A DNA stretch of 64,000 nt from NCBI GenBank assembly GCA_963697895.1, contig OY969100.1:1-64000 (forward strand), in the 5' to 3' direction. Shown one piece after another: positions 1-64,000 of the stretch. The notes under the pieces are model-generated. The model saw only the letters and a program-made list of their open reading frames with translations. It did not search any database and was not told where the DNA came from. This DNA comes from an uncultured Methanomicrobiales archaeon. GTDB lineage: Archaea; Halobacteriota; Methanomicrobia; Methanomicrobiales; Methanospirillaceae. How positions within the stretch are numbered: the first letter of the stretch is position 1; each line of letters starts with the position of its first letter. The position numbers and the translations under genes were made by a program.

Positions 1-690
1 GGCAAAGGGGATCTGTTCCCCAAACATCAGCACGACAAAGAGGCAGACGACTGCATCCATGAGCCATATCACGAACGAGATCCCGGAGAGGACGATCATC
101 GAGCGGATGCTCAGGGATGCCTGGCGGACCTGCTCAAGCATCGTGAAAATGAGTCTGAGATACTTATTCTCCGACCTGACCCGGTCCGCAAAGACCAGGA
201 ACAGAAAAAACACGATTCCGATCCCGAGGGGAATGAGGATGATCTCGAGGAACCAGTCGGGGACGTCGAGCACGAACAGGATCGAAGCGAGCCCGAGCAG
301 GGAGACGGTTATGATATCAAATACCCGTTCCACGACGAGGGACGAGATCCCGGCCGAAACCGTCGCCTGCTTCTCGTGCTGCAGGATGAAGACCCGGACG
401 AGATCCCCGAGCCGGGCAGGGACGATCAGGTTTGCGGTCTGGCTGATGAAGATGCAGGCGGTAGAAAAGGCGATCCCCGCACGGATGGCGAGACTGGACA
501 GGATCTGCTCGTACCGGACCCCGCGAAACCACCAGGCCCCGAGGCAGACGAGGACTGCAAGGAGGAGGTAGAACGGAACCAGGTGCTGGAGAGCGGTCAG
601 GAGGTCATCCCATACCCGGTACAGCATGTAGGCGATGAGGCCTGCAGATATCAGGGCCGGAATCACAATCGCAGTGATCTTACGATACAT
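1..690 (-). CDS. UPF0104/lysylphosphatidylglycerol-synthase-like flippase membrane protein (3' end runs off the window)
   Basis: Manual translation from ATG at 690 (minus): MYRKITAIVIPALISAGLIAYMLYRVWDDL..., multi-TM, directly downstream of a GT2 gene. Absent from the ORF track because its stop lies outside the window. Confidence 0.7.
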   Translation of the reverse strand, partial: MYRKITAIVIPALISAGLIAYMLYRVWDDLLTALQHLVPFYLLLAVLVCLGAWWFRGVRYEQILSSLAIRAGIAFSTACIFISQTANLIVPARLGDLVRVFILQHEKQATVSAGISSLVVERVFDIITVSLLGLASILFVLDVPDWFLEIILIPLGIGIVFFLFLVFADRVRSENKYLRLIFTMLEQVRQASLSIRSMIVLSGISFVIWLMDAVVCLFVVLMFGEQIPFA

Positions 691-1383
691 GGAGTTGCCA
701 CCAGAGCCTGAGTACCGCTATCCCCATGGTCCACACGTCCGTACCCGTACGGTGGTCCCTTCCCCTTCCTGCCATCGCACGGGGATCTCCCGTATCCGGT
801 AACCGGCATGCTCTGCACGCACGAGCACCTCGGTATCCCAGAACCAGTGGCCGGCCCTCACCGACGGGAGCAGGGCGAGGAGTCGTTGCCGGTTGAATGC
901 CTTGAATCCGCACTGGTGGTCATGGAGGCGGCTTTTCAACACCCCTCTGACCAGAGCGTTGTATCCGCGGCTTGCAAATTCCCGGGAACCGCTGCGGTCG
1001 GTCATGCTCGAAGGCAGGAGCCGGGAGCCGGTGGCGATATCGCATCCCTCCCGGATCGCACCGATCAGATCGGGCAGATGCTCCATTCCGGTGGCCAGGT
1101 CGACATCGTAATAGCAGAAGATCTCGCCCTGCGCATCGCGACACGCCCGGGAGAGTGCATTCCCCCTCCCCAAACGTTCATCACTGTGGAGCAGGCGGAT
1201 ACGGGAATCTTCCTGTTTCCGGACGAATTCGGCACTTCCGTCCGTACTCCCGTCCTCGGCGATGATCAGCTCAAACCCTTCCGTTATATGGGAAAGGGCC
1301 CCGATGGATTCCTGAATTGCCCGTTCCAATGCTTTCCGGTCATTGTACACGGGGATGACCGCCGAGAGCTCGACACCCTTCAT
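680..1383 (-). CDS. GT2 glycosyltransferase (dolichol-phosphate hexosyltransferase-like), one-base frameshift near 745
   Basis: VIPVYND, EDGSTDGS, DVD and DHQCGFKAF motifs. The plausible C-terminus (TDVWTMGIAVLRLWWQLHVS) is in ORF 680..913, a different frame. Confidence 0.85.
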
Positions 1384-2606
1384 GGCCGCCCGTTCCCGAT
1401 CGTTCCTGCTGCGGCATAGCCCGCCTGTATACTCCCTTCCATGCTCCGCTCCGGATAGTTGGGCTCAGAGAACATTCCCGCGAGGATCAGCCCCTTCTCG
1501 CAATATTGCGGGATCCCTTTCCGGTACCCGGTGACATATACCGGTCCTGCACAGGGTTCGACCGCCAGCCGCGTCCAGCGGATTTCGTCCTCCCGGACGG
1601 AGAACCGTGCACGGAAGTCATCGATCATAACACGATCCAGTCCGGCCGGTGCACTGCCGGAAAAATAGGACGCGAGATAGACGATATGATCCGAATACCG
1701 CGAGACCGGTATGAAATTGGTATGGGAGACCACCGCCCCGTACGGGGCGGGGTCTTTCATGTTCAGCCAGTATATGTTTTTTGCAATGTCCCGGGTGAGG
1801 CCGAGCGTCATACAGGCGGCACCCTGGTAGGGGACCGCCCCGAGTGCGGGGCCACCGATGCGGCTTATCCGCTGCGGGGGAATAGTGGCGATCACCGCAT
1901 CGTACGGATCCCCGTTGACGAGCCAGCCAGACCCGTTCCTCCGGAGCGATCGGGCCGGAGACTGAACCTGGATACTTGAGCCCTTCCGCCCGATCTCCTT
2001 CTCAAGGGCATCTATGAGGAGCTGGAACCCGCCGTTCAGGTACCCGAGCCGCTCCCCGGCGACTCCGCGGTTTGATCGGATTGCAATCCTGCTGATCAGC
2101 CAGGCCGCAGAGACCTCATCCCGCCGGTCCCCGAACTTGCTCCGGAGCAGCGGCTCGAAGAATTCCCGGTATGCTCCTTCCCCTACATGGCGGATAACAA
2201 ACTCTTTTGCCGGCAGATCATCAAGATCGGAGACCGGTATCTTCCCCGACCTCCAGGTAAGCCATGCAAGCCGTAATTTATCAACCATTGTCAGTTCCGG
2301 ATATGCAAGGATCTCCCTTGGAGTGGTGAGAGGATACGCGATTCCGTTTGTATAATAACCCGTGGTGCCCCTGCGCCATTCAAGCCGGTCACCAAGCCGG
2401 AGCTCTTCTATGAGGTGCTGCAGCAGTGCATCCCCGGAGAAACAGTGATGGTAAAACCGTTCTATCCAGGTCTGACCGATCGGATAGGAGGAGAGACAGC
2501 CTCCGAGCTGATCTTTCTCTTCCAGGAGCACGATCTCATGCTCCTCAGGGAGTGCGTATGCGGCGGCCAGTCCGGTAAGTCCTCCCCCGATGATGCATAT
2601 CCTCAT
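1380..2606 (-). CDS. FAD-dependent oxidoreductase (amine oxidase/protoporphyrinogen oxidase-like)
   Basis: N-terminal Rossmann motif MRICIIGGGLTGLAAA...E...LGG. Start placed at the ATG at 2606. Stop overlaps the GT2 start. Confidence 0.8.
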   Translation of the reverse strand: MRICIIGGGLTGLAAAYALPEEHEIVLLEEKDQLGGCLSSYPIGQTWIERFYHHCFSGDALLQHLIEELRLGDRLEWRRGTTGYYTNGIAYPLTTPREILAYPELTMVDKLRLAWLTWRSGKIPVSDLDDLPAKEFVIRHVGEGAYREFFEPLLRSKFGDRRDEVSAAWLISRIAIRSNRGVAGERLGYLNGGFQLLIDALEKEIGRKGSSIQVQSPARSLRRNGSGWLVNGDPYDAVIATIPPQRISRIGGPALGAVPYQGAACMTLGLTRDIAKNIYWLNMKDPAPYGAVVSHTNFIPVSRYSDHIVYLASYFSGSAPAGLDRVMIDDFRARFSVREDEIRWTRLAVEPCAGPVYVTGYRKGIPQYCEKGLILAGMFSEPNYPERSMEGSIQAGYAAAGTIGNGRP

Positions 2607-2787
2607 GGAATCCTGTCGTGTACTCATTGGAAAATGAGGATGAAAAAGGCTCCGCATCCGACAACGTCCATAATACGGGCAGATGACGCTTTAGCTTTAT
2701 AAGAAAGTATTTGAACTCACAAAGGCAAGATTCTTACAGATATTTACCCGGAATTGTTCGGAATATCCGCCTGGATGGTGTGGGATT

Positions 2788-3969
2788 TTGAGGATATTTT
2801 TCATCGGATTCGGTCAGGCCGGGGGCAAGATCGTCGATATGTTTGTCGAGCAGGATAAAAAGATCGGCAGACAGAGCTTCAGAGGAATCGCAGTCAATAC
2901 TGCCAGGACAGATCTGATGGGGCTTCGCCATATCGAGATGAAGGACCGGGTCCTTATCGGACAGACCCTCGTGAAAGGGCACGGTGTCGGCACCGATAAT
3001 GCGGCCGGTGCCAAGATCACCTTTGACGAGATCGATACCATCACGAGCGCGATCGAAAAGAAAGGCACGCATGATGTGGATGCATTTATGATCGTGGCGG
3101 GACTCGGTGGCGGCACGGGGTCCGGCGGAACGCCGGTCCTTGCCCGTGCTCTGAAGAAGATCTACCGCGAACCGGTCTATGCCCTCGGAATCCTTCCGGC
3201 GCCCGAAGAGGGAAGGCTGTATACGTATAATGCAGCCCGGAGCCTGACCACACTCGTAAACGAGGCGGATAACACCTTTCTCTTCGATAACAATGCCTGG
3301 AAAAACGAAGGGGAGAGCGTGAAAAACGCCTACAAACGATTGAATGACGAGATCGCACGAAGGTTCGGGGTACTGTTCCGGGCAGGAGAGGTCAGTAAGA
3401 AGATGGGAGTCGGCGAGATGGTAGTCGATTCGAGCGAGATCATCAATACCCTCCGGGGCGGGGGGATCAGCACAGTAGGATACGCGATCACCCGGGTGGT
3501 AACGAAACAGCCCCGTAACCCGGTGGGCGGACTGATCGGGGGGATACGGGGGTCCCTGAGAAAGCGGGAGGCCACCGAAGAGATGCTCCTCGGCGAGGAC
3601 CGGACCGCCAAAGTGATCTCTCTCGTCCGGAGGGCGATGCTCGGGCGGCTCACCCTCCCCTGTGACTATTCCACGGCAGAACGTGCGCTTGTCCTCGTGG
3701 CGGGTCCTCCGGATGAGCTCGACCGCAGAGGGATCGAAAAAGCAAAGAGCTGGGTGGAAGAGAACATCGCGGGTGTTGAGGTCCGCGGCGGCGATTATCC
3801 GGTCAACAGCGATTATATTGCCGCTGTCGTGATGCTTGCCACGGTCGCCAACGCCCCGCGTATCCGCGACCTTCTGGAGATTGCAAAAGGGACGAAGGAA
3901 GATGTGGAGAAATCAAAGGATAGGCATTCGACTATGTTTCAGGATGAGATCGAACCATTATTTGAGTGA
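2788..3969 (+). CDS. cetZ: Tubulin/FtsZ-superfamily protein, CetZ type
   Basis: IGFGQAGGKI N-terminus, GGGTGSG signature, FDNNAW and VVDSSEIINTL motifs typical of CetZ. TTG start. Confidence 0.88.
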   Translation: MRIFFIGFGQAGGKIVDMFVEQDKKIGRQSFRGIAVNTARTDLMGLRHIEMKDRVLIGQTLVKGHGVGTDNAAGAKITFDEIDTITSAIEKKGTHDVDAFMIVAGLGGGTGSGGTPVLARALKKIYREPVYALGILPAPEEGRLYTYNAARSLTTLVNEADNTFLFDNNAWKNEGESVKNAYKRLNDEIARRFGVLFRAGEVSKKMGVGEMVVDSSEIINTLRGGGISTVGYAITRVVTKQPRNPVGGLIGGIRGSLRKREATEEMLLGEDRTAKVISLVRRAMLGRLTLPCDYSTAERALVLVAGPPDELDRRGIEKAKSWVEENIAGVEVRGGDYPVNSDYIAAVVMLATVANAPRIRDLLEIAKGTKEDVEKSKDRHSTMFQDEIEPLFE

Positions 3970-3975
3970 ACGGAA

Positions 3976-5103
3976 ATGAAGATGAAAACAGTAGCAGTTG
4001 GTATTCTGGTGCTATTATCCTGTCTTATCACCGGAGCCTCTGCATATGCGGTAGTCGGAAACGTCGGTATCGCCCCCGCAACCGACCTTGTCTCGGGACA
4101 AACACATGTGAGCGTCTCATTCGTCGTCGACTTCCCCGCGTCGGGCGGAGAAACCTTCAGCAGCGATGACTCGCTCCAGATGTCCACCGACCTGACGGAT
4201 GCCCGGTGGAGCCCGGTGATGATCCTTGACGGGGTCGAAACCCAGCAGCCGGATGAGGTCGGGAGCAATATCAACATCAACGGGTGGGAACTGTCGTATC
4301 CCTCAAAGCGGGAACTCTCCATGAGAGTCACCATGGAGGGAACCGCCCCGGTGGTGGATACCTCTCAGAATAAGACTATTCTCCGGGTCGCGACGCTTTC
4401 TGCAAAAAATACGGTGGCTCCGGGCAGTGAGGTCATCAAACAGGGGTATGTGATCAACCCGTCGCAGATGCAGTCGAGCGTGTCCGGCGCCCAGGGGGAT
4501 CTGAGCGCGTTCAGGGGATTACTCGATGAAAAATCTGCTCAGGGCGTGGATATTTCAGCGGCTGAAGCGAAATACAACGAAGCGAATGCGGCCTTGCAGA
4601 GTGCCACTGCCTCTACCTCGTACGTGGTCCAGCAGGGGTACATGAATAACGCCGAAGCAGCTATTTCGGACGGAAAGAACCTCCTCGACAAGGCTACCAC
4701 GGCAAAGACGATCCAGGATGCCCAGAAACAGATAGACCAGACCGATGATATCATCACGTACTTCAAGGTAAACCGCTCGATGGGAGCGGACGCGCGGCTG
4801 GCACCGATCGTCACGGAAAGGGAACGGGCGGCGGATCTCCTCTCCGATGCGAACGACCTGAACAACCAGGGGAGTTATGTCCAGGCCCAGAATAAAGCGG
4901 CTGAGGCATTTAACAAGGGGAGCCAGGCGCTCAGCGATGCCCAGGCACTCAAAAAAGCAGTAGGGGACAACCCGTTCAGTGCGATAGGAAATGTGATCGG
5001 CGGAGCGCTTGTCTATATCGGGATCATCGTGGTCATCGCGGTTGTGGTGGTACTCGGGATAGTCCTGTATCGCCGGAGAAACAAATGGGATGAGCTCGGG
5101 TGA
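3976..5103 (+). CDS. Secreted protein with C-terminal membrane anchor, probably co-transcribed with cetZ
   Basis: Signal peptide, beta-rich N-domain, helical Ala/Gln-rich stalk, C-terminal TM followed by RRRNK. Starts 6 bp after the cetZ stop. Confidence 0.75.
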   Translation: MKMKTVAVGILVLLSCLITGASAYAVVGNVGIAPATDLVSGQTHVSVSFVVDFPASGGETFSSDDSLQMSTDLTDARWSPVMILDGVETQQPDEVGSNININGWELSYPSKRELSMRVTMEGTAPVVDTSQNKTILRVATLSAKNTVAPGSEVIKQGYVINPSQMQSSVSGAQGDLSAFRGLLDEKSAQGVDISAAEAKYNEANAALQSATASTSYVVQQGYMNNAEAAISDGKNLLDKATTAKTIQDAQKQIDQTDDIITYFKVNRSMGADARLAPIVTERERAADLLSDANDLNNQGSYVQAQNKAAEAFNKGSQALSDAQALKKAVGDNPFSAIGNVIGGALVYIGIIVVIAVVVVLGIVLYRRRNKWDELG

Positions 5104-5380
5104 GCAATCCACCGTGTCTTCTTTCCTGGAAATAATACACGTACTCTCTTTTTCATCGATTCTCCCGGCAAAGAAAATTGCATCAGAAGATCTTGGTGGA
5201 TCATCCGATAGCCGTTCGGAAAAACCGGGGGACCGTATCGGCTTCAGGAGAAAACTACCTCGAGGGACAATCTTTTGCTGGTCTCCGGTAACTTAAACAA
5301 CAAAAGGAGGGATCATTTTTCTTGTCCCCGCAAAACCCTTTTCAAATTCGATAATCTGTTTCCCGGGATTCGTTACCGAT

Positions 5381-5515
5381 GACGGGCCTGGTGATCCATC
5401 TCGCTTAAGGCAATACCCCCCCTCCTTGAAATCCATCGGACTTCGGATCCGCACACCTGTTTCTCAAGGAGAATGCCAGAAAGGGAATGCATCCACACCC
5501 TGCATTTCGCCCGTC
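5381..5515 (+). ncRNA. Candidate structured small RNA (possibly archaeal HgcC-like)
   Basis: Closing stem GACGGGC(5381)/GCCCGTC(5509). Inner stems GGCA/TGCC, CTCCTTGA(5422)/TCAAGGAG(5464), a cTTCGg-capped hairpin, and AATGCA/TGCATT. TATA-like TTTTCAAA lies about 35-40 bp upstream. Family name is from recollection only. Confidence 0.55.
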
Positions 5516-5687
5516 TCCGGGAGATTAAGGTCGTCTAACCGGTCTTCCGGTTCCCGGAAAAATAATCGATATGATGCCTCCCCTCTTGCTCGCCTGAAAT
5601 AATAACTTTGGGAGACAATTCTGATCATCGTATACCCGTCGGGGCACTTTCGCTCGCACGGACACTCAGGTCTATCCCGACACACTG

Positions 5688-7331
5688 TTACGTGGCTGCG
5701 GCGACCTGGTCCGGGAATGAACTGTTCCGGGTGAATACATCTATGTTGATGCTTCCCATCGGGCCGTTCCGTTCGAAATAATATTCCGGGAGCCGGTTCT
5801 GGTTGTCATAATAGGAGAACCAGTAACAGAGTTTGTACGTCGTCTTGTTATATCCCTCAAGGCTGTCATAGCTCTCCAGGTCATGGGTGATAACCATATC
5901 GGCATTATCGGCATATACCGCACTTTTATCGATGACCTGGCCATAGAATTTGAATTTATCCCATCTATCCCCCCGATAATACCACGGAAGGGGCCAGTAG
6001 TCCTTCGACGCGATCACCACGACATCAGAGGCATCGATCAGGTTCATCACCGTCCGCAGGTCTTCCGAGTTCTGGACCTGGACGATCGGTTCGTTCACAT
6101 CGGCAGGCACAAATGCCACGTGCCACGTCAGGACGGCGAGGAAGATGCACCCTATGAGGGCGAACGCGATCTTTTTCCGGTTGAGCATATAGACGGAAAC
6201 GAAGATCATCGGAAGGAGCTGGTGGATGATGAGCCAGGGAACCTTCTCACCGATATAGGCATAGGCCGCCATGGAGACGAGCATCCACAGGATGCAGAAC
6301 CCGAAGAAGAGTTCCTTCCGGTTCCAGGCGGCCTTTCCCCCCGGTAGTGTTCCCTCTAACTGCTGCCTGCTCTTCTCGATCAGTGCTCCGGTTGTCGCCG
6401 GTTCCGGGTGTTTCTCCCGGAAAGGCCATGGGGGGGCCGGCAGATGACGGCGGGCAAAGACCACGACCCCGATGATCGCGAGGATGAATATGGGCAGCTC
6501 ATAGAGGAGGAAGAGGAGGATGTAGAAATAAGGCGGGCCGCAGATCCGGCACTGACCGGACATCGCGGTCCAGTGCTGGAATGCCCGTATCCATCCGGTC
6601 GCCAGGATCTCGAAGTGATTCCCGAACGAGGAATAGAAGATGACCATGATCCCGGCGGCCACCAGGATTCCGGCCGCCGCGTCCCGTTTCCAGGTCGGGG
6701 GCAGCCGGAGTTGCTGTTTCCAGAGGAGGATCAGGGCAAATAATGCAAGGATAACGAGGAAGAGGGGCATATCCTCTTTCAGGCTCATACCGCCTCCCAC
6801 CGCAAGACCGGCAATAAGGGCGTACCGGAGTTGCCCCTTGTTCAGGTAGGCGAGGAGGGCGACCAGTATCAGGAGGGTAAAAAAGAGCTGGAATATGTCG
6901 TGCCTGAGGAACCGCGAGAAGTACACGAGGTCGGGTGACAGGGCGATAAAGAGCGCGGCGATGAGGGTCTGTTTCCGGTCGAGGTACCCGAGGCGGTATA
7001 TCCCATAGACCAGCGGGATGAGGAGGGCCCCGAAGAGGGCGGGGAGCAGGCGTGCGACCAGGTCAGAGTCCCCGAGCAGCGCAAACATCCCTGCCGTCAC
7101 GTAATAGAGGAACGGCCCGTGGTACATCGGATCATAGACGTACGTCCCCTCCGTCAGGAGCTTAAAACTGAACCAGGCGTGGACCGCCTCGTCATGGTGG
7201 AGAAGTTTCAGATCGAGAAAGGCAAACCGCAGTGCGAGTGCGAGGATAAAGATAAGGATGAAAAGGTGGTTGAAAGAGAACCACCGGCGGATCGTTCTCC
7301 CGAATCCCGCGGTCTCCACGGGGAGCCTCAA
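5688..7331 (-). CDS. TIGR03663/Agl23-type PMT-like membrane glycosyltransferase
   Basis: [22 protein letters not shown] and YWPLPWY motifs. Multi-TM. Confidence 0.8.
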
Positions 7332-7636
7332 CTCTCGAGAACGATCTCAATGGCAATATCTTTGGGGACCTGGGTCCGCATCAGCTGGCGGAGTGCCCGC
7401 TCATCGGCATCGATATCGATGAGCCTTTTATGGATCCGCATCTGCCAGCGGTCCCAGGTTGCCGTCCCTTCCCCGTCGGGGCTCTTTCTGATCGGTACGA
7501 CCAGACGCTTCGTCGGGAGCGGGATGGGCCCGGCCAGATTCACGCCCGTGCGTTCGGCTATTTCTCGAATTCGGTCACAGACCATCTCTACTTTCTTGAA
7601 ATCAGTTCCTGTCAGGCGTATTCTGGCTTTTTGCAT
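7328..7636 (-). CDS. rpsJ: 30S ribosomal protein S10 (uS10)
   Basis: [15 protein letters not shown] and HKRLIDI motifs. Downstream of tuf. Confidence 0.98.
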
Positions 7637-7662
7637 GATTCACCACGGTTTTTGTGCGGAAT

Positions 7663-8940
7663 TTATCTCATCTGCTTCGGCTGGATGGCAATACACACAC
7701 CGGCCGCGATCGTTGAGCCCATATCCCGGATGGCGAAACGACCGAGTTGCGGCAGATCCTTGACATTCTCGATGACCATCGGGTGCGTCGGTTTGAGCTG
7801 CACGATCGCCGCGTCACCGGTCTTTAAGAATGTCGGGTTCTCCTCCTTGGTCTGTCCCGTACGGGGGTCGAGCTTCTTCCGGAGCTCGATGAACGTGCAT
7901 GCCGTCTGGGTGGTATGGCAATGGAATACCGGTGTATACCCGACGGTGATCGCACTGGGGTGCTGGAGAATAACGATCTGCGCCGTGAACTCATCGGCAA
8001 CAGTCGGGGGTGCATCGGCAGGTCCGGTCACATCGCCGCGGCGGATATCGCCCTTTGCAAGACCGCGGACGTTGAACCCGACATTGTCGCCGGGTACTGC
8101 CTGCGGGATCTCTTCGTGATGCATCTCGATGGATTTGACCTCACCCTCTTTGTTTGCCGGCATAAAGGAGACCTTCATCCCTTTCTTCATGATCCCGGTC
8201 TCGACGCGGCCTACCGGCACGGTACCGATACCGCTGATGCTGTATACATCCTGGATCGGAAGGCGCAGGGGCTTGTCAACCGGTTTTTCCGGTTCCTTCA
8301 GGGTATCCAGTGCCTCAAGGATGGTCGGGCCGGTATACCACGGGGTATCGGGGCTCTTGACCTTGATATTTGCTCCCTGGAGTGCACTGGTCGGGATGAA
8401 CAGGATCTCCGCCGGCTTGTACCCGACCATCTGCATCAGCGCAGAGAGGTCTTTTTTCACCTCTTCAAACCGTTTCTGGTCGTACTTTGCTGCATCCATC
8501 TTGTTGATCGCAACGATCAGCTGGTTAATCCCGAGCGTACGGGCAAGGAACACATGCTCCTTCGTCTGCTCCATCACCCCGTCGGGTGCGGCAACCACGA
8601 GGATCGCAGCATCGGCCTGCGATGCTCCGGTGATCATGTTCTTGACGAAGTCACGGTGCCCCGGGCAGTCCACGACAGTAAAGTAGTACTTTGCTGTATC
8701 GAACCGTTTGTGGGCGATATCGATGGTGATACCCCGCTCCCGCTCCTCTTTTAGATTATCCATCACCCATGCAAACTCAAAAGTGGCCTTTCCCTTCGAT
8801 TCGGCCTCCTTTCTGTATCCCTCGATGATATGCGCAGGGACAGTTCCGGTTTCAAACATCAGCCTGCCGACCAGGGTCGACTTCCCGTGATCGATATGAC
8901 CAATAACCGCAAGATTCAAATGTGGCTTCTCAGCTGCCAT
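7663..8940 (-). CDS. tuf: Translation elongation factor EF-1alpha
   Basis: [29 protein letters not shown] and GRFAIRDMG motifs. Confidence 0.99.
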
Positions 8941-9111
8941 TCACATCCTCCAATAAATACGCGACCGTATAAATACAGTCTATTTATGCGAGTATACCAT
9001 ATTGGAAATGATCTATATTAATCATATCGATGGTAATTATCGCTGAAATCGCCGGATTCCGGGCAAAACCGACAGTATCATATCGGTGCAGGCTGCAATT
9101 ACCCTGATCGT

Positions 9112-9402
9112 ATGAAAACCCTGCAGATACACCGCGATGAGAAGAAGGACCGGCCAACGGTCGACTGTGCCATGGGAGTGATCCTGGTCCACAGCAGGTG
9201 CGCATACTGCGTTCACTGCCGGGGTATCAGGGCCGGACCCCGGGTATACCCGGTCCCCCAGGAGAAGGCCCTCCAGGGTGGGGGGGGCGATGAAGCGCTC
9301 ATGAACGCGGCGATGCAGTTCAATACGCTTATCCGGGACGCTTCCGCGATAGAATGCGATGACGACGAGGGCGAAGGGTTCCGGACCCGGTATCGTCACT
9401 AA
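9112..9402 (+). CDS. Small hypothetical Cys-rich (metal-binding?) protein
   Basis: 96 aa with CAYCVHC cluster. Stop overlaps the convergent gene. Fills the intergenic gap. Confidence 0.6.
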   Translation: MKTLQIHRDEKKDRPTVDCAMGVILVHSRCAYCVHCRGIRAGPRVYPVPQEKALQGGGGDEALMNAAMQFNTLIRDASAIECDDDEGEGFRTRYRH

Positions 9403-10277
9403 TCGCCCGCAGACTGTTCTGCCACGAGGGCGGCGATCATCTCGTCCCTGAACTTCCCGAACTGGATCTCGTCCATCTGGTCGGAGAGGAGTCTTCCGCT
9501 CCATGCCCGCCGGTAGACCCAGTTAACCACCTTTTCCACGACAAAGACTGCCTTCTCTGCCGAGTCGACGGTGAGGAGTTCCCTGCCGATCTTCGGATGC
9601 CTCCCCCGCCTTCCCCCGACCGTGATCAGGTAATGAGGGCCGGAAGGCTTCAGAAGGCTGAACGGGCACGACCGGACACAGGTTCCGCACTGGACACACT
9701 TCTTCTCGTCAAGGACGGAAATCCCTCGCTGGATGGTGATCGCACACTCCTTGCAGTACTGGACGCAGGTCCCGCACCCGGTACACAGCCCTTCACTCCG
9801 GACCGGCTGAATCTTCCCGATGATACCGATCTCGTTCAGCATCGGGCTCGAACAGGCATTGGGACAACCCGCAACGGATATGCGGATCTTGGTCGGCATC
9901 TCCTTTCCGAAGACCTTCGCGTCGATCGCCCGGGCGATCCCTATCGCATCGATATTGGCAAAAACGCACCGTTCGATCCCCGGACAGGCGATCACATTCA
10001 CCACCTCGTCCCGTTCCGAACCGATCGGGGTGCGGTTCTTCTCGAGGTCGGCGGCAATATCCGGGAGCAGCGAAGGATCGATATGGGGGAGCTCGATGGT
10101 CTGCCGGGTGGTCAGATGGACGGTATACTTCCCGTATTTTTCGGCTATTTCAGCGATACCACGGAGCTGGGCGGTGGTGATCACCCCTGCCGGAAGGCGG
10201 GTGCGGAGCGTGCAGAACGTCGGATCGCGCTCCGTGATCACCCCTCCCTTCATGTGGACTCCGACATCCTTCATCAT
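9399..10277 (-). CDS. Siroheme sulfite/nitrite reductase-like protein with ferredoxin insert (Dsr-like protein)
   Basis: HLTTRQ, ACPGIERC and GCPNAC siroheme/Fe-S motifs plus two CxxCxxCxxxC motifs. Confidence 0.85.
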   Translation of the reverse strand: MMKDVGVHMKGGVITERDPTFCTLRTRLPAGVITTAQLRGIAEIAEKYGKYTVHLTTRQTIELPHIDPSLLPDIAADLEKNRTPIGSERDEVVNVIACPGIERCVFANIDAIGIARAIDAKVFGKEMPTKIRISVAGCPNACSSPMLNEIGIIGKIQPVRSEGLCTGCGTCVQYCKECAITIQRGISVLDEKKCVQCGTCVRSCPFSLLKPSGPHYLITVGGRRGRHPKIGRELLTVDSAEKAVFVVEKVVNWVYRRAWSGRLLSDQMDEIQFGKFRDEMIAALVAEQSAGD

Positions 10278-10315
10278 CAGTGATCAGAAGGAAGGATGGG
10301 ATGTTAAACGTGTGG

Positions 10316-11038
10316 TCACGGGAGTATGAGCACTATTGCGGCGATTATCGCAGCCCGGGTCAGCTCGTGCCCGGCCCCGACCACATCCCCGTTCACCCCG
10401 CCGAAGAGGCGCCGGGAAATAACGAGCAGGACGAGTGGCACGGCGACCATCAGGATCGCGGCGACGGCGAGACGTGCCGGCGGGACCGGGAGCAGGACGA
10501 GGGGGATACAGAGAACCGCGGCAAGTAATGGAAAATACGGGCGGGCAAACCCGTGCAGGAATGAGTGGATCCCATCCCGGAACGGGGTCCCGAATGTGGT
10601 GAGGACCACCATCGAGAAGGCGGCGCCGACTTCGGCGATCAGGATCGTCCAGACGATCGGCAGGGATCCCTGCAGCCCGGTATAGGTGAGAAGGAGCGTG
10701 GTGGCCCCGATGGCGACCCCGCCAGCCCCGGTCTGGCGATCGGTCATTGCCTGTATCCTCCTTTCCGGTTCTCCCTGTGCCATGAGCCCGTCCCCGAGAT
10801 CGATGAGTCCGTCAAAATGATTGCAACCCGAGATGAGGAGGAGAAGAGCGATGGCGACTGCCGCTGCGACCGGAGCGCTCGGGATCCAGAAGACTGCGAG
10901 AGCGGCGATGCCGCCGGTCACGTATCCGGCAACCGGATAGAGCCAGGAACGGCGGGCAAAGTATTCGAACGGGACCGGTTTTCCGAGGGGGAGGATGGTC
11001 GTGAACTGGAGCAGCGCACGGAGGGATTTTACGCACAT
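10316..11038 (-). CDS. cobS: Adenosylcobinamide-GDP ribazoletransferase
   Basis: HFDGLIDLGDG and FGGVNGDVVGA motifs. Multi-TM. Clustered with cobZ and cobT. Confidence 0.92.
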   Translation of the reverse strand: MCVKSLRALLQFTTILPLGKPVPFEYFARRSWLYPVAGYVTGGIAALAVFWIPSAPVAAAVAIALLLLISGCNHFDGLIDLGDGLMAQGEPERRIQAMTDRQTGAGGVAIGATTLLLTYTGLQGSLPIVWTILIAEVGAAFSMVVLTTFGTPFRDGIHSFLHGFARPYFPLLAAVLCIPLVLLPVPPARLAVAAILMVAVPLVLLVISRRLFGGVNGDVVGAGHELTRAAIIAAIVLILP

Positions 11039-11463
11039 TCGCTATAGAGGCGGGAGGTACACCCGGCGATGAGGCCGGCAACGGCATCATCCAGGAATGG
11101 CCCGAGGGTCTTTAAAATGCCGGGTTTTTTCTGGTCGTACCGGGTGAATTCAAATCTCGCATAGGTGCCGCCGATGCACTCGGCGATCGCCATCCCGATG
11201 ATCTCGTCACTCAAAAGAAAGACGGGGTCATCCCGGATCTCGGAGTTCTTTCGTTTCCAGAATAGTTCGTCTTCAAGGAGGACGGCACCGAGGAGGAGGG
11301 ACGAGATGTTCGGGTCCGACAGATATTTCTCCATGCTGGCGGCGAGGACGACCCGCGCCTCGTCCTCATCCATGCCGTGAGAAACATACAGGAGCATCGC
11401 AGAATCGACCATCCCTTCGATGGTCACCCCTTTCTCCCGCAGGCGATCTTCGATCTCGAACAT
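11029..11463 (-). CDS. cobZ: Archaeal alpha-ribazole phosphatase (PgpA-like)
   Basis: DPVFLLSDEIIG, RYDQKKPG and GPFLDDAVAG motifs. Adjacent to cobS. Confidence 0.85.
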   Translation of the reverse strand: MFEIEDRLREKGVTIEGMVDSAMLLYVSHGMDEDEARVVLAASMEKYLSDPNISSLLLGAVLLEDELFWKRKNSEIRDDPVFLLSDEIIGMAIAECIGGTYARFEFTRYDQKKPGILKTLGPFLDDAVAGLIAGCTSRLYSECA

Positions 11464-11562
11464 ACCATCTCCCTATTGGGCACCCTTTGCTATTCAATGG
11501 TTCTCTCCGGATTCTCATTCGAGGATACCTTGATGCAGAGGGAGAAGAGACAGAGATGAAAG

Positions 11563-12573
11563 ATGCCCTTTGCCGACCCGGTCCCTGATCTCTCTCCGAA
11601 AAACCCTGTTTTCTGCAGTATCCTCGGAAACACCCTCCTCTCTACGGTACCGGGAGTCTCCGGGGCCGGCCCGACCCCGGACAAGACCCTGCTCACGCCG
11701 ATCCTCGACGCCGAGCTGATCACCCGGGGGAAGATCACCTCGATGCCCGTCCGCCCGGACACGCCGACCGGGTGCCCGACACCGGCGGCGATCACCCGGG
11801 CGGTGATGGAGATGACGGGGATCCCGGCGCTGTTCATCAATGCGGGACTCGCGCATACACCGACGGTTCCCTGTCTCGACCTCTACGGCCGGCCGGGTGA
11901 TGACCCGCGATACGGCGATGCGGTACCCGGTGCCGGGCACCTGATCCGCCAGGGTGAGTGGGCGGGCATATTTCTGGGCAGGTACAGCGACCTCCTCGTC
12001 CTCGGCGAGTGTGTGCCCGGGGGCACGACCACGGCCCTCTGCGTTCTGCGGGCCCTGGGATACGATGCCCGGGTGAGCAGCAGTTACGTGGAAAACCCGG
12101 TCGGGATCAAGGAGGAGATCTGCAGCGAGGTCAGGGGACGTCTCACCCGCGAGGGGGTGCAGGATCCGATCGGGGTGCTTCGTGCCGCCGGGGATCCGAT
12201 GATGGCGGTCGCGATGGGTATTGCACGGAGTTATCCGGGGACTCTTCTTCTTGCAGGGGGGACTCAGATGCTTGCCGTGGCCGCCCTGTTAAAAGCACAG
12301 GAGTGCCCTCTTCCCCGAATCGTTACGACCTGTTACGTCCGGGACGATCCGACCGCGAACTTTGAGAAGACCGCTGCGGCCATCGGTGCCGGCGTCACGT
12401 ACATCGATCCGGCGTTCGGGGATCTCGGACATGCGGGCCTGGCACGGTACTGCATCGGTGAGGTGAAAGAAGGGATGGGAGCAGGCGGTGCGATGTTCCT
12501 CGCCTATATCCTCGGATATTCCCCCGGGGATATCCGGCAGCGGATCCTTGATACGGTCAGTACCTACCGGTGA
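11563..12573 (+). CDS. cobT: Archaeal nicotinate-nucleotide phosphoribosyltransferase (TIGR00303 type)
   Basis: GECVPGGTTTA, LAGGTQM and VKEGMGAGG motifs. Confidence 0.9.
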   Translation: MPFADPVPDLSPKNPVFCSILGNTLLSTVPGVSGAGPTPDKTLLTPILDAELITRGKITSMPVRPDTPTGCPTPAAITRAVMEMTGIPALFINAGLAHTPTVPCLDLYGRPGDDPRYGDAVPGAGHLIRQGEWAGIFLGRYSDLLVLGECVPGGTTTALCVLRALGYDARVSSSYVENPVGIKEEICSEVRGRLTREGVQDPIGVLRAAGDPMMAVAMGIARSYPGTLLLAGGTQMLAVAALLKAQECPLPRIVTTCYVRDDPTANFEKTAAAIGAGVTYIDPAFGDLGHAGLARYCIGEVKEGMGAGGAMFLAYILGYSPGDIRQRILDTVSTYR

Positions 12574-12641
12574 TCCCGGGCGGGTCCGGGAAGATGCCGG
12601 GGACAAGAACTTCATAATCCCCCGCGCCCCATAGATATGAA

Positions 12642-13199
12642 ATGCGCCCCCTGTTCGTAGTGAACAACTTCGGCCAGTTCAATCACCTGATCCAGCGGAT
12701 GCTCCGGGACCTCGGGATCGATGTCCGGATGATCCCGAATACGACCCCTCCTGAAGAGGTGGCGGAAAAGTGCCGGGGGATCGTGCTCGGCGGGGGCCCC
12801 TCCCTCGATCGTGCGGGGAATTGCGCCGCCTATCTGAACCTCGGTCTCCCGGTGCTCGGGATCTGCCTCGGTCTCCACATCATCGCCACCGCATACGGCG
12901 GGTCGGTGAAACCGGGCAGGTCGGGCGGGTACGGTCCGGTGGAGGTGGAGATCTGCGACCATGACGATATCCTCGCCGGGTACCCGGAGAAGATCCCGGT
13001 CTGGGCATCGCACGCGGATGAGGTATCGGTTGTTCCGGCCGGGTTCCGGGTACTCGCGAGATCCGCCATTTGTGAACACGAGGCGATCGCCTGCCCCGGA
13101 AAGCACATATACGGACTCCAGTGGCATCCGGAGGTCAGTCATACCGTGGATGGCCGGATCGTCTATGAGAACTTCAACCGGATCTGCAGGGAACCGTGA
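12642..13199 (+). CDS. guaAA: GMP synthase glutamine amidotransferase subunit A
   Basis: GQFNHLI, LGICLG and QWHPEV triad motifs. Stand-alone subunit. Confidence 0.93.
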   Translation: MRPLFVVNNFGQFNHLIQRMLRDLGIDVRMIPNTTPPEEVAEKCRGIVLGGGPSLDRAGNCAAYLNLGLPVLGICLGLHIIATAYGGSVKPGRSGGYGPVEVEICDHDDILAGYPEKIPVWASHADEVSVVPAGFRVLARSAICEHEAIACPGKHIYGLQWHPEVSHTVDGRIVYENFNRICREP

Positions 13200-13203
13200 A
13201 CAG

Positions 13204-13746
13204 ATGACTTCACTTCAGGAGATCGCTGGCGCCATCCGCCGGATCGGATTCACCTGCAGAGGATGTGGTACCTGCTGTGGTCCGTCCGGGGATGATACGG
13301 GGCGTGTCCTTGTCAGCCCCCCTGAGATCCGGGCACTGCTTGCGGCCAGCGGCGACGAATGGGATGATGCGGTGGAACCGTACCCGGAATGGATCGATGG
13401 ACCGGAGGAAAGCCGGTACACACTGGCCTGGTGCCTTAAACAGGGGGAGAACGGGTGCCGTTTTCAGGCGGGCGGGCGATGCCGGATCTATTCCGCCCGC
13501 CCATGGATATGCCGCACGTACCCGTTCATGCTCGACGGGAACCGCCTCCTCGTATCAGACTGCCCGGGACTCGGGGGTCCGATCGCGGAGGAAGACGCAT
13601 ATACTCTTGCATTGATGCTTATGGATCGGCAGATTGCCGAGTTCTCGGAGGGAGAACGTTTGAAACCGCATATCGCCCATGCATGTATACCATCCGGCAC
13701 TCAGGTGGTCATCGACAGTGAAGGGGTGAAGGTGCTGCATGGCTGA
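13204..13746 (+). CDS. YkgJ-family cysteine cluster protein
   Basis: FTCRGCGTCC and CRIYSARPWICRTYPF motifs. Start placed at the ATG at 13204. Confidence 0.85.
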   Translation: MTSLQEIAGAIRRIGFTCRGCGTCCGPSGDDTGRVLVSPPEIRALLAASGDEWDDAVEPYPEWIDGPEESRYTLAWCLKQGENGCRFQAGGRCRIYSARPWICRTYPFMLDGNRLLVSDCPGLGGPIAEEDAYTLALMLMDRQIAEFSEGERLKPHIAHACIPSGTQVVIDSEGVKVLHG

Positions 13747-14938
13747 GCTCCGGATCGTCGGGACCGCCCATGTCTCCCAGAAGAGTGTCGACGAAGTACG
13801 GGTTGCGATCACGGAATTCCAGCCGGATGTCGTCGCGGTAGAGCTCGACCCCGGCCGGTACGCGGCACTCCGGAAGAAGGAGGGCGAGGGACCGTCCGTC
13901 TCCCAGGTGCTCGAGGCAAAGAACTTCAACCAGCTCCTGGTCCAGTGGGTACTCGCCTATCTGCAGCGTAAGATCGGCATGGATGTCGGGGTTGAGCCGG
14001 GTGCCGAGATGAAGGCGGCGATCGAAGAGGCGGAGCAGCGGGGGATCGCACTCGCCCTGATCGACCGGGACATCCGGATCACGCTCCGACGCTTCTGGGG
14101 TTCGCTGAATCTCTGGGAAAAGCTGAAGATGTTCTATGCGCTCGCGGTCTCGGTCACGAGTATCGGCTCCGAAGAGATCGATGTCGAAGAGCTGACCAAA
14201 AAGGACGTGATGGACGTCGCGATGGAGGAGTTCCGGAAATTCTCCCCGCACGGGGCACATGCGCTGATCGACGAGCGGGACGCGTATCTCGCGTATCAGA
14301 TCCGCACCCTGCTCGGGAATCACGAGCGGGTGCTCGCGGTTATGGGTGCAGGGCATACGGAAGGAGTAGAGCGGTACCTTGCCGCACCGGATACTCTCCC
14401 CCCGCTCGCCGACCTGACGGCAGATATAAAATCACGCCCGTGGGGACTGATATTCGGCGTGGGGGTCACCATCCTCTTTGCATTCCTTCTGGCCGCGATA
14501 GCGTTCTCGGGCGTCGGCCTCGAGGTACTGGGGCTGGCCCTCGTGTACTGGGTCCTCATCCACGGGGTGCTCACCGCTGCATTCACCCTGCTTGCCCGTG
14601 GCCATCCGCTCTCTGCACTGACCGGATTTGCGGTCTCGTGGGCGACCGCGTTGAACCCCCTGATCGCGGCCGGGTGGTTCGCGGCGATCGTCGAGGCAAA
14701 GATCCGGAAACCCACGGCGGCAGACTTCCGGCGGATCCTCGAGGCCGAAAGTTTCACCGAGATGTGGAAGATCCCCCTCTTCCGGGTTGTCATCGTCGCG
14801 GCCCTGGCAAATATCGGCAGCACCATCGGGACGGTCGTGTACTTCATCTTCATCTTCCCGATCCTCGGCATCGACCCCGGTTCCCTTATCGCAACCGGTA
14901 TCGCGAATATGTACGCCGGGGTCCAACAACTCGTATAA
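13739..14938 (+). CDS. TraB/PrgY/GumN-family protein
   Basis: VGTAHVS, VELDPGR, ERDAYLA and VMGAGH motifs plus C-terminal TMs. Confidence 0.9.
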   Translation: MAELRIVGTAHVSQKSVDEVRVAITEFQPDVVAVELDPGRYAALRKKEGEGPSVSQVLEAKNFNQLLVQWVLAYLQRKIGMDVGVEPGAEMKAAIEEAEQRGIALALIDRDIRITLRRFWGSLNLWEKLKMFYALAVSVTSIGSEEIDVEELTKKDVMDVAMEEFRKFSPHGAHALIDERDAYLAYQIRTLLGNHERVLAVMGAGHTEGVERYLAAPDTLPPLADLTADIKSRPWGLIFGVGVTILFAFLLAAIAFSGVGLEVLGLALVYWVLIHGVLTAAFTLLARGHPLSALTGFAVSWATALNPLIAAGWFAAIVEAKIRKPTAADFRRILEAESFTEMWKIPLFRVVIVAALANIGSTIGTVVYFIFIFPILGIDPGSLIATGIANMYAGVQQLV

Positions 14939-15010
14939 TAGCCTTCTTTTTCATCGTGGACAAGGATTATATAATTTCCCGCGAGTATCCCTCACTGGAA
15001 GTGAAGGTAC

Positions 15011-15997
15011 ATGACGTTTCGGGCACTTATCGCCGGCGGGGTGCTCCTCGCCGCATGTCTGATTATGGTGATGCCGGTATCGGCCGCCATCAACACCATT
15101 CCGCAGGGCGCAACCGTATTCATCGGTGAACAGGGACTCGATGTGACTGCCGCCACGGGTACTGCCCCCATGATCGCATGGTTCAGTTCCGGGACGAGCC
15201 CTGCGGTGGATGTCCCGACCAAGGTGATCAACGTGGGAAACCCGTCCAGCTTCTACATTTCGCCTTCGGACTTCGTGGGAAAAACCGGCAACTGGTACCG
15301 GTGGACCGGTGCCAACCCGGCAGGGTCTGTGGCATTTTTGGTGGAGGATCCGGCGATCACCCTGCGGGTCTTTGATCTGACCGCCAACTTCGAGATACGT
15401 CCGGGGGTCACGTGGGTTCCCACGGGAGACCAGGTCGGTTTCGGGATCGAGACCAATCTCTACGTGATGAACCAGCGCCCGGGGGTGTCGGGGGCCCCGG
15501 TCACGATCGTTGCCGAGGGACCGACGGGTGTCACCTACAGCTCCCTGATCGGGCCGCAGGGAACGTATATGTTAAACGATATCCCCGTGGGTACCTCACC
15601 GTTCAACACCGGGCCGGTCTGGAACACGGGGAACCCGGACTATCCGAAGGGGACGTACAGCTTCTATGCGAAATGCAATGCCAACCATATGGACGATAAT
15701 TACCATGCCGAGAGCGATACGGTCACGCTGCTCATGCAGTCCGTGAATCCCCTGATCACTCCGTCAACGACCGTAACGACCGTACTCACCACCCTGCCGA
15801 CGACCATGACTACCCCTCCGACATCCGTAACCACTCCGCCGACGACCATTCCGGTCACCTCGGTGCCGCCGACGACCATTCCGGTCACCTCGATGCCGAC
15901 GACGACTCCTCCGCCGACGACGACTCCCGGGTCCGGGGTGATCCCGGTCTCGGTAGCCCTCGCTGCCGGTGCCCTGCTCGTGCTGCGCAAGCGCTAA
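15011..15997 (+). CDS. Cell-surface protein (DUF3821-like) with Thr/Pro linker and PGF-CTERM-like tail
   Basis: Signal peptide, TIPQGATVFIGEQGLDV N-domain, T/P-rich linker, PGS-TM-RKR terminus. Confidence 0.75.
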   Translation: MTFRALIAGGVLLAACLIMVMPVSAAINTIPQGATVFIGEQGLDVTAATGTAPMIAWFSSGTSPAVDVPTKVINVGNPSSFYISPSDFVGKTGNWYRWTGANPAGSVAFLVEDPAITLRVFDLTANFEIRPGVTWVPTGDQVGFGIETNLYVMNQRPGVSGAPVTIVAEGPTGVTYSSLIGPQGTYMLNDIPVGTSPFNTGPVWNTGNPDYPKGTYSFYAKCNANHMDDNYHAESDTVTLLMQSVNPLITPSTTVTTVLTTLPTTMTTPPTSVTTPPTTIPVTSVPPTTIPVTSMPTTTPPPTTTPGSGVIPVSVALAAGALLVLRKR

Positions 15998-16040
15998 TAC
16001 CGGATGATACTTTTTTAACCGGAGCGGGAGACCGGATCTC

Positions 16041-16550
16041 ATGAATCTTGGAATAACCGTAATAAAAAGCCGCCACAGTGTGCGGAAATTCAAGCCGACG
16101 CCGGTTGACGCGAATGTGATCCAGGATGCCCTGGACTGCGCCCGCCTCGCACCGACGGCCCGGAACGACCAACCCTGGCTCTTCGGCGTGATTACGAAGA
16201 AAGAGACCCGCGAACAGATCGCCGCATATACAGAACACGGAGGGTTCATCGCCGATGCCCCGCTCTGTTTTGCCATCTTCGGGGAGAAGGATGCGACCTA
16301 TCATCTCGAGGACTGCTGTGCGGCAACGGAGAACCTGATCATCGCCCTGCAATCATACGGAGTCGGTTCCTGCTGGGTAGCCGGTGCACGGAAGGCATAT
16401 GCAGAACCGGTCCGGGTACTCCTCGGCGTCCCGGACCGGTACACACTCGTGTCGCTCGTGGCCGCCGGCTTCCCGATGGATATCACCTTCACAAAGAAAA
16501 AAGACCTCGATGAGGTCTCCTTCCATGAGAACTACGCTGAGGAAGGGTGA
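16041..16550 (+). CDS. Nitroreductase-family protein
   Basis: SRHSVRKF, APTARNDQPW and GVGSCWV motifs. Confidence 0.9.
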   Translation: MNLGITVIKSRHSVRKFKPTPVDANVIQDALDCARLAPTARNDQPWLFGVITKKETREQIAAYTEHGGFIADAPLCFAIFGEKDATYHLEDCCAATENLIIALQSYGVGSCWVAGARKAYAEPVRVLLGVPDRYTLVSLVAAGFPMDITFTKKKDLDEVSFHENYAEEG

Positions 16551-16684
16551 CCGGAGATCCATTCCTGAGGACGTCTTTGCCACGCGCCGCCCCGCAGGCG
16601 GCCGGGATCGATGAAATACGATCCATTCGCCTGAACACAATATTTATGAAGGTTGGCGCCTTCTGACAGGGTGAGGTGAGTCAT

Positions 16685-17065
16685 ATGCCAGCAAAGGATC
16701 TGGGCGGCATCATCTATTCGTATGATATGGCCGCAGGTGAAGCATTGGGAAAACGGGAGTCGCATACGCCGAAGATCGAGGTACCGGGAACGGTGAGACC
16801 CGATGAGGCGATATCGGTGAAGATTACGGTCGGGCCACACCCGAACACGCTCGAGCATTCGATCCGCTGGGTGCAGGTATACTTTGAGGAGGAAGGCCGG
16901 GCGTTCAACCCGATCAATCTCGCCAAAGTCTCCTTCAATCCCGGGAGCACCGACCCCGAGATCGTCTTTAAGATGAAGTTTGCGAAGAGCGGCGTGATCC
17001 ATGCGCTGGAGTACTGCAACCTTCACGGCCTCTGGTCGGGCAAAAAGGAATTGAAGGTTGGATAA
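16685..17065 (+). CDS. sor: Superoxide reductase (neelaredoxin type)
   Basis: HP..EHSIRW and YCNLHGLW iron ligands. RBS GAGGTGA upstream. Confidence 0.88.
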   Translation: MPAKDLGGIIYSYDMAAGEALGKRESHTPKIEVPGTVRPDEAISVKITVGPHPNTLEHSIRWVQVYFEEEGRAFNPINLAKVSFNPGSTDPEIVFKMKFAKSGVIHALEYCNLHGLWSGKKELKVG

Positions 17066-17090
17066 TCATATTTTTTTCCCGATTCGACCG

Positions 17091-17429
17091 ATGTCATCAG
17101 AAGCCCGTTGTATCGAGATGGATCCACATGAGTGTACGCGGTTCCTCCAGGAAAACCGTGAGCAGGGCTGCCTGGTGATCGATGTCCGGACCCCGGACGA
17201 ATATGCCGAAGGACATATCGAGGGTGCGATCAATATCGATTATTTTTCCCCGGGTTTTAAGGAAAAGATCCAGGCACTCGATCGCGGGCGGCCATACATG
17301 ATCTACTGTAAACAGGGGGTCCGGGGAGGAAAGACCCTTGAGATCATGGAGAGTTGCGGGTTTAGCCGGGTCGTCAATATACGGGGCGGGATAGTCCTCT
17401 GGCGATCGGCCGGCCTGCCGACGGTCTGA
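17091..17429 (+). CDS. Rhodanese-like domain protein
   Basis: IDVRTPDEYAEGHIEGA, YCKQG and GGI..W motifs. Start uncertain (17091 or 17118). Confidence 0.85.
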   Translation: MSSEARCIEMDPHECTRFLQENREQGCLVIDVRTPDEYAEGHIEGAINIDYFSPGFKEKIQALDRGRPYMIYCKQGVRGGKTLEIMESCGFSRVVNIRGGIVLWRSAGLPTV

Positions 17430-17495
17430 TACGCATCTCCCCGGGTTGTGTTCCAGGGTAATCTGGACCGGTATCGATCAGAGGCAGTCCGGATA

Positions 17496-18425
17496 TCAGG
17501 GGAGTGGATTCTCCTCTTCCCTGATATGGCGGATCGATTTTCCCAGGAAATAACCGACAACCGCGAAGGTTACGATCGGGGAGACCCAGACCGGAAACGG
17601 AATGCCGAAACTGTCCCCGACCATTATCATGCCGAGGAAGAGAATCGAGTACATCGCGCCGTTTTTCAGGAATACGTAGCGCTTGATCCGGTCGACATTC
17701 CTGACGGTCAGTTCCCGGACAACGAGCGCCCCGATGCCATTCCCGATCAGGATCAGCGGAACGGAGAGCGTAAAGGCAAATGCCCCGACGACCCCGTCGA
17801 TCGAGAATGTCGCATCGATCACCTCGAGGTAGAAGAGCTTGCTGATATCGGTGAGGTTTCCGCCCATCATCTTCCGTTCCTGTTCTTCGGCATTCTGGCG
17901 GAACCCGTGGACGATGAAGAAAGCGGTCGAACCCACGACCGCACCAAACGCCATCATCGGGTCCTTCTGGAGGGAAAACCAGACGATGAGCATGAGGAGG
18001 ATCGAGATGATCGCATAGAACCAGACCCCCTTGGATGCGATATAACACTCGCCTATGAGCCCGTAGTGTTTCTCCTCCAGAAAGAGCCAGTGGAGGAAGA
18101 GGAAGATCAGGAAGGTTCCCCCGCCGACGAGGAGGATCGGTGCGAAGGCCTCGATCGCGGCGATCACCTGGGGATCGCTCGAGAATGTGGCGGTGAGCGC
18201 CCCGATCGGCCCGAGCGAGGGGGTCCCTATCCAGACGATCAGCCAGGGGAGCATGAACCGGACGACCACGACGGCAAAGAGGAGGCCCCAGGTAAGGAAC
18301 CACCTCCGTGCCCATTCACCCATCGTCGAGAGCACCTCGGCATTGATGATGGCATTATCGATGCTGCTGATCGTCTCGAACAGGACCAGTCCCGCGATGA
18401 TCAGCAATGCCGAAACGATATCCAT
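17496..18425 (-). CDS. DUF475/TerC-like integral membrane protein
   Basis: SIDNAIINA and LEVIDATFSIDGVVGAFA motifs. Confidence 0.85.
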   Translation of the reverse strand: MDIVSALLIIAGLVLFETISSIDNAIINAEVLSTMGEWARRWFLTWGLLFAVVVVRFMLPWLIVWIGTPSLGPIGALTATFSSDPQVIAAIEAFAPILLVGGGTFLIFLFLHWLFLEEKHYGLIGECYIASKGVWFYAIISILLMLIVWFSLQKDPMMAFGAVVGSTAFFIVHGFRQNAEEQERKMMGGNLTDISKLFYLEVIDATFSIDGVVGAFAFTLSVPLILIGNGIGALVVRELTVRNVDRIKRYVFLKNGAMYSILFLGMIMVGDSFGIPFPVWVSPIVTFAVVGYFLGKSIRHIREEENPLP

Positions 18426-18539
18426 GCTTCTGTACCATTCTCTCCACGCGTGAGATTAATCTTCCCGGCATAAGGGTGTAAATCAGACCGGGGCTCCGGG
18501 AAGCAACCCTTAAGTCCTCGCTCCCCAGATCCCTTACCC

Positions 18540-19828
18540 ATGAAACGGCCCGTGCTGCAGGTCGCACTCGACCTCCTCGAACTGAAACGGGCGCTCACCA
18601 TTGCGGAGGAGGCGGTCGCAGGGGGCGCCGACTGGATCGAGGCAGGGACCCCCCTGATCAAGAGCGAGGGGATGGAGGCTGTCCGTTCCCTCCGGGAACG
18701 CTTCCCTGGTCACCCGATCGTTGCAGACATGAAGGTCGCCGACACCGGCACTATGGAGGTGGAGATGGCGGCGAAGGCTGGTGCATCCATCGTCTGTATT
18801 CTGGCCGATGCAGACGACTCTGTCATTCAGGAGGCAGTCCGGGCTGCTTCAGCCTTCGGCGTCAGACTTATGGCCGACCTGATCAATACCCCGGAGCCGG
18901 TCCGGCGGGCAGGGGAACTTGCCGCTCTCGGGGTCGATATTATCAATGCCCATGTCGGCATCGACCAGCAGATGATGGGGGGTTCTCCGGTCGGGCTCAT
19001 ATCAGTGCTGAAAGAATCGGTCCGGGTCCCGATCGCGGTTGCGGGCGGGCTCGATTACCGCACTGCAGCAGATGCGGTGGGCAACGGGGCGGAGATCGTC
19101 ATCGTCGGCGGTGCGATCGTTCGTTCCGGCGACGTTACGGGTGCGACGAGGCAGATCCGGGAGGCGATCGATCACCTGTCGGTACGGTCGCTGCCCCGTC
19201 AGGACCCGGACGAGGAGATCCGGGAACTCCTGACCAGGGTATCCTCCCCGAACGTGTCGGATGCGATGCACCGCGGGGGTGCGATGACCGGGGTGTTCGC
19301 GCTCGTCCGGGAGACAAAGATGGTAGGAACGGCCGTAACGGTCCAGACATTTGCGGGGGACTGGGCGAAGCCGGTCGAAGCGATCGATCTCGCCGGACCG
19401 GGCCAGGTGATCGTGATCAATAATGACGGCGGCATCCATGTCGCCCCCTGGGGGAGCTCGCCACCCTCAGTTGCCAGAAGAAGGGGATCGCCGGGGTCGT
19501 CATCGACGGAGCGGTACGGGACGTGGATGATATCCGGCGGATGGGATACCCGGTTTTCGCGCGGGGGACGGTCCCGAACGCGGGTGAACCGAAGGGATTT
19601 GGCGAGATCAACGCGGAGATCACCTGCGCCGGGCAGCGGGTCCGGCCCGGGGACTGGATCGTCGGGGACGAAAGCGGTGTCGTGGTGGTGCCGCGGGAAC
19701 GGGCGTACGAGGTGGCCCGCCGGGCGATGGAGGTGAAGAAGAACGAGGAGCGGATCCGGGAGGAGATCCGGCGGGGAAGCACCCTCTCCCAGGTCTCGGA
19801 ACTGATCCGGTGGGAGAAGCGTCCCTAG
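18540..19828 (+). CDS. 3-hexulose-6-phosphate synthase fused to RraA-like domain, frameshifted at 19450-19454
   Basis: [15 protein letters not shown] and ADMKVAD HPS motifs. The RraA domain continues in ORF 19523..19828. One extra G restores PWGELA. Confidence 0.85.
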
Positions 19829-20283
19829 ATAAAAAAAGAAACGGGGATCACTGGAAGGTGGCAGGCTTCGATCAGGTCGGCATGCACGGATCGGAGGCGG
19901 GTAATCGCTTCCGGCACGTTATCGACCCGGAGGATCAGGACTGCCCCTTCCTTCCCGCTGTACGCATAGGAATACTCGATATTGATGTTGTTCTCCCCGA
20001 GGAGTTTCGCGATCTCGTAGAGGCCACCCGGCTCGTCCCGCATCCGCACGGCGATCACATCGGTGAAGGCCACGTTGAATCCGAGGGCGGTGAGTTTCTG
20101 ATATGCCTTGTCCGGATGGTCCACGAGCGCCCGGACGACGCCGAAGCCCTCGGCCTCGGCGATCGAGAAGGCGAGTATGTTGACCTGCTCCTCCTCGAGG
20201 GCGTGTGCGATGGCGGCAAGCCGCCCCGGCCGGTTCTCCGAGAATACCGATATCTGCTTGATGACAAATCTTTTCTGCTCCAT
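19825..20283 (-). CDS. ACT-domain protein
   Basis: [13 protein letters not shown] and DEPGGL...NIEYSYA (two ACT repeats). Downstream of the paaK genes. Confidence 0.88.
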
Positions 20284-21584
20284 TATATCTTCCTCCTGTC
20301 GATCACCCGCTTTGATTTCCCCTCGAACCGGGGCAGGGAGCCCGGCTCAACGAGCTCGACATTGACCGCAATATTGAGGGAATTCCGGAGGCGGTGCTCG
20401 ATCTTCTTCCGGATCTGCATGAGGTCGGTGATCTTGTCCGAGAATGACTCCTTCCGCACCTCGACCTGGACCAGCATATCGTCCAGGGCGCCGCGACGGT
20501 CGACGATGATCTGAAAGTGCTCGCCCACCTCAGGGATCTCCATCAGGGCGTACTCGATCTGGGACGGGAAGACGTTGATCCCCCGGATGATCAGCATATC
20601 ATCGACCCGTCCCTGGATCCGCCGGATACGCGGGTGAGTGCGCCCGCAGGCGCAGACGGAATCGTCCATGACGGATATATCCCCGATCCGGTATCGGATC
20701 ATCGGGAGCGCCTCTTTCTGCAACATCGTGATGCAGAGTTCCCCCCGCTCCCCGGGGCCGACCGGCTCGCCGGTCGCGAGGTCGAGTACCTCGACCAGCG
20801 CGAGGTCTCCCCATACATGGAACCCCTGCTGCTCGGTGCATTCGCAGAACATCGGACCGGAGAGCTCGCTCGTGCCATAGATATCATAGGCACGGATCCC
20901 GAGCCAGTCCTGGATCCGGGATCGCATCTGCTCCGACCAGGGCTCTGCTCCAAGGATTCCCGCCCGGAGGCAGGTATCCTTTTTGATGCTTACTCCCATC
21001 TTTTCCGCCACTTCACCCATATGAAGAAGATAGGAGGGGGTGCAGGCGATCGCGGTCGCCCGCAGGTCCTGCATCAGTTCAATCTGCCGTTCCGTGTTTC
21101 CCACGCTCGTCGGGAGGACGGTCGCCCCGATCCGTTCCGCGCCGTAATGGAGGCCGAGCCCCCCGGTGAAGAGGCCGTACCCGTAGCTCACCTGCATTAC
21201 GTCGCCTCGCCCGATTCCGCACGAGGTCAGGCCCCGGGCAAGGGATGCGGTCCAGTTCTCCAGGTCGTTGCGGGTATACCCGACGACGGTGGGTTTTCCG
21301 GTCGTCCCGGAGGATACGTGGTACCGGACGAGGTCGTCGCGGGATGCCGTGAATATCCGGTCGGGGTAGTTGTCCCGCAGGTCACGCTTGTACATGAAGG
21401 GGAGTTTTCTGATGTCGTCGAGTTCCCGGATATCATCCGGATGCACTCCGGCCTCCTTCATCCGGTCGTGATAGAACGGCGAGAAGCTGTACAGGCGGTA
21501 TACCAGGGTCTTCAGGAGACGATACTGTAATCCCCGGAGCTCGTCCGGGGGCATCCCCTCCATCCGCGGGTCCCATCGCATCAT
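20283..21584 (-). CDS. paaK: Phenylacetate-CoA ligase family protein
   Basis: SSGTTGKP, YGTSE, RYRIGD and GRVDDMLIIRGINVFP motifs. Confidence 0.88.
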   Translation of the reverse strand: MMRWDPRMEGMPPDELRGLQYRLLKTLVYRLYSFSPFYHDRMKEAGVHPDDIRELDDIRKLPFMYKRDLRDNYPDRIFTASRDDLVRYHVSSGTTGKPTVVGYTRNDLENWTASLARGLTSCGIGRGDVMQVSYGYGLFTGGLGLHYGAERIGATVLPTSVGNTERQIELMQDLRATAIACTPSYLLHMGEVAEKMGVSIKKDTCLRAGILGAEPWSEQMRSRIQDWLGIRAYDIYGTSELSGPMFCECTEQQGFHVWGDLALVEVLDLATGEPVGPGERGELCITMLQKEALPMIRYRIGDISVMDDSVCACGRTHPRIRRIQGRVDDMLIIRGINVFPSQIEYALMEIPEVGEHFQIIVDRRGALDDMLVQVEVRKESFSDKITDLMQIRKKIEHRLRNSLNIAVNVELVEPGSLPRFEGKSKRVIDRRKI

Positions 21585-22872
21585 AACTCCTCCCGGCGGT
21601 CTATTACCCGTTTTGCCTTTCCTTCGAACCGCGGGAGCGACCCGGGCTCCACGAGATGGACGGTCGTCCGGAGCTCGAGCACATCCCGGAGTTCCTTCAC
21701 GACCTTCTTCTGTATCCGGGCGAGATCCTGGAGTTCGCCGCTGAAGTACTCCCGGTTTATCTCGACATCGATCGTCATTTCGTCAAGGTGATTCACGCGG
21801 TCGATGTACACCATGAACTGGGTGCCAACCTCCGGGATCCCGAGCAGGACATGCTCGATCTGCGAGGGGAAGACATTGATCCCGCGGATCACGAGCATAT
21901 CATCGCTCCTTCCGGTGATCCGGGCGATCTTCTTCCCCCTCCGGCAGAGGCAGCCGTCCTCCATCTGCATCGTTACATCTCCGGTACGGTACCGGAGGAG
22001 GGGCATCGCCTCCTTGACGAGCGGGGTGACGACCAGCTCCCCCGTTCCCCGTCGCCGAGCTGCTCGCCGGTCTTCGGGTCGCATATCTCGACCAGGTAAC
22101 AGTCATGCCATATATGGAGGCCGTTCCGCTCCTCGCACTCGAATGCGACCCCGGGACCGTACAGCTCGGAGAGGCCGTAGCTGTCGTATGCAGTCAATCC
22201 CAGTTTCTCCTCCAGTTCCCGGCGCATCTGCTCGGACCAGGGTTCTGCCCCGAATATACCTCGCTTGAGCGATTCGAGACGTATGCTTGCCTCTTCTGCC
22301 GATTCCGCAAGATGCATCGCATAGCTCGGGGTGCAGTGGATCACCGTGACCCCGAAGTCGTGGATCATCTCGATCTGCCGTTTGGTGTTTCCGGTCGCGC
22401 TGGGGATGACGGTGACCCCGATCAGCTCGGCCCCGTAATGGAAGCCGAGCCCCCCGGTGAACATGCCGTAGTTGACCATATTCTGGAATACGTCGTCCCG
22501 GGTAACCCCGATCATCGTCATGTTCCGGGCGATCAGTTCTGCCCAGGTTGCCAGGTCTCCCCGGGTATAGGCGACAACGGTCGGCTTCCCGGTCGTGCCC
22601 GAGGTCGTGTGGATCCGTACCACCTCGTTCCGGGGCACTGCAAGGAAGCCGAAGGGATACCCGTCCCGTAAATCCTGTTTCCTGGTGAACGGAATCTTTT
22701 TTGTGTCATCCAGGGACCGGATGTCATCAGGACCGATCCCGGCCTTCTGCAATGTACTACGGTAGAACGGAACCTTCATCGTCTGGAATACGGTTTTTTT
22801 TAACCGTTTCAGCTGAAGTTCGCCGAGTTCCTTCTCCGGGAGCGTCTCCTTCCGTTCATTCCAGAACATCAA
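21581..22872 (-). CDS. paaK: Second phenylacetate-CoA ligase paralog, frameshifted at 22039-22043
   Basis: N-part in ORF 21973..22872 (TSGTTGKP, YGLSE). C-part in ORF 21581..22084 (RYRTGD, GRSDDM). One extra G restores ERGELVVT. Confidence 0.85.
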
Positions 22873-23100
22873 AAATCCCTCCCGTCGCGCGTTCCATGAG
22901 ATTCACCCTTGTTATCCTCCCTCTCCACTATTCGCCGGTTGCATAGTGTGTTTGCAGTTTCTGGGTCAAAAAAGCTTGTCAGATCCGGCATGGCAGAGTG
23001 ATATGGGGTAACTCCGGACCACCCGCCGTTCGGACGCAAATCTATCGTTTGGGCGGGCAAACGATGCTTTAATCTAGCAAACGGCTGCTATTACTACTCG

Positions 23101-24054
23101 TTGAAAATAGTTGCCGATGGCCGTGCACAGTACCCGTGGCTGGCGGTCACCGGGTTTGGTGCCCATATCAAATCCACGAAAAAAAACCTCGTGATCCTGA
23201 AAAACGGCACGACGGATGAGTATCCGATAGACCGGATCGGGCACCTCCTGATCGTGGGAGGACATACCATCCACAGCGCCGCCGTTCTTCATCTGATCAA
23301 CGCGGGCGGCATGATCTCATTCTTTGAAGCCGACGGGGAGCCGGTCGGGTACATACGTCCGTATGGCGATCGCAGGGACGAACAGATGGCTGCACGCCAG
23401 CGGGCCCTTCCGGTTCACCGGTATGCGGTGCTGATCGCCCAGGGAACGATCCGCTCCCGCCTCCTCGCGATCGAAGAGGCCTGCCACCAGTCGGGAACGG
23501 GGTGCATATACCAGGGGGAGCTCGAAATCCTTCATAATTACTTATCAGAGATTGAGTACCTGATCCGGCTCGAGGAATTGCGGAGGATACACCTGCTCAC
23601 CGGGGATATGTACTACGAGATCATGGCCCGGACGGTGCCCCCCGAGCTCGGCTTCCGGAGGCGGACTGCCCGCCCGTACCAGGATGTGGTCAATGCGATG
23701 CTCTCATTCGGGTATGCGATGCTCTTTGGAAACGCCCTCATGGCCGTTCTTGGTGCCCGGCTCGATCCGGATGTCGGGATACTCCATCAGGGGGAGCAGT
23801 CGCTCGTCCATGACCTGATCGAACCGATGAAGGCCGAAATGGTAGATCGGACGGTCTTTTCCCTTGCCCGGAGCGGGATCTCCCCGGAAGACTACGAGGC
23901 GAGCGGTACGCGGACGATCCTCTCGGACCCGCTCATGAAGGAGCTCATCGCCCTCTTCCGCCATTCCATCCGGCAGGAAAGGATAGATGAACAGGTCCGT
24001 GTCTTCCACGACTCGCTCCTGGACCAGCGGGAATTCTCGATTGTGAACGCATAG
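23101..24054 (+). CDS. cas1: Stand-alone Cas1 homolog (Cas1-solo)
   Basis: Cas1 fold motifs: N-terminal beta domain, DVVNAMLSFGY, LDPDVGILH and SLVHDLIEP. No cas2 or array in the window. Confidence 0.88.
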   Translation: MKIVADGRAQYPWLAVTGFGAHIKSTKKNLVILKNGTTDEYPIDRIGHLLIVGGHTIHSAAVLHLINAGGMISFFEADGEPVGYIRPYGDRRDEQMAARQRALPVHRYAVLIAQGTIRSRLLAIEEACHQSGTGCIYQGELEILHNYLSEIEYLIRLEELRRIHLLTGDMYYEIMARTVPPELGFRRRTARPYQDVVNAMLSFGYAMLFGNALMAVLGARLDPDVGILHQGEQSLVHDLIEPMKAEMVDRTVFSLARSGISPEDYEASGTRTILSDPLMKELIALFRHSIRQERIDEQVRVFHDSLLDQREFSIVNA

Positions 24055-24287
24055 CCCCGGCCGGGTCTCTGTTTTCTTCAATTTCTGAAACGGGATTTGG
24101 TTCCCGCCGATATTGCGGGTCAGACTCCCGGGTCTCCGCCGAAGTGTGGGAACGAATTTCCCGTTTTCTCCAATCCCCTGATGAAATCCCCGACGGGTGT
24201 CCGGCGTGAATTCAGGGTCTCAACCGGATTTGATATCTTTTCAGGTACGACCATGAAGACCTGAATCGAACTCCTCTGATCCGGGTG

Positions 24288-24563
24288 TTACAGCCCGGGC
24301 CTGACGACGCAAAACGTTTCAAAAATGCGGTACTCCTGCTCGGTGATGGACATATCCCGGATCACGGCACGGGGGCACCCGTATATCATGGAGACGAACT
24401 TCTCGAGGATGATCGGATCCCCGGAGGCGACGACCTGCACGGAGCTGTCCGAGAGGTTCATCACCTGTCCTTTGATATTCAGTTTTCCGGCGATACGGCG
24501 GATACAACTCCTGAATCCCACGTTCTGAACCTTACCTGAGATCCGGATTTCCACGGTCTTCAG
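24288..24563 (-). CDS. acyP: Acylphosphatase
   Basis: GKVQNVGFR and GQVMNLSD motifs. Likely start is CTG at 24563 behind a GGTGGTGA RBS. Confidence 0.8.
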   Translation of the reverse strand: MKTVEIRISGKVQNVGFRSCIRRIAGKLNIKGQVMNLSDSSVQVVASGDPIILEKFVSMIYGCPRAVIRDMSITEQEYRIFETFCVVRPGL

Positions 24564-24732
24564 GAGATCACCACCTGCCGGTGCAGGACCGGTAACCGTT
24601 CACCAGGGCCGGGAGAACCGGTTATGAGAATGGTATTCATGCCGTTGAACTGAAATGTTCGCACGTCCCTTATGAGCTTTTCTATTTTATCCCTAAACTC
24701 GTGCGCGGCGGTGCAAACGCGTCTTCACGGTC

Positions 24733-26100
24733 TTAAACAGGTCTGGTAAGATAGGGGGAGATGACTTGCATCAGTTCCTCATGAAACTGGCGGGCTGCCT
24801 CCCCGCGATCGGATTCAACCGTGATCCGTACGAACGGCTCTGTCCCCGAGGGGCGTACCAGGCCCCAGGTCGTGCCCTGATCGATCCGGATTCCATCCCG
24901 GAGGTCGATGTTTTTCCCGGTAAATTTCCGTGCAAGGGCATCGATGAGGCCCTGCTTGTCATTCGTATGCACTTTCCCGTTGATCATCGTGTACGGGGGA
25001 AGCCCGGCGACGAGGGTTGAGAGGGGCCGGCCCGATCCGGCGAGGATCGCGACCATCATTGCAGCGGTCATGCCGCCGTCCCGGCAGAACTGGTGTTCGG
25101 GGTAGATGAGCCCGCCATTTCCTTCTCCCCCAAACACGACCGGTTTGCCCGCAGAGAGAAGATCCCGCATCTTCCGGGCGACATAAATGCTTCCGACCGG
25201 GGTATATTCCACGGTGCACCCGTGGCGCCGGGCAATCTCCCGGATCAGGTTGGACGTGCTGACCGGGGTGACCACTATGCCCTGCCGGTTCCGGCAGATC
25301 TCATCGGCCACGAGGGCGAACTCCTGGTTTTCACCGATGAATGCACCTCGTTCATCGACAAATACCGACCGGTCAGCATCCCCGTCATGGGCCACCCCGA
25401 ACGCGGCTCCGGTCCCCCGCACGAGTTCGGAGAGCCCGCGGAGTCCTTCCTCAGAGGGCTCCGGCAACCGGCCGGGGAACCGGCCATCCATCTGGCCATT
25501 GATCGTAAACACCCGGCAGCCCATCCGGGAGAGGATCGCCGGCGTGGTACAGACCGCAGCCCCGCATCCCGGATCGACGGCGACGGTCATCCCGCTCCCG
25601 GTTCCTGCAGGGAACGACCTGACCACCGCATCCACATATCGTTCCCCGAGCCGGAGATCCTCGGTCTGCTGCCCGACCCGATCCCATGCGACGAGTGAGA
25701 ACCGATCGGCGAAGATCTGCTCCTCGAGCGTGATCGTCTCCGCATCCCCCATCTCGGTGCCATCCGGCTCGATGACCTTGACCCCGTTGTATTCCGGCGG
25801 GTTGTGCGATGCGGTGATCATCACTCCTGCATCAAATGCATCCCGGACGAGGTACTGGAGAGCCGGGGTCGGCAGCACGCCACAGTCGACCACGTCGCAC
25901 CCGGCGGCCATGAGCCCTGCCTTCGCCGCATTGATCAGGGCGAGCCCGGAGGTCCGGGTATCCCGGCCGAGACCGATCCGGCCCGGGCGCATCGTCCCGA
26001 GCGCCATCCCGATTTTGAGGACGAGGGCAGGGGTCATACTCTCCCCGACGACCCCCCGCACGCCATTGGTTCCGAAGAGTTGTTTCTTTCCGTTGGCCAT
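24733..26100 (-). CDS. glmM: Phosphoglucosamine mutase / phosphohexomutase
   Basis: FGTNGVRG, TASHNP, DGDADR, GEGNGG and RPSGTEP motifs. Start placed at the ATG at 26100. Confidence 0.9.
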   Translation of the reverse strand: MANGKKQLFGTNGVRGVVGESMTPALVLKIGMALGTMRPGRIGLGRDTRTSGLALINAAKAGLMAAGCDVVDCGVLPTPALQYLVRDAFDAGVMITASHNPPEYNGVKVIEPDGTEMGDAETITLEEQIFADRFSLVAWDRVGQQTEDLRLGERYVDAVVRSFPAGTGSGMTVAVDPGCGAAVCTTPAILSRMGCRVFTINGQMDGRFPGRLPEPSEEGLRGLSELVRGTGAAFGVAHDGDADRSVFVDERGAFIGENQEFALVADEICRNRQGIVVTPVSTSNLIREIARRHGCTVEYTPVGSIYVARKMRDLLSAGKPVVFGGEGNGGLIYPEHQFCRDGGMTAAMMVAILAGSGRPLSTLVAGLPPYTMINGKVHTNDKQGLIDALARKFTGKNIDLRDGIRIDQGTTWGLVRPSGTEPFVRITVESDRGEAARQFHEELMQVISPYLTRPV

Positions 26101-26320
26101 CCGATCGTTTCCGTATAGAATGAGGTGTTGGTACTGGCGGTCTATTAGTTCTCCGGTCTGTTTAGGAGACTCTTCCGCGTTCGGGGTGGCCCATGAAGCG
26201 GGTATGCCTCCCTGAACCTTCCGTTCATCCCTTACGATCCGGATATGCACGGGATCCTGAACTCGTTCCACGGGGGTGACCGTTGTGTCCGGGCAGGTTC
26301 ACGTTCTCATCCTGCTCTCT

Positions 26321-26749
26321 TCATTCTTCTTCGCCGGGGATGAAGTCCATAAATTGGGGAAGGGAGCGCATGACCGCATCGACCGACGGGTCCCGGAGGA
26401 CGATATTATCCGCGCTGAGATCACCGAACACGATCTTGGGAAACGGTTCTCTCTTGAACCCCTCGATGACGGTATAATCGATGCCGGAACCGGCGAGGTC
26501 CCTGAGCACCTCGGAGAGCCGGTTCCTGCGTGAAATATACACTGCTTTTTCATCGTCGATCCCGACGGCACAGGTGATACCGGTCTCAAATAAAACCGTC
26601 GTGTCCTTTTCGGGGACGAGTGCGAACGAATGATGCCCGAGGTGTTTCACCGCTGCAACAGTACCGTGTTTTTGGAGTTCGACGAGGAGGGAACGGATGA
26701 ACGTTGTCTTTCCCGATCCTGACGTCCCCGCGACATGGATGATCTTCAC
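26321..26749 (-). CDS. mobB: Molybdopterin-guanine dinucleotide biosynthesis protein B
   Basis: GTSGSGKTT, VKH, KDT and IEGFK motifs. Confidence 0.85.
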   Translation of the reverse strand: MKIIHVAGTSGSGKTTFIRSLLVELQKHGTVAAVKHLGHHSFALVPEKDTTVLFETGITCAVGIDDEKAVYISRRNRLSEVLRDLAGSGIDYTVIEGFKREPFPKIVFGDLSADNIVLRDPSVDAVMRSLPQFMDFIPGEEE

Positions 26750-27930
26750 GGGCCGCTCCCCCCCGTGCTTCTCCCGCCGGTTCCCTTTTCCCCGGTTTCA
26801 TCCCCATAATCTTCCCCGGATTCGGTATCGGATTCTCTCGCGGCATCCCCGGCTTTCGCTCCACTTTCTTCCGTGGATTCGGTACTCCATTTCCCTGCAG
26901 CTTCCCCGGCTTTCGCTCCACTTTCTTCCGTGGATTCGGTACTCCATTTCCCTGCAGCTTCCCCGGCTTTCGCTCCACTTTCTTCCGTGGATTCGGTACT
27001 CCATTTCCCTGCAGCTTCCCCGGCTTCAGCTCTCCGTTCTTCCGTGGATTCGGTACTCCATTTCCCTGCAGCTTCCCCGGCTTCAGCTCTCCGTTCTTCC
27101 GTGGATTCGGGGAGCAGTGCACGAGCATCATCTACTGCATTCAACGGTCCTTCCACGGGTTCGGGGGATAATTCCCCTCTGACATCCTTTACCGTCCCGC
27201 AATTTTGATTGGATATGGCGGATGATTCCCCCGCAGTATTCCTTTGTCCTTCCGGCGATTCGGGAACGCGTTCACCGGCACTATTCAAGGTTCTCCTTCC
27301 TTCAGGTGACCTGCACTCCACGGTAACTTCCCTGACCTCTTCCTCGCACGAAACTGAATTATTTCGTTCCGGCAGATCGGGACGAGGATCCCCATTCACC
27401 ACACCGATCGTACCTGCTGCCTCCAGCTCTTCCCGTGCCCGGAGGATCACCTTCGCCGCTTCACCAACACTTCGCATCACGTTCGTGATCCGGTCCTCGA
27501 TATCGATCTCCTCGTCGATCTCCAGCGAGGTTCGTTCGACCTCCAGGAGGAACCGGGCGACCTCGCTCGCCTCGAAGAGGAGGTCATCCAGTTCATCTGT
27601 CGTGAAGAAACCGCACATCGCGCCGTAAAAGAAAGTCGCACCCGACTTGTACACTTTTTTCTTGAATGAATTGCGGGCCTGGTTGACAGCCTGCGGGGTA
27701 TACACATCCCGCATGAAGGGCACGAGCTCCGGGAGGTGTTGTCCGATAAACGTCATCTCCGCGCCGCTCTTCGTGCGGAAATCCGTGCAGAGTCGGGCGA
27801 TGGCCCATTCCCGGGCGGTGATATAGGTCCGCTTCCGGAGGAACTGGTTCACCTTCCGGTACGTCGCACCGTCTACCTTCTTGAATTTCCGGTATTTGTT
27901 GATATCCTCGGCTCCGAAGTGGTTTCCCAT
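26746..27930 (-). CDS. Conserved euryarchaeal protein (DUF5806-like N-domain) with acidic repeat tail
   Basis: Ordered N-domain (RTYITAREWAIARLC, VNQARNSF) followed by a low-complexity E/S/G tail. ATG at 27930 follows TATA-like and AGGTG elements. Confidence 0.7.
   Translation of the reverse strand: MGNHFGAEDINKYRKFKKVDGATYRKVNQFLRKRTYITAREWAIARLCTDFRTKSGAEMTFIGQHLPELVPFMRDVYTPQAVNQARNSFKKKVYKSGATFFYGAMCGFFTTDELDDLLFEASEVARFLLEVERTSLEIDEEIDIEDRITNVMRSVGEAAKVILRAREELEAAGTIGVVNGDPRPDLPERNNSVSCEEEVREVTVECRSPEGRRTLNSAGERVPESPEGQRNTAGESSAISNQNCGTVKDVRGELSPEPVEGPLNAVDDARALLPESTEERRAEAGEAAGKWSTESTEERRAEAGEAAGKWSTESTEESGAKAGEAAGKWSTESTEESGAKAGEAAGKWSTESTEESGAKAGDAARESDTESGEDYGDETGEKGTGGRSTGGSGP
26846..27110. 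repeat. In-frame 57-bp tandem repeat (~4.6 copies)
   Basis: Units start at 26846, 26903, 26960, 27017 and 27074. They encode ESTEE(SGAK/RRAE)AGEAAGKWST. Confidence 0.95.
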
Positions 27931-28968
27931 CAGAAACAGATACACCTTTATATTATATAGCATTATGTGGTTTATAGCACGGTTGGGGGGATGAGTAAGT
28001 ATATATTGTTTAGAGCCTCGAATTCAAAAAATAAAGGGATTAAAGGATATTCGACTCGTAAACACCCGTTCAAACCAGGGGTGTTTTTCATTCCCGATCC
28101 CGGTGTTACCCTCCTTTGTCCCGGAATCCGAATTCACCTTAATTTCCCGCCAGACAAGTTCGGAACTATTAAAATGGATTTTTCGTGAAGTCACCAGGGG
28201 ATTTACGAGATGAGCGGGTGAACCGTACGTTTCACAAGAGAGCTATTCCGCACTGGGCGATCAGGTACGGAATGCAATCGGATTTTTTTATAATTCCGTT
28301 TATCTCCGTAAGTAAGAGCTATCGTCAGAGGGTTTCGAGCCCTCGCTGTTTAGAATATAAGTGCACTATTCCTGAAGGGCCAAAGACTGATTAGTACATT
28401 GAACAGGCAACGGAAAACTTATAGATTAAAAAATGATTATCGAAACCGGGAAGATTTCGGGAAATACGTAAGATGGTTACTGGTTTTTTATGTCAGAACT
28501 CGATCCCGAACCCAAAGGTGATAATAAGACGATTCCGCAATTGGAACGGTTTATTATTGTACCTCTGACTTCAGTTCCAAATGTGGAACTGGATAATCAT
28601 ACGAAGAATCAAATGGAATTCGAACAAAGGAAACTCTCCAGGGTAAAAAAAAATTGGTGTAAAAACAGTTCAGGGGATGTGTTCGTGATATTTCGTATAA
28701 TTCATCATCAGATCGTTTATGCCTGAATCAGAATCGAGACTTGAATCCTTTTACTTCCGAAAATTACCGGATCGGAACAGGAGAGGTGGGGAGGTACACC
28801 CTCTCATCCGGGAAGTAAACATCTCCGGTATCTAAAACCCGAGTGACCGGTTTGTCATCTGCATTGGCGAGCGTAAAGGGAAAAATGGTAAAAATTTTTT
28901 CCTTTTCGGGGTATAAAAATAAAACATTCCACGGTTCCCTAATGCCTTATTCCAGAATTTTATGCTTC

Positions 28969-29368
28969 GCTCATCCCGGATTTCTGCATGACTTAGCTCA
29001 TCCCGGATTTCTGCACGACTTAGCTCATCCCGGATTTCTGCATGACTGAGCTCATCCCGGATTTCTCCATAACTTAGCTCATCCCGGATTTCTGCATGAC
29101 TTAGCTCATTCCCGAATAACTCCATAACTTAGCTCATCCCGGATTTCTGCATGACTTAGCTCATTCCCGAATAACTCCATGACTTAACTCATCCTGAATT
29201 TCTCCATGACTTAGCTCATCCCGGATTTCTGCATGACTTCAGCTCATTCCCGAATAACTCCATGACTTAACTCATCCCGGATTTCTGCATGACTTAGCTC
29301 ATTCCCGAATAACTCCATGACTTAACTCATCCCGGATTTCTCCATAACTTAACTCATTCCCGGATTTC
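28969..29368. repeat. 27/28-bp tandem array, 15 units, no spacers
   Basis: GCTCATCCCGGATTTCTGCATGACTTA interspersed with a 28-bp variant GCTCATTCCCGAATAACTCCATGACTTA. Confidence 0.95.
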
Positions 29369-29479
29369 GCTCTGACATCACCCATTTACGAAAGGAATCC
29401 GGGTACCACCAGGTGAATCTTTTCTTAACAGGGTCCCCCTATCCTATAATTTTATAAGATCGTCTGCAGAGTGTGCAGC

Positions 29480-29893
29480 ATGCCACTCAAAGATCAGATT
29501 CTGGAAGTGATGGGCGGTCCCCACGTGGCGGCCATCGCGACGATCGCCGGAAAATTGCCCTCGGTACGGTTTATGGTGCTGTCCGGATATCCGGATATGA
29601 CCCTGGTCGGGGGAACGATGAAGAGTTCCCGCAAAGTGGAACAGCTGAAGAAAGAGCCCTACGCCTCAATCGCGATCTGGTCGGGAAAAGAATTCTCTGA
29701 TCCCTATGTCGTGATCCAGGCGCAGGCAGAGATCCATGAAGATGCGGCCACAAAGAAAAAATACTGGAACCCGATGTTTGAGGAGTATTTCAAATCGATC
29801 GACAACCCGGATTTCGTGGTTCTGAAATTTATCGCTGACGAGGTCGCATATTATACCCCGCAGACCGGGGGACAGGAAGTCTGGAAACGATAA
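29480..29893 (+). CDS. Pyridoxamine 5'-phosphate oxidase-like / general stress protein 26 family
   Basis: ATI...PSVRFM, SRKVEQLKKEP and YF...DNPDFVVLKF split-barrel FMN-binding pattern. Confidence 0.85.
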   Translation: MPLKDQILEVMGGPHVAAIATIAGKLPSVRFMVLSGYPDMTLVGGTMKSSRKVEQLKKEPYASIAIWSGKEFSDPYVVIQAQAEIHEDAATKKKYWNPMFEEYFKSIDNPDFVVLKFIADEVAYYTPQTGGQEVWKR

Positions 29894-30431
29894 ACCCGAT
29901 CTGTTCATTTTTTTCAACACTTCATCAGATTTATTTTTTTTAAGGAACTGTGTCTACTCTTCTTCCCGGAGTGGTGATACCCATCGGTCTTTCCTTTCTG
30001 CTTCCGCCCCATCTCCCGGCGTCAAAATTGAGGGAGACCGATATCGTCCTCTTTTGGCCCGATCTTCATCCTTTGGAACACGCATATGATATAGCAACAT
30101 ACAGTTTATCATATTTCGGATCAAATAAAATTCCGGCCGAAATAATCGCATTTTAAGCCCTTCAATCCAGAAATAGAATAATATATGGTCATGGATGAAT
30201 TGTTGCATCAGGAAAGGCGTATAGCGGAGCCCATGGGTATGCTGATTCTCATCGGAAGGAAATGAGCGAATCAGACAATTTACCGTCCAGGAGGCACTGT
30301 ATCCCCATTCAGTATCGGAAAAAAACCAGAAGAACATCCGTGATACTTCCAATCGTCAGGGCATGGAACCAGAACAACCTGAGTGATACGTTCAGGAATC
30401 ATCAGAAAACAATAACCCAAAAAAGTTTTTC

Positions 30432-30958
30432 CCATCCGCATTTTCATTTGACGAGGAAAAAACCAGAGCCACGCTGTGATAATTTGCATGATTTATCCCG
30501 AAAAAACACCGGTTTTTCCCATCCGTATCTTCATTCGACGAGGAAAAAACCAGAGCCACGCTGGTGATAATTTGCATGATCAATCCGGAAAAAACACCGG
30601 TTTTTCCCATCCGTATCTTCATTTGACGAGGAAAAGACCAGAGCCACGCTGGTGATAATTTGCATGATTTATCCGAATCAAACACCGTTTTTTTCCATCC
30701 GTATCTTCATTCGACGAGGAAAAGACCAGAGCCACGCTGGTGATAATTTGCATGATTTATCCGAATCAAACACCGGTTTTTTCCATCCGTATCTTCATTC
30801 GACGAGGAAAAAACCAGAGTTACGCTGGTGATGATTTGAATGATTTATCCGAATCAAACACCGGTTTTTCCCATCCGTATCTTCATTCGACGAGGAAAAG
30901 ACCAGAGCCACGCTGGTGATAATTTGCATAAATTATACAGAAAAAACACCGGAATTTT
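30432..30958. repeat. 88-bp tandem array (6 near-identical units) within a longer degenerate array
   Basis: Units at 30432, 30519, 30607, 30695, 30783 and 30871 (CCATCCGTATCTTCATTCGACGAGGAAAAAACCAGAGCCACGCTGGTGATAATTTGCATG...). Degenerate copies flank both sides. Confidence 0.95.
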
Positions 30959-31737
30959 TTTTCATAAGCATCTTTGATCAACGGGGAAAAACCAGACTAC
31001 GCTGAATAGTCTGCCGAAACCTTTCCCCCCGCAAAAACACAATCCCAGAAAATATTTTTCAACCGGTATCTTCGATCGACCAAAAAAATAATAAAAAACG
31101 GGTGATTGTTTCAGAAAAATCCTACCCGCCCTGAAAGGGGCCAGAAAGTTCTTTACAATTGGCCTCCTCGATGGGTTTAGGAACCAGAACTCCCAGTGAT
31201 GATTTCAGGAATCTTCCCTTTAATCCCGGAAGATCGGTTCAAAAATGAAAATCCCGGACAGCAAGAATGAAATCCGAATATGGGCCGGGATACGTTTCCA
31301 CAGAACGTCCCCCGGGAATATCCCCCGGACCATTTCAAATACTGAATCTCAATCGGTGTGGAGAAACCGGGAGATCATGGGAATACTCTTCCCAAAGAAT
31401 CTCCCCGGAACAAGCACAATCTTTTCAAATCCGGAATCCCGGTCGGCGGGAATAAAACCGGAATATGGCAGGGGTACTTTTCCAAAGAATCTCCCCGGAC
31501 CACAGGGAAGACAGAATTTTTACAATCCTGTATCTTCAATCGGCAGAAAACACCGGTATGGCAGAACTATCGGGAGAACCTTTCCCCAAAATTCCCAAAG
31601 ATTCTCTCGTATGATATCCTAAACCATTGACAATTAACCCGGGAAAACACTTTTTGACTTTTTTGGGGACCCCATCAGTAAATATTTCGGAGGATCTGGT
31701 TCACCTTGAGCCAACAGAGTAAACCTAAACTGGTACC

Positions 31738-31857
31738 AGCTGATCTATGCTCCGAAGAAACCAGGTATGGATTCATTCTGAATCAGAACGGGTTACTAGC
31801 TGATCTATGCTCCGAAGAAACCAGGTATGGATTCATTCTGAATCAGAACGGGTTACT
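31738..31857. repeat. Perfect 60-bp tandem duplication
   Basis: 31738-31797 equals 31798-31857. Lies just downstream of the xerA stop. Confidence 0.95.
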
Positions 31858-31907
31858 GCACGCCCCGCCCGGGGTTAACGACCCGGGATGCTACCGATCC
31901 AACGAAA

Positions 31908-32828
31908 TTATTCTTCTTTTCTTTTCTGTCCGAGCGGGAAAAACTCCCGATATACCTGTTTTCGCTCATCGAGGTCGGTATGCAGGTAGATCTCGGTCGT
32001 CCGTATCGAAGCATGCCCGAGGTTTTCCTGGACGACCCGGAGATTTTTTGAGCGCCGGTAGAGTTCGCTTGCGTAACTGTGCCGTATCTTGTGCGGGGTG
32101 ATCCCGGGAGGCGCATATTTTTTGAAGATATGCTCGATGGTCCGGGGAGAGATGTGCCTCCCCTGCTGCCCGAGAAACAGCGGCCCTACGATCCTTTTAC
32201 CCACAAAGCGGTCGATATCCTTCAGGGTGTCCCCGTCCACGAAGACGATCCGGATCTTTCCGCCTTTTCCCGTTACCCTGATCGTCTGGTCCTCGGGATC
32301 GATATCCTCGATATTCATCGCGGACAACTCGGATACCCGGACCCCCGTGGCGTAGATCAACCGTACGATCAGCCGCTCTTTCTCGTCGGGGATGGACTCG
32401 ATCAACTTCATCACCTGGTTGTGTTTCAGGTACACGAGCTCCTTTTCCTTGATCTTCGGCCGGATTACGCCGATCATCGGGTTCGCGGCAACTGCTCCCT
32501 GCGTGGTCAGGTACCGGTAGAATGAACTGAGCGTGGAGATGACCCGATGAAGCGTTGTCGGTTTGTAGGTGCGGAGGGAATTCAGGAACCCGAGGAACTC
32601 GGTGATCATCGCCGGGGTGACGACCACATCGGTATCGAGGCGGGTATTGGGAAAATCCGTCCAGTACTGGGCAACCTTTGCCGAATCCACATTCCGGCGG
32701 ATCCAGACGTAGTACCCGAAGTGCCGGATAACCTGCTCGTAGCTCGAGAGGGTCCGGGCCGAATAATTCCGCATCCGGAGGTAATCCCGGTAGCTGTTCA
32801 GCCACTCCGAAAAATAACCCCCATCCAT
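31908..32828 (-). CDS. xerA: Xer-type site-specific tyrosine recombinase
   Basis: SAM-like N-domain (RNYSARTLSSY). Catalytic R (TGVRVSE), K (GKGGK), HxxR (HKIRH), H (LGH) and Y (TEIY) are all present. Confidence 0.88.
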   Translation of the reverse strand: MDGGYFSEWLNSYRDYLRMRNYSARTLSSYEQVIRHFGYYVWIRRNVDSAKVAQYWTDFPNTRLDTDVVVTPAMITEFLGFLNSLRTYKPTTLHRVISTLSSFYRYLTTQGAVAANPMIGVIRPKIKEKELVYLKHNQVMKLIESIPDEKERLIVRLIYATGVRVSELSAMNIEDIDPEDQTIRVTGKGGKIRIVFVDGDTLKDIDRFVGKRIVGPLFLGQQGRHISPRTIEHIFKKYAPPGITPHKIRHSYASELYRRSKNLRVVQENLGHASIRTTEIYLHTDLDERKQVYREFFPLGQKRKEE

Positions 32829-33306
32829 GGTTTATTCTTTAGAAATCTCCTTTAATATACTTTTTGCAGAGAATAATCATTCTCCGCAAAAATTTCCGGT
32901 GCGATTATTTTTCTCGGAGAAGGGTCCATCACTACAGGTGAACCGTATACATTCCCCCTCTTCCCCATGGGAATACCACCGCCTGCACCGGGTGAAGAAG
33001 CAGGTCCGGATCAAGGGATATGATAACAAACGTGACACAGCCCGATACCAGACTCAAAACAGACGGGAACCACTCGAGATCATCGCATACAAGCAGGGAA
33101 GATGTGAAAAATGCGGAATTGTCTGTGACGGAACCAATATCGTCATCTTTGATCTCCATTCTCCGGATCCGGCGGGGAAGGATGTAACTCTGGACGGTAA
33201 AGTCGTCTGCCTGGAGAAAGAGGAGATCGACAGTTTGGTCCTCGTCTGCAAGAACTGTCATGCGCTTATTCATTCTTCCAATGGTATAAACCGGGAAATC
33301 AGCTAA
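32827..33306 (+). CDS. HNH-endonuclease-like Zn-finger protein (true start probably GTG at 32938 or 32992)
   Basis: GRCEKCG...IFDLHSPDP...LVCKNCHALIH matches the CxxC-HNH-CxxCH layout. Confidence 0.65.
   Translation: MVYSLEISFNILFAENNHSPQKFPVRLFFSEKGPSLQVNRIHSPSSPWEYHRLHRVKKQVRIKGYDNKRDTARYQTQNRREPLEIIAYKQGRCEKCGIVCDGTNIVIFDLHSPDPAGKDVTLDGKVVCLEKEEIDSLVLVCKNCHALIHSSNGINREIS
32861..32892. promoter_or_regulatory. Inverted repeat with 11-6-11 geometry (dif-like / recombinase-binding site candidate)
   Basis: TTTGCAGAGAA-TAATCA-TTCTCCGCAAA (32863-32890, one mismatch; extends to 14-bp arms). Abuts the putative xerA TATA at 32851-32859. Confidence 0.5.
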
Positions 33307-34361
33307 ATTTCCTTCTCCTTTCTCATCAATACCCGCACTTTGGGGGATTTATTCCGGAAATATCCGGATCCCGGGAAGATCCCATCATACGATCTGCAGA
33401 AAAACCAAACCGAATCATTCGATTTGCAGATCCCGTTCCGATCATCCGATTTTTTTAAAGATCCCACTCTCCGATCATCTCCAATGATGAACCCATCCCG
33501 GTTTATCCGATCGGGTACATTCCGCGGCTCGCGGATCATTCAGACCCTTCATTCTTCCAGCCAGGGAATGGTCCCCACTCTGCAAGTAACCGATTTCGCC
33601 GTATCCCCAAGATTGCAGCCATTTTATAATCCTGAATCCTGATCTCCTGCGGTTGGGGAAACTTCTTCAGATTACGGATTCACAGGGATCTTTCAAGGGC
33701 AAAGCCAGCATTTTTGATCCATCAATCGGATCGAATGAGGGACAATATCGCCAAAAACAGTGTAAAATGAGGTATAATATATCCCGGTCTATTATCGGCC
33801 ATTCTCATCGTGCAAATCGCCTCAAATTATCGTCCTTTTTAAAACGAATTTATGGGCCCACAGGATACATATTGAGGCATATCTTTCACCGCCGATCACG
33901 TAACTCAGGCTGAGATGAGAGATCAAGGGGAACCTTTCCTGAAAATCTTTCAAGCCGAACATGAAAGTTTTCAGAATGATGGTGAATGACGTTCCCCCTT
34001 GATCTCCCGCCCAAAAACAGGGAACCAACTCCTGCAATCGTCCCTCGTCGAGGATCATAAATACTTTGATGGGCGTTGCATGAACCCATTTCTTCAGTCT
34101 TCAAATGAACGGACTCTTATTTGGCAGCATTTTCATAAGGATATACATCTATAAACCATATAATGCTATATTTGATGCTGCCTTCCGATGAACCCTTTTT
34201 CCTGATGAGCAACCCGGTTTTAGACCCTTCTGGGTTTGTATCCCTGATCGAGATAATACATACAAAATAGTTATACCATATATTATTCAATTGGGAAAAT
34301 AACCTCCCAAAAAGCCTTAAAATAAGGAATAAGGATATAAATAACGTATTTATGGGGTATA

Positions 34362-35113
34362 TTAACACTGTTAACAAATGGAAAGGTCAGCCTGCTCGAA
34401 TGGATCAAAGGCTTTTTTGCATCCAATCAGAGAAATTCCTAATATTCTTCGATTTATGTCTGTATGGTAACACTGTTAACGCCTGGCCGGATTCATGACC
34501 GTATGGTAACACTGTTAACACCTGGCCGGCTACCCTTTTGAATCGTGCAATACCTCGGTCAAATATAATTCAGAGATGAAAACTCTCTATTATTACGGTT
34601 ATGTTAAATCTTTTAACGTCACCGGGAACGACCGCTCTGGATCAAAATTAAAACGCGCTTTTCCCTTCAAAAGGAAATTGAATCCCCACTACAGACTATG
34701 GCATGTTAACAACGTTAACATATGGTTGTTGACTTCCGGAATCGTGCAATAAAACGTTATAAACCAAAATGCGAACCTGGAACAGTATAACACAGGTACC
34801 ATTAACACTGTTAACTTCATCCGGAAACGGGCACTTTAATCGAAATTACCGTGATCTTCATTTCAAAAGGAAAATAGCTCCCTTCGACACATACGTCATA
34901 TGTTAACAACGTTAACATAGACTGATAACTCCCTGGAATCGAGCAAACACCGGTTAGAGATAATCCAGAAACGGGAACCGTCTGACGGGGGAATATTAAA
35001 GGTGTTAACGCTCCATATCCGGGTTTTCAGAATCGAAATCTTCCGTTATTCATCCCTGAATGGAAAAATTCACCCTTGACCCGGAGGAAAATGGGCAATG
35101 TTAACGATATTAA
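34362..35113. repeat. Nine phased TTAAC-N3-GTTAA palindromes within a degenerate ~198-bp repeat
   Basis: Sites at 34362, 34467, 34506, 34604, 34706, 34802, 34903, 34996 and 35101. GAATCG(T/A)GCAA recurs at 34540, 34739 and 34936. Confidence 0.85.
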
Positions 35114-35162
35114 CAGCAGGTATTTATAGCGGATCTGCCTATGTGCAGGTGTCAGGAGGTGT

Positions 35163-35468
35163 ATGTATATGGTGAAAATCGCACGAATGTCTCCGGAGGT
35201 ATGTGCAATGCCGGATGAAAAACATGAGAATCTCCATATCGAGATTCAGCTGCCGGGCGTGGACAAAGAGAAGATCAGCCTCAAGATGCACGAGGACAGC
35301 TTCAATATCCACGCGACCAGGGAAGACGTCGAATATTCCGGTTCCTACGCGGTCTGCTGCCCGATCGATTACGGTAAGGCAAAAGCCCGCTATAAAAACG
35401 GCCTTCTTACGGTCGATGTGCCGTACATGAAACCGGGACCGAGCGGAAAGAAGATCCCGATCGACTGA
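35163..35468 (+). CDS. Hsp20/alpha-crystallin family protein
   Basis: QLPGVDKEKI and ARYKNGLLTVDVP motifs. TATA TTTATA at ~35123 and RBS GGAGGT. Confidence 0.88.
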   Translation: MYMVKIARMSPEVCAMPDEKHENLHIEIQLPGVDKEKISLKMHEDSFNIHATREDVEYSGSYAVCCPIDYGKAKARYKNGLLTVDVPYMKPGPSGKKIPID

Positions 35469-35595
35469 CCGGAGGCCGGAGAGCGCTCCCGGCAGGGAAC
35501 CAGAATACCCGGTCTCCCCCAGCGGTATTTCTTATACTCGCCGGTCTGCAGGGGTCCCCTTTTTTTCTCCGATGCCTGCACAGGTAATCTATCGC

Positions 35596-36318
35596 ATGTA
35601 TATCCTCTGCCACCTCGCAGCCGGCATCGTGATCGGGATTCTTCTCTTCTGGTACTTTCGCGACCCTATCCTGATCGTTGCCGCCGCGATCGGGAGCATC
35701 CTCCCCGATCTCATCGATAAACCGCTCGGATACATTGTCTTTGAGGCCACGCTCGATTATGGACGGATCTATGCGCACACCGTCCTGTTCTTCCTCGTCG
35801 TCCTCGTTATCGGCCTCCTCGTATGGTACCGGTACCGTTCTTTCGCGGGTGTCGCCCTCGCCCTCGGCGTCCTCTCCCACGATCTCCTCGATGCGATGTG
35901 GGCCGAACCGGCGAACTGGTACTACCCGTTCCTCGGGCCGTTCCAGGGAAGACACGTCGAGAACTTTTTCCTCTCCGGTCTTATGCAGGAACTGACCAAC
36001 CCCTCGGAGTGGCTCTTTGCCTTCGCGGTTCTCCTTATCCTTATCTGCGTCCTGAAGGCACGGGGATCTCCGTTCATCATCCGGCATGGACGCATCTTCT
36101 TCGTGCTCTCCCTCGTGCTGATCGTCATACTCGGCGGAGCCGGGCTGTTCATCCTGTATGCGGGATTTACGGGAGCGTTCTCGATACTGACCGGATGGAT
36201 GGACCAAGGGGATAATGTGATCGCCGGGGTTGTCATGGTCGGGATTTCACTCCTGGCAGCTGCAGGCCTCCGGTATGGACGGCTCTGTCCGGGTACCCCG
36301 GATGCTCCCGGATCCTGA
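35596..36318 (+). CDS. Membrane-bound metal-dependent hydrolase (YdjM-like)
   Basis: H..., GSILPDLID, RIYAHT and SHDLLD motifs plus TMs. Confidence 0.8.
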   Translation: MYILCHLAAGIVIGILLFWYFRDPILIVAAAIGSILPDLIDKPLGYIVFEATLDYGRIYAHTVLFFLVVLVIGLLVWYRYRSFAGVALALGVLSHDLLDAMWAEPANWYYPFLGPFQGRHVENFFLSGLMQELTNPSEWLFAFAVLLILICVLKARGSPFIIRHGRIFFVLSLVLIVILGGAGLFILYAGFTGAFSILTGWMDQGDNVIAGVVMVGISLLAAAGLRYGRLCPGTPDAPGS

Positions 36319-36680
36319 TTCTTCAGCTGAGATCTAATCTCCCACGGGAAAAAAAATGCCGGAGAGCACGGGTGTCTTTAGGGGATTCCCGGATCCCGTC
36401 GGGGGGGAAAATAATTCCCGTTTATTTCACTGCTTTCATTTTGCATTCTTTCGTCATTCACCGGACCCGGGATCGTCGCCGGAAAAAAAGATCTTCCGGG
36501 GCTGGTCCGTCGGGCCGGCACTCTGGCACACGCCACTGCCGGCCGTGATAGCCATCGCTCCCGGTTCTGATGAGATCTTCAGCGGTCATTGTGGTTACCG
36601 TGCCGGATATCGTTCCGGGAAACGGTTAACGCTTTTCTCCCGCGGAACCGAAATCCCTCTGAGAAACCGTGAGTGGATTC

Positions 36681-36809
36681 CTATTTCTTTGCTTCCCTCT
36701 TAAACCCCTTTTTGCACTTCGGGCAGCAGACCCGCGCTGAGGTGGATTTACTCTCCCAGCGGTATCCGCAGCCCGGGCAGGTGAGGGTGGATAAAGGTTC
36801 TTCTGGCAT
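36681..36809 (-). CDS. 42-aa CPxCG zinc-finger microprotein
   Basis: MPEEPLSTLTCPGCGYRWESKSTSARVCCPKCKKGFKREAKK, from an internal ATG of ORF 36681..36908. Confidence 0.6.
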   Translation of the reverse strand: MPEEPLSTLTCPGCGYRWESKSTSARVCCPKCKKGFKREAKK

Positions 36810-37053
36810 ACCGATCATGGGCATATGGGATGTCCTGCATGTAAAGTCATCTGACGGGGATCTCGTCCGGCATCGAACGGGTTCCTTCGTTTCCGGGGTT
36901 GACCACAATCCGGACCATGACCCCGGGAAGGATCGTCATTGCGCATGCGAAGCCTCGATCGTGCTCTCCGCCCGTTACAGACGGAAACGATCCCGGCACT
37001 TTCCTCTGCCGAAGCCCATATCTCTCCCCTGCACGCATATCACCGATCATCGC

Positions 37054-37923
37054 ATGATCGTTCCAACACCCGAATGGGAACTCTTTGGCGGTTCGATCGA
37101 TAGCGGCACGATCTATCTCCTCGGTGCCAGCGACACCGGGAAGAGCACCCTTTGCCGGTACCTGATCGGACACGCAGCATCCGGCGGGCCGGTGGCGTAC
37201 CTCGACGGGGACACCGGGCAGTCCACGATAGGTCCGCCGACCACGGCCGGCCTCGCCATCTATGACGGTGACCCGGACGTCCCGGTCGCCGAACACCTCC
37301 GGTTCGTCGGCGATGTCTCCCCCCGCGGGCACCTCCTCCCGGAGATCGCCGCACTCAAGCGCCTGCAGGAGAGGGCACGGGAATACCATCCCCGGCTGAC
37401 GATCATCGATTCACCGGGATATGTCCGGGGAGATGTCGCCCGGGAATACCAGTTCCACCAGATAGATCTCCTCCAGCCGGATCACCTCATCGCCCTGGAG
37501 GAGGGCGACGAGCTGGAAGAGATCCTCAGCCTGTTCCGGAGGCACCCTGCCATGCAGGTCCACCGGTTCAGGGTATCCCCGCTCGTGAAGAAACGCTCCC
37601 GGGAATGGCGGCAGCGATACCGGGAGGAACGGTTCGGGCGCTACTTCTCCGGGTCGGTCACCCGGGAGATCTCCATCCGGGGGATCGGGTTCCATGGCCG
37701 CGTTCCCGGCTCTTTCCGGCAGGAAGACTGGCAGGATCTCCTGATTGCGCTCTGCGACCCGGAACAGGATGTTCTTGCATTGGGCCTCGTGAAAGGGATC
37801 GATCCCCTGAACGGCTCGATCACGGTCTTCGGACCGGCATTCGATCGGTTCCGGTTGTCATCCGTTCACGTGGGGTCCATCCGGCTGGACCCGGAGGGGT
37901 GGGGTACCATTTCTGTGGATTGA
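37054..37923 (+). CDS. Clp1/Grc3-family polynucleotide 5'-hydroxyl kinase
   Basis: GASDTGKST P-loop, DGDTGQSTIGPP, IIDSPG and the R..R...R lid motif. Start placed at the ATG at 37054. Confidence 0.85.
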   Translation: MIVPTPEWELFGGSIDSGTIYLLGASDTGKSTLCRYLIGHAASGGPVAYLDGDTGQSTIGPPTTAGLAIYDGDPDVPVAEHLRFVGDVSPRGHLLPEIAALKRLQERAREYHPRLTIIDSPGYVRGDVAREYQFHQIDLLQPDHLIALEEGDELEEILSLFRRHPAMQVHRFRVSPLVKKRSREWRQRYREERFGRYFSGSVTREISIRGIGFHGRVPGSFRQEDWQDLLIALCDPEQDVLALGLVKGIDPLNGSITVFGPAFDRFRLSSVHVGSIRLDPEGWGTISVD

Positions 37924-38054
37924 GCCTCCGCGATCCGACAGAATGTTGGTATGGACCGTAATAGTTCCCACGATTACGCTCTGGTGACTTCGTCCCCTCC
38001 CCCCATTACAGCCAACACTTGGTAGGATAAGAGTTCCCTCTCCGGGTTCGGGGT

Positions 38055-38104
38055 AAAAAAAGGAAGATTAGGAAAAGGGATATTCCCTTTCCGTGGTTCA
38101 CCGC
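38055..38104 (-). terminator. Hairpin plus oligo-T terminator after paralog 1 (equivalents at ~42956-43003, ~47903-47951, ~52806-52850)
   Basis: Minus strand reads GGAAAGGGA-ATA-TCCCTTTTCC then T7. Each copy follows a shared GCG(G)TGAACCACGG after the stop. Confidence 0.6.
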
Positions 38105-41100
38105 CTAGATGGGCGGGAGCATGGCGAGGATGTAGTCGCGGGGCGGGAACGGGGACGGTGCCGGGTTGTCGCTGTCCGCCCAGGACTCGCCGTGGGTGTA
38201 CCCGAAGTTGGGGTCGGCGATCAGGCTCTGTTCGACGAACTTCCCGCTGGTCGCGTCGCCGTTGCTCGCCTGGGTATATGTCGCGCTGGTGTCGAAGTTG
38301 AGGATACCATTGTGGAATGATCCGCCATCCGGGTCAAGGAAGGCCCAGGTGTGACCGTTGGCGACACTCACCGTGGCATTGTCTTCAGGGATACCGAAGT
38401 CCGGGAAGCTTGCCCGTGCCGCTGCGGAGAGGTTCACCTTCGTCATGTCCGCATTCGCAAAGGTCCCCGCCGCATCGTTGGTCGCGTTCACCTCGGCACC
38501 GAAGAGTGCGAGGGCGTCTGCATGGGATGCGTTTGCAGGATCGTTCACATAATTCGTGAAGTTGACCGAGGCGTTCTGCTGTACCCATCCGAAGGTGAGC
38601 GATTCTGCCAGGTTCGCGTCGGTGACCTTGATCGTACTGATCCCCATGCCGGAGGCATTCGAGGTGGAGTTCACGGCTGAAGCCGCCAGGTCCCGGTCGA
38701 AGACGTTGCTGTCTGCTGCTGCGGTTCCGACCGCATCGTACCCGGCAGAGGCATCGGCAGTCGCTTTCTTGCCGAAGCCCTCGCCTCCCGCATAGCTGAA
38801 GAGGAGGTTCTTGTCGGTGACGGTCTCGAGGCTTAAGTCGACGTGCGCATCGCTTGTCGATCCGACGCCAGCGAGACCGAGCGCAACTCCGTTGCTGGCC
38901 GCTGCCTTGCTCCACACGGTTGCATCGCTCGATGCACTGGTGGTCGGGCTCAGGGGGGTGCTGCCGTATTCGGGCACCAACTGTACTCCGTCAGCATTGG
39001 CCGATCCGCATGCATCCGCACCCGTATCGCCCTTCGTCCCGTTCGTTGCGGAGAAGCTGGCGATCAGGGTCGTGTCATGGTTGTCCATGGTGGGGAGATA
39101 GCCACCCGCAAGAGGATCGGGAGAGACCGAGTTCTCGCCAATTGCCAGGATGAGCGAGGCCGATATCGGGTCCTTGCACTTGTCGCCGCCTACTGCAGAG
39201 GCTGAAACTCTTCCATCGGCAGCGCTCGTCTGCGTGCTGTTCCAGTTCGGTACCGCTGCATAGCTCAGGGCATTGGTGTCTCCGCTTGCCGACCCGGAGG
39301 CCTTGGCCGTCTCCTTCGGGCAGTCTGTCTCCGCAACGGCGAGGTCCGCGATTACGGAGAAGACGTCCTGGTCGGCCTGGGGAATGCCGTTGCCCAAAGC
39401 ATCGGATTCCAGGTCAGTGAATGAACCGGATGCCTCGCCCGCAAGGGACAGGCCAAACCCGCCCTTCGCGGCTTCGGCAGCGGAACTGGCGCTGGATCCC
39501 GAGAACGAGGACGAAGTGGCGTTGATGTCGGGCGTACCGTCATCGGTCGTATCCGCAGTGAACTGGCTCAGAGCAGTCGCATCCCGATCCATGATGGGGA
39601 TACACTCGACAACGGTTGTTTTTCCAACCTTCCTGCTCTTATATTCCTTGTTGACGTCGGCCGTAGCCTTACCGTCGCCGTCCGCCACCGACAGCGCTCC
39701 GTCGAGGGTGATGGCGTGCTCCTCAGCAGTAACGTCTTCCCCGATAACGCCGGCATTCACTTCGCTGGAGGCACCCTGGGCTGCGACCCCGAGGGCGAAG
39801 CCGTCGGCGCTTGTTGTTGCGGCAGTAGTCTTGACCTTGGCGTCAGCGGTGCTCGTTGAGTTCCAGATATAGAGGCTGGCATCTTCCGGAGTTGTATTCA
39901 CGACAAGGGAAGAGTCCGCAAAGGCCGTGCCGTCGGCAGCTCCCCAGGTATCGGCAGACTTGCCCCACGATGCCGAGAGGCTCCCGACCGTGGCGGCGCT
40001 GTAGGTATCTCCGCTTCCGGCGAACTCATTTGTCCCATCAGGCATGAATATGAGACCGTCCTCGTCGATGTCGGTGAATGCGACGATCGCCGACGCCGAG
40101 AGCGGGTCTCCGCAGCCGGCGTTCGCGTTCCCACTCACCTTACCGGAGGCATCGGTCGTGCTGGCACCGGCCATGTACATCCCGCTGAAATCAATACCCC
40201 TGCCGAGGTCTACGTAGAAGGTACTGCTGGTACCTGCCTCGCCATTGGCATTGGTATTCGCGATTGCAGACCCGGATTTGCCGAACTGCTGGGCGAATGC
40301 GACCTGGGCGACCATGCTCCCTGCAGTACCTTCACCATGGTCGGTGTTTCCGGTCGGACCGGCACTGGTGCCTTCACCGGCGAGGAGGACATCTGCCGCG
40401 AGCGCAATTCCATTCTTGGTCTGGACATCGGAGCATGCCGTGCCATCGGCAAAGGCAGCCGAGGTGACATTCAGCAGGGTGACATCAGGATCGGTGACCA
40501 CGTTCAGGACGGACCCGTTCGCTTCGGTCTGGCCGTCTGCGTATGCGTGTGCCCCTGCGGTGCCGGCGGCGAATCCTCCGGTCCCGATAAGGGCGACGTC
40601 CACGAGGTCGCCTTCGTCGCTGGCAAAGTCAGCGGACCCGATCGCTGCTGCGGAGAGCCCCAGCCCGCCATTTGCGTTGGCAGACGTGCTGACCGTGCCG
40701 GACGAACTCGATGGCCCGAAGGGACTAAATCCTCCGGCTGCATTCGCATTCCCGGTTGCCGTGCCCCAGGTGCTACCGGATGCGGCTCCGGATGTGCCCG
40801 CGATCAGGGTCGCGTCAAGTCCCTGTGACTCGTCGATCCCCTGTGCGGAGACCCCGAGGATCACCGATGCGGATGCCGGGTCGTGGTCGGACTTTGTCCC
40901 GGCGACCGCTCCGCCCTCGACCCTGCCGGATGCATTGCTGCTCCCGATGGATCCATAGTTTATACTGTCAGGTATTTCCGTTACTGTATGCTGCCCGACT
41001 GCCGCGGTCTCGCCGTCTGCGCAGGCGCTGGCGGTCTTTTTACCGCTGTCGCTCCCGGATGCGGAGACCGACTGGGAGATGACGCTGATCTCAAGGAGAT

Positions 41101-42664
41101 CGATATCGGGGAGATCAAACTCGAGTTGCGGGGGCTCCGGCTGCTGCAGGATGCCCGGATTGATTGAATTGAGATCTCCGGTGATCGGAGTACTTGGCAG
41201 GTTCTGCGTATCCGGCACCTGCGGGAGTGTGACGGAGTCCTCTATGGGGCTGATCACGTCAAGACTGAAGGTACCTTCATTGGCGCCGATCAGGTCGAGG
41301 GACGTGATCTGGGAGTCGGCATACGCTTCACCGCAGCCTTTGACGTCGACCTTCGCGGAGGTATCTCCCATTGCATTGGTGTTGGAAGAATAGACCGTTT
41401 CAAGTGTTTCGTCTGTTATGGTGATATCGAGCACCGCATTTGCGGTACCCTTGGTCGTACCGGAGGCCGATACCTTGGCATTCTTGTCGTACCCGGTTGC
41501 CCAGGCGTCGCTCTGGAGGACGCTCCCGTCGGCATACTCGGGACTGAAGGTGAAGTTCACGTACGCGAATTCTGGTCCGAACCCTAATTGGCAAGACGCC
41601 ATGGGGACTTCAGTAAATGCATAGATCGACGATTCGCTGCCGGCTTCACCCTTGCTGTCGCAGATGGCTGCGGTGCTGCTGGCGGTTCCGGTCGTGTTGA
41701 CGGAGTATTCGTGCGTCTCAGACGGTGGCGCTCCGTAATATGCCGTATTCTGTTGTCCGACCGGTGTCGATGCGGATGAAGAGGCCGTCGCGGTGTACTT
41801 ACCGGTTCCGCTCCAGACCGAGCTGTTGGACGAGATCTGGCTCGCTACGTGAGTTACAATGGCCGGATCAACTGCTTCGGATTCGATCGCTGCATTGGAG
41901 GTAAACCCGCCCGAGCCTTTTCCGGAACCGTCCGCCTTCGTGGTACCCGTAACGTACGCGGTCAGGTTGCCCGTGTCGGCACTGGCGGAGGCGTTCCCGG
42001 AGGCCCAGGCTCCACCGGAGGCCTGGTTCTCGCCGTACACGTCGGCATAGATCAGGGCGTTGACCGATGGATCCGCATCCAGCAGGGTGGAGGATTCCGA
42101 TATGATCCCGCCGGTCGCATTGAGTATGCTGACGGAGGCACTCTGCACTTTACCACTTGCCTTGGAAGATCCGGAGACATTCGTCTGCAGCTCGGTCCCG
42201 TTGTACGTGGCGGATGCGGTCCCGGACGAGCAGACATCGCCCTCGGCCGTGCCTTTGGTGCCGGAGTCGAGGGTGACGCTGCTCGCGATGGACGAATTTA
42301 TCACGGCATTGCCGGAGTCGTCATCGGACCCTTCGGCCTTGACGCTGCCGTTCAGGATTGCGGTGCCGGTACCGGTCGTCTTGCCGCTCGCCTTGATGTT
42401 TGAGTCGATGCTTACCGTGATGCGACCGTCGCCGCTGGTAGCGGAGTCTGTCCCGCCGTTCGTCGCGTCTTTGACGGTTGCTTTGTTCTGCAGCTTTACG
42501 TTCACATTCTTCTCGACCGTGGCCGAGTGCTGGGTGGTACTATGCTGGTTTGAATAGTCCACCTGGGCGTCGCCTTCGATGACCACCGCGGTTACGGCAC
42601 CGGTCAGTAACGCGATGACCAGGATGACGAGGATGCCCATCATAAATTGTTTTCGGGATTTCAT
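38105..42664 (-). CDS. Large secreted Ala/Ser/Gly/Asp/Thr-rich repeat protein, paralog 1 of 4
   Basis: 1519 aa, signal peptide, many N-x-S/T sequons, C-terminal SWADSDNP.P.PFPPRDYIL.MLPP. Confidence 0.9.
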   Translation of the reverse strand: MKSRKQFMMGILVILVIALLTGAVTAVVIEGDAQVDYSNQHSTTQHSATVEKNVNVKLQNKATVKDATNGGTDSATSGDGRITVSIDSNIKASGKTTGTGTAILNGSVKAEGSDDDSGNAVINSSIASSVTLDSGTKGTAEGDVCSSGTASATYNGTELQTNVSGSSKASGKVQSASVSILNATGGIISESSTLLDADPSVNALIYADVYGENQASGGAWASGNASASADTGNLTAYVTGTTKADGSGKGSGGFTSNAAIESEAVDPAIVTHVASQISSNSSVWSGTGKYTATASSSASTPVGQQNTAYYGAPPSETHEYSVNTTGTASSTAAICDSKGEAGSESSIYAFTEVPMASCQLGFGPEFAYVNFTFSPEYADGSVLQSDAWATGYDKNAKVSASGTTKGTANAVLDITITDETLETVYSSNTNAMGDTSAKVDVKGCGEAYADSQITSLDLIGANEGTFSLDVISPIEDSVTLPQVPDTQNLPSTPITGDLNSINPGILQQPEPPQLEFDLPDIDLLEISVISQSVSASGSDSGKKTASACADGETAAVGQHTVTEIPDSINYGSIGSSNASGRVEGGAVAGTKSDHDPASASVILGVSAQGIDESQGLDATLIAGTSGAASGSTWGTATGNANAAGGFSPFGPSSSSGTVSTSANANGGLGLSAAAIGSADFASDEGDLVDVALIGTGGFAAGTAGAHAYADGQTEANGSVLNVVTDPDVTLLNVTSAAFADGTACSDVQTKNGIALAADVLLAGEGTSAGPTGNTDHGEGTAGSMVAQVAFAQQFGKSGSAIANTNANGEAGTSSTFYVDLGRGIDFSGMYMAGASTTDASGKVSGNANAGCGDPLSASAIVAFTDIDEDGLIFMPDGTNEFAGSGDTYSAATVGSLSASWGKSADTWGAADGTAFADSSLVVNTTPEDASLYIWNSTSTADAKVKTTAATTSADGFALGVAAQGASSEVNAGVIGEDVTAEEHAITLDGALSVADGDGKATADVNKEYKSRKVGKTTVVECIPIMDRDATALSQFTADTTDDGTPDINATSSSFSGSSASSAAEAAKGGFGLSLAGEASGSFTDLESDALGNGIPQADQDVFSVIADLAVAETDCPKETAKASGSASGDTNALSYAAVPNWNSTQTSAADGRVSASAVGGDKCKDPISASLILAIGENSVSPDPLAGGYLPTMDNHDTTLIASFSATNGTKGDTGADACGSANADGVQLVPEYGSTPLSPTTSASSDATVWSKAAASNGVALGLAGVGSTSDAHVDLSLETVTDKNLLFSYAGGEGFGKKATADASAGYDAVGTAAADSNVFDRDLAASAVNSTSNASGMGISTIKVTDANLAESLTFGWVQQNASVNFTNYVNDPANASHADALALFGAEVNATNDAAGTFANADMTKVNLSAAARASFPDFGIPEDNATVSVANGHTWAFLDPDGGSFHNGILNFDTSATYTQASNGDATSGKFVEQSLIADPNFGYTHGESWADSDNPAPSPFPPRDYILAMLPPI

Positions 42665-42761
42665 ATTTTCTACCTCAGGTTTTTTGCACGGGGATGCATG
42701 TACACTCCCCGTTTTTATCGTACGTTGATTTCGGCATACATTCGTGGGTGAATTGTTCTTA

Positions 42762-42870
42762 TCAGCAGTTGATCATCAAATGCTGGAGCGGTGAAATAAT
42801 TTCGTTCCCGAAATTATCCTCCGGTTATCCGTTCGTTTCGGAATTGCTGAATCTTAGATGGATCAACTAT
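42762..42870 (-). promoter_or_regulatory. Conserved structured 5' leader, copy 1 (TATA CTTATA at 42893-42898)
   Basis: AGTTGATC/GATCAACT closing stem and GATAATTTCG-GGAA-CGAAATTATT hairpin. Conserved upstream of all four paralogs. Confidence 0.65.
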
Positions 42871-43003
42871 CTGTTTCATACACCCAGGCGGATATAAGAC
42901 TTGTGCTGGGGTTTTTCAATTCGGGAATTTTTTCCCAAAATTCTGTAAACCGCATAAAAAAAAAGATTATGGGGAGGATTTCCCTCCTCCCGTGGTTCAC
43001 CGC

Positions 43004-46000
43004 CTAGAAGGGCGGGAGCATGGGCAGGATGTAGTCGCGGGGCGGGAACGGGACCGGGGAGGGGTTGTCGCTGTCGGCCCAGGAACCTCCGTGCGTGTAC
43101 CCGTAGTTCGGGTCGGAGGTCAGGTCGCCTGTAACGAAAAACCCTTGTGTCGTGTTTCCGCTGCTCGTCTCGGTGTATGACGCGAGGGTATCCCAGTCGA
43201 GGAACCCGTTGTGGAATGTTCCGCCGTCCGGGTCCAGGAATGCGTAGGTGTGACCGTTGGCGACACTCACCGTGGCATTGTCTTCAGGGATGTTGACGAT
43301 GTTGTTGTACGGCCCGGCCCGTGCCGCGGCGGAGAGGTTCACCTTCGTCATGTCCGCATTCGCGAAGGTCCCCTTTGCATCGTTGGTCGCGTTCACCTCT
43401 GCACCGAAGAGTGCGAGGGCGTCCGCATGGGATGCGTTTGCAGGATCGTTACCGGGAGAGAATGCGATCGAGTAGTTGATCGAGGCATTCTGTTGTACCC
43501 ATCCGAAGGTGAGCGCTTCCGCTTCGTTCCCGTCGCTGACCTGAACGGTGCTGACCCCCTTGCCGGCAGCGCTCGCGTTGGAGACCACCTTGGGGACGAC
43601 CGGATCGATATCGAGTATGTTGCTGTCAGCCGTTGCGGTGCCGACGGCATCGTAACTGGCACAGGCATCCACCTTCGACTTCTTGCCGTACCCTTCCCCG
43701 GCGGCGTAGCTGAAGAGGAGGTTTTCGTCGGTGACGGTCTCGAGGTTGATGTCGACATGCGCATCGCTCGTGGATCCGACGCCGGAGACACCGAGCGCCT
43801 CTCCCTTGACGGCCGAGGCGTAGCTGGTCACATCAGCCGTACTCGATGCGTTTGCACTCGGGGCAACGATCGGGCTGTATCCGTCGTACGGAGCCGTCAC
43901 CTGGGATCCCGTTGCGCCGGCAGATCCCTTCGCTGACCCGCCGGCCTTCCCGTTGTCCCCGCCGGTCGCCGATAGCGTGGCGATAAGGGTACTGTCACTG
44001 GTGTTCATCGCCGGGACATACACAAGGACCGGATCGGGATAGACCTCGTTTTCACCAAGGGCCAGGATCAGCGATGCAGCAAACGGGTCTTTGCACATGT
44101 CGCTCGCAGTCGCATAGGCCGAGACATCGCCCTGCGCCTGGCTGGACTGCGTTCCGTTCCAGCCCGGAATCTGAGCGTAGTTAAGGGCAGAGGTATCCCC
44201 GCCCGCATCTGCGGAGGCCTTAGCGGTCTCCTTGGAACAGTCGGTATCAGCTGCGGCGAGACCTGCGATCACCGAGAAGACGTCCTGGTCTATCGTTCCA
44301 CTGATGGAATTGACATCGGTCAGCGAACCCGATGCTTCACCGGCAAGGGACAGGCCAAACCCGCCCTTCGCTGCCTCGGCCGTGGTTATGGCGTGCGATC
44401 CCGAGACCGACGTGGACGTGAAGTTGCCGTCCGGCACAAAATCATCGTCGAGGTCGGCAGTGAACTGAGCCAGAGCGGTGGCCTCACGGCCTTCGACCGG
44501 TACGAGTTTGATCTCTTTCACTTTGCCTTTCTTGTCCTTGCAGACCAGTTCCTGCATGTTGACGAAGGCTGTGGCCTTACCGTTGTCGTCCGCCAGGGAG
44601 AGCGCCCCGTCGAGCGTGATGGCGTGCCCGCCACCAGTGTCGACATCATCGATGGAGGATTCGGATTCGCTGGATGCCCCCTGTGCCGCTACACCGAGGG
44701 CGAAACCGTTATCGCTCGTGGTGCTGGCAGTGGTCCTGACCGTTGCGTCAGCGCTGCTGGTGGAATTGGTGATATAGAGACTGTTACCTGCCGTGGTCGT
44801 GTTGAGGACCTGGGTTGAATCCGCGAAAGCGGTGCCGTTGGCAGAGCCCCAAGTGTCGGCAGACTTGCCCGATGATGCAGAGAGGCTGCCGACCAGAGCG
44901 GCGTTGTAGGCCTCGCCGATCCCGGCGAATGACTCATCGAGACTTCCGCCGAAATCGTTGTATGCCACGATTGCAGAGACCGAGAGCGGGTCACCGCATC
45001 CGGCGTTCGCACTTCCGCTCACGGTTCCGGATGCATTGGTCACGCCATCAGCGGAGAAATACCTCCCGAGACCGAGATCGGAATAGTACGTGCTGCTGGT
45101 CCCGGCTTCTCCGTCAGCAAAGGTATCGGCCTTCGCAGACCCGGACTTGCCAAACTGCTGGGCAAATGCTGCCTGTCCTACGATGCTGCCTGCTGTCTCC
45201 CCGGCGCTAACGCCTCCATTGTCGAAACTTATGCCGGTTCCTTCACCGGAGAGGATCGCATCGGCGGCCAGGGCGACACCGTTCTTGGTGCTGACATCGG
45301 AGCATGCCTTACCGATTGCGAAGGCATCCGACGTGATGTTCAGTTCCGTTAAATAGATGGGATCACCGATGATGGTCTGGTGCAGGATCGAGCCGTTTGC
45401 GTCGGTCTGGCCGTTGGCGTAGGCATGTGCTCCTGCCGTCCCGGCCGAGAATGCGCCGGTCCCGATCAGGGCCACGTCCACCAGTGAGGGATCAGATTCA
45501 ACAGTATCGGTAGCATAATCTGCCGAACCGATTGCGGCTGCAGAAAGACCCAGTCCGCCATTTGCGTTGGCAGACGTGCTCACCGTGCCGGAAGAGCCCG
45601 ATGGTCCGAGTGAGGACAGAAGAAGAGAACCAAAGCCTCCGGCGGCGTTTGCATCCCCGGTTGCGGTACCCCATGTCTTACCGGATGCAGCCCCGGAGGT
45701 GCTCCCGATCAGGGTGGCGTCAAGCCCGGAAGCTTCAGCGCCTTGTCCGTCTAGTTGGGTAACGACAAAGGGAACGCCGATTCCCTGTGCGGAGACTCCG
45801 ACAATGAACGATGCGGATGCCGGGTCATGGTCGCACTTCGCTCCGGCCTCGGCCCCGCCCGCGACGGTTCCGGCGGCAGAGCTGCTGCCACTGGCTTCCA
45901 GGATCTCGGTGAATACAGACAGACCATCGGCCGCGGTCTCACCGTCTGCACAGGCCTCGGCGGTCTTTTTACCGCTGTCGCTCCCGGATGCGGAGACCGA

Positions 46001-47617
46001 CTGGGAGATGATGCTGATCTCGAGTACATCGATCGGGGGCAGGTCGAACGTTAGTTGCGGTGCCGGCAGCTGCTGCAGGAGGCCCGGATTAATGGAACTG
46101 AGATCCCCGGTGATCGGACTATTTGGCAGATTCTGCGTGTCCGGCACCTGCGGGAGAGTGACACTCTCCTCAACCGGGTTGATCAGGTCAAGACTAAAGG
46201 TACCTTCATCAGCACCGATCAGGTCGAAGGAGGCGATCTGGGAGTCGGCATACGCTTCGCCGCATCCTTTGACGTCAACCTTTGCGGTAATATCGCCCGT
46301 GGCGCTGGTGTTGGAGATATATACTCCCGAGGGGATTTCGCCGTTCCAGACCAGCATGGCATCGGCGGCGCCCTCTTTGGTCGAACCGGCCGCCGACACC
46401 TTGGCATTCTTGTCGTACCCGGTTGCCCAGGCATCGCTCCGGATGACGCTCCCGTCAGCATATTCGGGACTGAAGGTGAAGTTCAGATATGCGAACTCGG
46501 GCCCGAACCCCAGGGCGAATGCCTCCATAGGGACGTCAGCAAATGCCAGAATCTGGGATTCGCTGCCGGCTTCACCCTTGCTGTCGCAGATAGAAGCGGA
46601 GCTTTTTGCCGTCCCGGAGGTGTTCGCATAGAGTTCGTTCTCCTCGAGGTTTACCGTACCATAATATGCCGTGTTCTGTTTCCCGACCGGTGTCGATGCG
46701 GATGAAGAGGCGGTTGCGGTATACTTTCCGGTTCCGCTCCATACCGAGCTGCGGGACGAGATGTTGCTCTCCACATACCCCCATGTAATGCCGTTTTCCG
46801 CTTCGGAGCTGACCACGGCATCGGAGCTGAAACCGCCGCTCCCCTTCCCGGATCCGTCAGCCTTCGTGGAACCCGTCACGTATGCGGTTGCATTTCCCGG
46901 GAACGGGATTGTAAACGCTTCGGCGGTGGCTGAGGCGTTACCCGAGGCCCAGGCTCCGCCGGAGGCCTGGTTCTCGCCGTATACATCGGCATAGATCAGG
47001 GCGTTCGCAGCGGGATCGGCATCCAGCAGCTGCGTAGAAGCCCCGGAGCTAATCCCTCCCGTCGCATTGAGTATGCTGATGCAGGCACTCTGCACCTTAC
47101 CACTTGCACTGGAAGACCCGGAGACATTTGTCTGGAGCTCGGTCCCGTTGTATGTGGCAGACGCGGACCCCGATGAGCAGACCTCCCCCTCGGCCGTGCC
47201 TTTGTTGCCGGAGTCGAGGGCGACGGTGCTCGTGATGGACGAATTGATCACGGCATTGCCGGCACCATCATCGGATCCCTCAGCCTTGACGCTGCCATTG
47301 AGTATTGCCGTGCCTGTCCCGGTAGTCTTGCCGCTCGCCTTGATGTTCGAGTCGAGGCTGACCGTGATCTTCCCGTCGCCGCTGGTGGCGGTGTCCGTTC
47401 CGCCGTTCGTCGCGTCTTTGACGGTTGCTTTGTTCTGCAGCTTTACATTCACATTCTTCTCGACCGTGGCCGAGTTCTGGGTGGTACTATGCTGGTTGGA
47501 ATAGTCCACCTGGGCATCACCCTGGATGACCACCGCGGTTACGGCGCCGGCCAGTAATGCGATGACCAGGATGACTAGGATGCCCATTATCAGGTGTGTT
47601 CGGGATTTCATTTTCAT
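43004..47617 (-). CDS. Large secreted repeat protein, paralog 2 of 4
   Basis: Colinear with paralog 1. Start placed at MKMKSR (47617) by alignment and the GAGGT RBS. Confidence 0.9.
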   Translation of the reverse strand: MKMKSRTHLIMGILVILVIALLAGAVTAVVIQGDAQVDYSNQHSTTQNSATVEKNVNVKLQNKATVKDATNGGTDTATSGDGKITVSLDSNIKASGKTTGTGTAILNGSVKAEGSDDGAGNAVINSSITSTVALDSGNKGTAEGEVCSSGSASATYNGTELQTNVSGSSSASGKVQSACISILNATGGISSGASTQLLDADPAANALIYADVYGENQASGGAWASGNASATAEAFTIPFPGNATAYVTGSTKADGSGKGSGGFSSDAVVSSEAENGITWGYVESNISSRSSVWSGTGKYTATASSSASTPVGKQNTAYYGTVNLEENELYANTSGTAKSSASICDSKGEAGSESQILAFADVPMEAFALGFGPEFAYLNFTFSPEYADGSVIRSDAWATGYDKNAKVSAAGSTKEGAADAMLVWNGEIPSGVYISNTSATGDITAKVDVKGCGEAYADSQIASFDLIGADEGTFSLDLINPVEESVTLPQVPDTQNLPNSPITGDLSSINPGLLQQLPAPQLTFDLPPIDVLEISIISQSVSASGSDSGKKTAEACADGETAADGLSVFTEILEASGSSSAAGTVAGGAEAGAKCDHDPASASFIVGVSAQGIGVPFVVTQLDGQGAEASGLDATLIGSTSGAASGKTWGTATGDANAAGGFGSLLLSSLGPSGSSGTVSTSANANGGLGLSAAAIGSADYATDTVESDPSLVDVALIGTGAFSAGTAGAHAYANGQTDANGSILHQTIIGDPIYLTELNITSDAFAIGKACSDVSTKNGVALAADAILSGEGTGISFDNGGVSAGETAGSIVGQAAFAQQFGKSGSAKADTFADGEAGTSSTYYSDLGLGRYFSADGVTNASGTVSGSANAGCGDPLSVSAIVAYNDFGGSLDESFAGIGEAYNAALVGSLSASSGKSADTWGSANGTAFADSTQVLNTTTAGNSLYITNSTSSADATVRTTASTTSDNGFALGVAAQGASSESESSIDDVDTGGGHAITLDGALSLADDNGKATAFVNMQELVCKDKKGKVKEIKLVPVEGREATALAQFTADLDDDFVPDGNFTSTSVSGSHAITTAEAAKGGFGLSLAGEASGSLTDVNSISGTIDQDVFSVIAGLAAADTDCSKETAKASADAGGDTSALNYAQIPGWNGTQSSQAQGDVSAYATASDMCKDPFAASLILALGENEVYPDPVLVYVPAMNTSDSTLIATLSATGGDNGKAGGSAKGSAGATGSQVTAPYDGYSPIVAPSANASSTADVTSYASAVKGEALGVSGVGSTSDAHVDINLETVTDENLLFSYAAGEGYGKKSKVDACASYDAVGTATADSNILDIDPVVPKVVSNASAAGKGVSTVQVSDGNEAEALTFGWVQQNASINYSIAFSPGNDPANASHADALALFGAEVNATNDAKGTFANADMTKVNLSAAARAGPYNNIVNIPEDNATVSVANGHTYAFLDPDGGTFHNGFLDWDTLASYTETSSGNTTQGFFVTGDLTSDPNYGYTHGGSWADSDNPSPVPFPPRDYILPMLPPF

Positions 47618-47706
47618 AACCTCAGGTTCTTGCACGGGGATGTGTTTTCCTCCCCGTTTTTTCTCACATGTCAATTTCTGCATACGTTCAGGATGAAATC
47701 TTCTTG

Positions 47707-47814
47707 TCAGCAGTTGATCACCAAATGCTGGAGCGGGGAAATAATTTCTTGTCTGAAATTATACTCCGGTAACCACTCTTTCCGGAATTGCTGAATCGGA
47801 GGTGTATCAACTAT
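47707..47814 (-). promoter_or_regulatory. Conserved structured 5' leader, copy 2 (TATA at 47837-47842)
   Basis: Same stems as copy 1 with different loop sequences. Confidence 0.65.
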
Positions 47815-47951
47815 GGGTTCAATAAACCTAGGCAGGTATAAGACTTGCGCTGCCGGATTTTCGACTCCATAGAGATTTTCCAGACATTAAAGGCCGGATT
47901 GCAAAAAAGAAGATTAGCGGGAGGAATTTCAGTCCTCCCGTGGTTCACCGC

Positions 47952-50900
47952 CTAGATGGGCGGGAGCATAGGCAGGATGTAGTCGCGGGGCGGGAACGGG
48001 ACCGGTGACGGGTTGTCGCTGTCGGCCCAGGAACCTCCGTGCGTGTACCCGTAGTTCGGGTCGGAGATCAGGTCGGCGGCGATGAAATTCCCGTTTGTCG
48101 TGTTCCCGCTGCTCGTCTGGGTGTACGTCGCCAGGGTGTCGATGTCGAGGAGCCCGGTGTGGGATATTCCGCCGTCCGGGTCCAGGAACGCCCAGGTGTG
48201 ACCGTTGGCGACACTCACCGTCGCATTGTCCTCAGGTATGTTGACGATGTTGTTATATGGCCCTGCACGTGCCGCGGCGGAGAGGTTCACCTTCGTCATG
48301 TCCGCATTCGCAAAGGTCCCCTTCGCATCGTTGGTCGCGTTCACCTCGGCACCGAAGAGTGCGAGGGCGTCCGCGTGGGATGCGTTTGTGGGATCGTTAC
48401 CGGGAGAGAATGCGATCGAGTAGTTGATCGAGGCGTTCTGCTGTACCCATCCGAAGGTGAGCGCTTCCGCTTCGTTCCCGTCGCTGACCTGAACGGTGCT
48501 GACCCCCTTGCCGGCAGCGCTCGCGTTGGAGACCACCTTGGGGACGACCGGATCGATATCGAGTATGTTGCTGTCAGCCGTTGCGGTGCCGACGGCATCG
48601 TAACTGGCACAGGCATCCACCTTCGACTTCTTGCCGTACCCTTCCCCGGCGGCGTAGCTGAAGAGGAGGTTTTCGTCGGTGACGGTCTCGAGGTTGATGT
48701 CGACATGCGCATCGCTCGTGGATCCGACGCCGGAGACACCGAGCGCCTCTCCCTTGACGGCCGAGGCGTAGCTGGTCACATCCGCCTTGCTCGATGCGTT
48801 TGCACTCGGGGCAACGATCGGGCTGTATCCGTCGTACGGAGCCGTCACCTGGGATCCCGTTGCGCCGGCAGATCCCTTCGCTGACCCGCCGGCCTTCCCG
48901 TTGTCCCCGCCGGTCGCCGAGAATGTGGCGATCAGCGTCGAGTCCCGGCTGTCCATGACCGGGACAGCGGCATCGTTCGGATCCGGATATGCGTTGTTCT
49001 CCCCGAAGGAAAGGATCAGCGATGCGGAGATCGGGTCCTTACAGGTATCGCCGGCCTCGGCCGATCCCGAAACGCTGCCGTCTGCGGAGCTGGACTGCGT
49101 GCCGTTCCAGTCCGGTACCGATGCGTAGCTGAACGCACCGGTGCTGCCGGTTGCCGACGCGGAAGCCTTTGAGGTCTCCTTTGGCTTATCCGGGTCAGCT
49201 GCGACGACATCCGCGATCACGGAGAAGACGTCCTGGTCAGCCTGGGGAACACCGTTGCCCAAAGCATCGGAGACCAGGTCAGTGAATGAACCGGAGGCCT
49301 CGCCCGAGAGGGCAAAGGCGGACCCGCCCTTCGCGGCCTCGGCCGCAGAGCTGGCGCTCGATCCCGAGAACGAAGTTGACGTGGCGTTGATGTCGGGCGT
49401 ACCGTCATCAGTGATGTCGGCGGAGAACTGGCTCACCGCCGTGGCTTCCCGGTCAATGACGGGAATACACTCGACTGATTTCACTTTTCCTTTCTTATCC
49501 TTGGTTATCTTCTCTTCCTTGTTGACGTCGGCTGTGGCCTTGCCGTTGCCGTCTGCCAGGGAGAGCGCTCCGTCGAGCGTGATCGCGTGCTCGTCGGCGG
49601 CGACGGTTTCACCGTAGACTACTGCACTCACTTCGCTGGAGGCACCCTGGGCCGCAACCCCGAGGGCGAACCCGTCGGGGCTCGTTGTACTCGCGGTGGT
49701 CTTGACCTTCGCGTCGGCGGCGCTCGTGGCGTTCCATACATAGAGGCTGTCATCCTCCAGCGTTGTGTTCACGAGAAGGGATGAGTCCGCGAGGGCAGTT
49801 CCGTCAGCAGCCCCCCAGGTGTCGGCAGACTTTCCCCACGACGCGGAGAGGCTGTCAATGAGGCCGGCGCTGTACGTCTCCCCGCCGCCGTAAAATGATC
49901 CCGCATCAACCGAACCGCCGCCTCCGAATTCGGTGAATGCGACGATCCCGGACGCCGAGAGCGGGTCACCACAACCGGCGTTTGCGCTCCCGCTCGCTGT
50001 TCCGTCGGCATCGGTCGTGCCGTACCCGGCGATGAATGCACGGTTGTCGATCCCATCGGTGGAACCGAGGTCGAGATAGAAGCTGCTGCTGGTCCCTGCC
50101 TCGCCGTCAGCCTTGGTATCCGCTTTTGCTGACCCGGACTTGCCGAACTGCTGGGCGAATACGACCTGGCCGACCATGCTCCCCGCGGTGCCGCCACCGC
50201 CACCGGAGGATTGGAGTCCACTGGCACCGGTTCCTTCACCGGAGAGGAGGACGTCGGCCGCGAGCGCGATTCCGTTCTTGGTGCTGACATCGGAGCATGC
50301 CGTGCCATCTGCAAAGGCAGCTGAGGTGACATTCAGCAGGGTGATATTCTCAATCGGACCGTCCTCGATGGAGATCTGGCGCAGGATGGACCCGTTCGCT
50401 TCGGTCTGGCCGTCCGCGAATGCGTGCGCCCCTGCAGTCCCGGCGGCGAATGAGCCGGTCCCGATCAGGGCGACGTCCACGAGGTCGCCTTCGATCACAT
50501 TGAAGGATTCATAATCAGCCGAGCCGATTGCGGCTGCAGAGAGCCCCAGTCCGCCGTTTGCGGTGGCAGATGTGCTCACCGTACCGGACGAAACCGATGG
50601 CCCGGTTGCGGGAATAAATCCTCCGGAAGCCTCTGCATCCCCCGAAGCCGTGCCCGAGGTCTTACCCGTCGGGCCGCCGGCCCCGGAGGTGCTTCCGATC
50701 AGGGTCGCATCCAGTCCCTGATTCCCGTCGATGCCCTGTGCGGAGACACCGAGGATCACCGATGCGGATGCGGGGTCGTCGCCCTTCCCGCCGGCCTCGG
50801 CACCGCCCACGACTCTGCCCGATGCTGAGCTGCTTCCCGTGAATGCAGCGGTGACGAAATTTTCTGGGGTATAAATATACGTGTGCTGTCCGTCGGCAGT

Positions 50901-52511
50901 GGTCTCACCATCTGCACATGCGCTGGCGGTCTTTTTACCGCTGTCACTGCCGGAGGCGGAGACCGACTGGGAGATGATGCTGATCTCGAGCACATCGATG
51001 GTGGGGAGATCAAACTCGAGTTGCTGTTCCGGCTGCTGCAGGATGGCCTGATCGACCAGACCGGGTTCCGGGAGCGTGACGCAGCCCTCCACCGGGCCGA
51101 TCAGGTCGAGGCTGAAGGTGCCGTCACCGGCGCCGATCAGGTCGAAAGACGCGATCTGAGAGTCGGCATCCGCCCGCCCGCTGCCCTTGATGTCCGCCTT
51201 TGCGGAGGTGTCACCCTTGGCGCTGGTGTTGGATGAAAAAATTATCCCTTCAACCCCCTGAGTCTGGTTGACATTGAGCACCGCGTTTGCCGCACCCCAT
51301 GTCGAAGCGGCCGCCGATACCTTGGCGTTCTTGTCAAACCCGTTTGCATATGCGTCGCTCTGGAGGATGGTGGTGTCAATGTATTCGGGATTGAAGCTGA
51401 AGTCCAGGTACGCGAACTCGGGTCCGAACCCGAGCCCCGGATCCTTCAGAGGGATGGCGGCATATGCATCGATCGACGATTCGCTGCCTGATTCACCCCT
51501 GCTGTCGCAGATGGACGCGATGCTGCCGGCGGTCCCCGTGGTGTTCACATAGAATTCGTGCTCCTCCGATGGAGGTGCTCCGTAATATGCCGTGTTCTGT
51601 TTTCCGACCGGAGTCGATGCGGACGAGGAGGCGGTGGCGGTATACTTTCCGGTTCCGCTCCATACCGAGCTGTCGGACGAGATCTCGCTCTCGACGTGCG
51701 TTTCACTGATGGGATCTACTGCTTCGGATGCGATCGCCGCATTGGAGGTAAACCCGCCCGAGCCTTTTCCGGAGCCGTCCGCCTTCGTGGTACCCGTTAC
51801 GTACGCGGTCAGATTGCCCGTGTCCGCACTGGCGGAGGCGTTCCCTGAGGCCCAGGCCCCGCCGGAGGCCTGGTTCTCGCCGTATACGTCGGCATAGATC
51901 AGGGCATTCACCGTGGGGTCATAATCCAGCAGATTGGATGCCTGGGACGTGATCCCTCCCGTCGCATTGAGTATGCTGACGGAGGCACTCTGCACTTTAC
52001 CACTTGCCTTGGAAGACCCGGAGACATTCGTCTGCATCTCGGTCCCGTTGTACGTGGCGGATGCGGTCCCGGACGAGCAGACCTCGCCCTCGGCCGTTCC
52101 TTTGTTACCGGAGTCGAGGGTAACGCTGCTCGTGATGGACGAGTTGATCACGGCATTGCCGGAGTCGTCATCGGACCCCTCGGCTTTGACGCTGCCGTTC
52201 AGGATCGCGGTGCCGGTCCCGGTCGTCTTGCCGCTCGCTTTGATGTTTGAGTTGAGGTTGACCGTGATCTTCCCGTCGCCGCTGGTGGCGGTGTCTGTTC
52301 CGCCGTTCGTTGCGTCTTTGACGGATGCTTTGTTCTGCAACTTTACGTTCACATTCTTCTCGACCGTAGCCGAGTGCTGGGTGGTACTATGCTGGTTGGA
52401 ATAGTCCACCTGGGCATCGCCTTCGATAACCACCGCGGTTACGGCGCCGGCCAGTAATGCGATGACCAGGATGACGAGAATGCCCAGCATCAGGGGTGTT
52501 CGGGATTTCAT
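47952..52511 (-). CDS. Large secreted repeat protein, paralog 3 of 4
   Basis: 1519 aa, colinear with the others. Shorter Pro/Gln linker. Confidence 0.9.
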   Translation of the reverse strand: MKSRTPLMLGILVILVIALLAGAVTAVVIEGDAQVDYSNQHSTTQHSATVEKNVNVKLQNKASVKDATNGGTDTATSGDGKITVNLNSNIKASGKTTGTGTAILNGSVKAEGSDDDSGNAVINSSITSSVTLDSGNKGTAEGEVCSSGTASATYNGTEMQTNVSGSSKASGKVQSASVSILNATGGITSQASNLLDYDPTVNALIYADVYGENQASGGAWASGNASASADTGNLTAYVTGTTKADGSGKGSGGFTSNAAIASEAVDPISETHVESEISSDSSVWSGTGKYTATASSSASTPVGKQNTAYYGAPPSEEHEFYVNTTGTAGSIASICDSRGESGSESSIDAYAAIPLKDPGLGFGPEFAYLDFSFNPEYIDTTILQSDAYANGFDKNAKVSAAASTWGAANAVLNVNQTQGVEGIIFSSNTSAKGDTSAKADIKGSGRADADSQIASFDLIGAGDGTFSLDLIGPVEGCVTLPEPGLVDQAILQQPEQQLEFDLPTIDVLEISIISQSVSASGSDSGKKTASACADGETTADGQHTYIYTPENFVTAAFTGSSSASGRVVGGAEAGGKGDDPASASVILGVSAQGIDGNQGLDATLIGSTSGAGGPTGKTSGTASGDAEASGGFIPATGPSVSSGTVSTSATANGGLGLSAAAIGSADYESFNVIEGDLVDVALIGTGSFAAGTAGAHAFADGQTEANGSILRQISIEDGPIENITLLNVTSAAFADGTACSDVSTKNGIALAADVLLSGEGTGASGLQSSGGGGGTAGSMVGQVVFAQQFGKSGSAKADTKADGEAGTSSSFYLDLGSTDGIDNRAFIAGYGTTDADGTASGSANAGCGDPLSASGIVAFTEFGGGGSVDAGSFYGGGETYSAGLIDSLSASWGKSADTWGAADGTALADSSLLVNTTLEDDSLYVWNATSAADAKVKTTASTTSPDGFALGVAAQGASSEVSAVVYGETVAADEHAITLDGALSLADGNGKATADVNKEEKITKDKKGKVKSVECIPVIDREATAVSQFSADITDDGTPDINATSTSFSGSSASSAAEAAKGGSAFALSGEASGSFTDLVSDALGNGVPQADQDVFSVIADVVAADPDKPKETSKASASATGSTGAFSYASVPDWNGTQSSSADGSVSGSAEAGDTCKDPISASLILSFGENNAYPDPNDAAVPVMDSRDSTLIATFSATGGDNGKAGGSAKGSAGATGSQVTAPYDGYSPIVAPSANASSKADVTSYASAVKGEALGVSGVGSTSDAHVDINLETVTDENLLFSYAAGEGYGKKSKVDACASYDAVGTATADSNILDIDPVVPKVVSNASAAGKGVSTVQVSDGNEAEALTFGWVQQNASINYSIAFSPGNDPTNASHADALALFGAEVNATNDAKGTFANADMTKVNLSAAARAGPYNNIVNIPEDNATVSVANGHTWAFLDPDGGISHTGLLDIDTLATYTQTSSGNTTNGNFIAADLISDPNYGYTHGGSWADSDNPSPVPFPPRDYILPMLPPI

Positions 52512-52608
52512 ATTTTCTACCTCAGGTATTTTGCACGGGGATGCATGTACGCTCCCCGTTTTTATCGTACGTTGATTTCGGCATACATTCGTGAGTGAAT
52601 TGTTCTTA

Positions 52609-52718
52609 TCAGCAGTTGATCACCAAATGCTGGAGCGGGGAAAATAATTTCGTACCCGAAATTATCCTCCGGTTATCCGTTCGTTTCGGAATTGCTGAAT
52701 CTTAGATGGATCAACTAC
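52609..52718 (-). promoter_or_regulatory. Conserved structured 5' leader, copy 3 (TATA at 52741-52746)
   Basis: Nearly identical to copy 1. Confidence 0.65.
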
Positions 52719-52850
52719 CTGTTCCATACACCCAGGCGGATATAAGACTTGTGCTGCGGATTTTTCACTATCGGGAATTTTTTCCCAAAATTCTGTAAAC
52801 CGGATAAAAAAAGATTAGGGGAAGGGATATCCCCATTCCGTGGTTCACGC

Positions 52851-55800
52851 CTAGATGGGCGGGAGCATGGGGAGGATGTAGTCGCGGGGGGGGAACGGGA
52901 CCGGTGCCGGGTTGTCGCTGTCGGCCCAGGACTCGCCGTGCGTGTACCCGAAGTTCGGGTCGGTGGTCAGGCTCTGTTCGACGAACTTCCCGCTGGTCGC
53001 GTCGCCGTTGCTCGTCTGGGTGTATGTCGCGCTGGTGTCGAAGTTGAGGATGCCGTTGTGGAATGATCCGCCGTCGGGGTCCAGGAAGGCCCAGGTGTGA
53101 CCGTTGGCGACCTTTACCGAGGCGTTGTCTTCAGGGATACCGAAGTCCGGGAAGCTTGCCCGTGCCGCTGCAGAGAGGTTCACCTGCGTCATGTCCGCAT
53201 TCGCGAAGGTCCCCGTCGCATCGTTGGTCGCGTTCACCTCGGCACCGAAGAGTGCCAGGGCGTCGGCGTGGGATGCGTTCACGGGATCGCCCAGATCCGT
53301 GAAGTTGACCGAGGCGTTCTGCTGTACCCATCCGAAGGTGAGCGATTCTGCCAGGTTCGCGTCGGTGACCTTGATCGTACTGATCCCCTTGCCGGAGGCG
53401 TTCGAGGTGGAGTTCACGGCTGAAGCCGCCAGGTCCCGGTTGAAGACGTTGCTGTCTGCCGCTGCGGTGCCGACCGCATCGTACCCGGCAGAGGCATCGG
53501 CTGTCGCTTTCTTGCCGAAGCCCTCGCCTCTCGCGTAGCTGAAGAGGAGGTTTTCGTCGGTGACCGTCTCAAGGTTGACATCGACGTGCGCATCGCTCGT
53601 CGATCCCACGCCAGCGAGACCCAGGGCAACTCCGTTGCTGGCCGCTGCCTTGCTCCACACGGTTGCATCGCTCGATGCACTGGTGGTGGGGCTCAGGGGG
53701 GTGCTGCCGTATTCGGGCACCAACTGTACTCCGTCAGCATTGGCCGAACCGCATGCATCCGCACCCGTATCGCCCTTCGTCCCGTTCGTTGCGGAGAAGC
53801 TGGCGATCAGGGTCGTGTCATGGTTGTCCATGGTGGGGAGATAGCCACCCGTAAGAGGATCGGGAGAGACCGAGTTCTCGCCAATTGCCAGGATGAGCGA
53901 GGCCGATATCGGGTCCTTGCACTTGTCACCGCCTACAGCCGAGGCTGAAACTCTTCCATCGGCAGCGCTCGTCTGCGTGCTGTTCCAGTTCGGTACCGCT
54001 GCATAGCTTAGGGCATTGGTGTCTCCGCTTGCCGACCCGGAGGCCTTGGCCGTCTCCTTCGGGCAGTCCGTCTCCGCAACGGCGAGGTCCGCGATCACGG
54101 AGAAGACGTCCTGGTCGGCCTGGGGAATGCCGTTGCCCAAAGCATCGGAGACCAGGTCAGTGAACGCACCGGATGCTTCACCCGCAAGGGACAGGGCAAA
54201 CCCGCCCTTCGCGGCTTCGGCAGCGGAGCTGGCGCTGGATCCCGAGAACGAGGACGACGTGGCGTTGATGTCAGGCGTACCGTCATCGGTCGTATCCGCG
54301 GTGAACTGGCTAAGAGCAGTCGCATCCCGATCCATGACGGGGATACACTCGACCACGGTTGTCTTTCCAACCTTCTTGCTCTTATATTCCTTGTTGACGT
54401 CTGCCGTTGCCTTGCCTTCTCCGGCCACTACGGATAGTCCTCCGTCGAGCGTTATGGCGTGCTCTTCGCCGAACTCGCCGATTTCACCGAGGATGGATGC
54501 ATCAACTTCGCTGGACGCACCCTGGGCCGCAACCCCGAGGGCGAAGCCATCCGGGCTCCTGGTACTGGCGGTGGTCTTGACCTTTGCATCCGCGGTGCTG
54601 TTGGTGTTCCACACATAGAGGCTGAAGTCTGCCGGTGTGGTATTCACGATCAGGGAAGAGTCCGCGAGTGCAGCGCCATCTGCGAAGCCACAGGTATCGG
54701 CAGACTTGCCCCACGATGCCGAGAGGCTGCCGACCGTTGCGGCGCTGTAAGACTCTCCGCTTCCGACGAACTCCTCAAACGTATCAGGCGTGGATACCGA
54801 TCCGCCCACACCGGAGTCGGTGAAGGCGACGATCGCCGATGCCGAGAGGGGGTCACCGCAGCCGGCGTTCGCGTTTCCGCTCACCGTTCCGGAGGCACCG
54901 GTCGTGCTGTCTCCGGCAATATACATCTCGTCGCCGCTCGGACCTTCACCGAGGTCGATGTAGAAGGTACTGCTGGTACCTGCTTCACCATTGGCATTGG
55001 TATTCGCGATTGCAGATCCTGATTTGCCGAACTGCTGGGCGAATGCGACCTGACCGACCATGCTCCCTGCAGTGGTGTCGCCGGCACCGATGAGAGAGGA
55101 TCCACTGGTACTGATACCTTCACCGGCGAGGAGGACGTCTGCCGCAAGTGCGATGCCGTTCTTGGTGCTGACATCGGAGCATGCCGTGCCATCTGCAAAG
55201 GCAGCCGAGGTGACATTCAGCAGGGTGATATTTTCACCCGGATCGTCGGGAATGAAGATCTCGTTCAGGACGGACCCGTTCGCTTCGGTCCGGCCGTCTG
55301 CGAATGCGTGGGCCCCTGCAGTACCGGCGGCGAATCCCCCGGTCCCGATCAGGGCGACATCCACGAGTTCGCCATCACTACTCCCTTCGTCGGCGGCAAA
55401 GTCAGCCGAACCGATGGCAGCGGCCGAGAGGCCCAGTCCGCCATTTGCATTGGCAGACGTGCTTACTGTCCCGGACGAGCTCGAAGGCCCTAATATTGGA
55501 CGAACGCTACCGGCTGCATTCGCATCACCCGAAGCCGTGCCCCAGGTATTGCCGGATGCGGCACCGGAAGTGCTGGCGATCAGGGTCGCGTCAAGCCCGG
55601 AGTCTGAATCGATCCCCTGTGCTGAGACCCCGAGGATGACCGATGCCGATGCCGGGTCGTGGTCGGACTTTGTCCCGGCCACAGCCCCGCCCTCGACTCT
55701 GCCGGACGCATTGCTGCTCCCGGTGGAACCACTGGTTACACTGCCTGAAATCTCCGTTAATGTGTTCCGCCCATCGGCCGCGGTCTCACCGTCTGCGCAG

Positions 55801-57437
55801 GCGCTGGCGGTCTTTTTACCGCTGTCGCTGCCGGATGCAGAGACCGACTGGGAGATGATGCTGATCTCGAGGAGATCGATGGGGGGGAGGTCGAACGATA
55901 GTTGTTGCGGGGCCGGTTGCTGCAGGATGCCCGGATTGATCGAACTGAGATCTCCTGTTACCGGAGTATTTGGCAGATTCTGTTCCGGTATCTGCGGGAG
56001 CATAACGGAGTCCTCAATGGGGCTGATCAGGTCAAGGCTGACGGTACCTCCACTGGTGCCGATCAGGTCAAATGAACCGATCTGGGACTCGGCATTCGCA
56101 TTCCCGCAGCCCTTGAGGTCGACCTTCGCAGAGGTGTCTCCAGTGGCACCGGTGTTGGAGGCGATGGCGGTCTGGAAGTCCTCCGGGGGAGTGGAGATAA
56201 CAAGCGCTGCATTTGCCGTACCTCTGGTCGAACCGACCGCCGATACCTTGGCATTCTTGTCATACCCGGTGGCGTTGGCGTTGCTCCCGATGAAGCTCGC
56301 GTCACCGGAAGAAGCGTTGATGATGAAACTAAGATTCGCATATTCGGGCCCCAACTGGAAGTTCGCCACGCCCGAACCGTTTATGGCCGCCGCGAAGATA
56401 TCGCCATAGCTGCCGGCCTCGCCCCTGCTGTCGCAGATGGATGCCTGGCTCGAGGCGGTACCGGTGGTATTGGCCACCTGCTCGAGTGCTCCCCCGGCCT
56501 CCACTCCGGCATAATATGCCTCATTCTGTTCCCCGATCGGGGTGGATGCGGATGAAGACGCGGATGCCGTATACTTACCCGTTCCACTCTCTCCGAAACT
56601 TTCGGAGTAGATGTCAGAGGAAACGATATCTCCTGACGATCTGCTTTCCGTATAGGATTCGATATCGGCATCAGTGAGGAAGTCTCCCGAGCCCTTGCCG
56701 GAACCGTCCGATCTCGTGGATCCGGTCACCGATGCGGTGAGATTCCCGTTGTCTGCTGATGCGCCGGCGCTGCCCGACGCGCCCGCAGATCCGGATGCCG
56801 TGTTCTCACCATACACGAAGGAAAAGATCACGGCATCCGTGCTGTAGTTTCCATTTATGACCGAAGAATTTGAGAAGACACCACCGGTCGCATTGAGTAT
56901 GCTGACGGAGGCACTCTGCACTTTACCACTTGCTTTGGACGACCCGGAGACATTCGTCTGCATCTCGGTCCCGTTATACGTGGCGGATGCGGACCCGGAT
57001 GCGCAGACATCCCCCTCGGCCGTACCTTTGGTGCCGGAGTTGAGGGTGACGCTGCTCGTGATGGACGAATTGATCACGGCATTGCCGGAGTCGTCATCGG
57101 ATCCCTCGGCCTTGACGCTGCCATTGAGTATTGCGGTGCCGGTACCGGTCGTCTTACCGCTCGCCTTGATATTCGAGTCGATATTGACCGTGATAAGCCC
57201 GTCGCCGCTTGTGGCGGAGTCTGTCCCGCCGTTCGTCGCATCTTTAACGGTTGCTTTGTTCTGTAGCTTTACATTCACATTCTTCTCGACCGTGGCCGAG
57301 TGCTGGGTGGTACTATGCTGGTTTGAATAGTCCACCTGGGCATCGCCCTGGACGACCACCGCGGTGACCGTTCCAATCAGTAACGCGATAACCAGGATGA
57401 CTAAAATACCTATCATAAATTGTTTTCGGGATTTCAT
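52851..57437 (-). CDS. Large secreted repeat protein, paralog 4 of 4
   Basis: Colinear with the others. Start placed at MKSRKQF (57437). Confidence 0.9.
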   Translation of the reverse strand: MKSRKQFMIGILVILVIALLIGTVTAVVVQGDAQVDYSNQHSTTQHSATVEKNVNVKLQNKATVKDATNGGTDSATSGDGLITVNIDSNIKASGKTTGTGTAILNGSVKAEGSDDDSGNAVINSSITSSVTLNSGTKGTAEGDVCASGSASATYNGTEMQTNVSGSSKASGKVQSASVSILNATGGVFSNSSVINGNYSTDAVIFSFVYGENTASGSAGASGSAGASADNGNLTASVTGSTRSDGSGKGSGDFLTDADIESYTESRSSGDIVSSDIYSESFGESGTGKYTASASSSASTPIGEQNEAYYAGVEAGGALEQVANTTGTASSQASICDSRGEAGSYGDIFAAAINGSGVANFQLGPEYANLSFIINASSGDASFIGSNANATGYDKNAKVSAVGSTRGTANAALVISTPPEDFQTAIASNTGATGDTSAKVDLKGCGNANAESQIGSFDLIGTSGGTVSLDLISPIEDSVMLPQIPEQNLPNTPVTGDLSSINPGILQQPAPQQLSFDLPPIDLLEISIISQSVSASGSDSGKKTASACADGETAADGRNTLTEISGSVTSGSTGSSNASGRVEGGAVAGTKSDHDPASASVILGVSAQGIDSDSGLDATLIASTSGAASGNTWGTASGDANAAGSVRPILGPSSSSGTVSTSANANGGLGLSAAAIGSADFAADEGSSDGELVDVALIGTGGFAAGTAGAHAFADGRTEANGSVLNEIFIPDDPGENITLLNVTSAAFADGTACSDVSTKNGIALAADVLLAGEGISTSGSSLIGAGDTTAGSMVGQVAFAQQFGKSGSAIANTNANGEAGTSSTFYIDLGEGPSGDEMYIAGDSTTGASGTVSGNANAGCGDPLSASAIVAFTDSGVGGSVSTPDTFEEFVGSGESYSAATVGSLSASWGKSADTCGFADGAALADSSLIVNTTPADFSLYVWNTNSTADAKVKTTASTRSPDGFALGVAAQGASSEVDASILGEIGEFGEEHAITLDGGLSVVAGEGKATADVNKEYKSKKVGKTTVVECIPVMDRDATALSQFTADTTDDGTPDINATSSSFSGSSASSAAEAAKGGFALSLAGEASGAFTDLVSDALGNGIPQADQDVFSVIADLAVAETDCPKETAKASGSASGDTNALSYAAVPNWNSTQTSAADGRVSASAVGGDKCKDPISASLILAIGENSVSPDPLTGGYLPTMDNHDTTLIASFSATNGTKGDTGADACGSANADGVQLVPEYGSTPLSPTTSASSDATVWSKAAASNGVALGLAGVGSTSDAHVDVNLETVTDENLLFSYARGEGFGKKATADASAGYDAVGTAAADSNVFNRDLAASAVNSTSNASGKGISTIKVTDANLAESLTFGWVQQNASVNFTDLGDPVNASHADALALFGAEVNATNDATGTFANADMTQVNLSAAARASFPDFGIPEDNASVKVANGHTWAFLDPDGGSFHNGILNFDTSATYTQTSNGDATSGKFVEQSLTTDPNFGYTHGESWADSDNPAPVPFPPRDYILPMLPPI

Positions 57438-57535
57438 TTTTCGTAACCTCAGGTTCTGCACGGGATTGAAGTCTTATCTTTCCGTTTTCAGATTACATCG
57501 TTCATTCTGCACGAATTCAGGGTGAAAATTTCTTG

Positions 57536-57643
57536 TCAGCAGTTGATCACCAAATGCTGGAGCGGTGAAATAATTTCGTACCGGAAATTATCCTTCATTA
57601 ACCCTTCTTTTCGGAATTGCTGAATCGGGGGTGGATCAACTAT
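57536..57643 (-). promoter_or_regulatory. Conserved structured 5' leader, copy 4 (TATA at 57666-57671)
   Basis: Same stems, with changes that preserve pairing. Confidence 0.65.
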
Positions 57644-57787
57644 GGGTTCAATACACCCGGGCAGGTATAAGACTTGCGCCGCCCGGATTTTCGACTCCGG
57701 GAAATATTTTTCAGACTCACAAGACAGGACGGTATTCTTTCAGATAAAAAGAGGGAATGGTTTGTAGAACGGATCTTCCATCTCCCG

Positions 57788-58996
57788 TCACGAGAACAAG
57801 ATCCGGTATCCCGCATCCTGCAGGGCCGAGGTAATCCGTTCGATATGCTCCGGTCCGCGGGTCTCCACCTCCACCTCGACCCGGGTCAGGTGGATGGGCA
57901 GGTCCGGCTCGCTCCGTGCCTGGACCACGTGGAGGATATTCCCCTGCATACCGGCCACCACGGAGAGCATGCCGGAGAGGGTCCCGGAGACGTCCTCCAG
58001 AAGCACGGTGAACCGCATGACCCGCCCGTGGAAAAAAAGCCCCCGGCGGATCACCCGTTCGAGGAGTGGCGTATCCACATTTCCCCCGCTGATCACGATG
58101 GCGACCCGTTCGCCGGGTTTCACCGCGATCGCCCGGGAGATGACCGCGGCGAGGCCGACCGCCCCGGCACCCTCCGCGATGACCTTCTTCCGCTCTAAAA
58201 GCCCGAAGATCGCGTCCATGGTCGCTTCGTCGGAGACCGTGACGATCCCGGCGACGAGATCGCGGATGACCGGGAAGGTCAGGTCTCCGGTCTCTTTCAC
58301 CCGGATCCCGTCGGCGATCGTGGAGTTGGCATCGACCGTCACGGGCGTCCCGGCGAGGAGCGCTTCAAGCGCCGACGGGCAGGCATCGCTCTGCACGCCG
58401 ATGACCCGCGCATCCGGCCGGATACCGGCGACGGCGATCGCGATCCCGGCGATCAGCCCGCCCCCGCCGACCGGGACGATGACGGTATCGACCGTCGGGA
58501 GGTCTTCCAGGATCTCGAGCCCGACCGTGCCCTGACCGGCGATGATCGCCTCGTCGTCATAGGGGTGGATGAACGTCATCCCTTCCTTTCCGGCCATCTC
58601 CCGGGCGACCGCGATGCTCTCCTCCAGGGAACAGCCGGAGAGGACGATGGACGCACCGTACCCCCGGGTCGCCTCCTGCTTGCTGATCGATACCCATTCC
58701 GGCATGACGATCGTTGCCGGAACCCCTGCCATGTGAGCGGCCAGCGCCACCCCCTGTGCGTGGTTCCCCGCCGATGCCGCGATCACGCCCTTTTGCCCGA
58801 TCTCCTGCCGCCGCGAGAGTATCCGGTTCGCCGCACCCCGCACCTTGAAGGAGCCGCCCTTCTGCATGCACTCGAGTTTCAGATACACCTCGGCCCCGGT
58901 CATCGCGGAGAAGGTGGGAGAATAGACGAGGGGGGTGCGGATCACCCGTTCCCGGATACGGTTCGCTGCGTCCCGGATGTCGGTGAGGCTCGGCAT
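57788..58996 (-). CDS. ilvA: Threonine ammonia-lyase with C-terminal ACT domain
   Basis: GSFKVRGA (PLP lysine), ASAGNHAQG, PVGGGGLIAG and SGGN motifs. Confidence 0.93.
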   Translation of the reverse strand: MPSLTDIRDAANRIRERVIRTPLVYSPTFSAMTGAEVYLKLECMQKGGSFKVRGAANRILSRRQEIGQKGVIAASAGNHAQGVALAAHMAGVPATIVMPEWVSISKQEATRGYGASIVLSGCSLEESIAVAREMAGKEGMTFIHPYDDEAIIAGQGTVGLEILEDLPTVDTVIVPVGGGGLIAGIAIAVAGIRPDARVIGVQSDACPSALEALLAGTPVTVDANSTIADGIRVKETGDLTFPVIRDLVAGIVTVSDEATMDAIFGLLERKKVIAEGAGAVGLAAVISRAIAVKPGERVAIVISGGNVDTPLLERVIRRGLFFHGRVMRFTVLLEDVSGTLSGMLSVVAGMQGNILHVVQARSEPDLPIHLTRVEVEVETRGPEHIERITSALQDAGYRILFS

Positions 58997-59253
58997 GGAT
59001 GATTGATAGGCGGAAGAGGCATATGAGGATTATTGATGTGGGGACCCCGCGGCAGCAGGATGCCGGGGCGAACCTGCCGCAATCATCTTCCTCATTTCTT
59101 CATAATGCAACAGAAAAAAAATCCGGGAATTTCCCTGTTTTTCCCGGTCGGACCCTGCAGGAGTCATCTCAGAATTTTGTCCATCACCCACGGTAGCGAC
59201 AGGGAATCCGAACTCCCTGTCTCTGAACGGAACAAAGCGATACGGCGATCTGC

Positions 59254-59688
59254 TCAGTCGGCCCGCGGGCTCTCATCCCGGATGATATCGGTGAGGTTTA
59301 AGAGTTCCCGGGAGAGGACGCAGATGGTGTCGTCCACCGTGACGATCCCGACGAGGCAGCCGCCGTCATCAACCACGGGGAGCCGCCGGATCTTCTCCCT
59401 CCGGGCGCACTGCATCGCATCGGAGAGGTCCGCATCCGGGGTGACCACGATCGGGTTCTTCGTCATGACCTCCCGTGCCCGGGTCGTCTTCGGGTCGATG
59501 TTCCGGGCGACCCCCCGGACGACGATGTCGCGATCGGTCACGATACCGACCGGCATGTTATTCTCGGTGATCACGACGCTTCCCACGTTCTCGTTCCTCA
59601 TCAGCTCCGCCACCTCGTGCACGAGGGCGCCCGGGGCAGCCGTGACCACATTGGTTCTGCAGCAATCCTCGATTCTCATCTCTTTCAT
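59254..59688 (-). CDS. CBS-domain pair protein
   Basis: VGIVTDRDIV and IRRLPVVD...LVGIVT motifs. Confidence 0.9.
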   Translation of the reverse strand: MKEMRIEDCCRTNVVTAAPGALVHEVAELMRNENVGSVVITENNMPVGIVTDRDIVVRGVARNIDPKTTRAREVMTKNPIVVTPDADLSDAMQCARREKIRRLPVVDDGGCLVGIVTVDDTICVLSRELLNLTDIIRDESPRAD

Positions 59689-59974
59689 CTCCTTTCGGTG
59701 AGTGGGAATGATCGGGAGAAGTTATTGAATCTGCCGGTGATGCTATATACTCGGGTATGCATCCTGAAGGAGGAACAATCAGGAAATGCGACTGTCTGGG
59801 ATATCTATGGTAGGACCCGGAGCGGGGGATATATGTATCCCTGTCTGGCGCTCCGGATCAAGCGCCTCGTTCTCTTCCTTCCCGGACTCTAAATGAGGTT
59901 AACTAACCCCCCCGTCATCCCTCGCTGCGGAATAAGATCAGGATTTTATACTTGGCAGTACCACGATTCGGAGA

Positions 59975-60757
59975 ATGTCGATTCCTGCCTCAGTGGATAA
60001 AGACAAGCTCACCGTGCTCCTGGTAGATGACGAACCGGAAGTGCTCGAGGTTACCCGGCGGTTCCTCGAGGAGGAAGGGGGTATGGCGGTCACGACCGCA
60101 GGTTCCGCGGAAGAGGCCCTCTCGCTCATCCCCAATCGCTGGTTCGACGCGATCGTCTCCGATTACCGGATGAAGGAGATCAACGGGATCGAACTGTTAA
60201 AAGAGGTCCGGAAGGGGCTCTCGGGGGGCGCCGCCTGCCCGGTGCACGACCCGGCTTTCATCATCTTCACCGGGAGGGGAAACGAGGATACGGTGGTCGA
60301 GGCGATGAACCACGGGGCCGACCGCTATCTCCGGAAGGGATCTCACGATGCGCTCGCAAACGTGAGATCGGCGGTCGTAGACGCGGTGCGGAGGAGGGGC
60401 CGCTGCCGGAAGGTTATGACTCCGGAAGGAGCGGCAGGGCCGGACGATCTCCTGATAACGCGCCTTTCGGCGGGGCGTGAAGGTGCCATCATCCTCTCCC
60501 CCACCGGGACGGTTCTCTTTATGAACGATGCGGCCGCGGCCACCCTCGACCTCCCTTCACCGGGGTCCCGGATCGGCCGCCCGATCCGCGACCTGATCCC
60601 GGATGCCGGGTACGATATCGAGGTCCTGAAGCGGGTGCCGACCGGGCTGATCGCGGATTACCGCATCCCCGGGGATTCCCGGCGGAAAAAGGCGACTGTC
60701 CGCCTCACCTGGACCACGTTCCGGCAGGACGCGGTCCTCCTCGAGTTCCTCCCCTGA
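59975..60757 (+). CDS. Response regulator receiver with C-terminal PAS-like domain, paralog A
   Basis: VLLVDDE, IVSDY, FTG and YLRKG receiver motifs. C-terminal G.VLFMNDAA PAS pattern. Confidence 0.85.
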   Translation: MSIPASVDKDKLTVLLVDDEPEVLEVTRRFLEEEGGMAVTTAGSAEEALSLIPNRWFDAIVSDYRMKEINGIELLKEVRKGLSGGAACPVHDPAFIIFTGRGNEDTVVEAMNHGADRYLRKGSHDALANVRSAVVDAVRRRGRCRKVMTPEGAAGPDDLLITRLSAGREGAIILSPTGTVLFMNDAAAATLDLPSPGSRIGRPIRDLIPDAGYDIEVLKRVPTGLIADYRIPGDSRRKKATVRLTWTTFRQDAVLLEFLP

Positions 60758-60842
60758 CCGGGAATTCCGCCTTCGATCGATCCAGGGTCGATGATACCCC
60801 TGACCGGGAATTCCGCCTTCGATCGATCCAGGGTCGATGATA
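60751..60842. repeat. Perfect 46-bp tandem duplication spanning the stop codon of regulator A
   Basis: CCCCTGACCGGGAATTCCGCCTTCGATCGATCCAGGGTCGATGATA occurs twice. Confidence 0.92.
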
Positions 60843-60952
60843 CCCCCGATCAGAGACATTTTCGCCGCCGTGAATAGATCAGAATTTATCCTCCGCAGTA
60901 TACATCTCCCTTACCGGGCAGCGACGCCTGGAGTCGGGGTAGGGGGACCTCC

Positions 60953-61897
60953 ATGCTTTCTGTGCTTCTTGTCGATGACGAACCGAGTGTGCTCGAGGTG
61001 ACCCGCCGGTACCTCGAACAGGAAGGGGAGATGACGGTCACGACCGCGGCCTCCGCGGAAGAGGCGCTTCGTCTCATCCCGCGTGAACGGTTCGATGCGA
61101 TCGTGGCAGATTACCAGTTGAACACGGTCACGGGGATCGATCTGTTAAAGGCGGTCCGCGGCGTGCCGGAGGGCACCGGGTCGATCGGATATGACCCGGC
61201 ATTCATCCTCCTCACCGGAAAGAGCCGGGAGAAGGTCGCGATCGATGCCCTGAACTATGGTGCCGATTATTACCTCCGGAAGGGGAGGAAGACCGGGGAG
61301 ATGCTCGCGACCCTGAAGGTGGCGATCTATTACGGCGTACAAAAGCGCCACGCTCTCCGGGGTTCTCTTCCATTGGCCCGTTCATCAGGCGAAGGGATCC
61401 ATGCGGCGGCTTCCGCATCCGGCGAACGCGTGCAGTCACCTGCCACCTCGCCCCCCGGAGGTATGCAAACGGTTCAGCTCCTCTCCTCGTGGGAATCCGC
61501 ATCTTTGGGGAATGGAGCAAAGGCAGCAAATTCCGAAACAGACGCAACACCGGCATCCCACACCGATCCGGACACGGCGCTCATCAGCCGGCTGACACAG
61601 AGAAGGGACGGATCGATCATCGTCTCCCCCCTGGGGAGTATTCTCTTTATCCATCCTGTTGCCGCCCCGCTCCTCGGGCTGGATTCCCCGGAGGCCGGGA
61701 TCGGGCGGCAGATCGGTGACCTGATCCCGGACGCTGTTTACGATCTCGTCCTCCTCAAGCGCCTTTCGATAGGGATCATCTCGAATTACCGTCTCCCGCA
61801 GAGCAGATCCCGGAAGGAGGCAACGATCACCCTCTCAAGGATCACGTTCGGGAAGGAAGAGGCGGCCCTCATCGAATTCCATCCGGACCAGAGATAG
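60953..61897 (+). CDS. Response regulator receiver with PAS-like domain, paralog B
   Basis: Clear paralog of 59975..60757 with a longer Ser/Ala/Pro linker. Confidence 0.85.
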   Translation: MLSVLLVDDEPSVLEVTRRYLEQEGEMTVTTAASAEEALRLIPRERFDAIVADYQLNTVTGIDLLKAVRGVPEGTGSIGYDPAFILLTGKSREKVAIDALNYGADYYLRKGRKTGEMLATLKVAIYYGVQKRHALRGSLPLARSSGEGIHAAASASGERVQSPATSPPGGMQTVQLLSSWESASLGNGAKAANSETDATPASHTDPDTALISRLTQRRDGSIIVSPLGSILFIHPVAAPLLGLDSPEAGIGRQIGDLIPDAVYDLVLLKRLSIGIISNYRLPQSRSRKEATITLSRITFGKEEAALIEFHPDQR

Positions 61898-61976
61898 GAT
61901 GCAATTAACCCTACCGGAGCTGGGTTCGGATAGTCCCCATAGAACCGGTGGCGGTCGGGGATTCTTTACCAGCCCA

Positions 61977-62036
61977 GAGATATGGTTCGGATAGTTCCTG
62001 CCGGCCCGGAGAGATATGGTTCGGATAGTTCCTGCC
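61977..62036. repeat. Short direct repeat (two copies, ~34-bp period)
   Basis: AGAGATATGGTTCGGATAGTTCCTGCCG twice, with a partial third copy at ~61923. Confidence 0.8.
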
Positions 62037-62176
62037 GACCAGAGAGAGGGTCCGGGTAATTCCGTCTGTACTTTCTCTCTTTTCCTCTTCGGATCCGGGT
62101 TTTGAGAACACCGGCATCCTTCCCTTTCGGGCAAAGATTTTTCCCTGTCATCGCCGATACTGCCACAGGTGCCCGG

Positions 62177-62620
62177 ATGGAGGATCTGGAAGAGGTAAAG
62201 GCCGCAAGCCCGGCCGGGAAGAAGATGCACATCAGTACGCCGGGGATCTGGCGGGACCGTATCGCCGCGATTCTCATGGTCGCTGCCGCGGCGGTCGCCC
62301 TGGGAGCGTTCGTGATGATCATCCTCGGCGAAGCGATCACCGATCCTGCACTGCAGGTGACGGCGCTCTGGCAGGCGCTCACCTATATCGTCCTCGCCGG
62401 CCTCTTCCTGCTCCTCGCCAATGCCCCCCGGGCATATCCGGGGGTCTGGGAGTTATCGATCTTCCTGAATGTCGCGATGGCGGTGGGGGCGTTCGTGCTG
62501 ACGAATGCGGCCGGAGCAGAGGCGGTCTTCTGGATAGAAGGGACGATCGCGCTCCTTATCATCATCTCGTACGTGCTATCGAACGGAGACCGTGCCTGGG
62601 GAAGGTTCCGGCACCTCTGA
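62177..62620 (+). CDS. Hypothetical four-TM membrane protein
   Basis: Four hydrophobic segments and a PRAYPGVWEL motif. Start uncertain. Confidence 0.7.
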   Translation: MEDLEEVKAASPAGKKMHISTPGIWRDRIAAILMVAAAAVALGAFVMIILGEAITDPALQVTALWQALTYIVLAGLFLLLANAPRAYPGVWELSIFLNVAMAVGAFVLTNAAGAEAVFWIEGTIALLIIISYVLSNGDRAWGRFRHL

Positions 62621-62729
62621 ACCGTGGGATCGGATCTTCCTCTTTGACGGCATTATACCGGAAGAGAAATTGAGAATACCGGCAGGACGAGGAACGTCAG
62701 CTCGACGGATTTGAGGGGAAGAGATCACC

Positions 62730-63670
62730 ATGCGGTACATCGTAACGGGCGGGGCCGGCTTCATCGGCTCCCACATCGCTGAAGCGCTCGCGAAAAGAGG
62801 GGACGAGGTGCTGATCCTCGACGATCTCTCATCCGGGAGGAAAGAATATATCGCACCCCTCCTCGACCGGGATTCCGTATCGTTCGTCGAAGCAAGCATC
62901 CTCGACCTGGACGAGCTCCTCGAATCCTTCCGGGGGGCGGACGGGGTCTTTCACGAGGCGGCGTTCGTCTCCGTCCCGAAGTCGATCGAGCACCCGGTCC
63001 ACAACCATGACGTGAACGTCACCGGAACGTTAAACGTCCTCCTCGCTTCCCGGGACACCGGGGTGAAAAAAGCGGTCCTCGCATCTTCTGCGGCGGTCTA
63101 CGGGAACAGCCCCGACTCCCGAAACGGGAGGAGATGGCGCCCGACCCGCTCTCCCCGTATGCGGCGGCGAAGCTGGTGGACGAGTATTATGCCCGGATAT
63201 TTTCCCTGCTCTACGGGGTGGAGACGGTCTGCCTCCGGTACTTCAATGTCTATGGCCCCCGGCAGGATCCCACGTCCGAGTACGCCGCGGTAATTCCCCG
63301 GTTCATCTTCCGGCTCGCGGGAGGGGAGCCTCCGGTCATTTTCGGGGACGGCACCCAGACGAGGGACTTCGTCTTTGTCACCGATATAGTGGACGCGAAC
63401 CTCCGGGCGATGGGGAGCACGGCGACGGGCGTATTCAATATCGCATCGGGAACCGGGACGAGCATCAATACGCTGGCCGGTACCCTCATGGACCTTCTCG
63501 GGGTACCGGGTGCGCCGGAGTACCAGCCGGCCCGGGAAGGGGAGGTGCACCGTTCCGTGGCAGATATTTCGAAGGCCCGCGATGCGTTCGGGTTCACCCC
63601 GGGATACCCGCTCGAACGGGGGCTGAAAGAGACGGTGGACTGGTTTAAACGCCAGCCCGCGCCGATCTGA
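62730..63670 (+). CDS. NAD-dependent sugar epimerase (GalE/WbpP-like), frameshifted near 63110-63118
   Basis: TGGAGFIGS and ASSAAVYG in the first frame. SPYAAAK (YxxxK), RYFNVYGPRQ and RDFVFV in the second frame. Confidence 0.88.
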
Positions 63671-64000
63671 CATCGCGGGGAATAAAGACGGTAGCCTGGA
63701 TGATCCTGGCGATCGAAAACCTATTGATCTTTTTTTTATCAGGCTGCACGATCGGACCATACCCTGCCAGAGTAACCGTTGACCTTTTCCGGTAACCGCC
63801 TGCGGATCTGACATTCCGCCCGGTGTTCTCTCCCGTAGGGATGCGGCCGGAATCTCCTTTTCCTTTATATTCATCAGCCTGATGAATCCGAACCGCCGTG
63901 ATAAATAAGTGGGTCTGTGTTGAAGAGTCAGGTGAAGGTGGCAGGTGAACGGGTAGGGGGATACCTTCCCCTTCACGATCATTGATACTCCGGATCAGAT

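What the first reader, a model, noticed from the sequence alone, without database searches (positions are those of the whole stretch)
42762..57643. Conserved structured 5' leader with two mutually exclusive folds upstream of each paralog (candidate archaeal riboswitch-like element)
Seen on the minus strand at 42762-42870, 47707-47814, 52609-52718 and 57536-57643: a ~110-nt element starting about 23 nt after the CTTATA box, where a TSS is expected. P1 is AGUUGAUC/GAUCAACU, and its extension varies while keeping pairing (AU/AU in copy 1, AC/GU in copy 4, AU/GU wobble in copy 3, CACC/GGUG in copy 2). An inner hairpin AUAAUUUC/GAAAUUAU has four different loops and a varying paired base (GGAGG/UUUCC in copy 3, UGAA/UUCA in copy 4). 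The 3' strand of P1 can instead form CAGCA-U-UUG...CAA-C-UGCUG, and an invariant upstream UCAGCA can also pair with UGCUGA. The element is better conserved than the flanking leader. Inference: a cis-regulatory RNA switch. I do not recognise it as a known family. It could instead be a set of palindromic DNA operators.
Basis: partly seen in the sequence, partly recalled or inferred. Interest (0 to 1): 0.78.

Follow-up and report, generated by a model that had tools for sequence, protein, structure and literature searches.

The report
Structured leader of surface-protein paralogs
Each copy of a repeated giant surface-protein gene in this methanogen-type archaeon is preceded by a folded stretch of untranslated mRNA that most likely ties up the message's first bases and protects it, not a metabolite-sensing switch.

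Summary
Four tandem paralogs (1519-1535 aa, minus strand) each carry a TATA box, then a ~115-nt element at the coordinates given, then a ~100-nt poorly conserved spacer, a hairpin, a Shine-Dalgarno site and ATG. The element is an island of conservation between diverged non-coding flanks.

A fifth paralog 1.28 Mb away is the key comparison. Its P1 arms are 17/18 identical, while the interior is only 39-42/89 identical. It still has a hairpin at the P3 position, and the hexamer pairing next to P1 is kept through changes on both sides. The local alternative hairpin is not kept.

There is no Rfam match. No copy turned up in 150 genomes of the same family, and the protein family was absent from 227. 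I see no terminator or SD-sequestering platform.

Best reading (0.4): a gene-family-specific structured 5' UTR whose long-range helix, possibly a pseudoknot, sequesters the mRNA 5' end and stabilises the message, as in S-layer gene leaders. A ligand riboswitch is unlikely (0.06). A sequence-specific protein-binding site remains a real rival (0.22). No TSS or RNA data could be obtained.

The parts
42758..42872 (-). Leader element, copy 1 (upstream of the gene at 38105-42664)
   Evidence: CM R1 hit of 140.8 bits. Sub-parts: P1 5' arm 42868-42861; P1 extension 42859-42857 with 42777-42775; 5' hexamer UCAGCA 42850-42845; P3 hairpin 42817-42796; P1 3' arm 42774-42767; 3' hexamer UGCUGA 42767-42762.
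47703..47816 (-). Leader element, copy 2 (upstream of the gene at 43004-47611)
   Evidence: CM hit of 134.1 bits. P1 5' arm 47812-47805 reads AGTTGATA; the bulge is shifted and CACC/GGUG pair. 3' arm 47719-47712; P3 47762-47741; hexamers 47794-47789 and 47712-47707.
52605..52720 (-). Leader element, copy 3 (upstream of the gene at 47952-52511)
   Evidence: CM hit of 134.1 bits. P1 arms 52716-52709 and 52621-52614; extension AUC/GGU with a U.G wobble; P3 52665-52643 with one extra U; hexamers 52698-52693 and 52614-52609.
57532..57645 (-). Leader element, copy 4 (upstream of the gene at 52851-57437)
   Evidence: CM hit of 137.5 bits. P1 arms 57641-57634 and 57548-57541; extension ACC/GGU; P3 57591-57570; hexamers 57623-57618 and 57541-57536.
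42891..42898 (-). TATA box of copy 1 (CTTATATC). Equivalents lie at 47835-47842, 52739-52746 and 57664-57671.
   Evidence: Invariant in alignments A1 and A4. The spacing to P1 is the same in copy 5, 29 nt from the first T of TTATA (read). This places the predicted TSS 0-4 nt before P1. The TSS is an inference and is not mapped.
42688..42712 (-). Hairpin before the ribosome-binding site, copy 1. Equivalents lie at 47634-47658, 52535-52559 and 57460-57485.
   Evidence: Predicted in the consensus fold of all five leaders (columns 202-208 with 221-227). The sequence differs in copies 4 and 5 while most pairs are kept.
42662..42678 (-). Shine-Dalgarno CTGAGGT (42678-42672) and ATG (42664-42662) of copy 1. 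The other ATGs are at 47611, 52511 and 57437.
   Evidence: Conserved in all five copies.
38105..42664 (-). Paralog 1, 1519 aa. Paralogs 2-4 lie at 43004-47611 (1535 aa), 47952-52511 (1519 aa) and 52851-57437 (1528 aa).
   Evidence: The N-terminus is basic then hydrophobic, signal-like, and the protein is rich in S/T/G/A (read). There is no Pfam, NCBIfam, PDB-sequence or Atlas hit. The model of residues 31-430 is all-beta.
42972..42991 (-). Terminator-like hairpin followed by a T run, after the stop of paralog 2. A second one lies at 52818-52834 after paralog 4.
   Evidence: sequence. It suggests that each paralog is its own transcription unit.

Best explanation
The element is the first ~110 nt of a ~210-nt 5' UTR that each paralog transcribes from its own TATA promoter. 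The first bases of the mRNA (AGUUGAUC, at or within about 4 nt of the predicted start) pair with GAUCAACU about 90 nt downstream. This P1 helix has 8-9 pairs plus a 3-4-pair extension. It closes a domain that holds a stable hairpin (P3).

The six bases that follow the P1 3' arm (UGCUGA) pair with UCAGCA inside the domain. That helix either stacks on P1 as an H-type pseudoknot or serves as a second closing helix.

I infer that this fold hides the 5' end from 5'-end-dependent decay (5'-to-3' exonucleases of the RNase J / beta-CASP type) and so gives a long-lived, heavily translated message for an abundant secreted surface protein. That is what the long structured leaders of S-layer genes do in bacteria. 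It would be a constitutive stabiliser domain, not a ligand sensor.

Shown here: the sequence features, their conservation pattern, and the pairing kept in a diverged copy. Inferred: the TSS position, that the RNA folds this way in the cell, that the gene is highly expressed, and the stabilising effect.
For: 1. Conservation island. Promoter plus element are 0.81-0.92 identical, against 0.47-0.54 upstream and 0.68-0.69 in the spacer.

2. The fifth paralog. A CM built from copies 1-4 finds it as the only extra hit in the genome, at 23.9 bits and E 0.03. Its interior is homologous in the same orientation, with 0-3.4% of shuffles scoring as high, but only 39-42/89 identical, while the P1 arms are 17/18 identical.

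3. Pairing kept on the sense strand only. These are U.G in the extension of copy 3, a bulge shift in copy 2, and col15/102 reading CG, UA and UG. P3 is 100% paired in 5/5, with copy 5 changed on both sides in 5 of 8 pairs in a model-fitted alignment.

4. The hexamer helix, which was not part of the model, is 100% paired in 5/5. Copy 5 shows C-G>U-A, U-A>G.U and A-U>G.U. It is the only fully pairing hexamer in each copy. In copy 5 a hexamer pairs at the aligned place in 3.8% of shuffles.

5. Position. The TATA-to-P1 spacing is identical in copies 1 and 5. In Methanolobus psychrophilus dRNA-seq, BRE/TATA lie about 19-22 nt from the TSS (PMC5378194, passages read). That puts the start 0-4 nt before P1.

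6. Independent transcription units: a terminator-like hairpin with a T run lies upstream.

7. Precedents. The Methanosarcina slmA1 S-layer mRNA has a 154-nt, >91% conserved UTR with predicted structure and unknown role (PMC3361143, passages). The Lactobacillus slpA 5' UTR forms a stabilising structure and the mRNA half-life is 14-15 min (PMC3666127, passage). Long 5' UTRs stabilise mta mRNAs in a methanogen (cited in PMC5378194).

8. An RNase J-type gene is present in the genome.
Against: - No TSS, RNA-seq or half-life data exist for this organism in the tools. No RNA run was listed.
- There are in effect only three independent sequences: copies 1/3, copies 2/4, and copy 5.
- The single-sequence tests are weak. 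A 9-bp hairpin occurs somewhere in 9.6% of shuffled copy-5 interiors. A fully pairing hexamer occurs anywhere in 28%.
- The eight core P1 pairs never vary, so they say nothing for pairing. Their strict sequence conservation is more than a structure-only stabiliser needs.
- With the RNA starting exactly at the A of P1, the nested minimum-energy fold of copies 1, 3 and 4 is the alternative fold, by 3.0, 1.4 and 0.6 kcal/mol.
- High expression of these paralogs is assumed, not shown.
- The RNase J-like gene is split over two reading frames in this assembly.
Confidence: 0.4

Rival explanations
1. Sequence-specific protein-binding site. The two P1 arms, an inverted repeat with a GATC core, are recognised by a protein. 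One option is binding as DNA: a transcription factor at the start site and again about 90 bp downstream. The other is binding as the P1 RNA duplex, for instance feedback by the surface protein or a dedicated regulator. Either would co-regulate or choose among the five paralogs.
For: - The P1 arms are 17/18 identical in copy 5, where the interior is 39-42/89 identical. This is sequence constraint, not only pairing.
- The 5' arm overlaps the predicted start site, a usual place for archaeal repressors (general knowledge, recalled).
- The 10 nt before it are also shared by copies 2, 4 and 5.
- The arm pair is unique to these five promoters in the genome.
Against: - G.U wobbles and the shifted bulge keep complementarity only in the sense-strand RNA.
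- Start-to-start arm spacing varies from 89 to 95 nt, so it is not kept in helical phase (computed).
- P3 and the hexamer helix change sequence but keep pairing.
- Apart from the leader arms, the other 9 occurrences of the 9-mer were not seen beside a comparable promoter. Three lie in the paralogs' own coding sequence and 817288 lies in AT-rich sequence I did not look into.
- The 5' arm could be fixed by promoter or initiator needs, and the 3' arm by pairing with it.
Confidence: 0.22
2. Ligand-sensing riboswitch or other conformational RNA switch. P1 formation competes with the CAGCA..UGCUG hairpin or with UCAGCA:UGCUGA, and a metabolite or ion tips the balance.
For: Two nested folds lie within 0.6-3 kcal/mol in copies 1, 3 and 4. 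The 218-nt leader of copy 1 takes the alternative fold. The 15-mer around UCAGCA is invariant in copies 1-4.
Against: - The local alternative hairpin is lost in copy 5, where P1 is the clear minimum-energy fold: -37.8 against -30.8 kcal/mol with the 5' arm unpaired.
- The junctions diverge while the helix is fixed.
- The P3 loops differ in every copy.
- No terminator or SD-occluding partner follows. The element ends about 85 nt before the SD.
- No Rfam family reaches its gathering score in the window, and none reaches E<=5 in four leaders.
- CM R2 finds nothing credible in 150 genomes of the family, and BLAST finds 0 of 40.
- The regulated gene is a structural surface protein, not a metabolic or transport gene.
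Confidence: 0.06
3. No function of its own. The similarity is a by-product of tandem duplication and patchy gene conversion among the paralogs, and the helices are chance palindromes.
For: - The paralogs are mosaics, with segment identities from 0.48 to 1.00, so conversion is active.
- Copies 1 and 3 are 0.93-0.97 identical through the element and spacer.
- The coding 5' end is more conserved than the element.
- The shuffle tests on copy 5 are individually weak.
Against: - The element is flanked on both sides by less conserved non-coding DNA, so a conversion tract running out of the coding region does not explain it.
- The unlinked copy 5 keeps exactly the two arms, 89 nt apart, while what lies between has diverged.
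- Contigs of three of the four metagenome runs laid cover the element at roughly 80-95% likeness.
Confidence: 0.12
4. Processed leader RNA. The ~115-nt domain is cut off and accumulates as a stable small RNA, or cleavage near UGCUGA creates the mature mRNA 5' end.
For: The fold is compact, with both ends in one helix. The spacer downstream is poorly conserved.
Against: There is no RNA evidence of any kind. No match to known small-RNA families was found. No second target is apparent.
Confidence: 0.1

Closest known systems
Stabilising structured 5' UTRs of S-layer genes (Lactobacillus slpA type) and 5'-terminal stem-loop stabilisers of bacterial mRNAs (ompA and aprE; these two recalled, not from a call)
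   Same: A long untranslated leader in front of a secreted surface-protein gene. A helix involves the very 5' end of the message. There is no ligand and no link to metabolism. The slpA leader is reported to form a stabilising secondary structure (PMC3666127, passage read).
   Different: This is an archaeal promoter and archaeal decay machinery. The closing helix is long-range, about 90 nt apart, enclosing a domain, and may be a pseudoknot; it is not a simple terminal hairpin. Stabilisation is untested here. There is no sequence similarity.
Conserved 154-nt 5' UTR of the Methanosarcina S-layer gene slmA1
   Same: A methanogen surface-layer gene with a mapped long UTR, more than 91% conserved between species, with predicted secondary structure and paralogous genes. 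Its role is stated to be unknown (PMC3361143, passages read).
   Different: A different protein family (the proteins here have no Pfam domain) and a different lineage. I could not compare the UTR sequences or folds, because the predicted structure is in that paper's supplement, which is closed.
Riboswitches (Rfam families)
   Same: A cis-acting folded leader with a closing P1 helix and possible alternative pairings.
   Different: There is no Rfam hit, no conserved junction core and no expression platform. The element is confined to one gene family in one genome lineage.
Viral exoribonuclease-resistant RNAs (xrRNA)
   Same: The idea of a pseudoknotted fold that blocks a 5'-to-3' exonuclease. 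Here a helix at the 5' end is stacked on a second helix made by the adjacent 3' bases.
   Different: xrRNAs form a ring around their 5' end from a three-way junction, and they are viral. None of that is shown here, and there is no Rfam xrRNA match. Of the 11 papers holding 'exoribonuclease-resistant', 'archaea' and 'pseudoknot', the 6 listed concern viruses, databases or tools (listing only).

Membership tests
Riboswitch (ligand-binding cis-regulatory RNA) | Match to a described aptamer family | tested here: not met
   0 matches at gathering score in the 64-kb window. At E<=5, the 3 matches in four of the five leader loci (L001, L003, L004, L007; copy 3 not given) all lie outside the leaders.
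Riboswitch (ligand-binding cis-regulatory RNA) | Junction and loop nucleotides conserved while helices covary | tested here: not met
   Copy 5 against copies 1-4: P1 arms 17/18 identical, interior 39-42/89. The P3 loops all differ.
Riboswitch (ligand-binding cis-regulatory RNA) | Expression platform (terminator or SD sequestration) coupled to P1 | tested here: not met
   No U-run or terminator-like site lies between the element and the ATG on the minus strand. The SD lies about 85 nt downstream, behind an unrelated hairpin.
Riboswitch (ligand-binding cis-regulatory RNA) | Alternative folds conserved among homologues | tested here: not met
   The local hairpin CAGCA..UGCUG is absent in copy 5. 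Only UCAGCA:UGCUGA-type pairing is kept.
Riboswitch (ligand-binding cis-regulatory RNA) | Ligand binding | not testable with these tools
   Needs in-line probing, SHAPE or ITC.
5'-terminal mRNA stabiliser / structured S-layer-type leader | Helix begins within a few nt of the mRNA 5' end | tested here: inconclusive
   The TSS is only predicted. TATA-to-P1 spacing is fixed in copies 1 and 5 and fits the 19-22 nt TATA-TSS distance of another methanogen. No RNA run was available.
5'-terminal mRNA stabiliser / structured S-layer-type leader | Structure conserved among homologues | tested here: met
   96.6-97.5% of cells are paired and 6-8 pairs are changed on both sides, with 0/500 shuffles as high. 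Sliding the partners gives 20-56% paired. Caveat: only 5 related sequences, and the alignment is partly fitted to the model.
5'-terminal mRNA stabiliser / structured S-layer-type leader | Lengthens mRNA half-life; gene highly expressed | not testable with these tools
   No transcriptome or half-life data.
DNA operator (palindromic transcription-factor site) | Inverted repeat conserved in sequence at the promoter | tested here: met
   The arms are 17/18 identical in all copies. The 5' arm lies at the predicted TSS.
DNA operator (palindromic transcription-factor site) | Symmetry valid on double-stranded DNA (no dependence on G.U) and fixed spacing | tested here: not met
   The extension and hexamer helices rely on G.U pairs in copies 3 and 5. 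Start-to-start arm spacing is 89-95 nt (computed).
Invertible DNA segment (inverton) flanked by inverted repeats | Both orientations of the segment occur | tested here: not met
   The copy 5 interior aligns forward (score -3 to 3). Its reverse complement scores -10 to -12, near the shuffle mean of -13 to -14. No strand-changing joint appears in contigs of the 4 runs laid.
Dispersed MITE-like repeat | Many copies at unrelated loci | tested here: not met
   BLAST finds 4 copies, the CM finds 5, and the arm pair occurs only at the paralog leaders.

The most novel reading that the evidence does not exclude
The leader is a new class of archaeal 5'-terminal pseudoknot. P1, which contains the first transcribed bases, stacks coaxially on the UCAGCA:UGCUGA helix formed by the bases immediately 3' of P1. 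This makes a knotted cap-like fold that mechanically blocks 5'-to-3' exonucleases, a cellular analogue of viral exonuclease-resistant RNAs. Alternatively, by toggling between P1 and the second closing helix, the fold exposes or hides the 5' end and so sets which of the five surface-protein paralogs is expressed.
Probability: 0.12. Interest if true: 0.7.

Novelty: new member of a known kind. Interest (0 to 1): 0.36.

Why it matters
Post-transcriptional control in archaea is poorly charted, and the roles of the long 5' UTRs of methanogen surface-layer genes are explicitly unknown (PMC3361143). This leader offers a compact, testable case: a ~110-nt domain with a defined 5'-end helix, a candidate pseudoknot and a natural diverged variant (copy 5) that already serves as a mutate-and-rescue experiment.

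If the stabiliser reading holds, it would be a portable expression element for methanogen genetics, and it would show how archaeal mRNAs evade RNase J-type decay.

As it stands, it is a lineage-restricted leader of an orphan gene family. Comparative support is thin and there are no expression data, so its general importance is modest.

Tried and rejected
**Searching for more homologues, which mostly failed**
- BLAST of the leader found 0 of 40 relatives.
- The protein profiles found 0 of 200 and 0 of 227 genomes of the family.
- Peptide-pattern scans found none in genome contigs (twice), none in metagenome contigs and none in viral contigs.
- The DNA pattern of the two arms matched 118 stretches in metagenome contigs. 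None had a tblastn hit to the protein or a blastn hit to the leader, so all are taken as chance.
I did not call it.

**Expression**
- No RNA holder was listed.
- Parts of the stretch without cover in the laid contigs, and one contig that skips 42665-42745, are not interpreted.

**Other negative or uninformative results**
- CM R2 gave one hit in 150 family genomes, in G142 at E 0.034. It lies inside a 274-aa ORF and bears no resemblance, so I rejected it as chance.
- A small hairpin (UCCG..CGGA) and the P2 helix (GGAG/CUCC) of copies 1-4 are broken in copy 4 and/or absent in copy 5, so I do not claim them.
- The consensus fold paired the promoter with the SD region. I rejected this because the promoter is not transcribed under the predicted TSS.
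- A mini-ORF, (A/G)TG ATC AAC TGC TGA, over the P1 3' arm has no equivalent start in copy 5 (read).
- An anti-SD-like stretch occurs in copy 2 only.
- K-turn: no tandem G.A pairs were seen (by eye).
- Protein identity: Pfam, NCBIfam, PDB sequences and the Atlas all gave nothing. The AlphaFold model of residues 31-430 (pLDDT 65, pTM 0.74) is all-beta, and its best Foldseek PDB match has E 0.058 and TM <=0.13, so no fold is assigned.

- One search failed because an item was over 150 nt. I re-sent the items as single folds.
- One search failed on the term format. I re-worded it.
- Supplements of PMC3361143 (predicted UTR structure) and PMC5378194 (TSS tables, promoter figure) are closed and may bear on the comparison.


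Full report
**What is there**

The window comes from a 2.09-Mb single-contig genome that encodes McrA, so it is a methanogen-type archaeon. Between 38.1 and 57.4 kb lie four head-to-tail paralogs on the minus strand, 1519-1535 aa long. Their ATGs are at 42664, 47611, 52511 and 57437.

The proteins start with a basic then hydrophobic signal-like segment and are rich in S/T/G/A (read). They have no Pfam, NCBIfam, PDB-sequence or Atlas relative. A model of residues 31-430 is an all-beta meander with no significant PDB match. In a 5.8-billion-protein collection the family has 12 members: the genome's five paralogs and eight metagenome proteins, one counted in both lists only if P0001-P0003 and P0005 are the own copies as their contig length indicates.

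Each intergenic region reads, in order:
- the stop of the upstream paralog;
- a terminator-like hairpin with a T run;
- a diverged stretch;
- AAGT-CTTATA(T/C)C;
- 22 nt, then the element;
- a ~100-nt spacer;
- a hairpin;
- CTGAGGT and the ATG.

**Checking the observation**

- Each copy folds better than its shuffles, with z-scores of -3.5, -4.3, -4.0 and -1.4. The minimum-energy fold of the 120-122-nt stretch contains P1 and the inner hairpin in all four.
- The arm pair AGTTGATC..(30-200 nt)..GATCAACT occurs in the genome only at these leaders.
- BLAST finds only the four copies.
- In 60-nt windows, promoter plus element are 0.81-0.92 identical on average, the DNA upstream of the promoter 0.47-0.54, and the spacer 0.68-0.69.
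- The first ~500 nt of coding sequence is higher still, at 0.84-0.96.

So the element is a non-coding conservation island, but it is not the best-conserved part of the repeat unit.

**The fifth copy**

A profile of the N-terminal 300 aa found a fifth paralog at G000:C1:1321309 (+), 1.28 Mb away. BLAST with the leader had missed its upstream region. The region nevertheless has a TATA box (TTTATACC) at the same distance from ATAGTTGATCC, and GGATCAACTA lies 89 nt further on.

A covariance model built from copies 1-4 only finds it as the single additional hit in the genome, at 23.9 bits and E about 0.03.

Its interior is homologous in the same orientation. The forward score exceeds 96.6-100% of shuffles, and the reverse complement scores like a shuffle. 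So it is neither an inverted nor a replaced cassette. It has diverged strongly:
- interior 39-42/89 identical;
- spacer 15-20/40 identical;
- P1 arms 17/18 identical. The one change turns U.G into U-A.

This copy therefore shows what is constrained.

**Evidence for RNA pairing**

- P1 extension. The pairs are AUC/GAU, AUC/GGU, ACC/GGU, and CACC/GGUG with the bulge moved. Complementarity is kept with wobbles that work only in the sense RNA.
- P3. All five copies are fully paired. Copy 5 has a 9-bp hairpin of different sequence at the aligned place, and 5 of 8 pairs are changed on both sides. This alignment is fitted to the model, and a 9-bp hairpin turns up somewhere in 9.6% of dinucleotide shuffles of that interior. 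So this is supportive, not decisive.
- The hexamer that starts at the last base of the P1 3' arm. In all five copies it pairs with one, and only one, hexamer inside the domain, at the same place. In copy 5 the pair has become GCAGUG:UACUGU, that is C-G>U-A, U-A>G.U and A-U>G.U. This helix was not in the model used to align. In 3.8% of shuffles a hexamer pairs at that place, and in 28% anywhere.
- Whole structure. 97.5% of cells are paired against 20-53% when the partners are slid, and 0/500 column shuffles reach the observed covariation. The usual caveat applies: five related sequences are in effect three.

The order of the strands is P1-5', hexamer-5', P1-3', hexamer-3', with no base between the last two. 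If both helices form, they make an H-type pseudoknot with coaxial stacking. If not, they are two alternative closing helices. I cannot tell which.

**The proposed switch**

If the RNA starts at the A of P1, the nested minimum-energy fold of copies 1, 3 and 4 is the alternative fold: GUUGA:UCAGC plus the CAGCA..UGCUG hairpin. It wins by 3.0, 1.4 and 0.6 kcal/mol. In copies 2 and 5, P1 is the minimum. The 218-nt leader of copy 1 also takes the alternative fold.

So competing folds exist on paper. But the local hairpin and GUUGA:UCAGC are not kept in copy 5. A few more 5' bases tip copies 1-4 to P1. Pseudoknot energy is not counted by these programs.

**Against a riboswitch**

- No Rfam match.
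- Helices are fixed while junctions drift.
- The P3 loops all differ.
- No terminator or SD partner follows.
- Nothing credible turned up in 150 genomes of the family with a five-copy model. The one hit, at E 0.034, lies inside an ORF.
- The gene served is an orphan structural surface protein, absent from 227 genomes of the family and from the species-representative and viral collections.

**Position of the 5' end**

No RNA run holds this sequence, so the TSS is inferred. The TATA-to-P1 distance is the same in copies 1 and 5. In Methanolobus psychrophilus the BRE/TATA lie about 19-22 nt from mapped starts (PMC5378194, passages). Applied here, that gives a start at one of the purines 0-4 nt before, or at, the A of AGUUGAUC. 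The message would then begin inside P1.

**Mechanism proposed**

A helix that engages the first bases of an mRNA, in front of a very large secreted surface protein, matches the stabilising leaders of S-layer genes. The Lactobacillus slpA UTR forms a stabilising structure and the mRNA half-life is 14-15 min (PMC3666127, passage). The Methanosarcina slmA1 UTR is 154 nt long, conserved and predicted to be structured, and its role is unknown (PMC3361143, passages). Methanogen mta mRNAs are stabilised by long UTRs (cited in PMC5378194). Euryarchaea have the 5'-3' exonuclease aRNase J (PMC7144898, abstract in the listing). This genome has an RNase J-type gene, although it is split over two frames in the assembly.

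I therefore read the element as a constitutive 5'-end-sequestering stabiliser domain (0.4).

The strict sequence conservation of both P1 arms is not explained by structure alone. Either the 5' arm is fixed by promoter or initiator function and the 3' arm by pairing with it, or a protein reads the arms as DNA or as duplex RNA (0.22). The remaining rivals are conversion relic (0.12), processed small RNA (0.1) and riboswitch (0.06).

**Relatives in the environment**

Contigs from three of the four metagenome runs laid cover the element at about 80-95% likeness. Examples are pieces on 42666-42907 with 19 differences, on 42705-42908 with 35, and on 42763-42963 with 11. The differences shown are those already seen among the paralogs. 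One is 42776 T>C, which makes the U.G pair of the extension. Others are 42854/42855 T>G. Only the best-supported differences are printed, so no new covariation test was possible.

**Verdict**

It is a new, lineage-restricted structured leader with no Rfam family, of a known general kind. The riboswitch label is not supported. The candidate pseudoknot at the mRNA 5' end is the part worth an experiment.

Noticed in passing
G000:C1:1321103-1325877 (+), outside the window; locus L007 positions 1262-1503 for the leader: A fifth paralog of the surface-protein family lies alone 1.28 Mb from the tandem array. Its leader keeps the TATA spacing, the P1 arms, a P3-like hairpin and the hairpin before the RBS, but little else.
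   Followed up: yes
window 38105-57437: The four tandem paralogs are mosaics. Pairwise identity per 60-nt window swings from 0.48 to 1.00, and different pairs are closest in different segments: copies 1 and 4 reach 0.95-0.98 around 38967-39567, and copies 2 and 3 reach 0.95-1.00 around 38673-38967. This suggests repeated gene conversion, as in variable surface-protein families.
   Followed up: partly
window 42688-42712, 47634-47658, 52535-52559, 57460-57485; L007 1453-1477: A second conserved hairpin (CGGGG..CCCCG type) sits about 10 nt before the Shine-Dalgarno site in all five leaders. Its sequence changes in copies 4 and 5.
   Followed up: partly
window 42972-42991 and 52818-52834 (-): A G+C-rich hairpin followed by a run of up to 9 T lies directly after the stops of paralogs 2 and 4. 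It looks like a terminator, about 70 nt before the next paralog's TATA box.
   Followed up: partly
window 28000-36000: A low-G+C stretch (0.44-0.50 against about 0.60 elsewhere) holds a tyrosine integrase gene at 31908-32828 (-) (Phage_integrase, E 8e-31). It may be an integrated element a few kb from the paralog array.
   Followed up: partly
G000:C1:1403880-1405224 (-); locus L136: The RNase J-type gene (TIGR00649, 318 + 134 bits, below the family cut-off) is split into two overlapping ORFs of 144 and 318 aa in different frames. This is either a frameshift or an assembly error.
   Followed up: partly
window 42762-42777 and equivalents: A four-codon mini-ORF, (A/G)TG ATC AAC TGC TGA, overlaps the P1 3' arm in copies 1-4. 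It has no SD and no equivalent start in copy 5, so it is probably fortuitous.
   Followed up: partly
window 43473, 48421; G000:C1:1325412: The 9-mer of the P1 arm also occurs inside the C-terminal coding region of three paralogs, in the same conserved protein segment. It is probably chance.
   Followed up: no
window 36673-37923 (+), 57788-58996 (-), 26746-27963 (-): Genes flanking the array are a CLP1 P-loop kinase-like protein and a PLP-dependent enzyme with an ACT domain. Further off is a DUF5806 protein. I see no functional link to the surface-protein genes.
   Followed up: no
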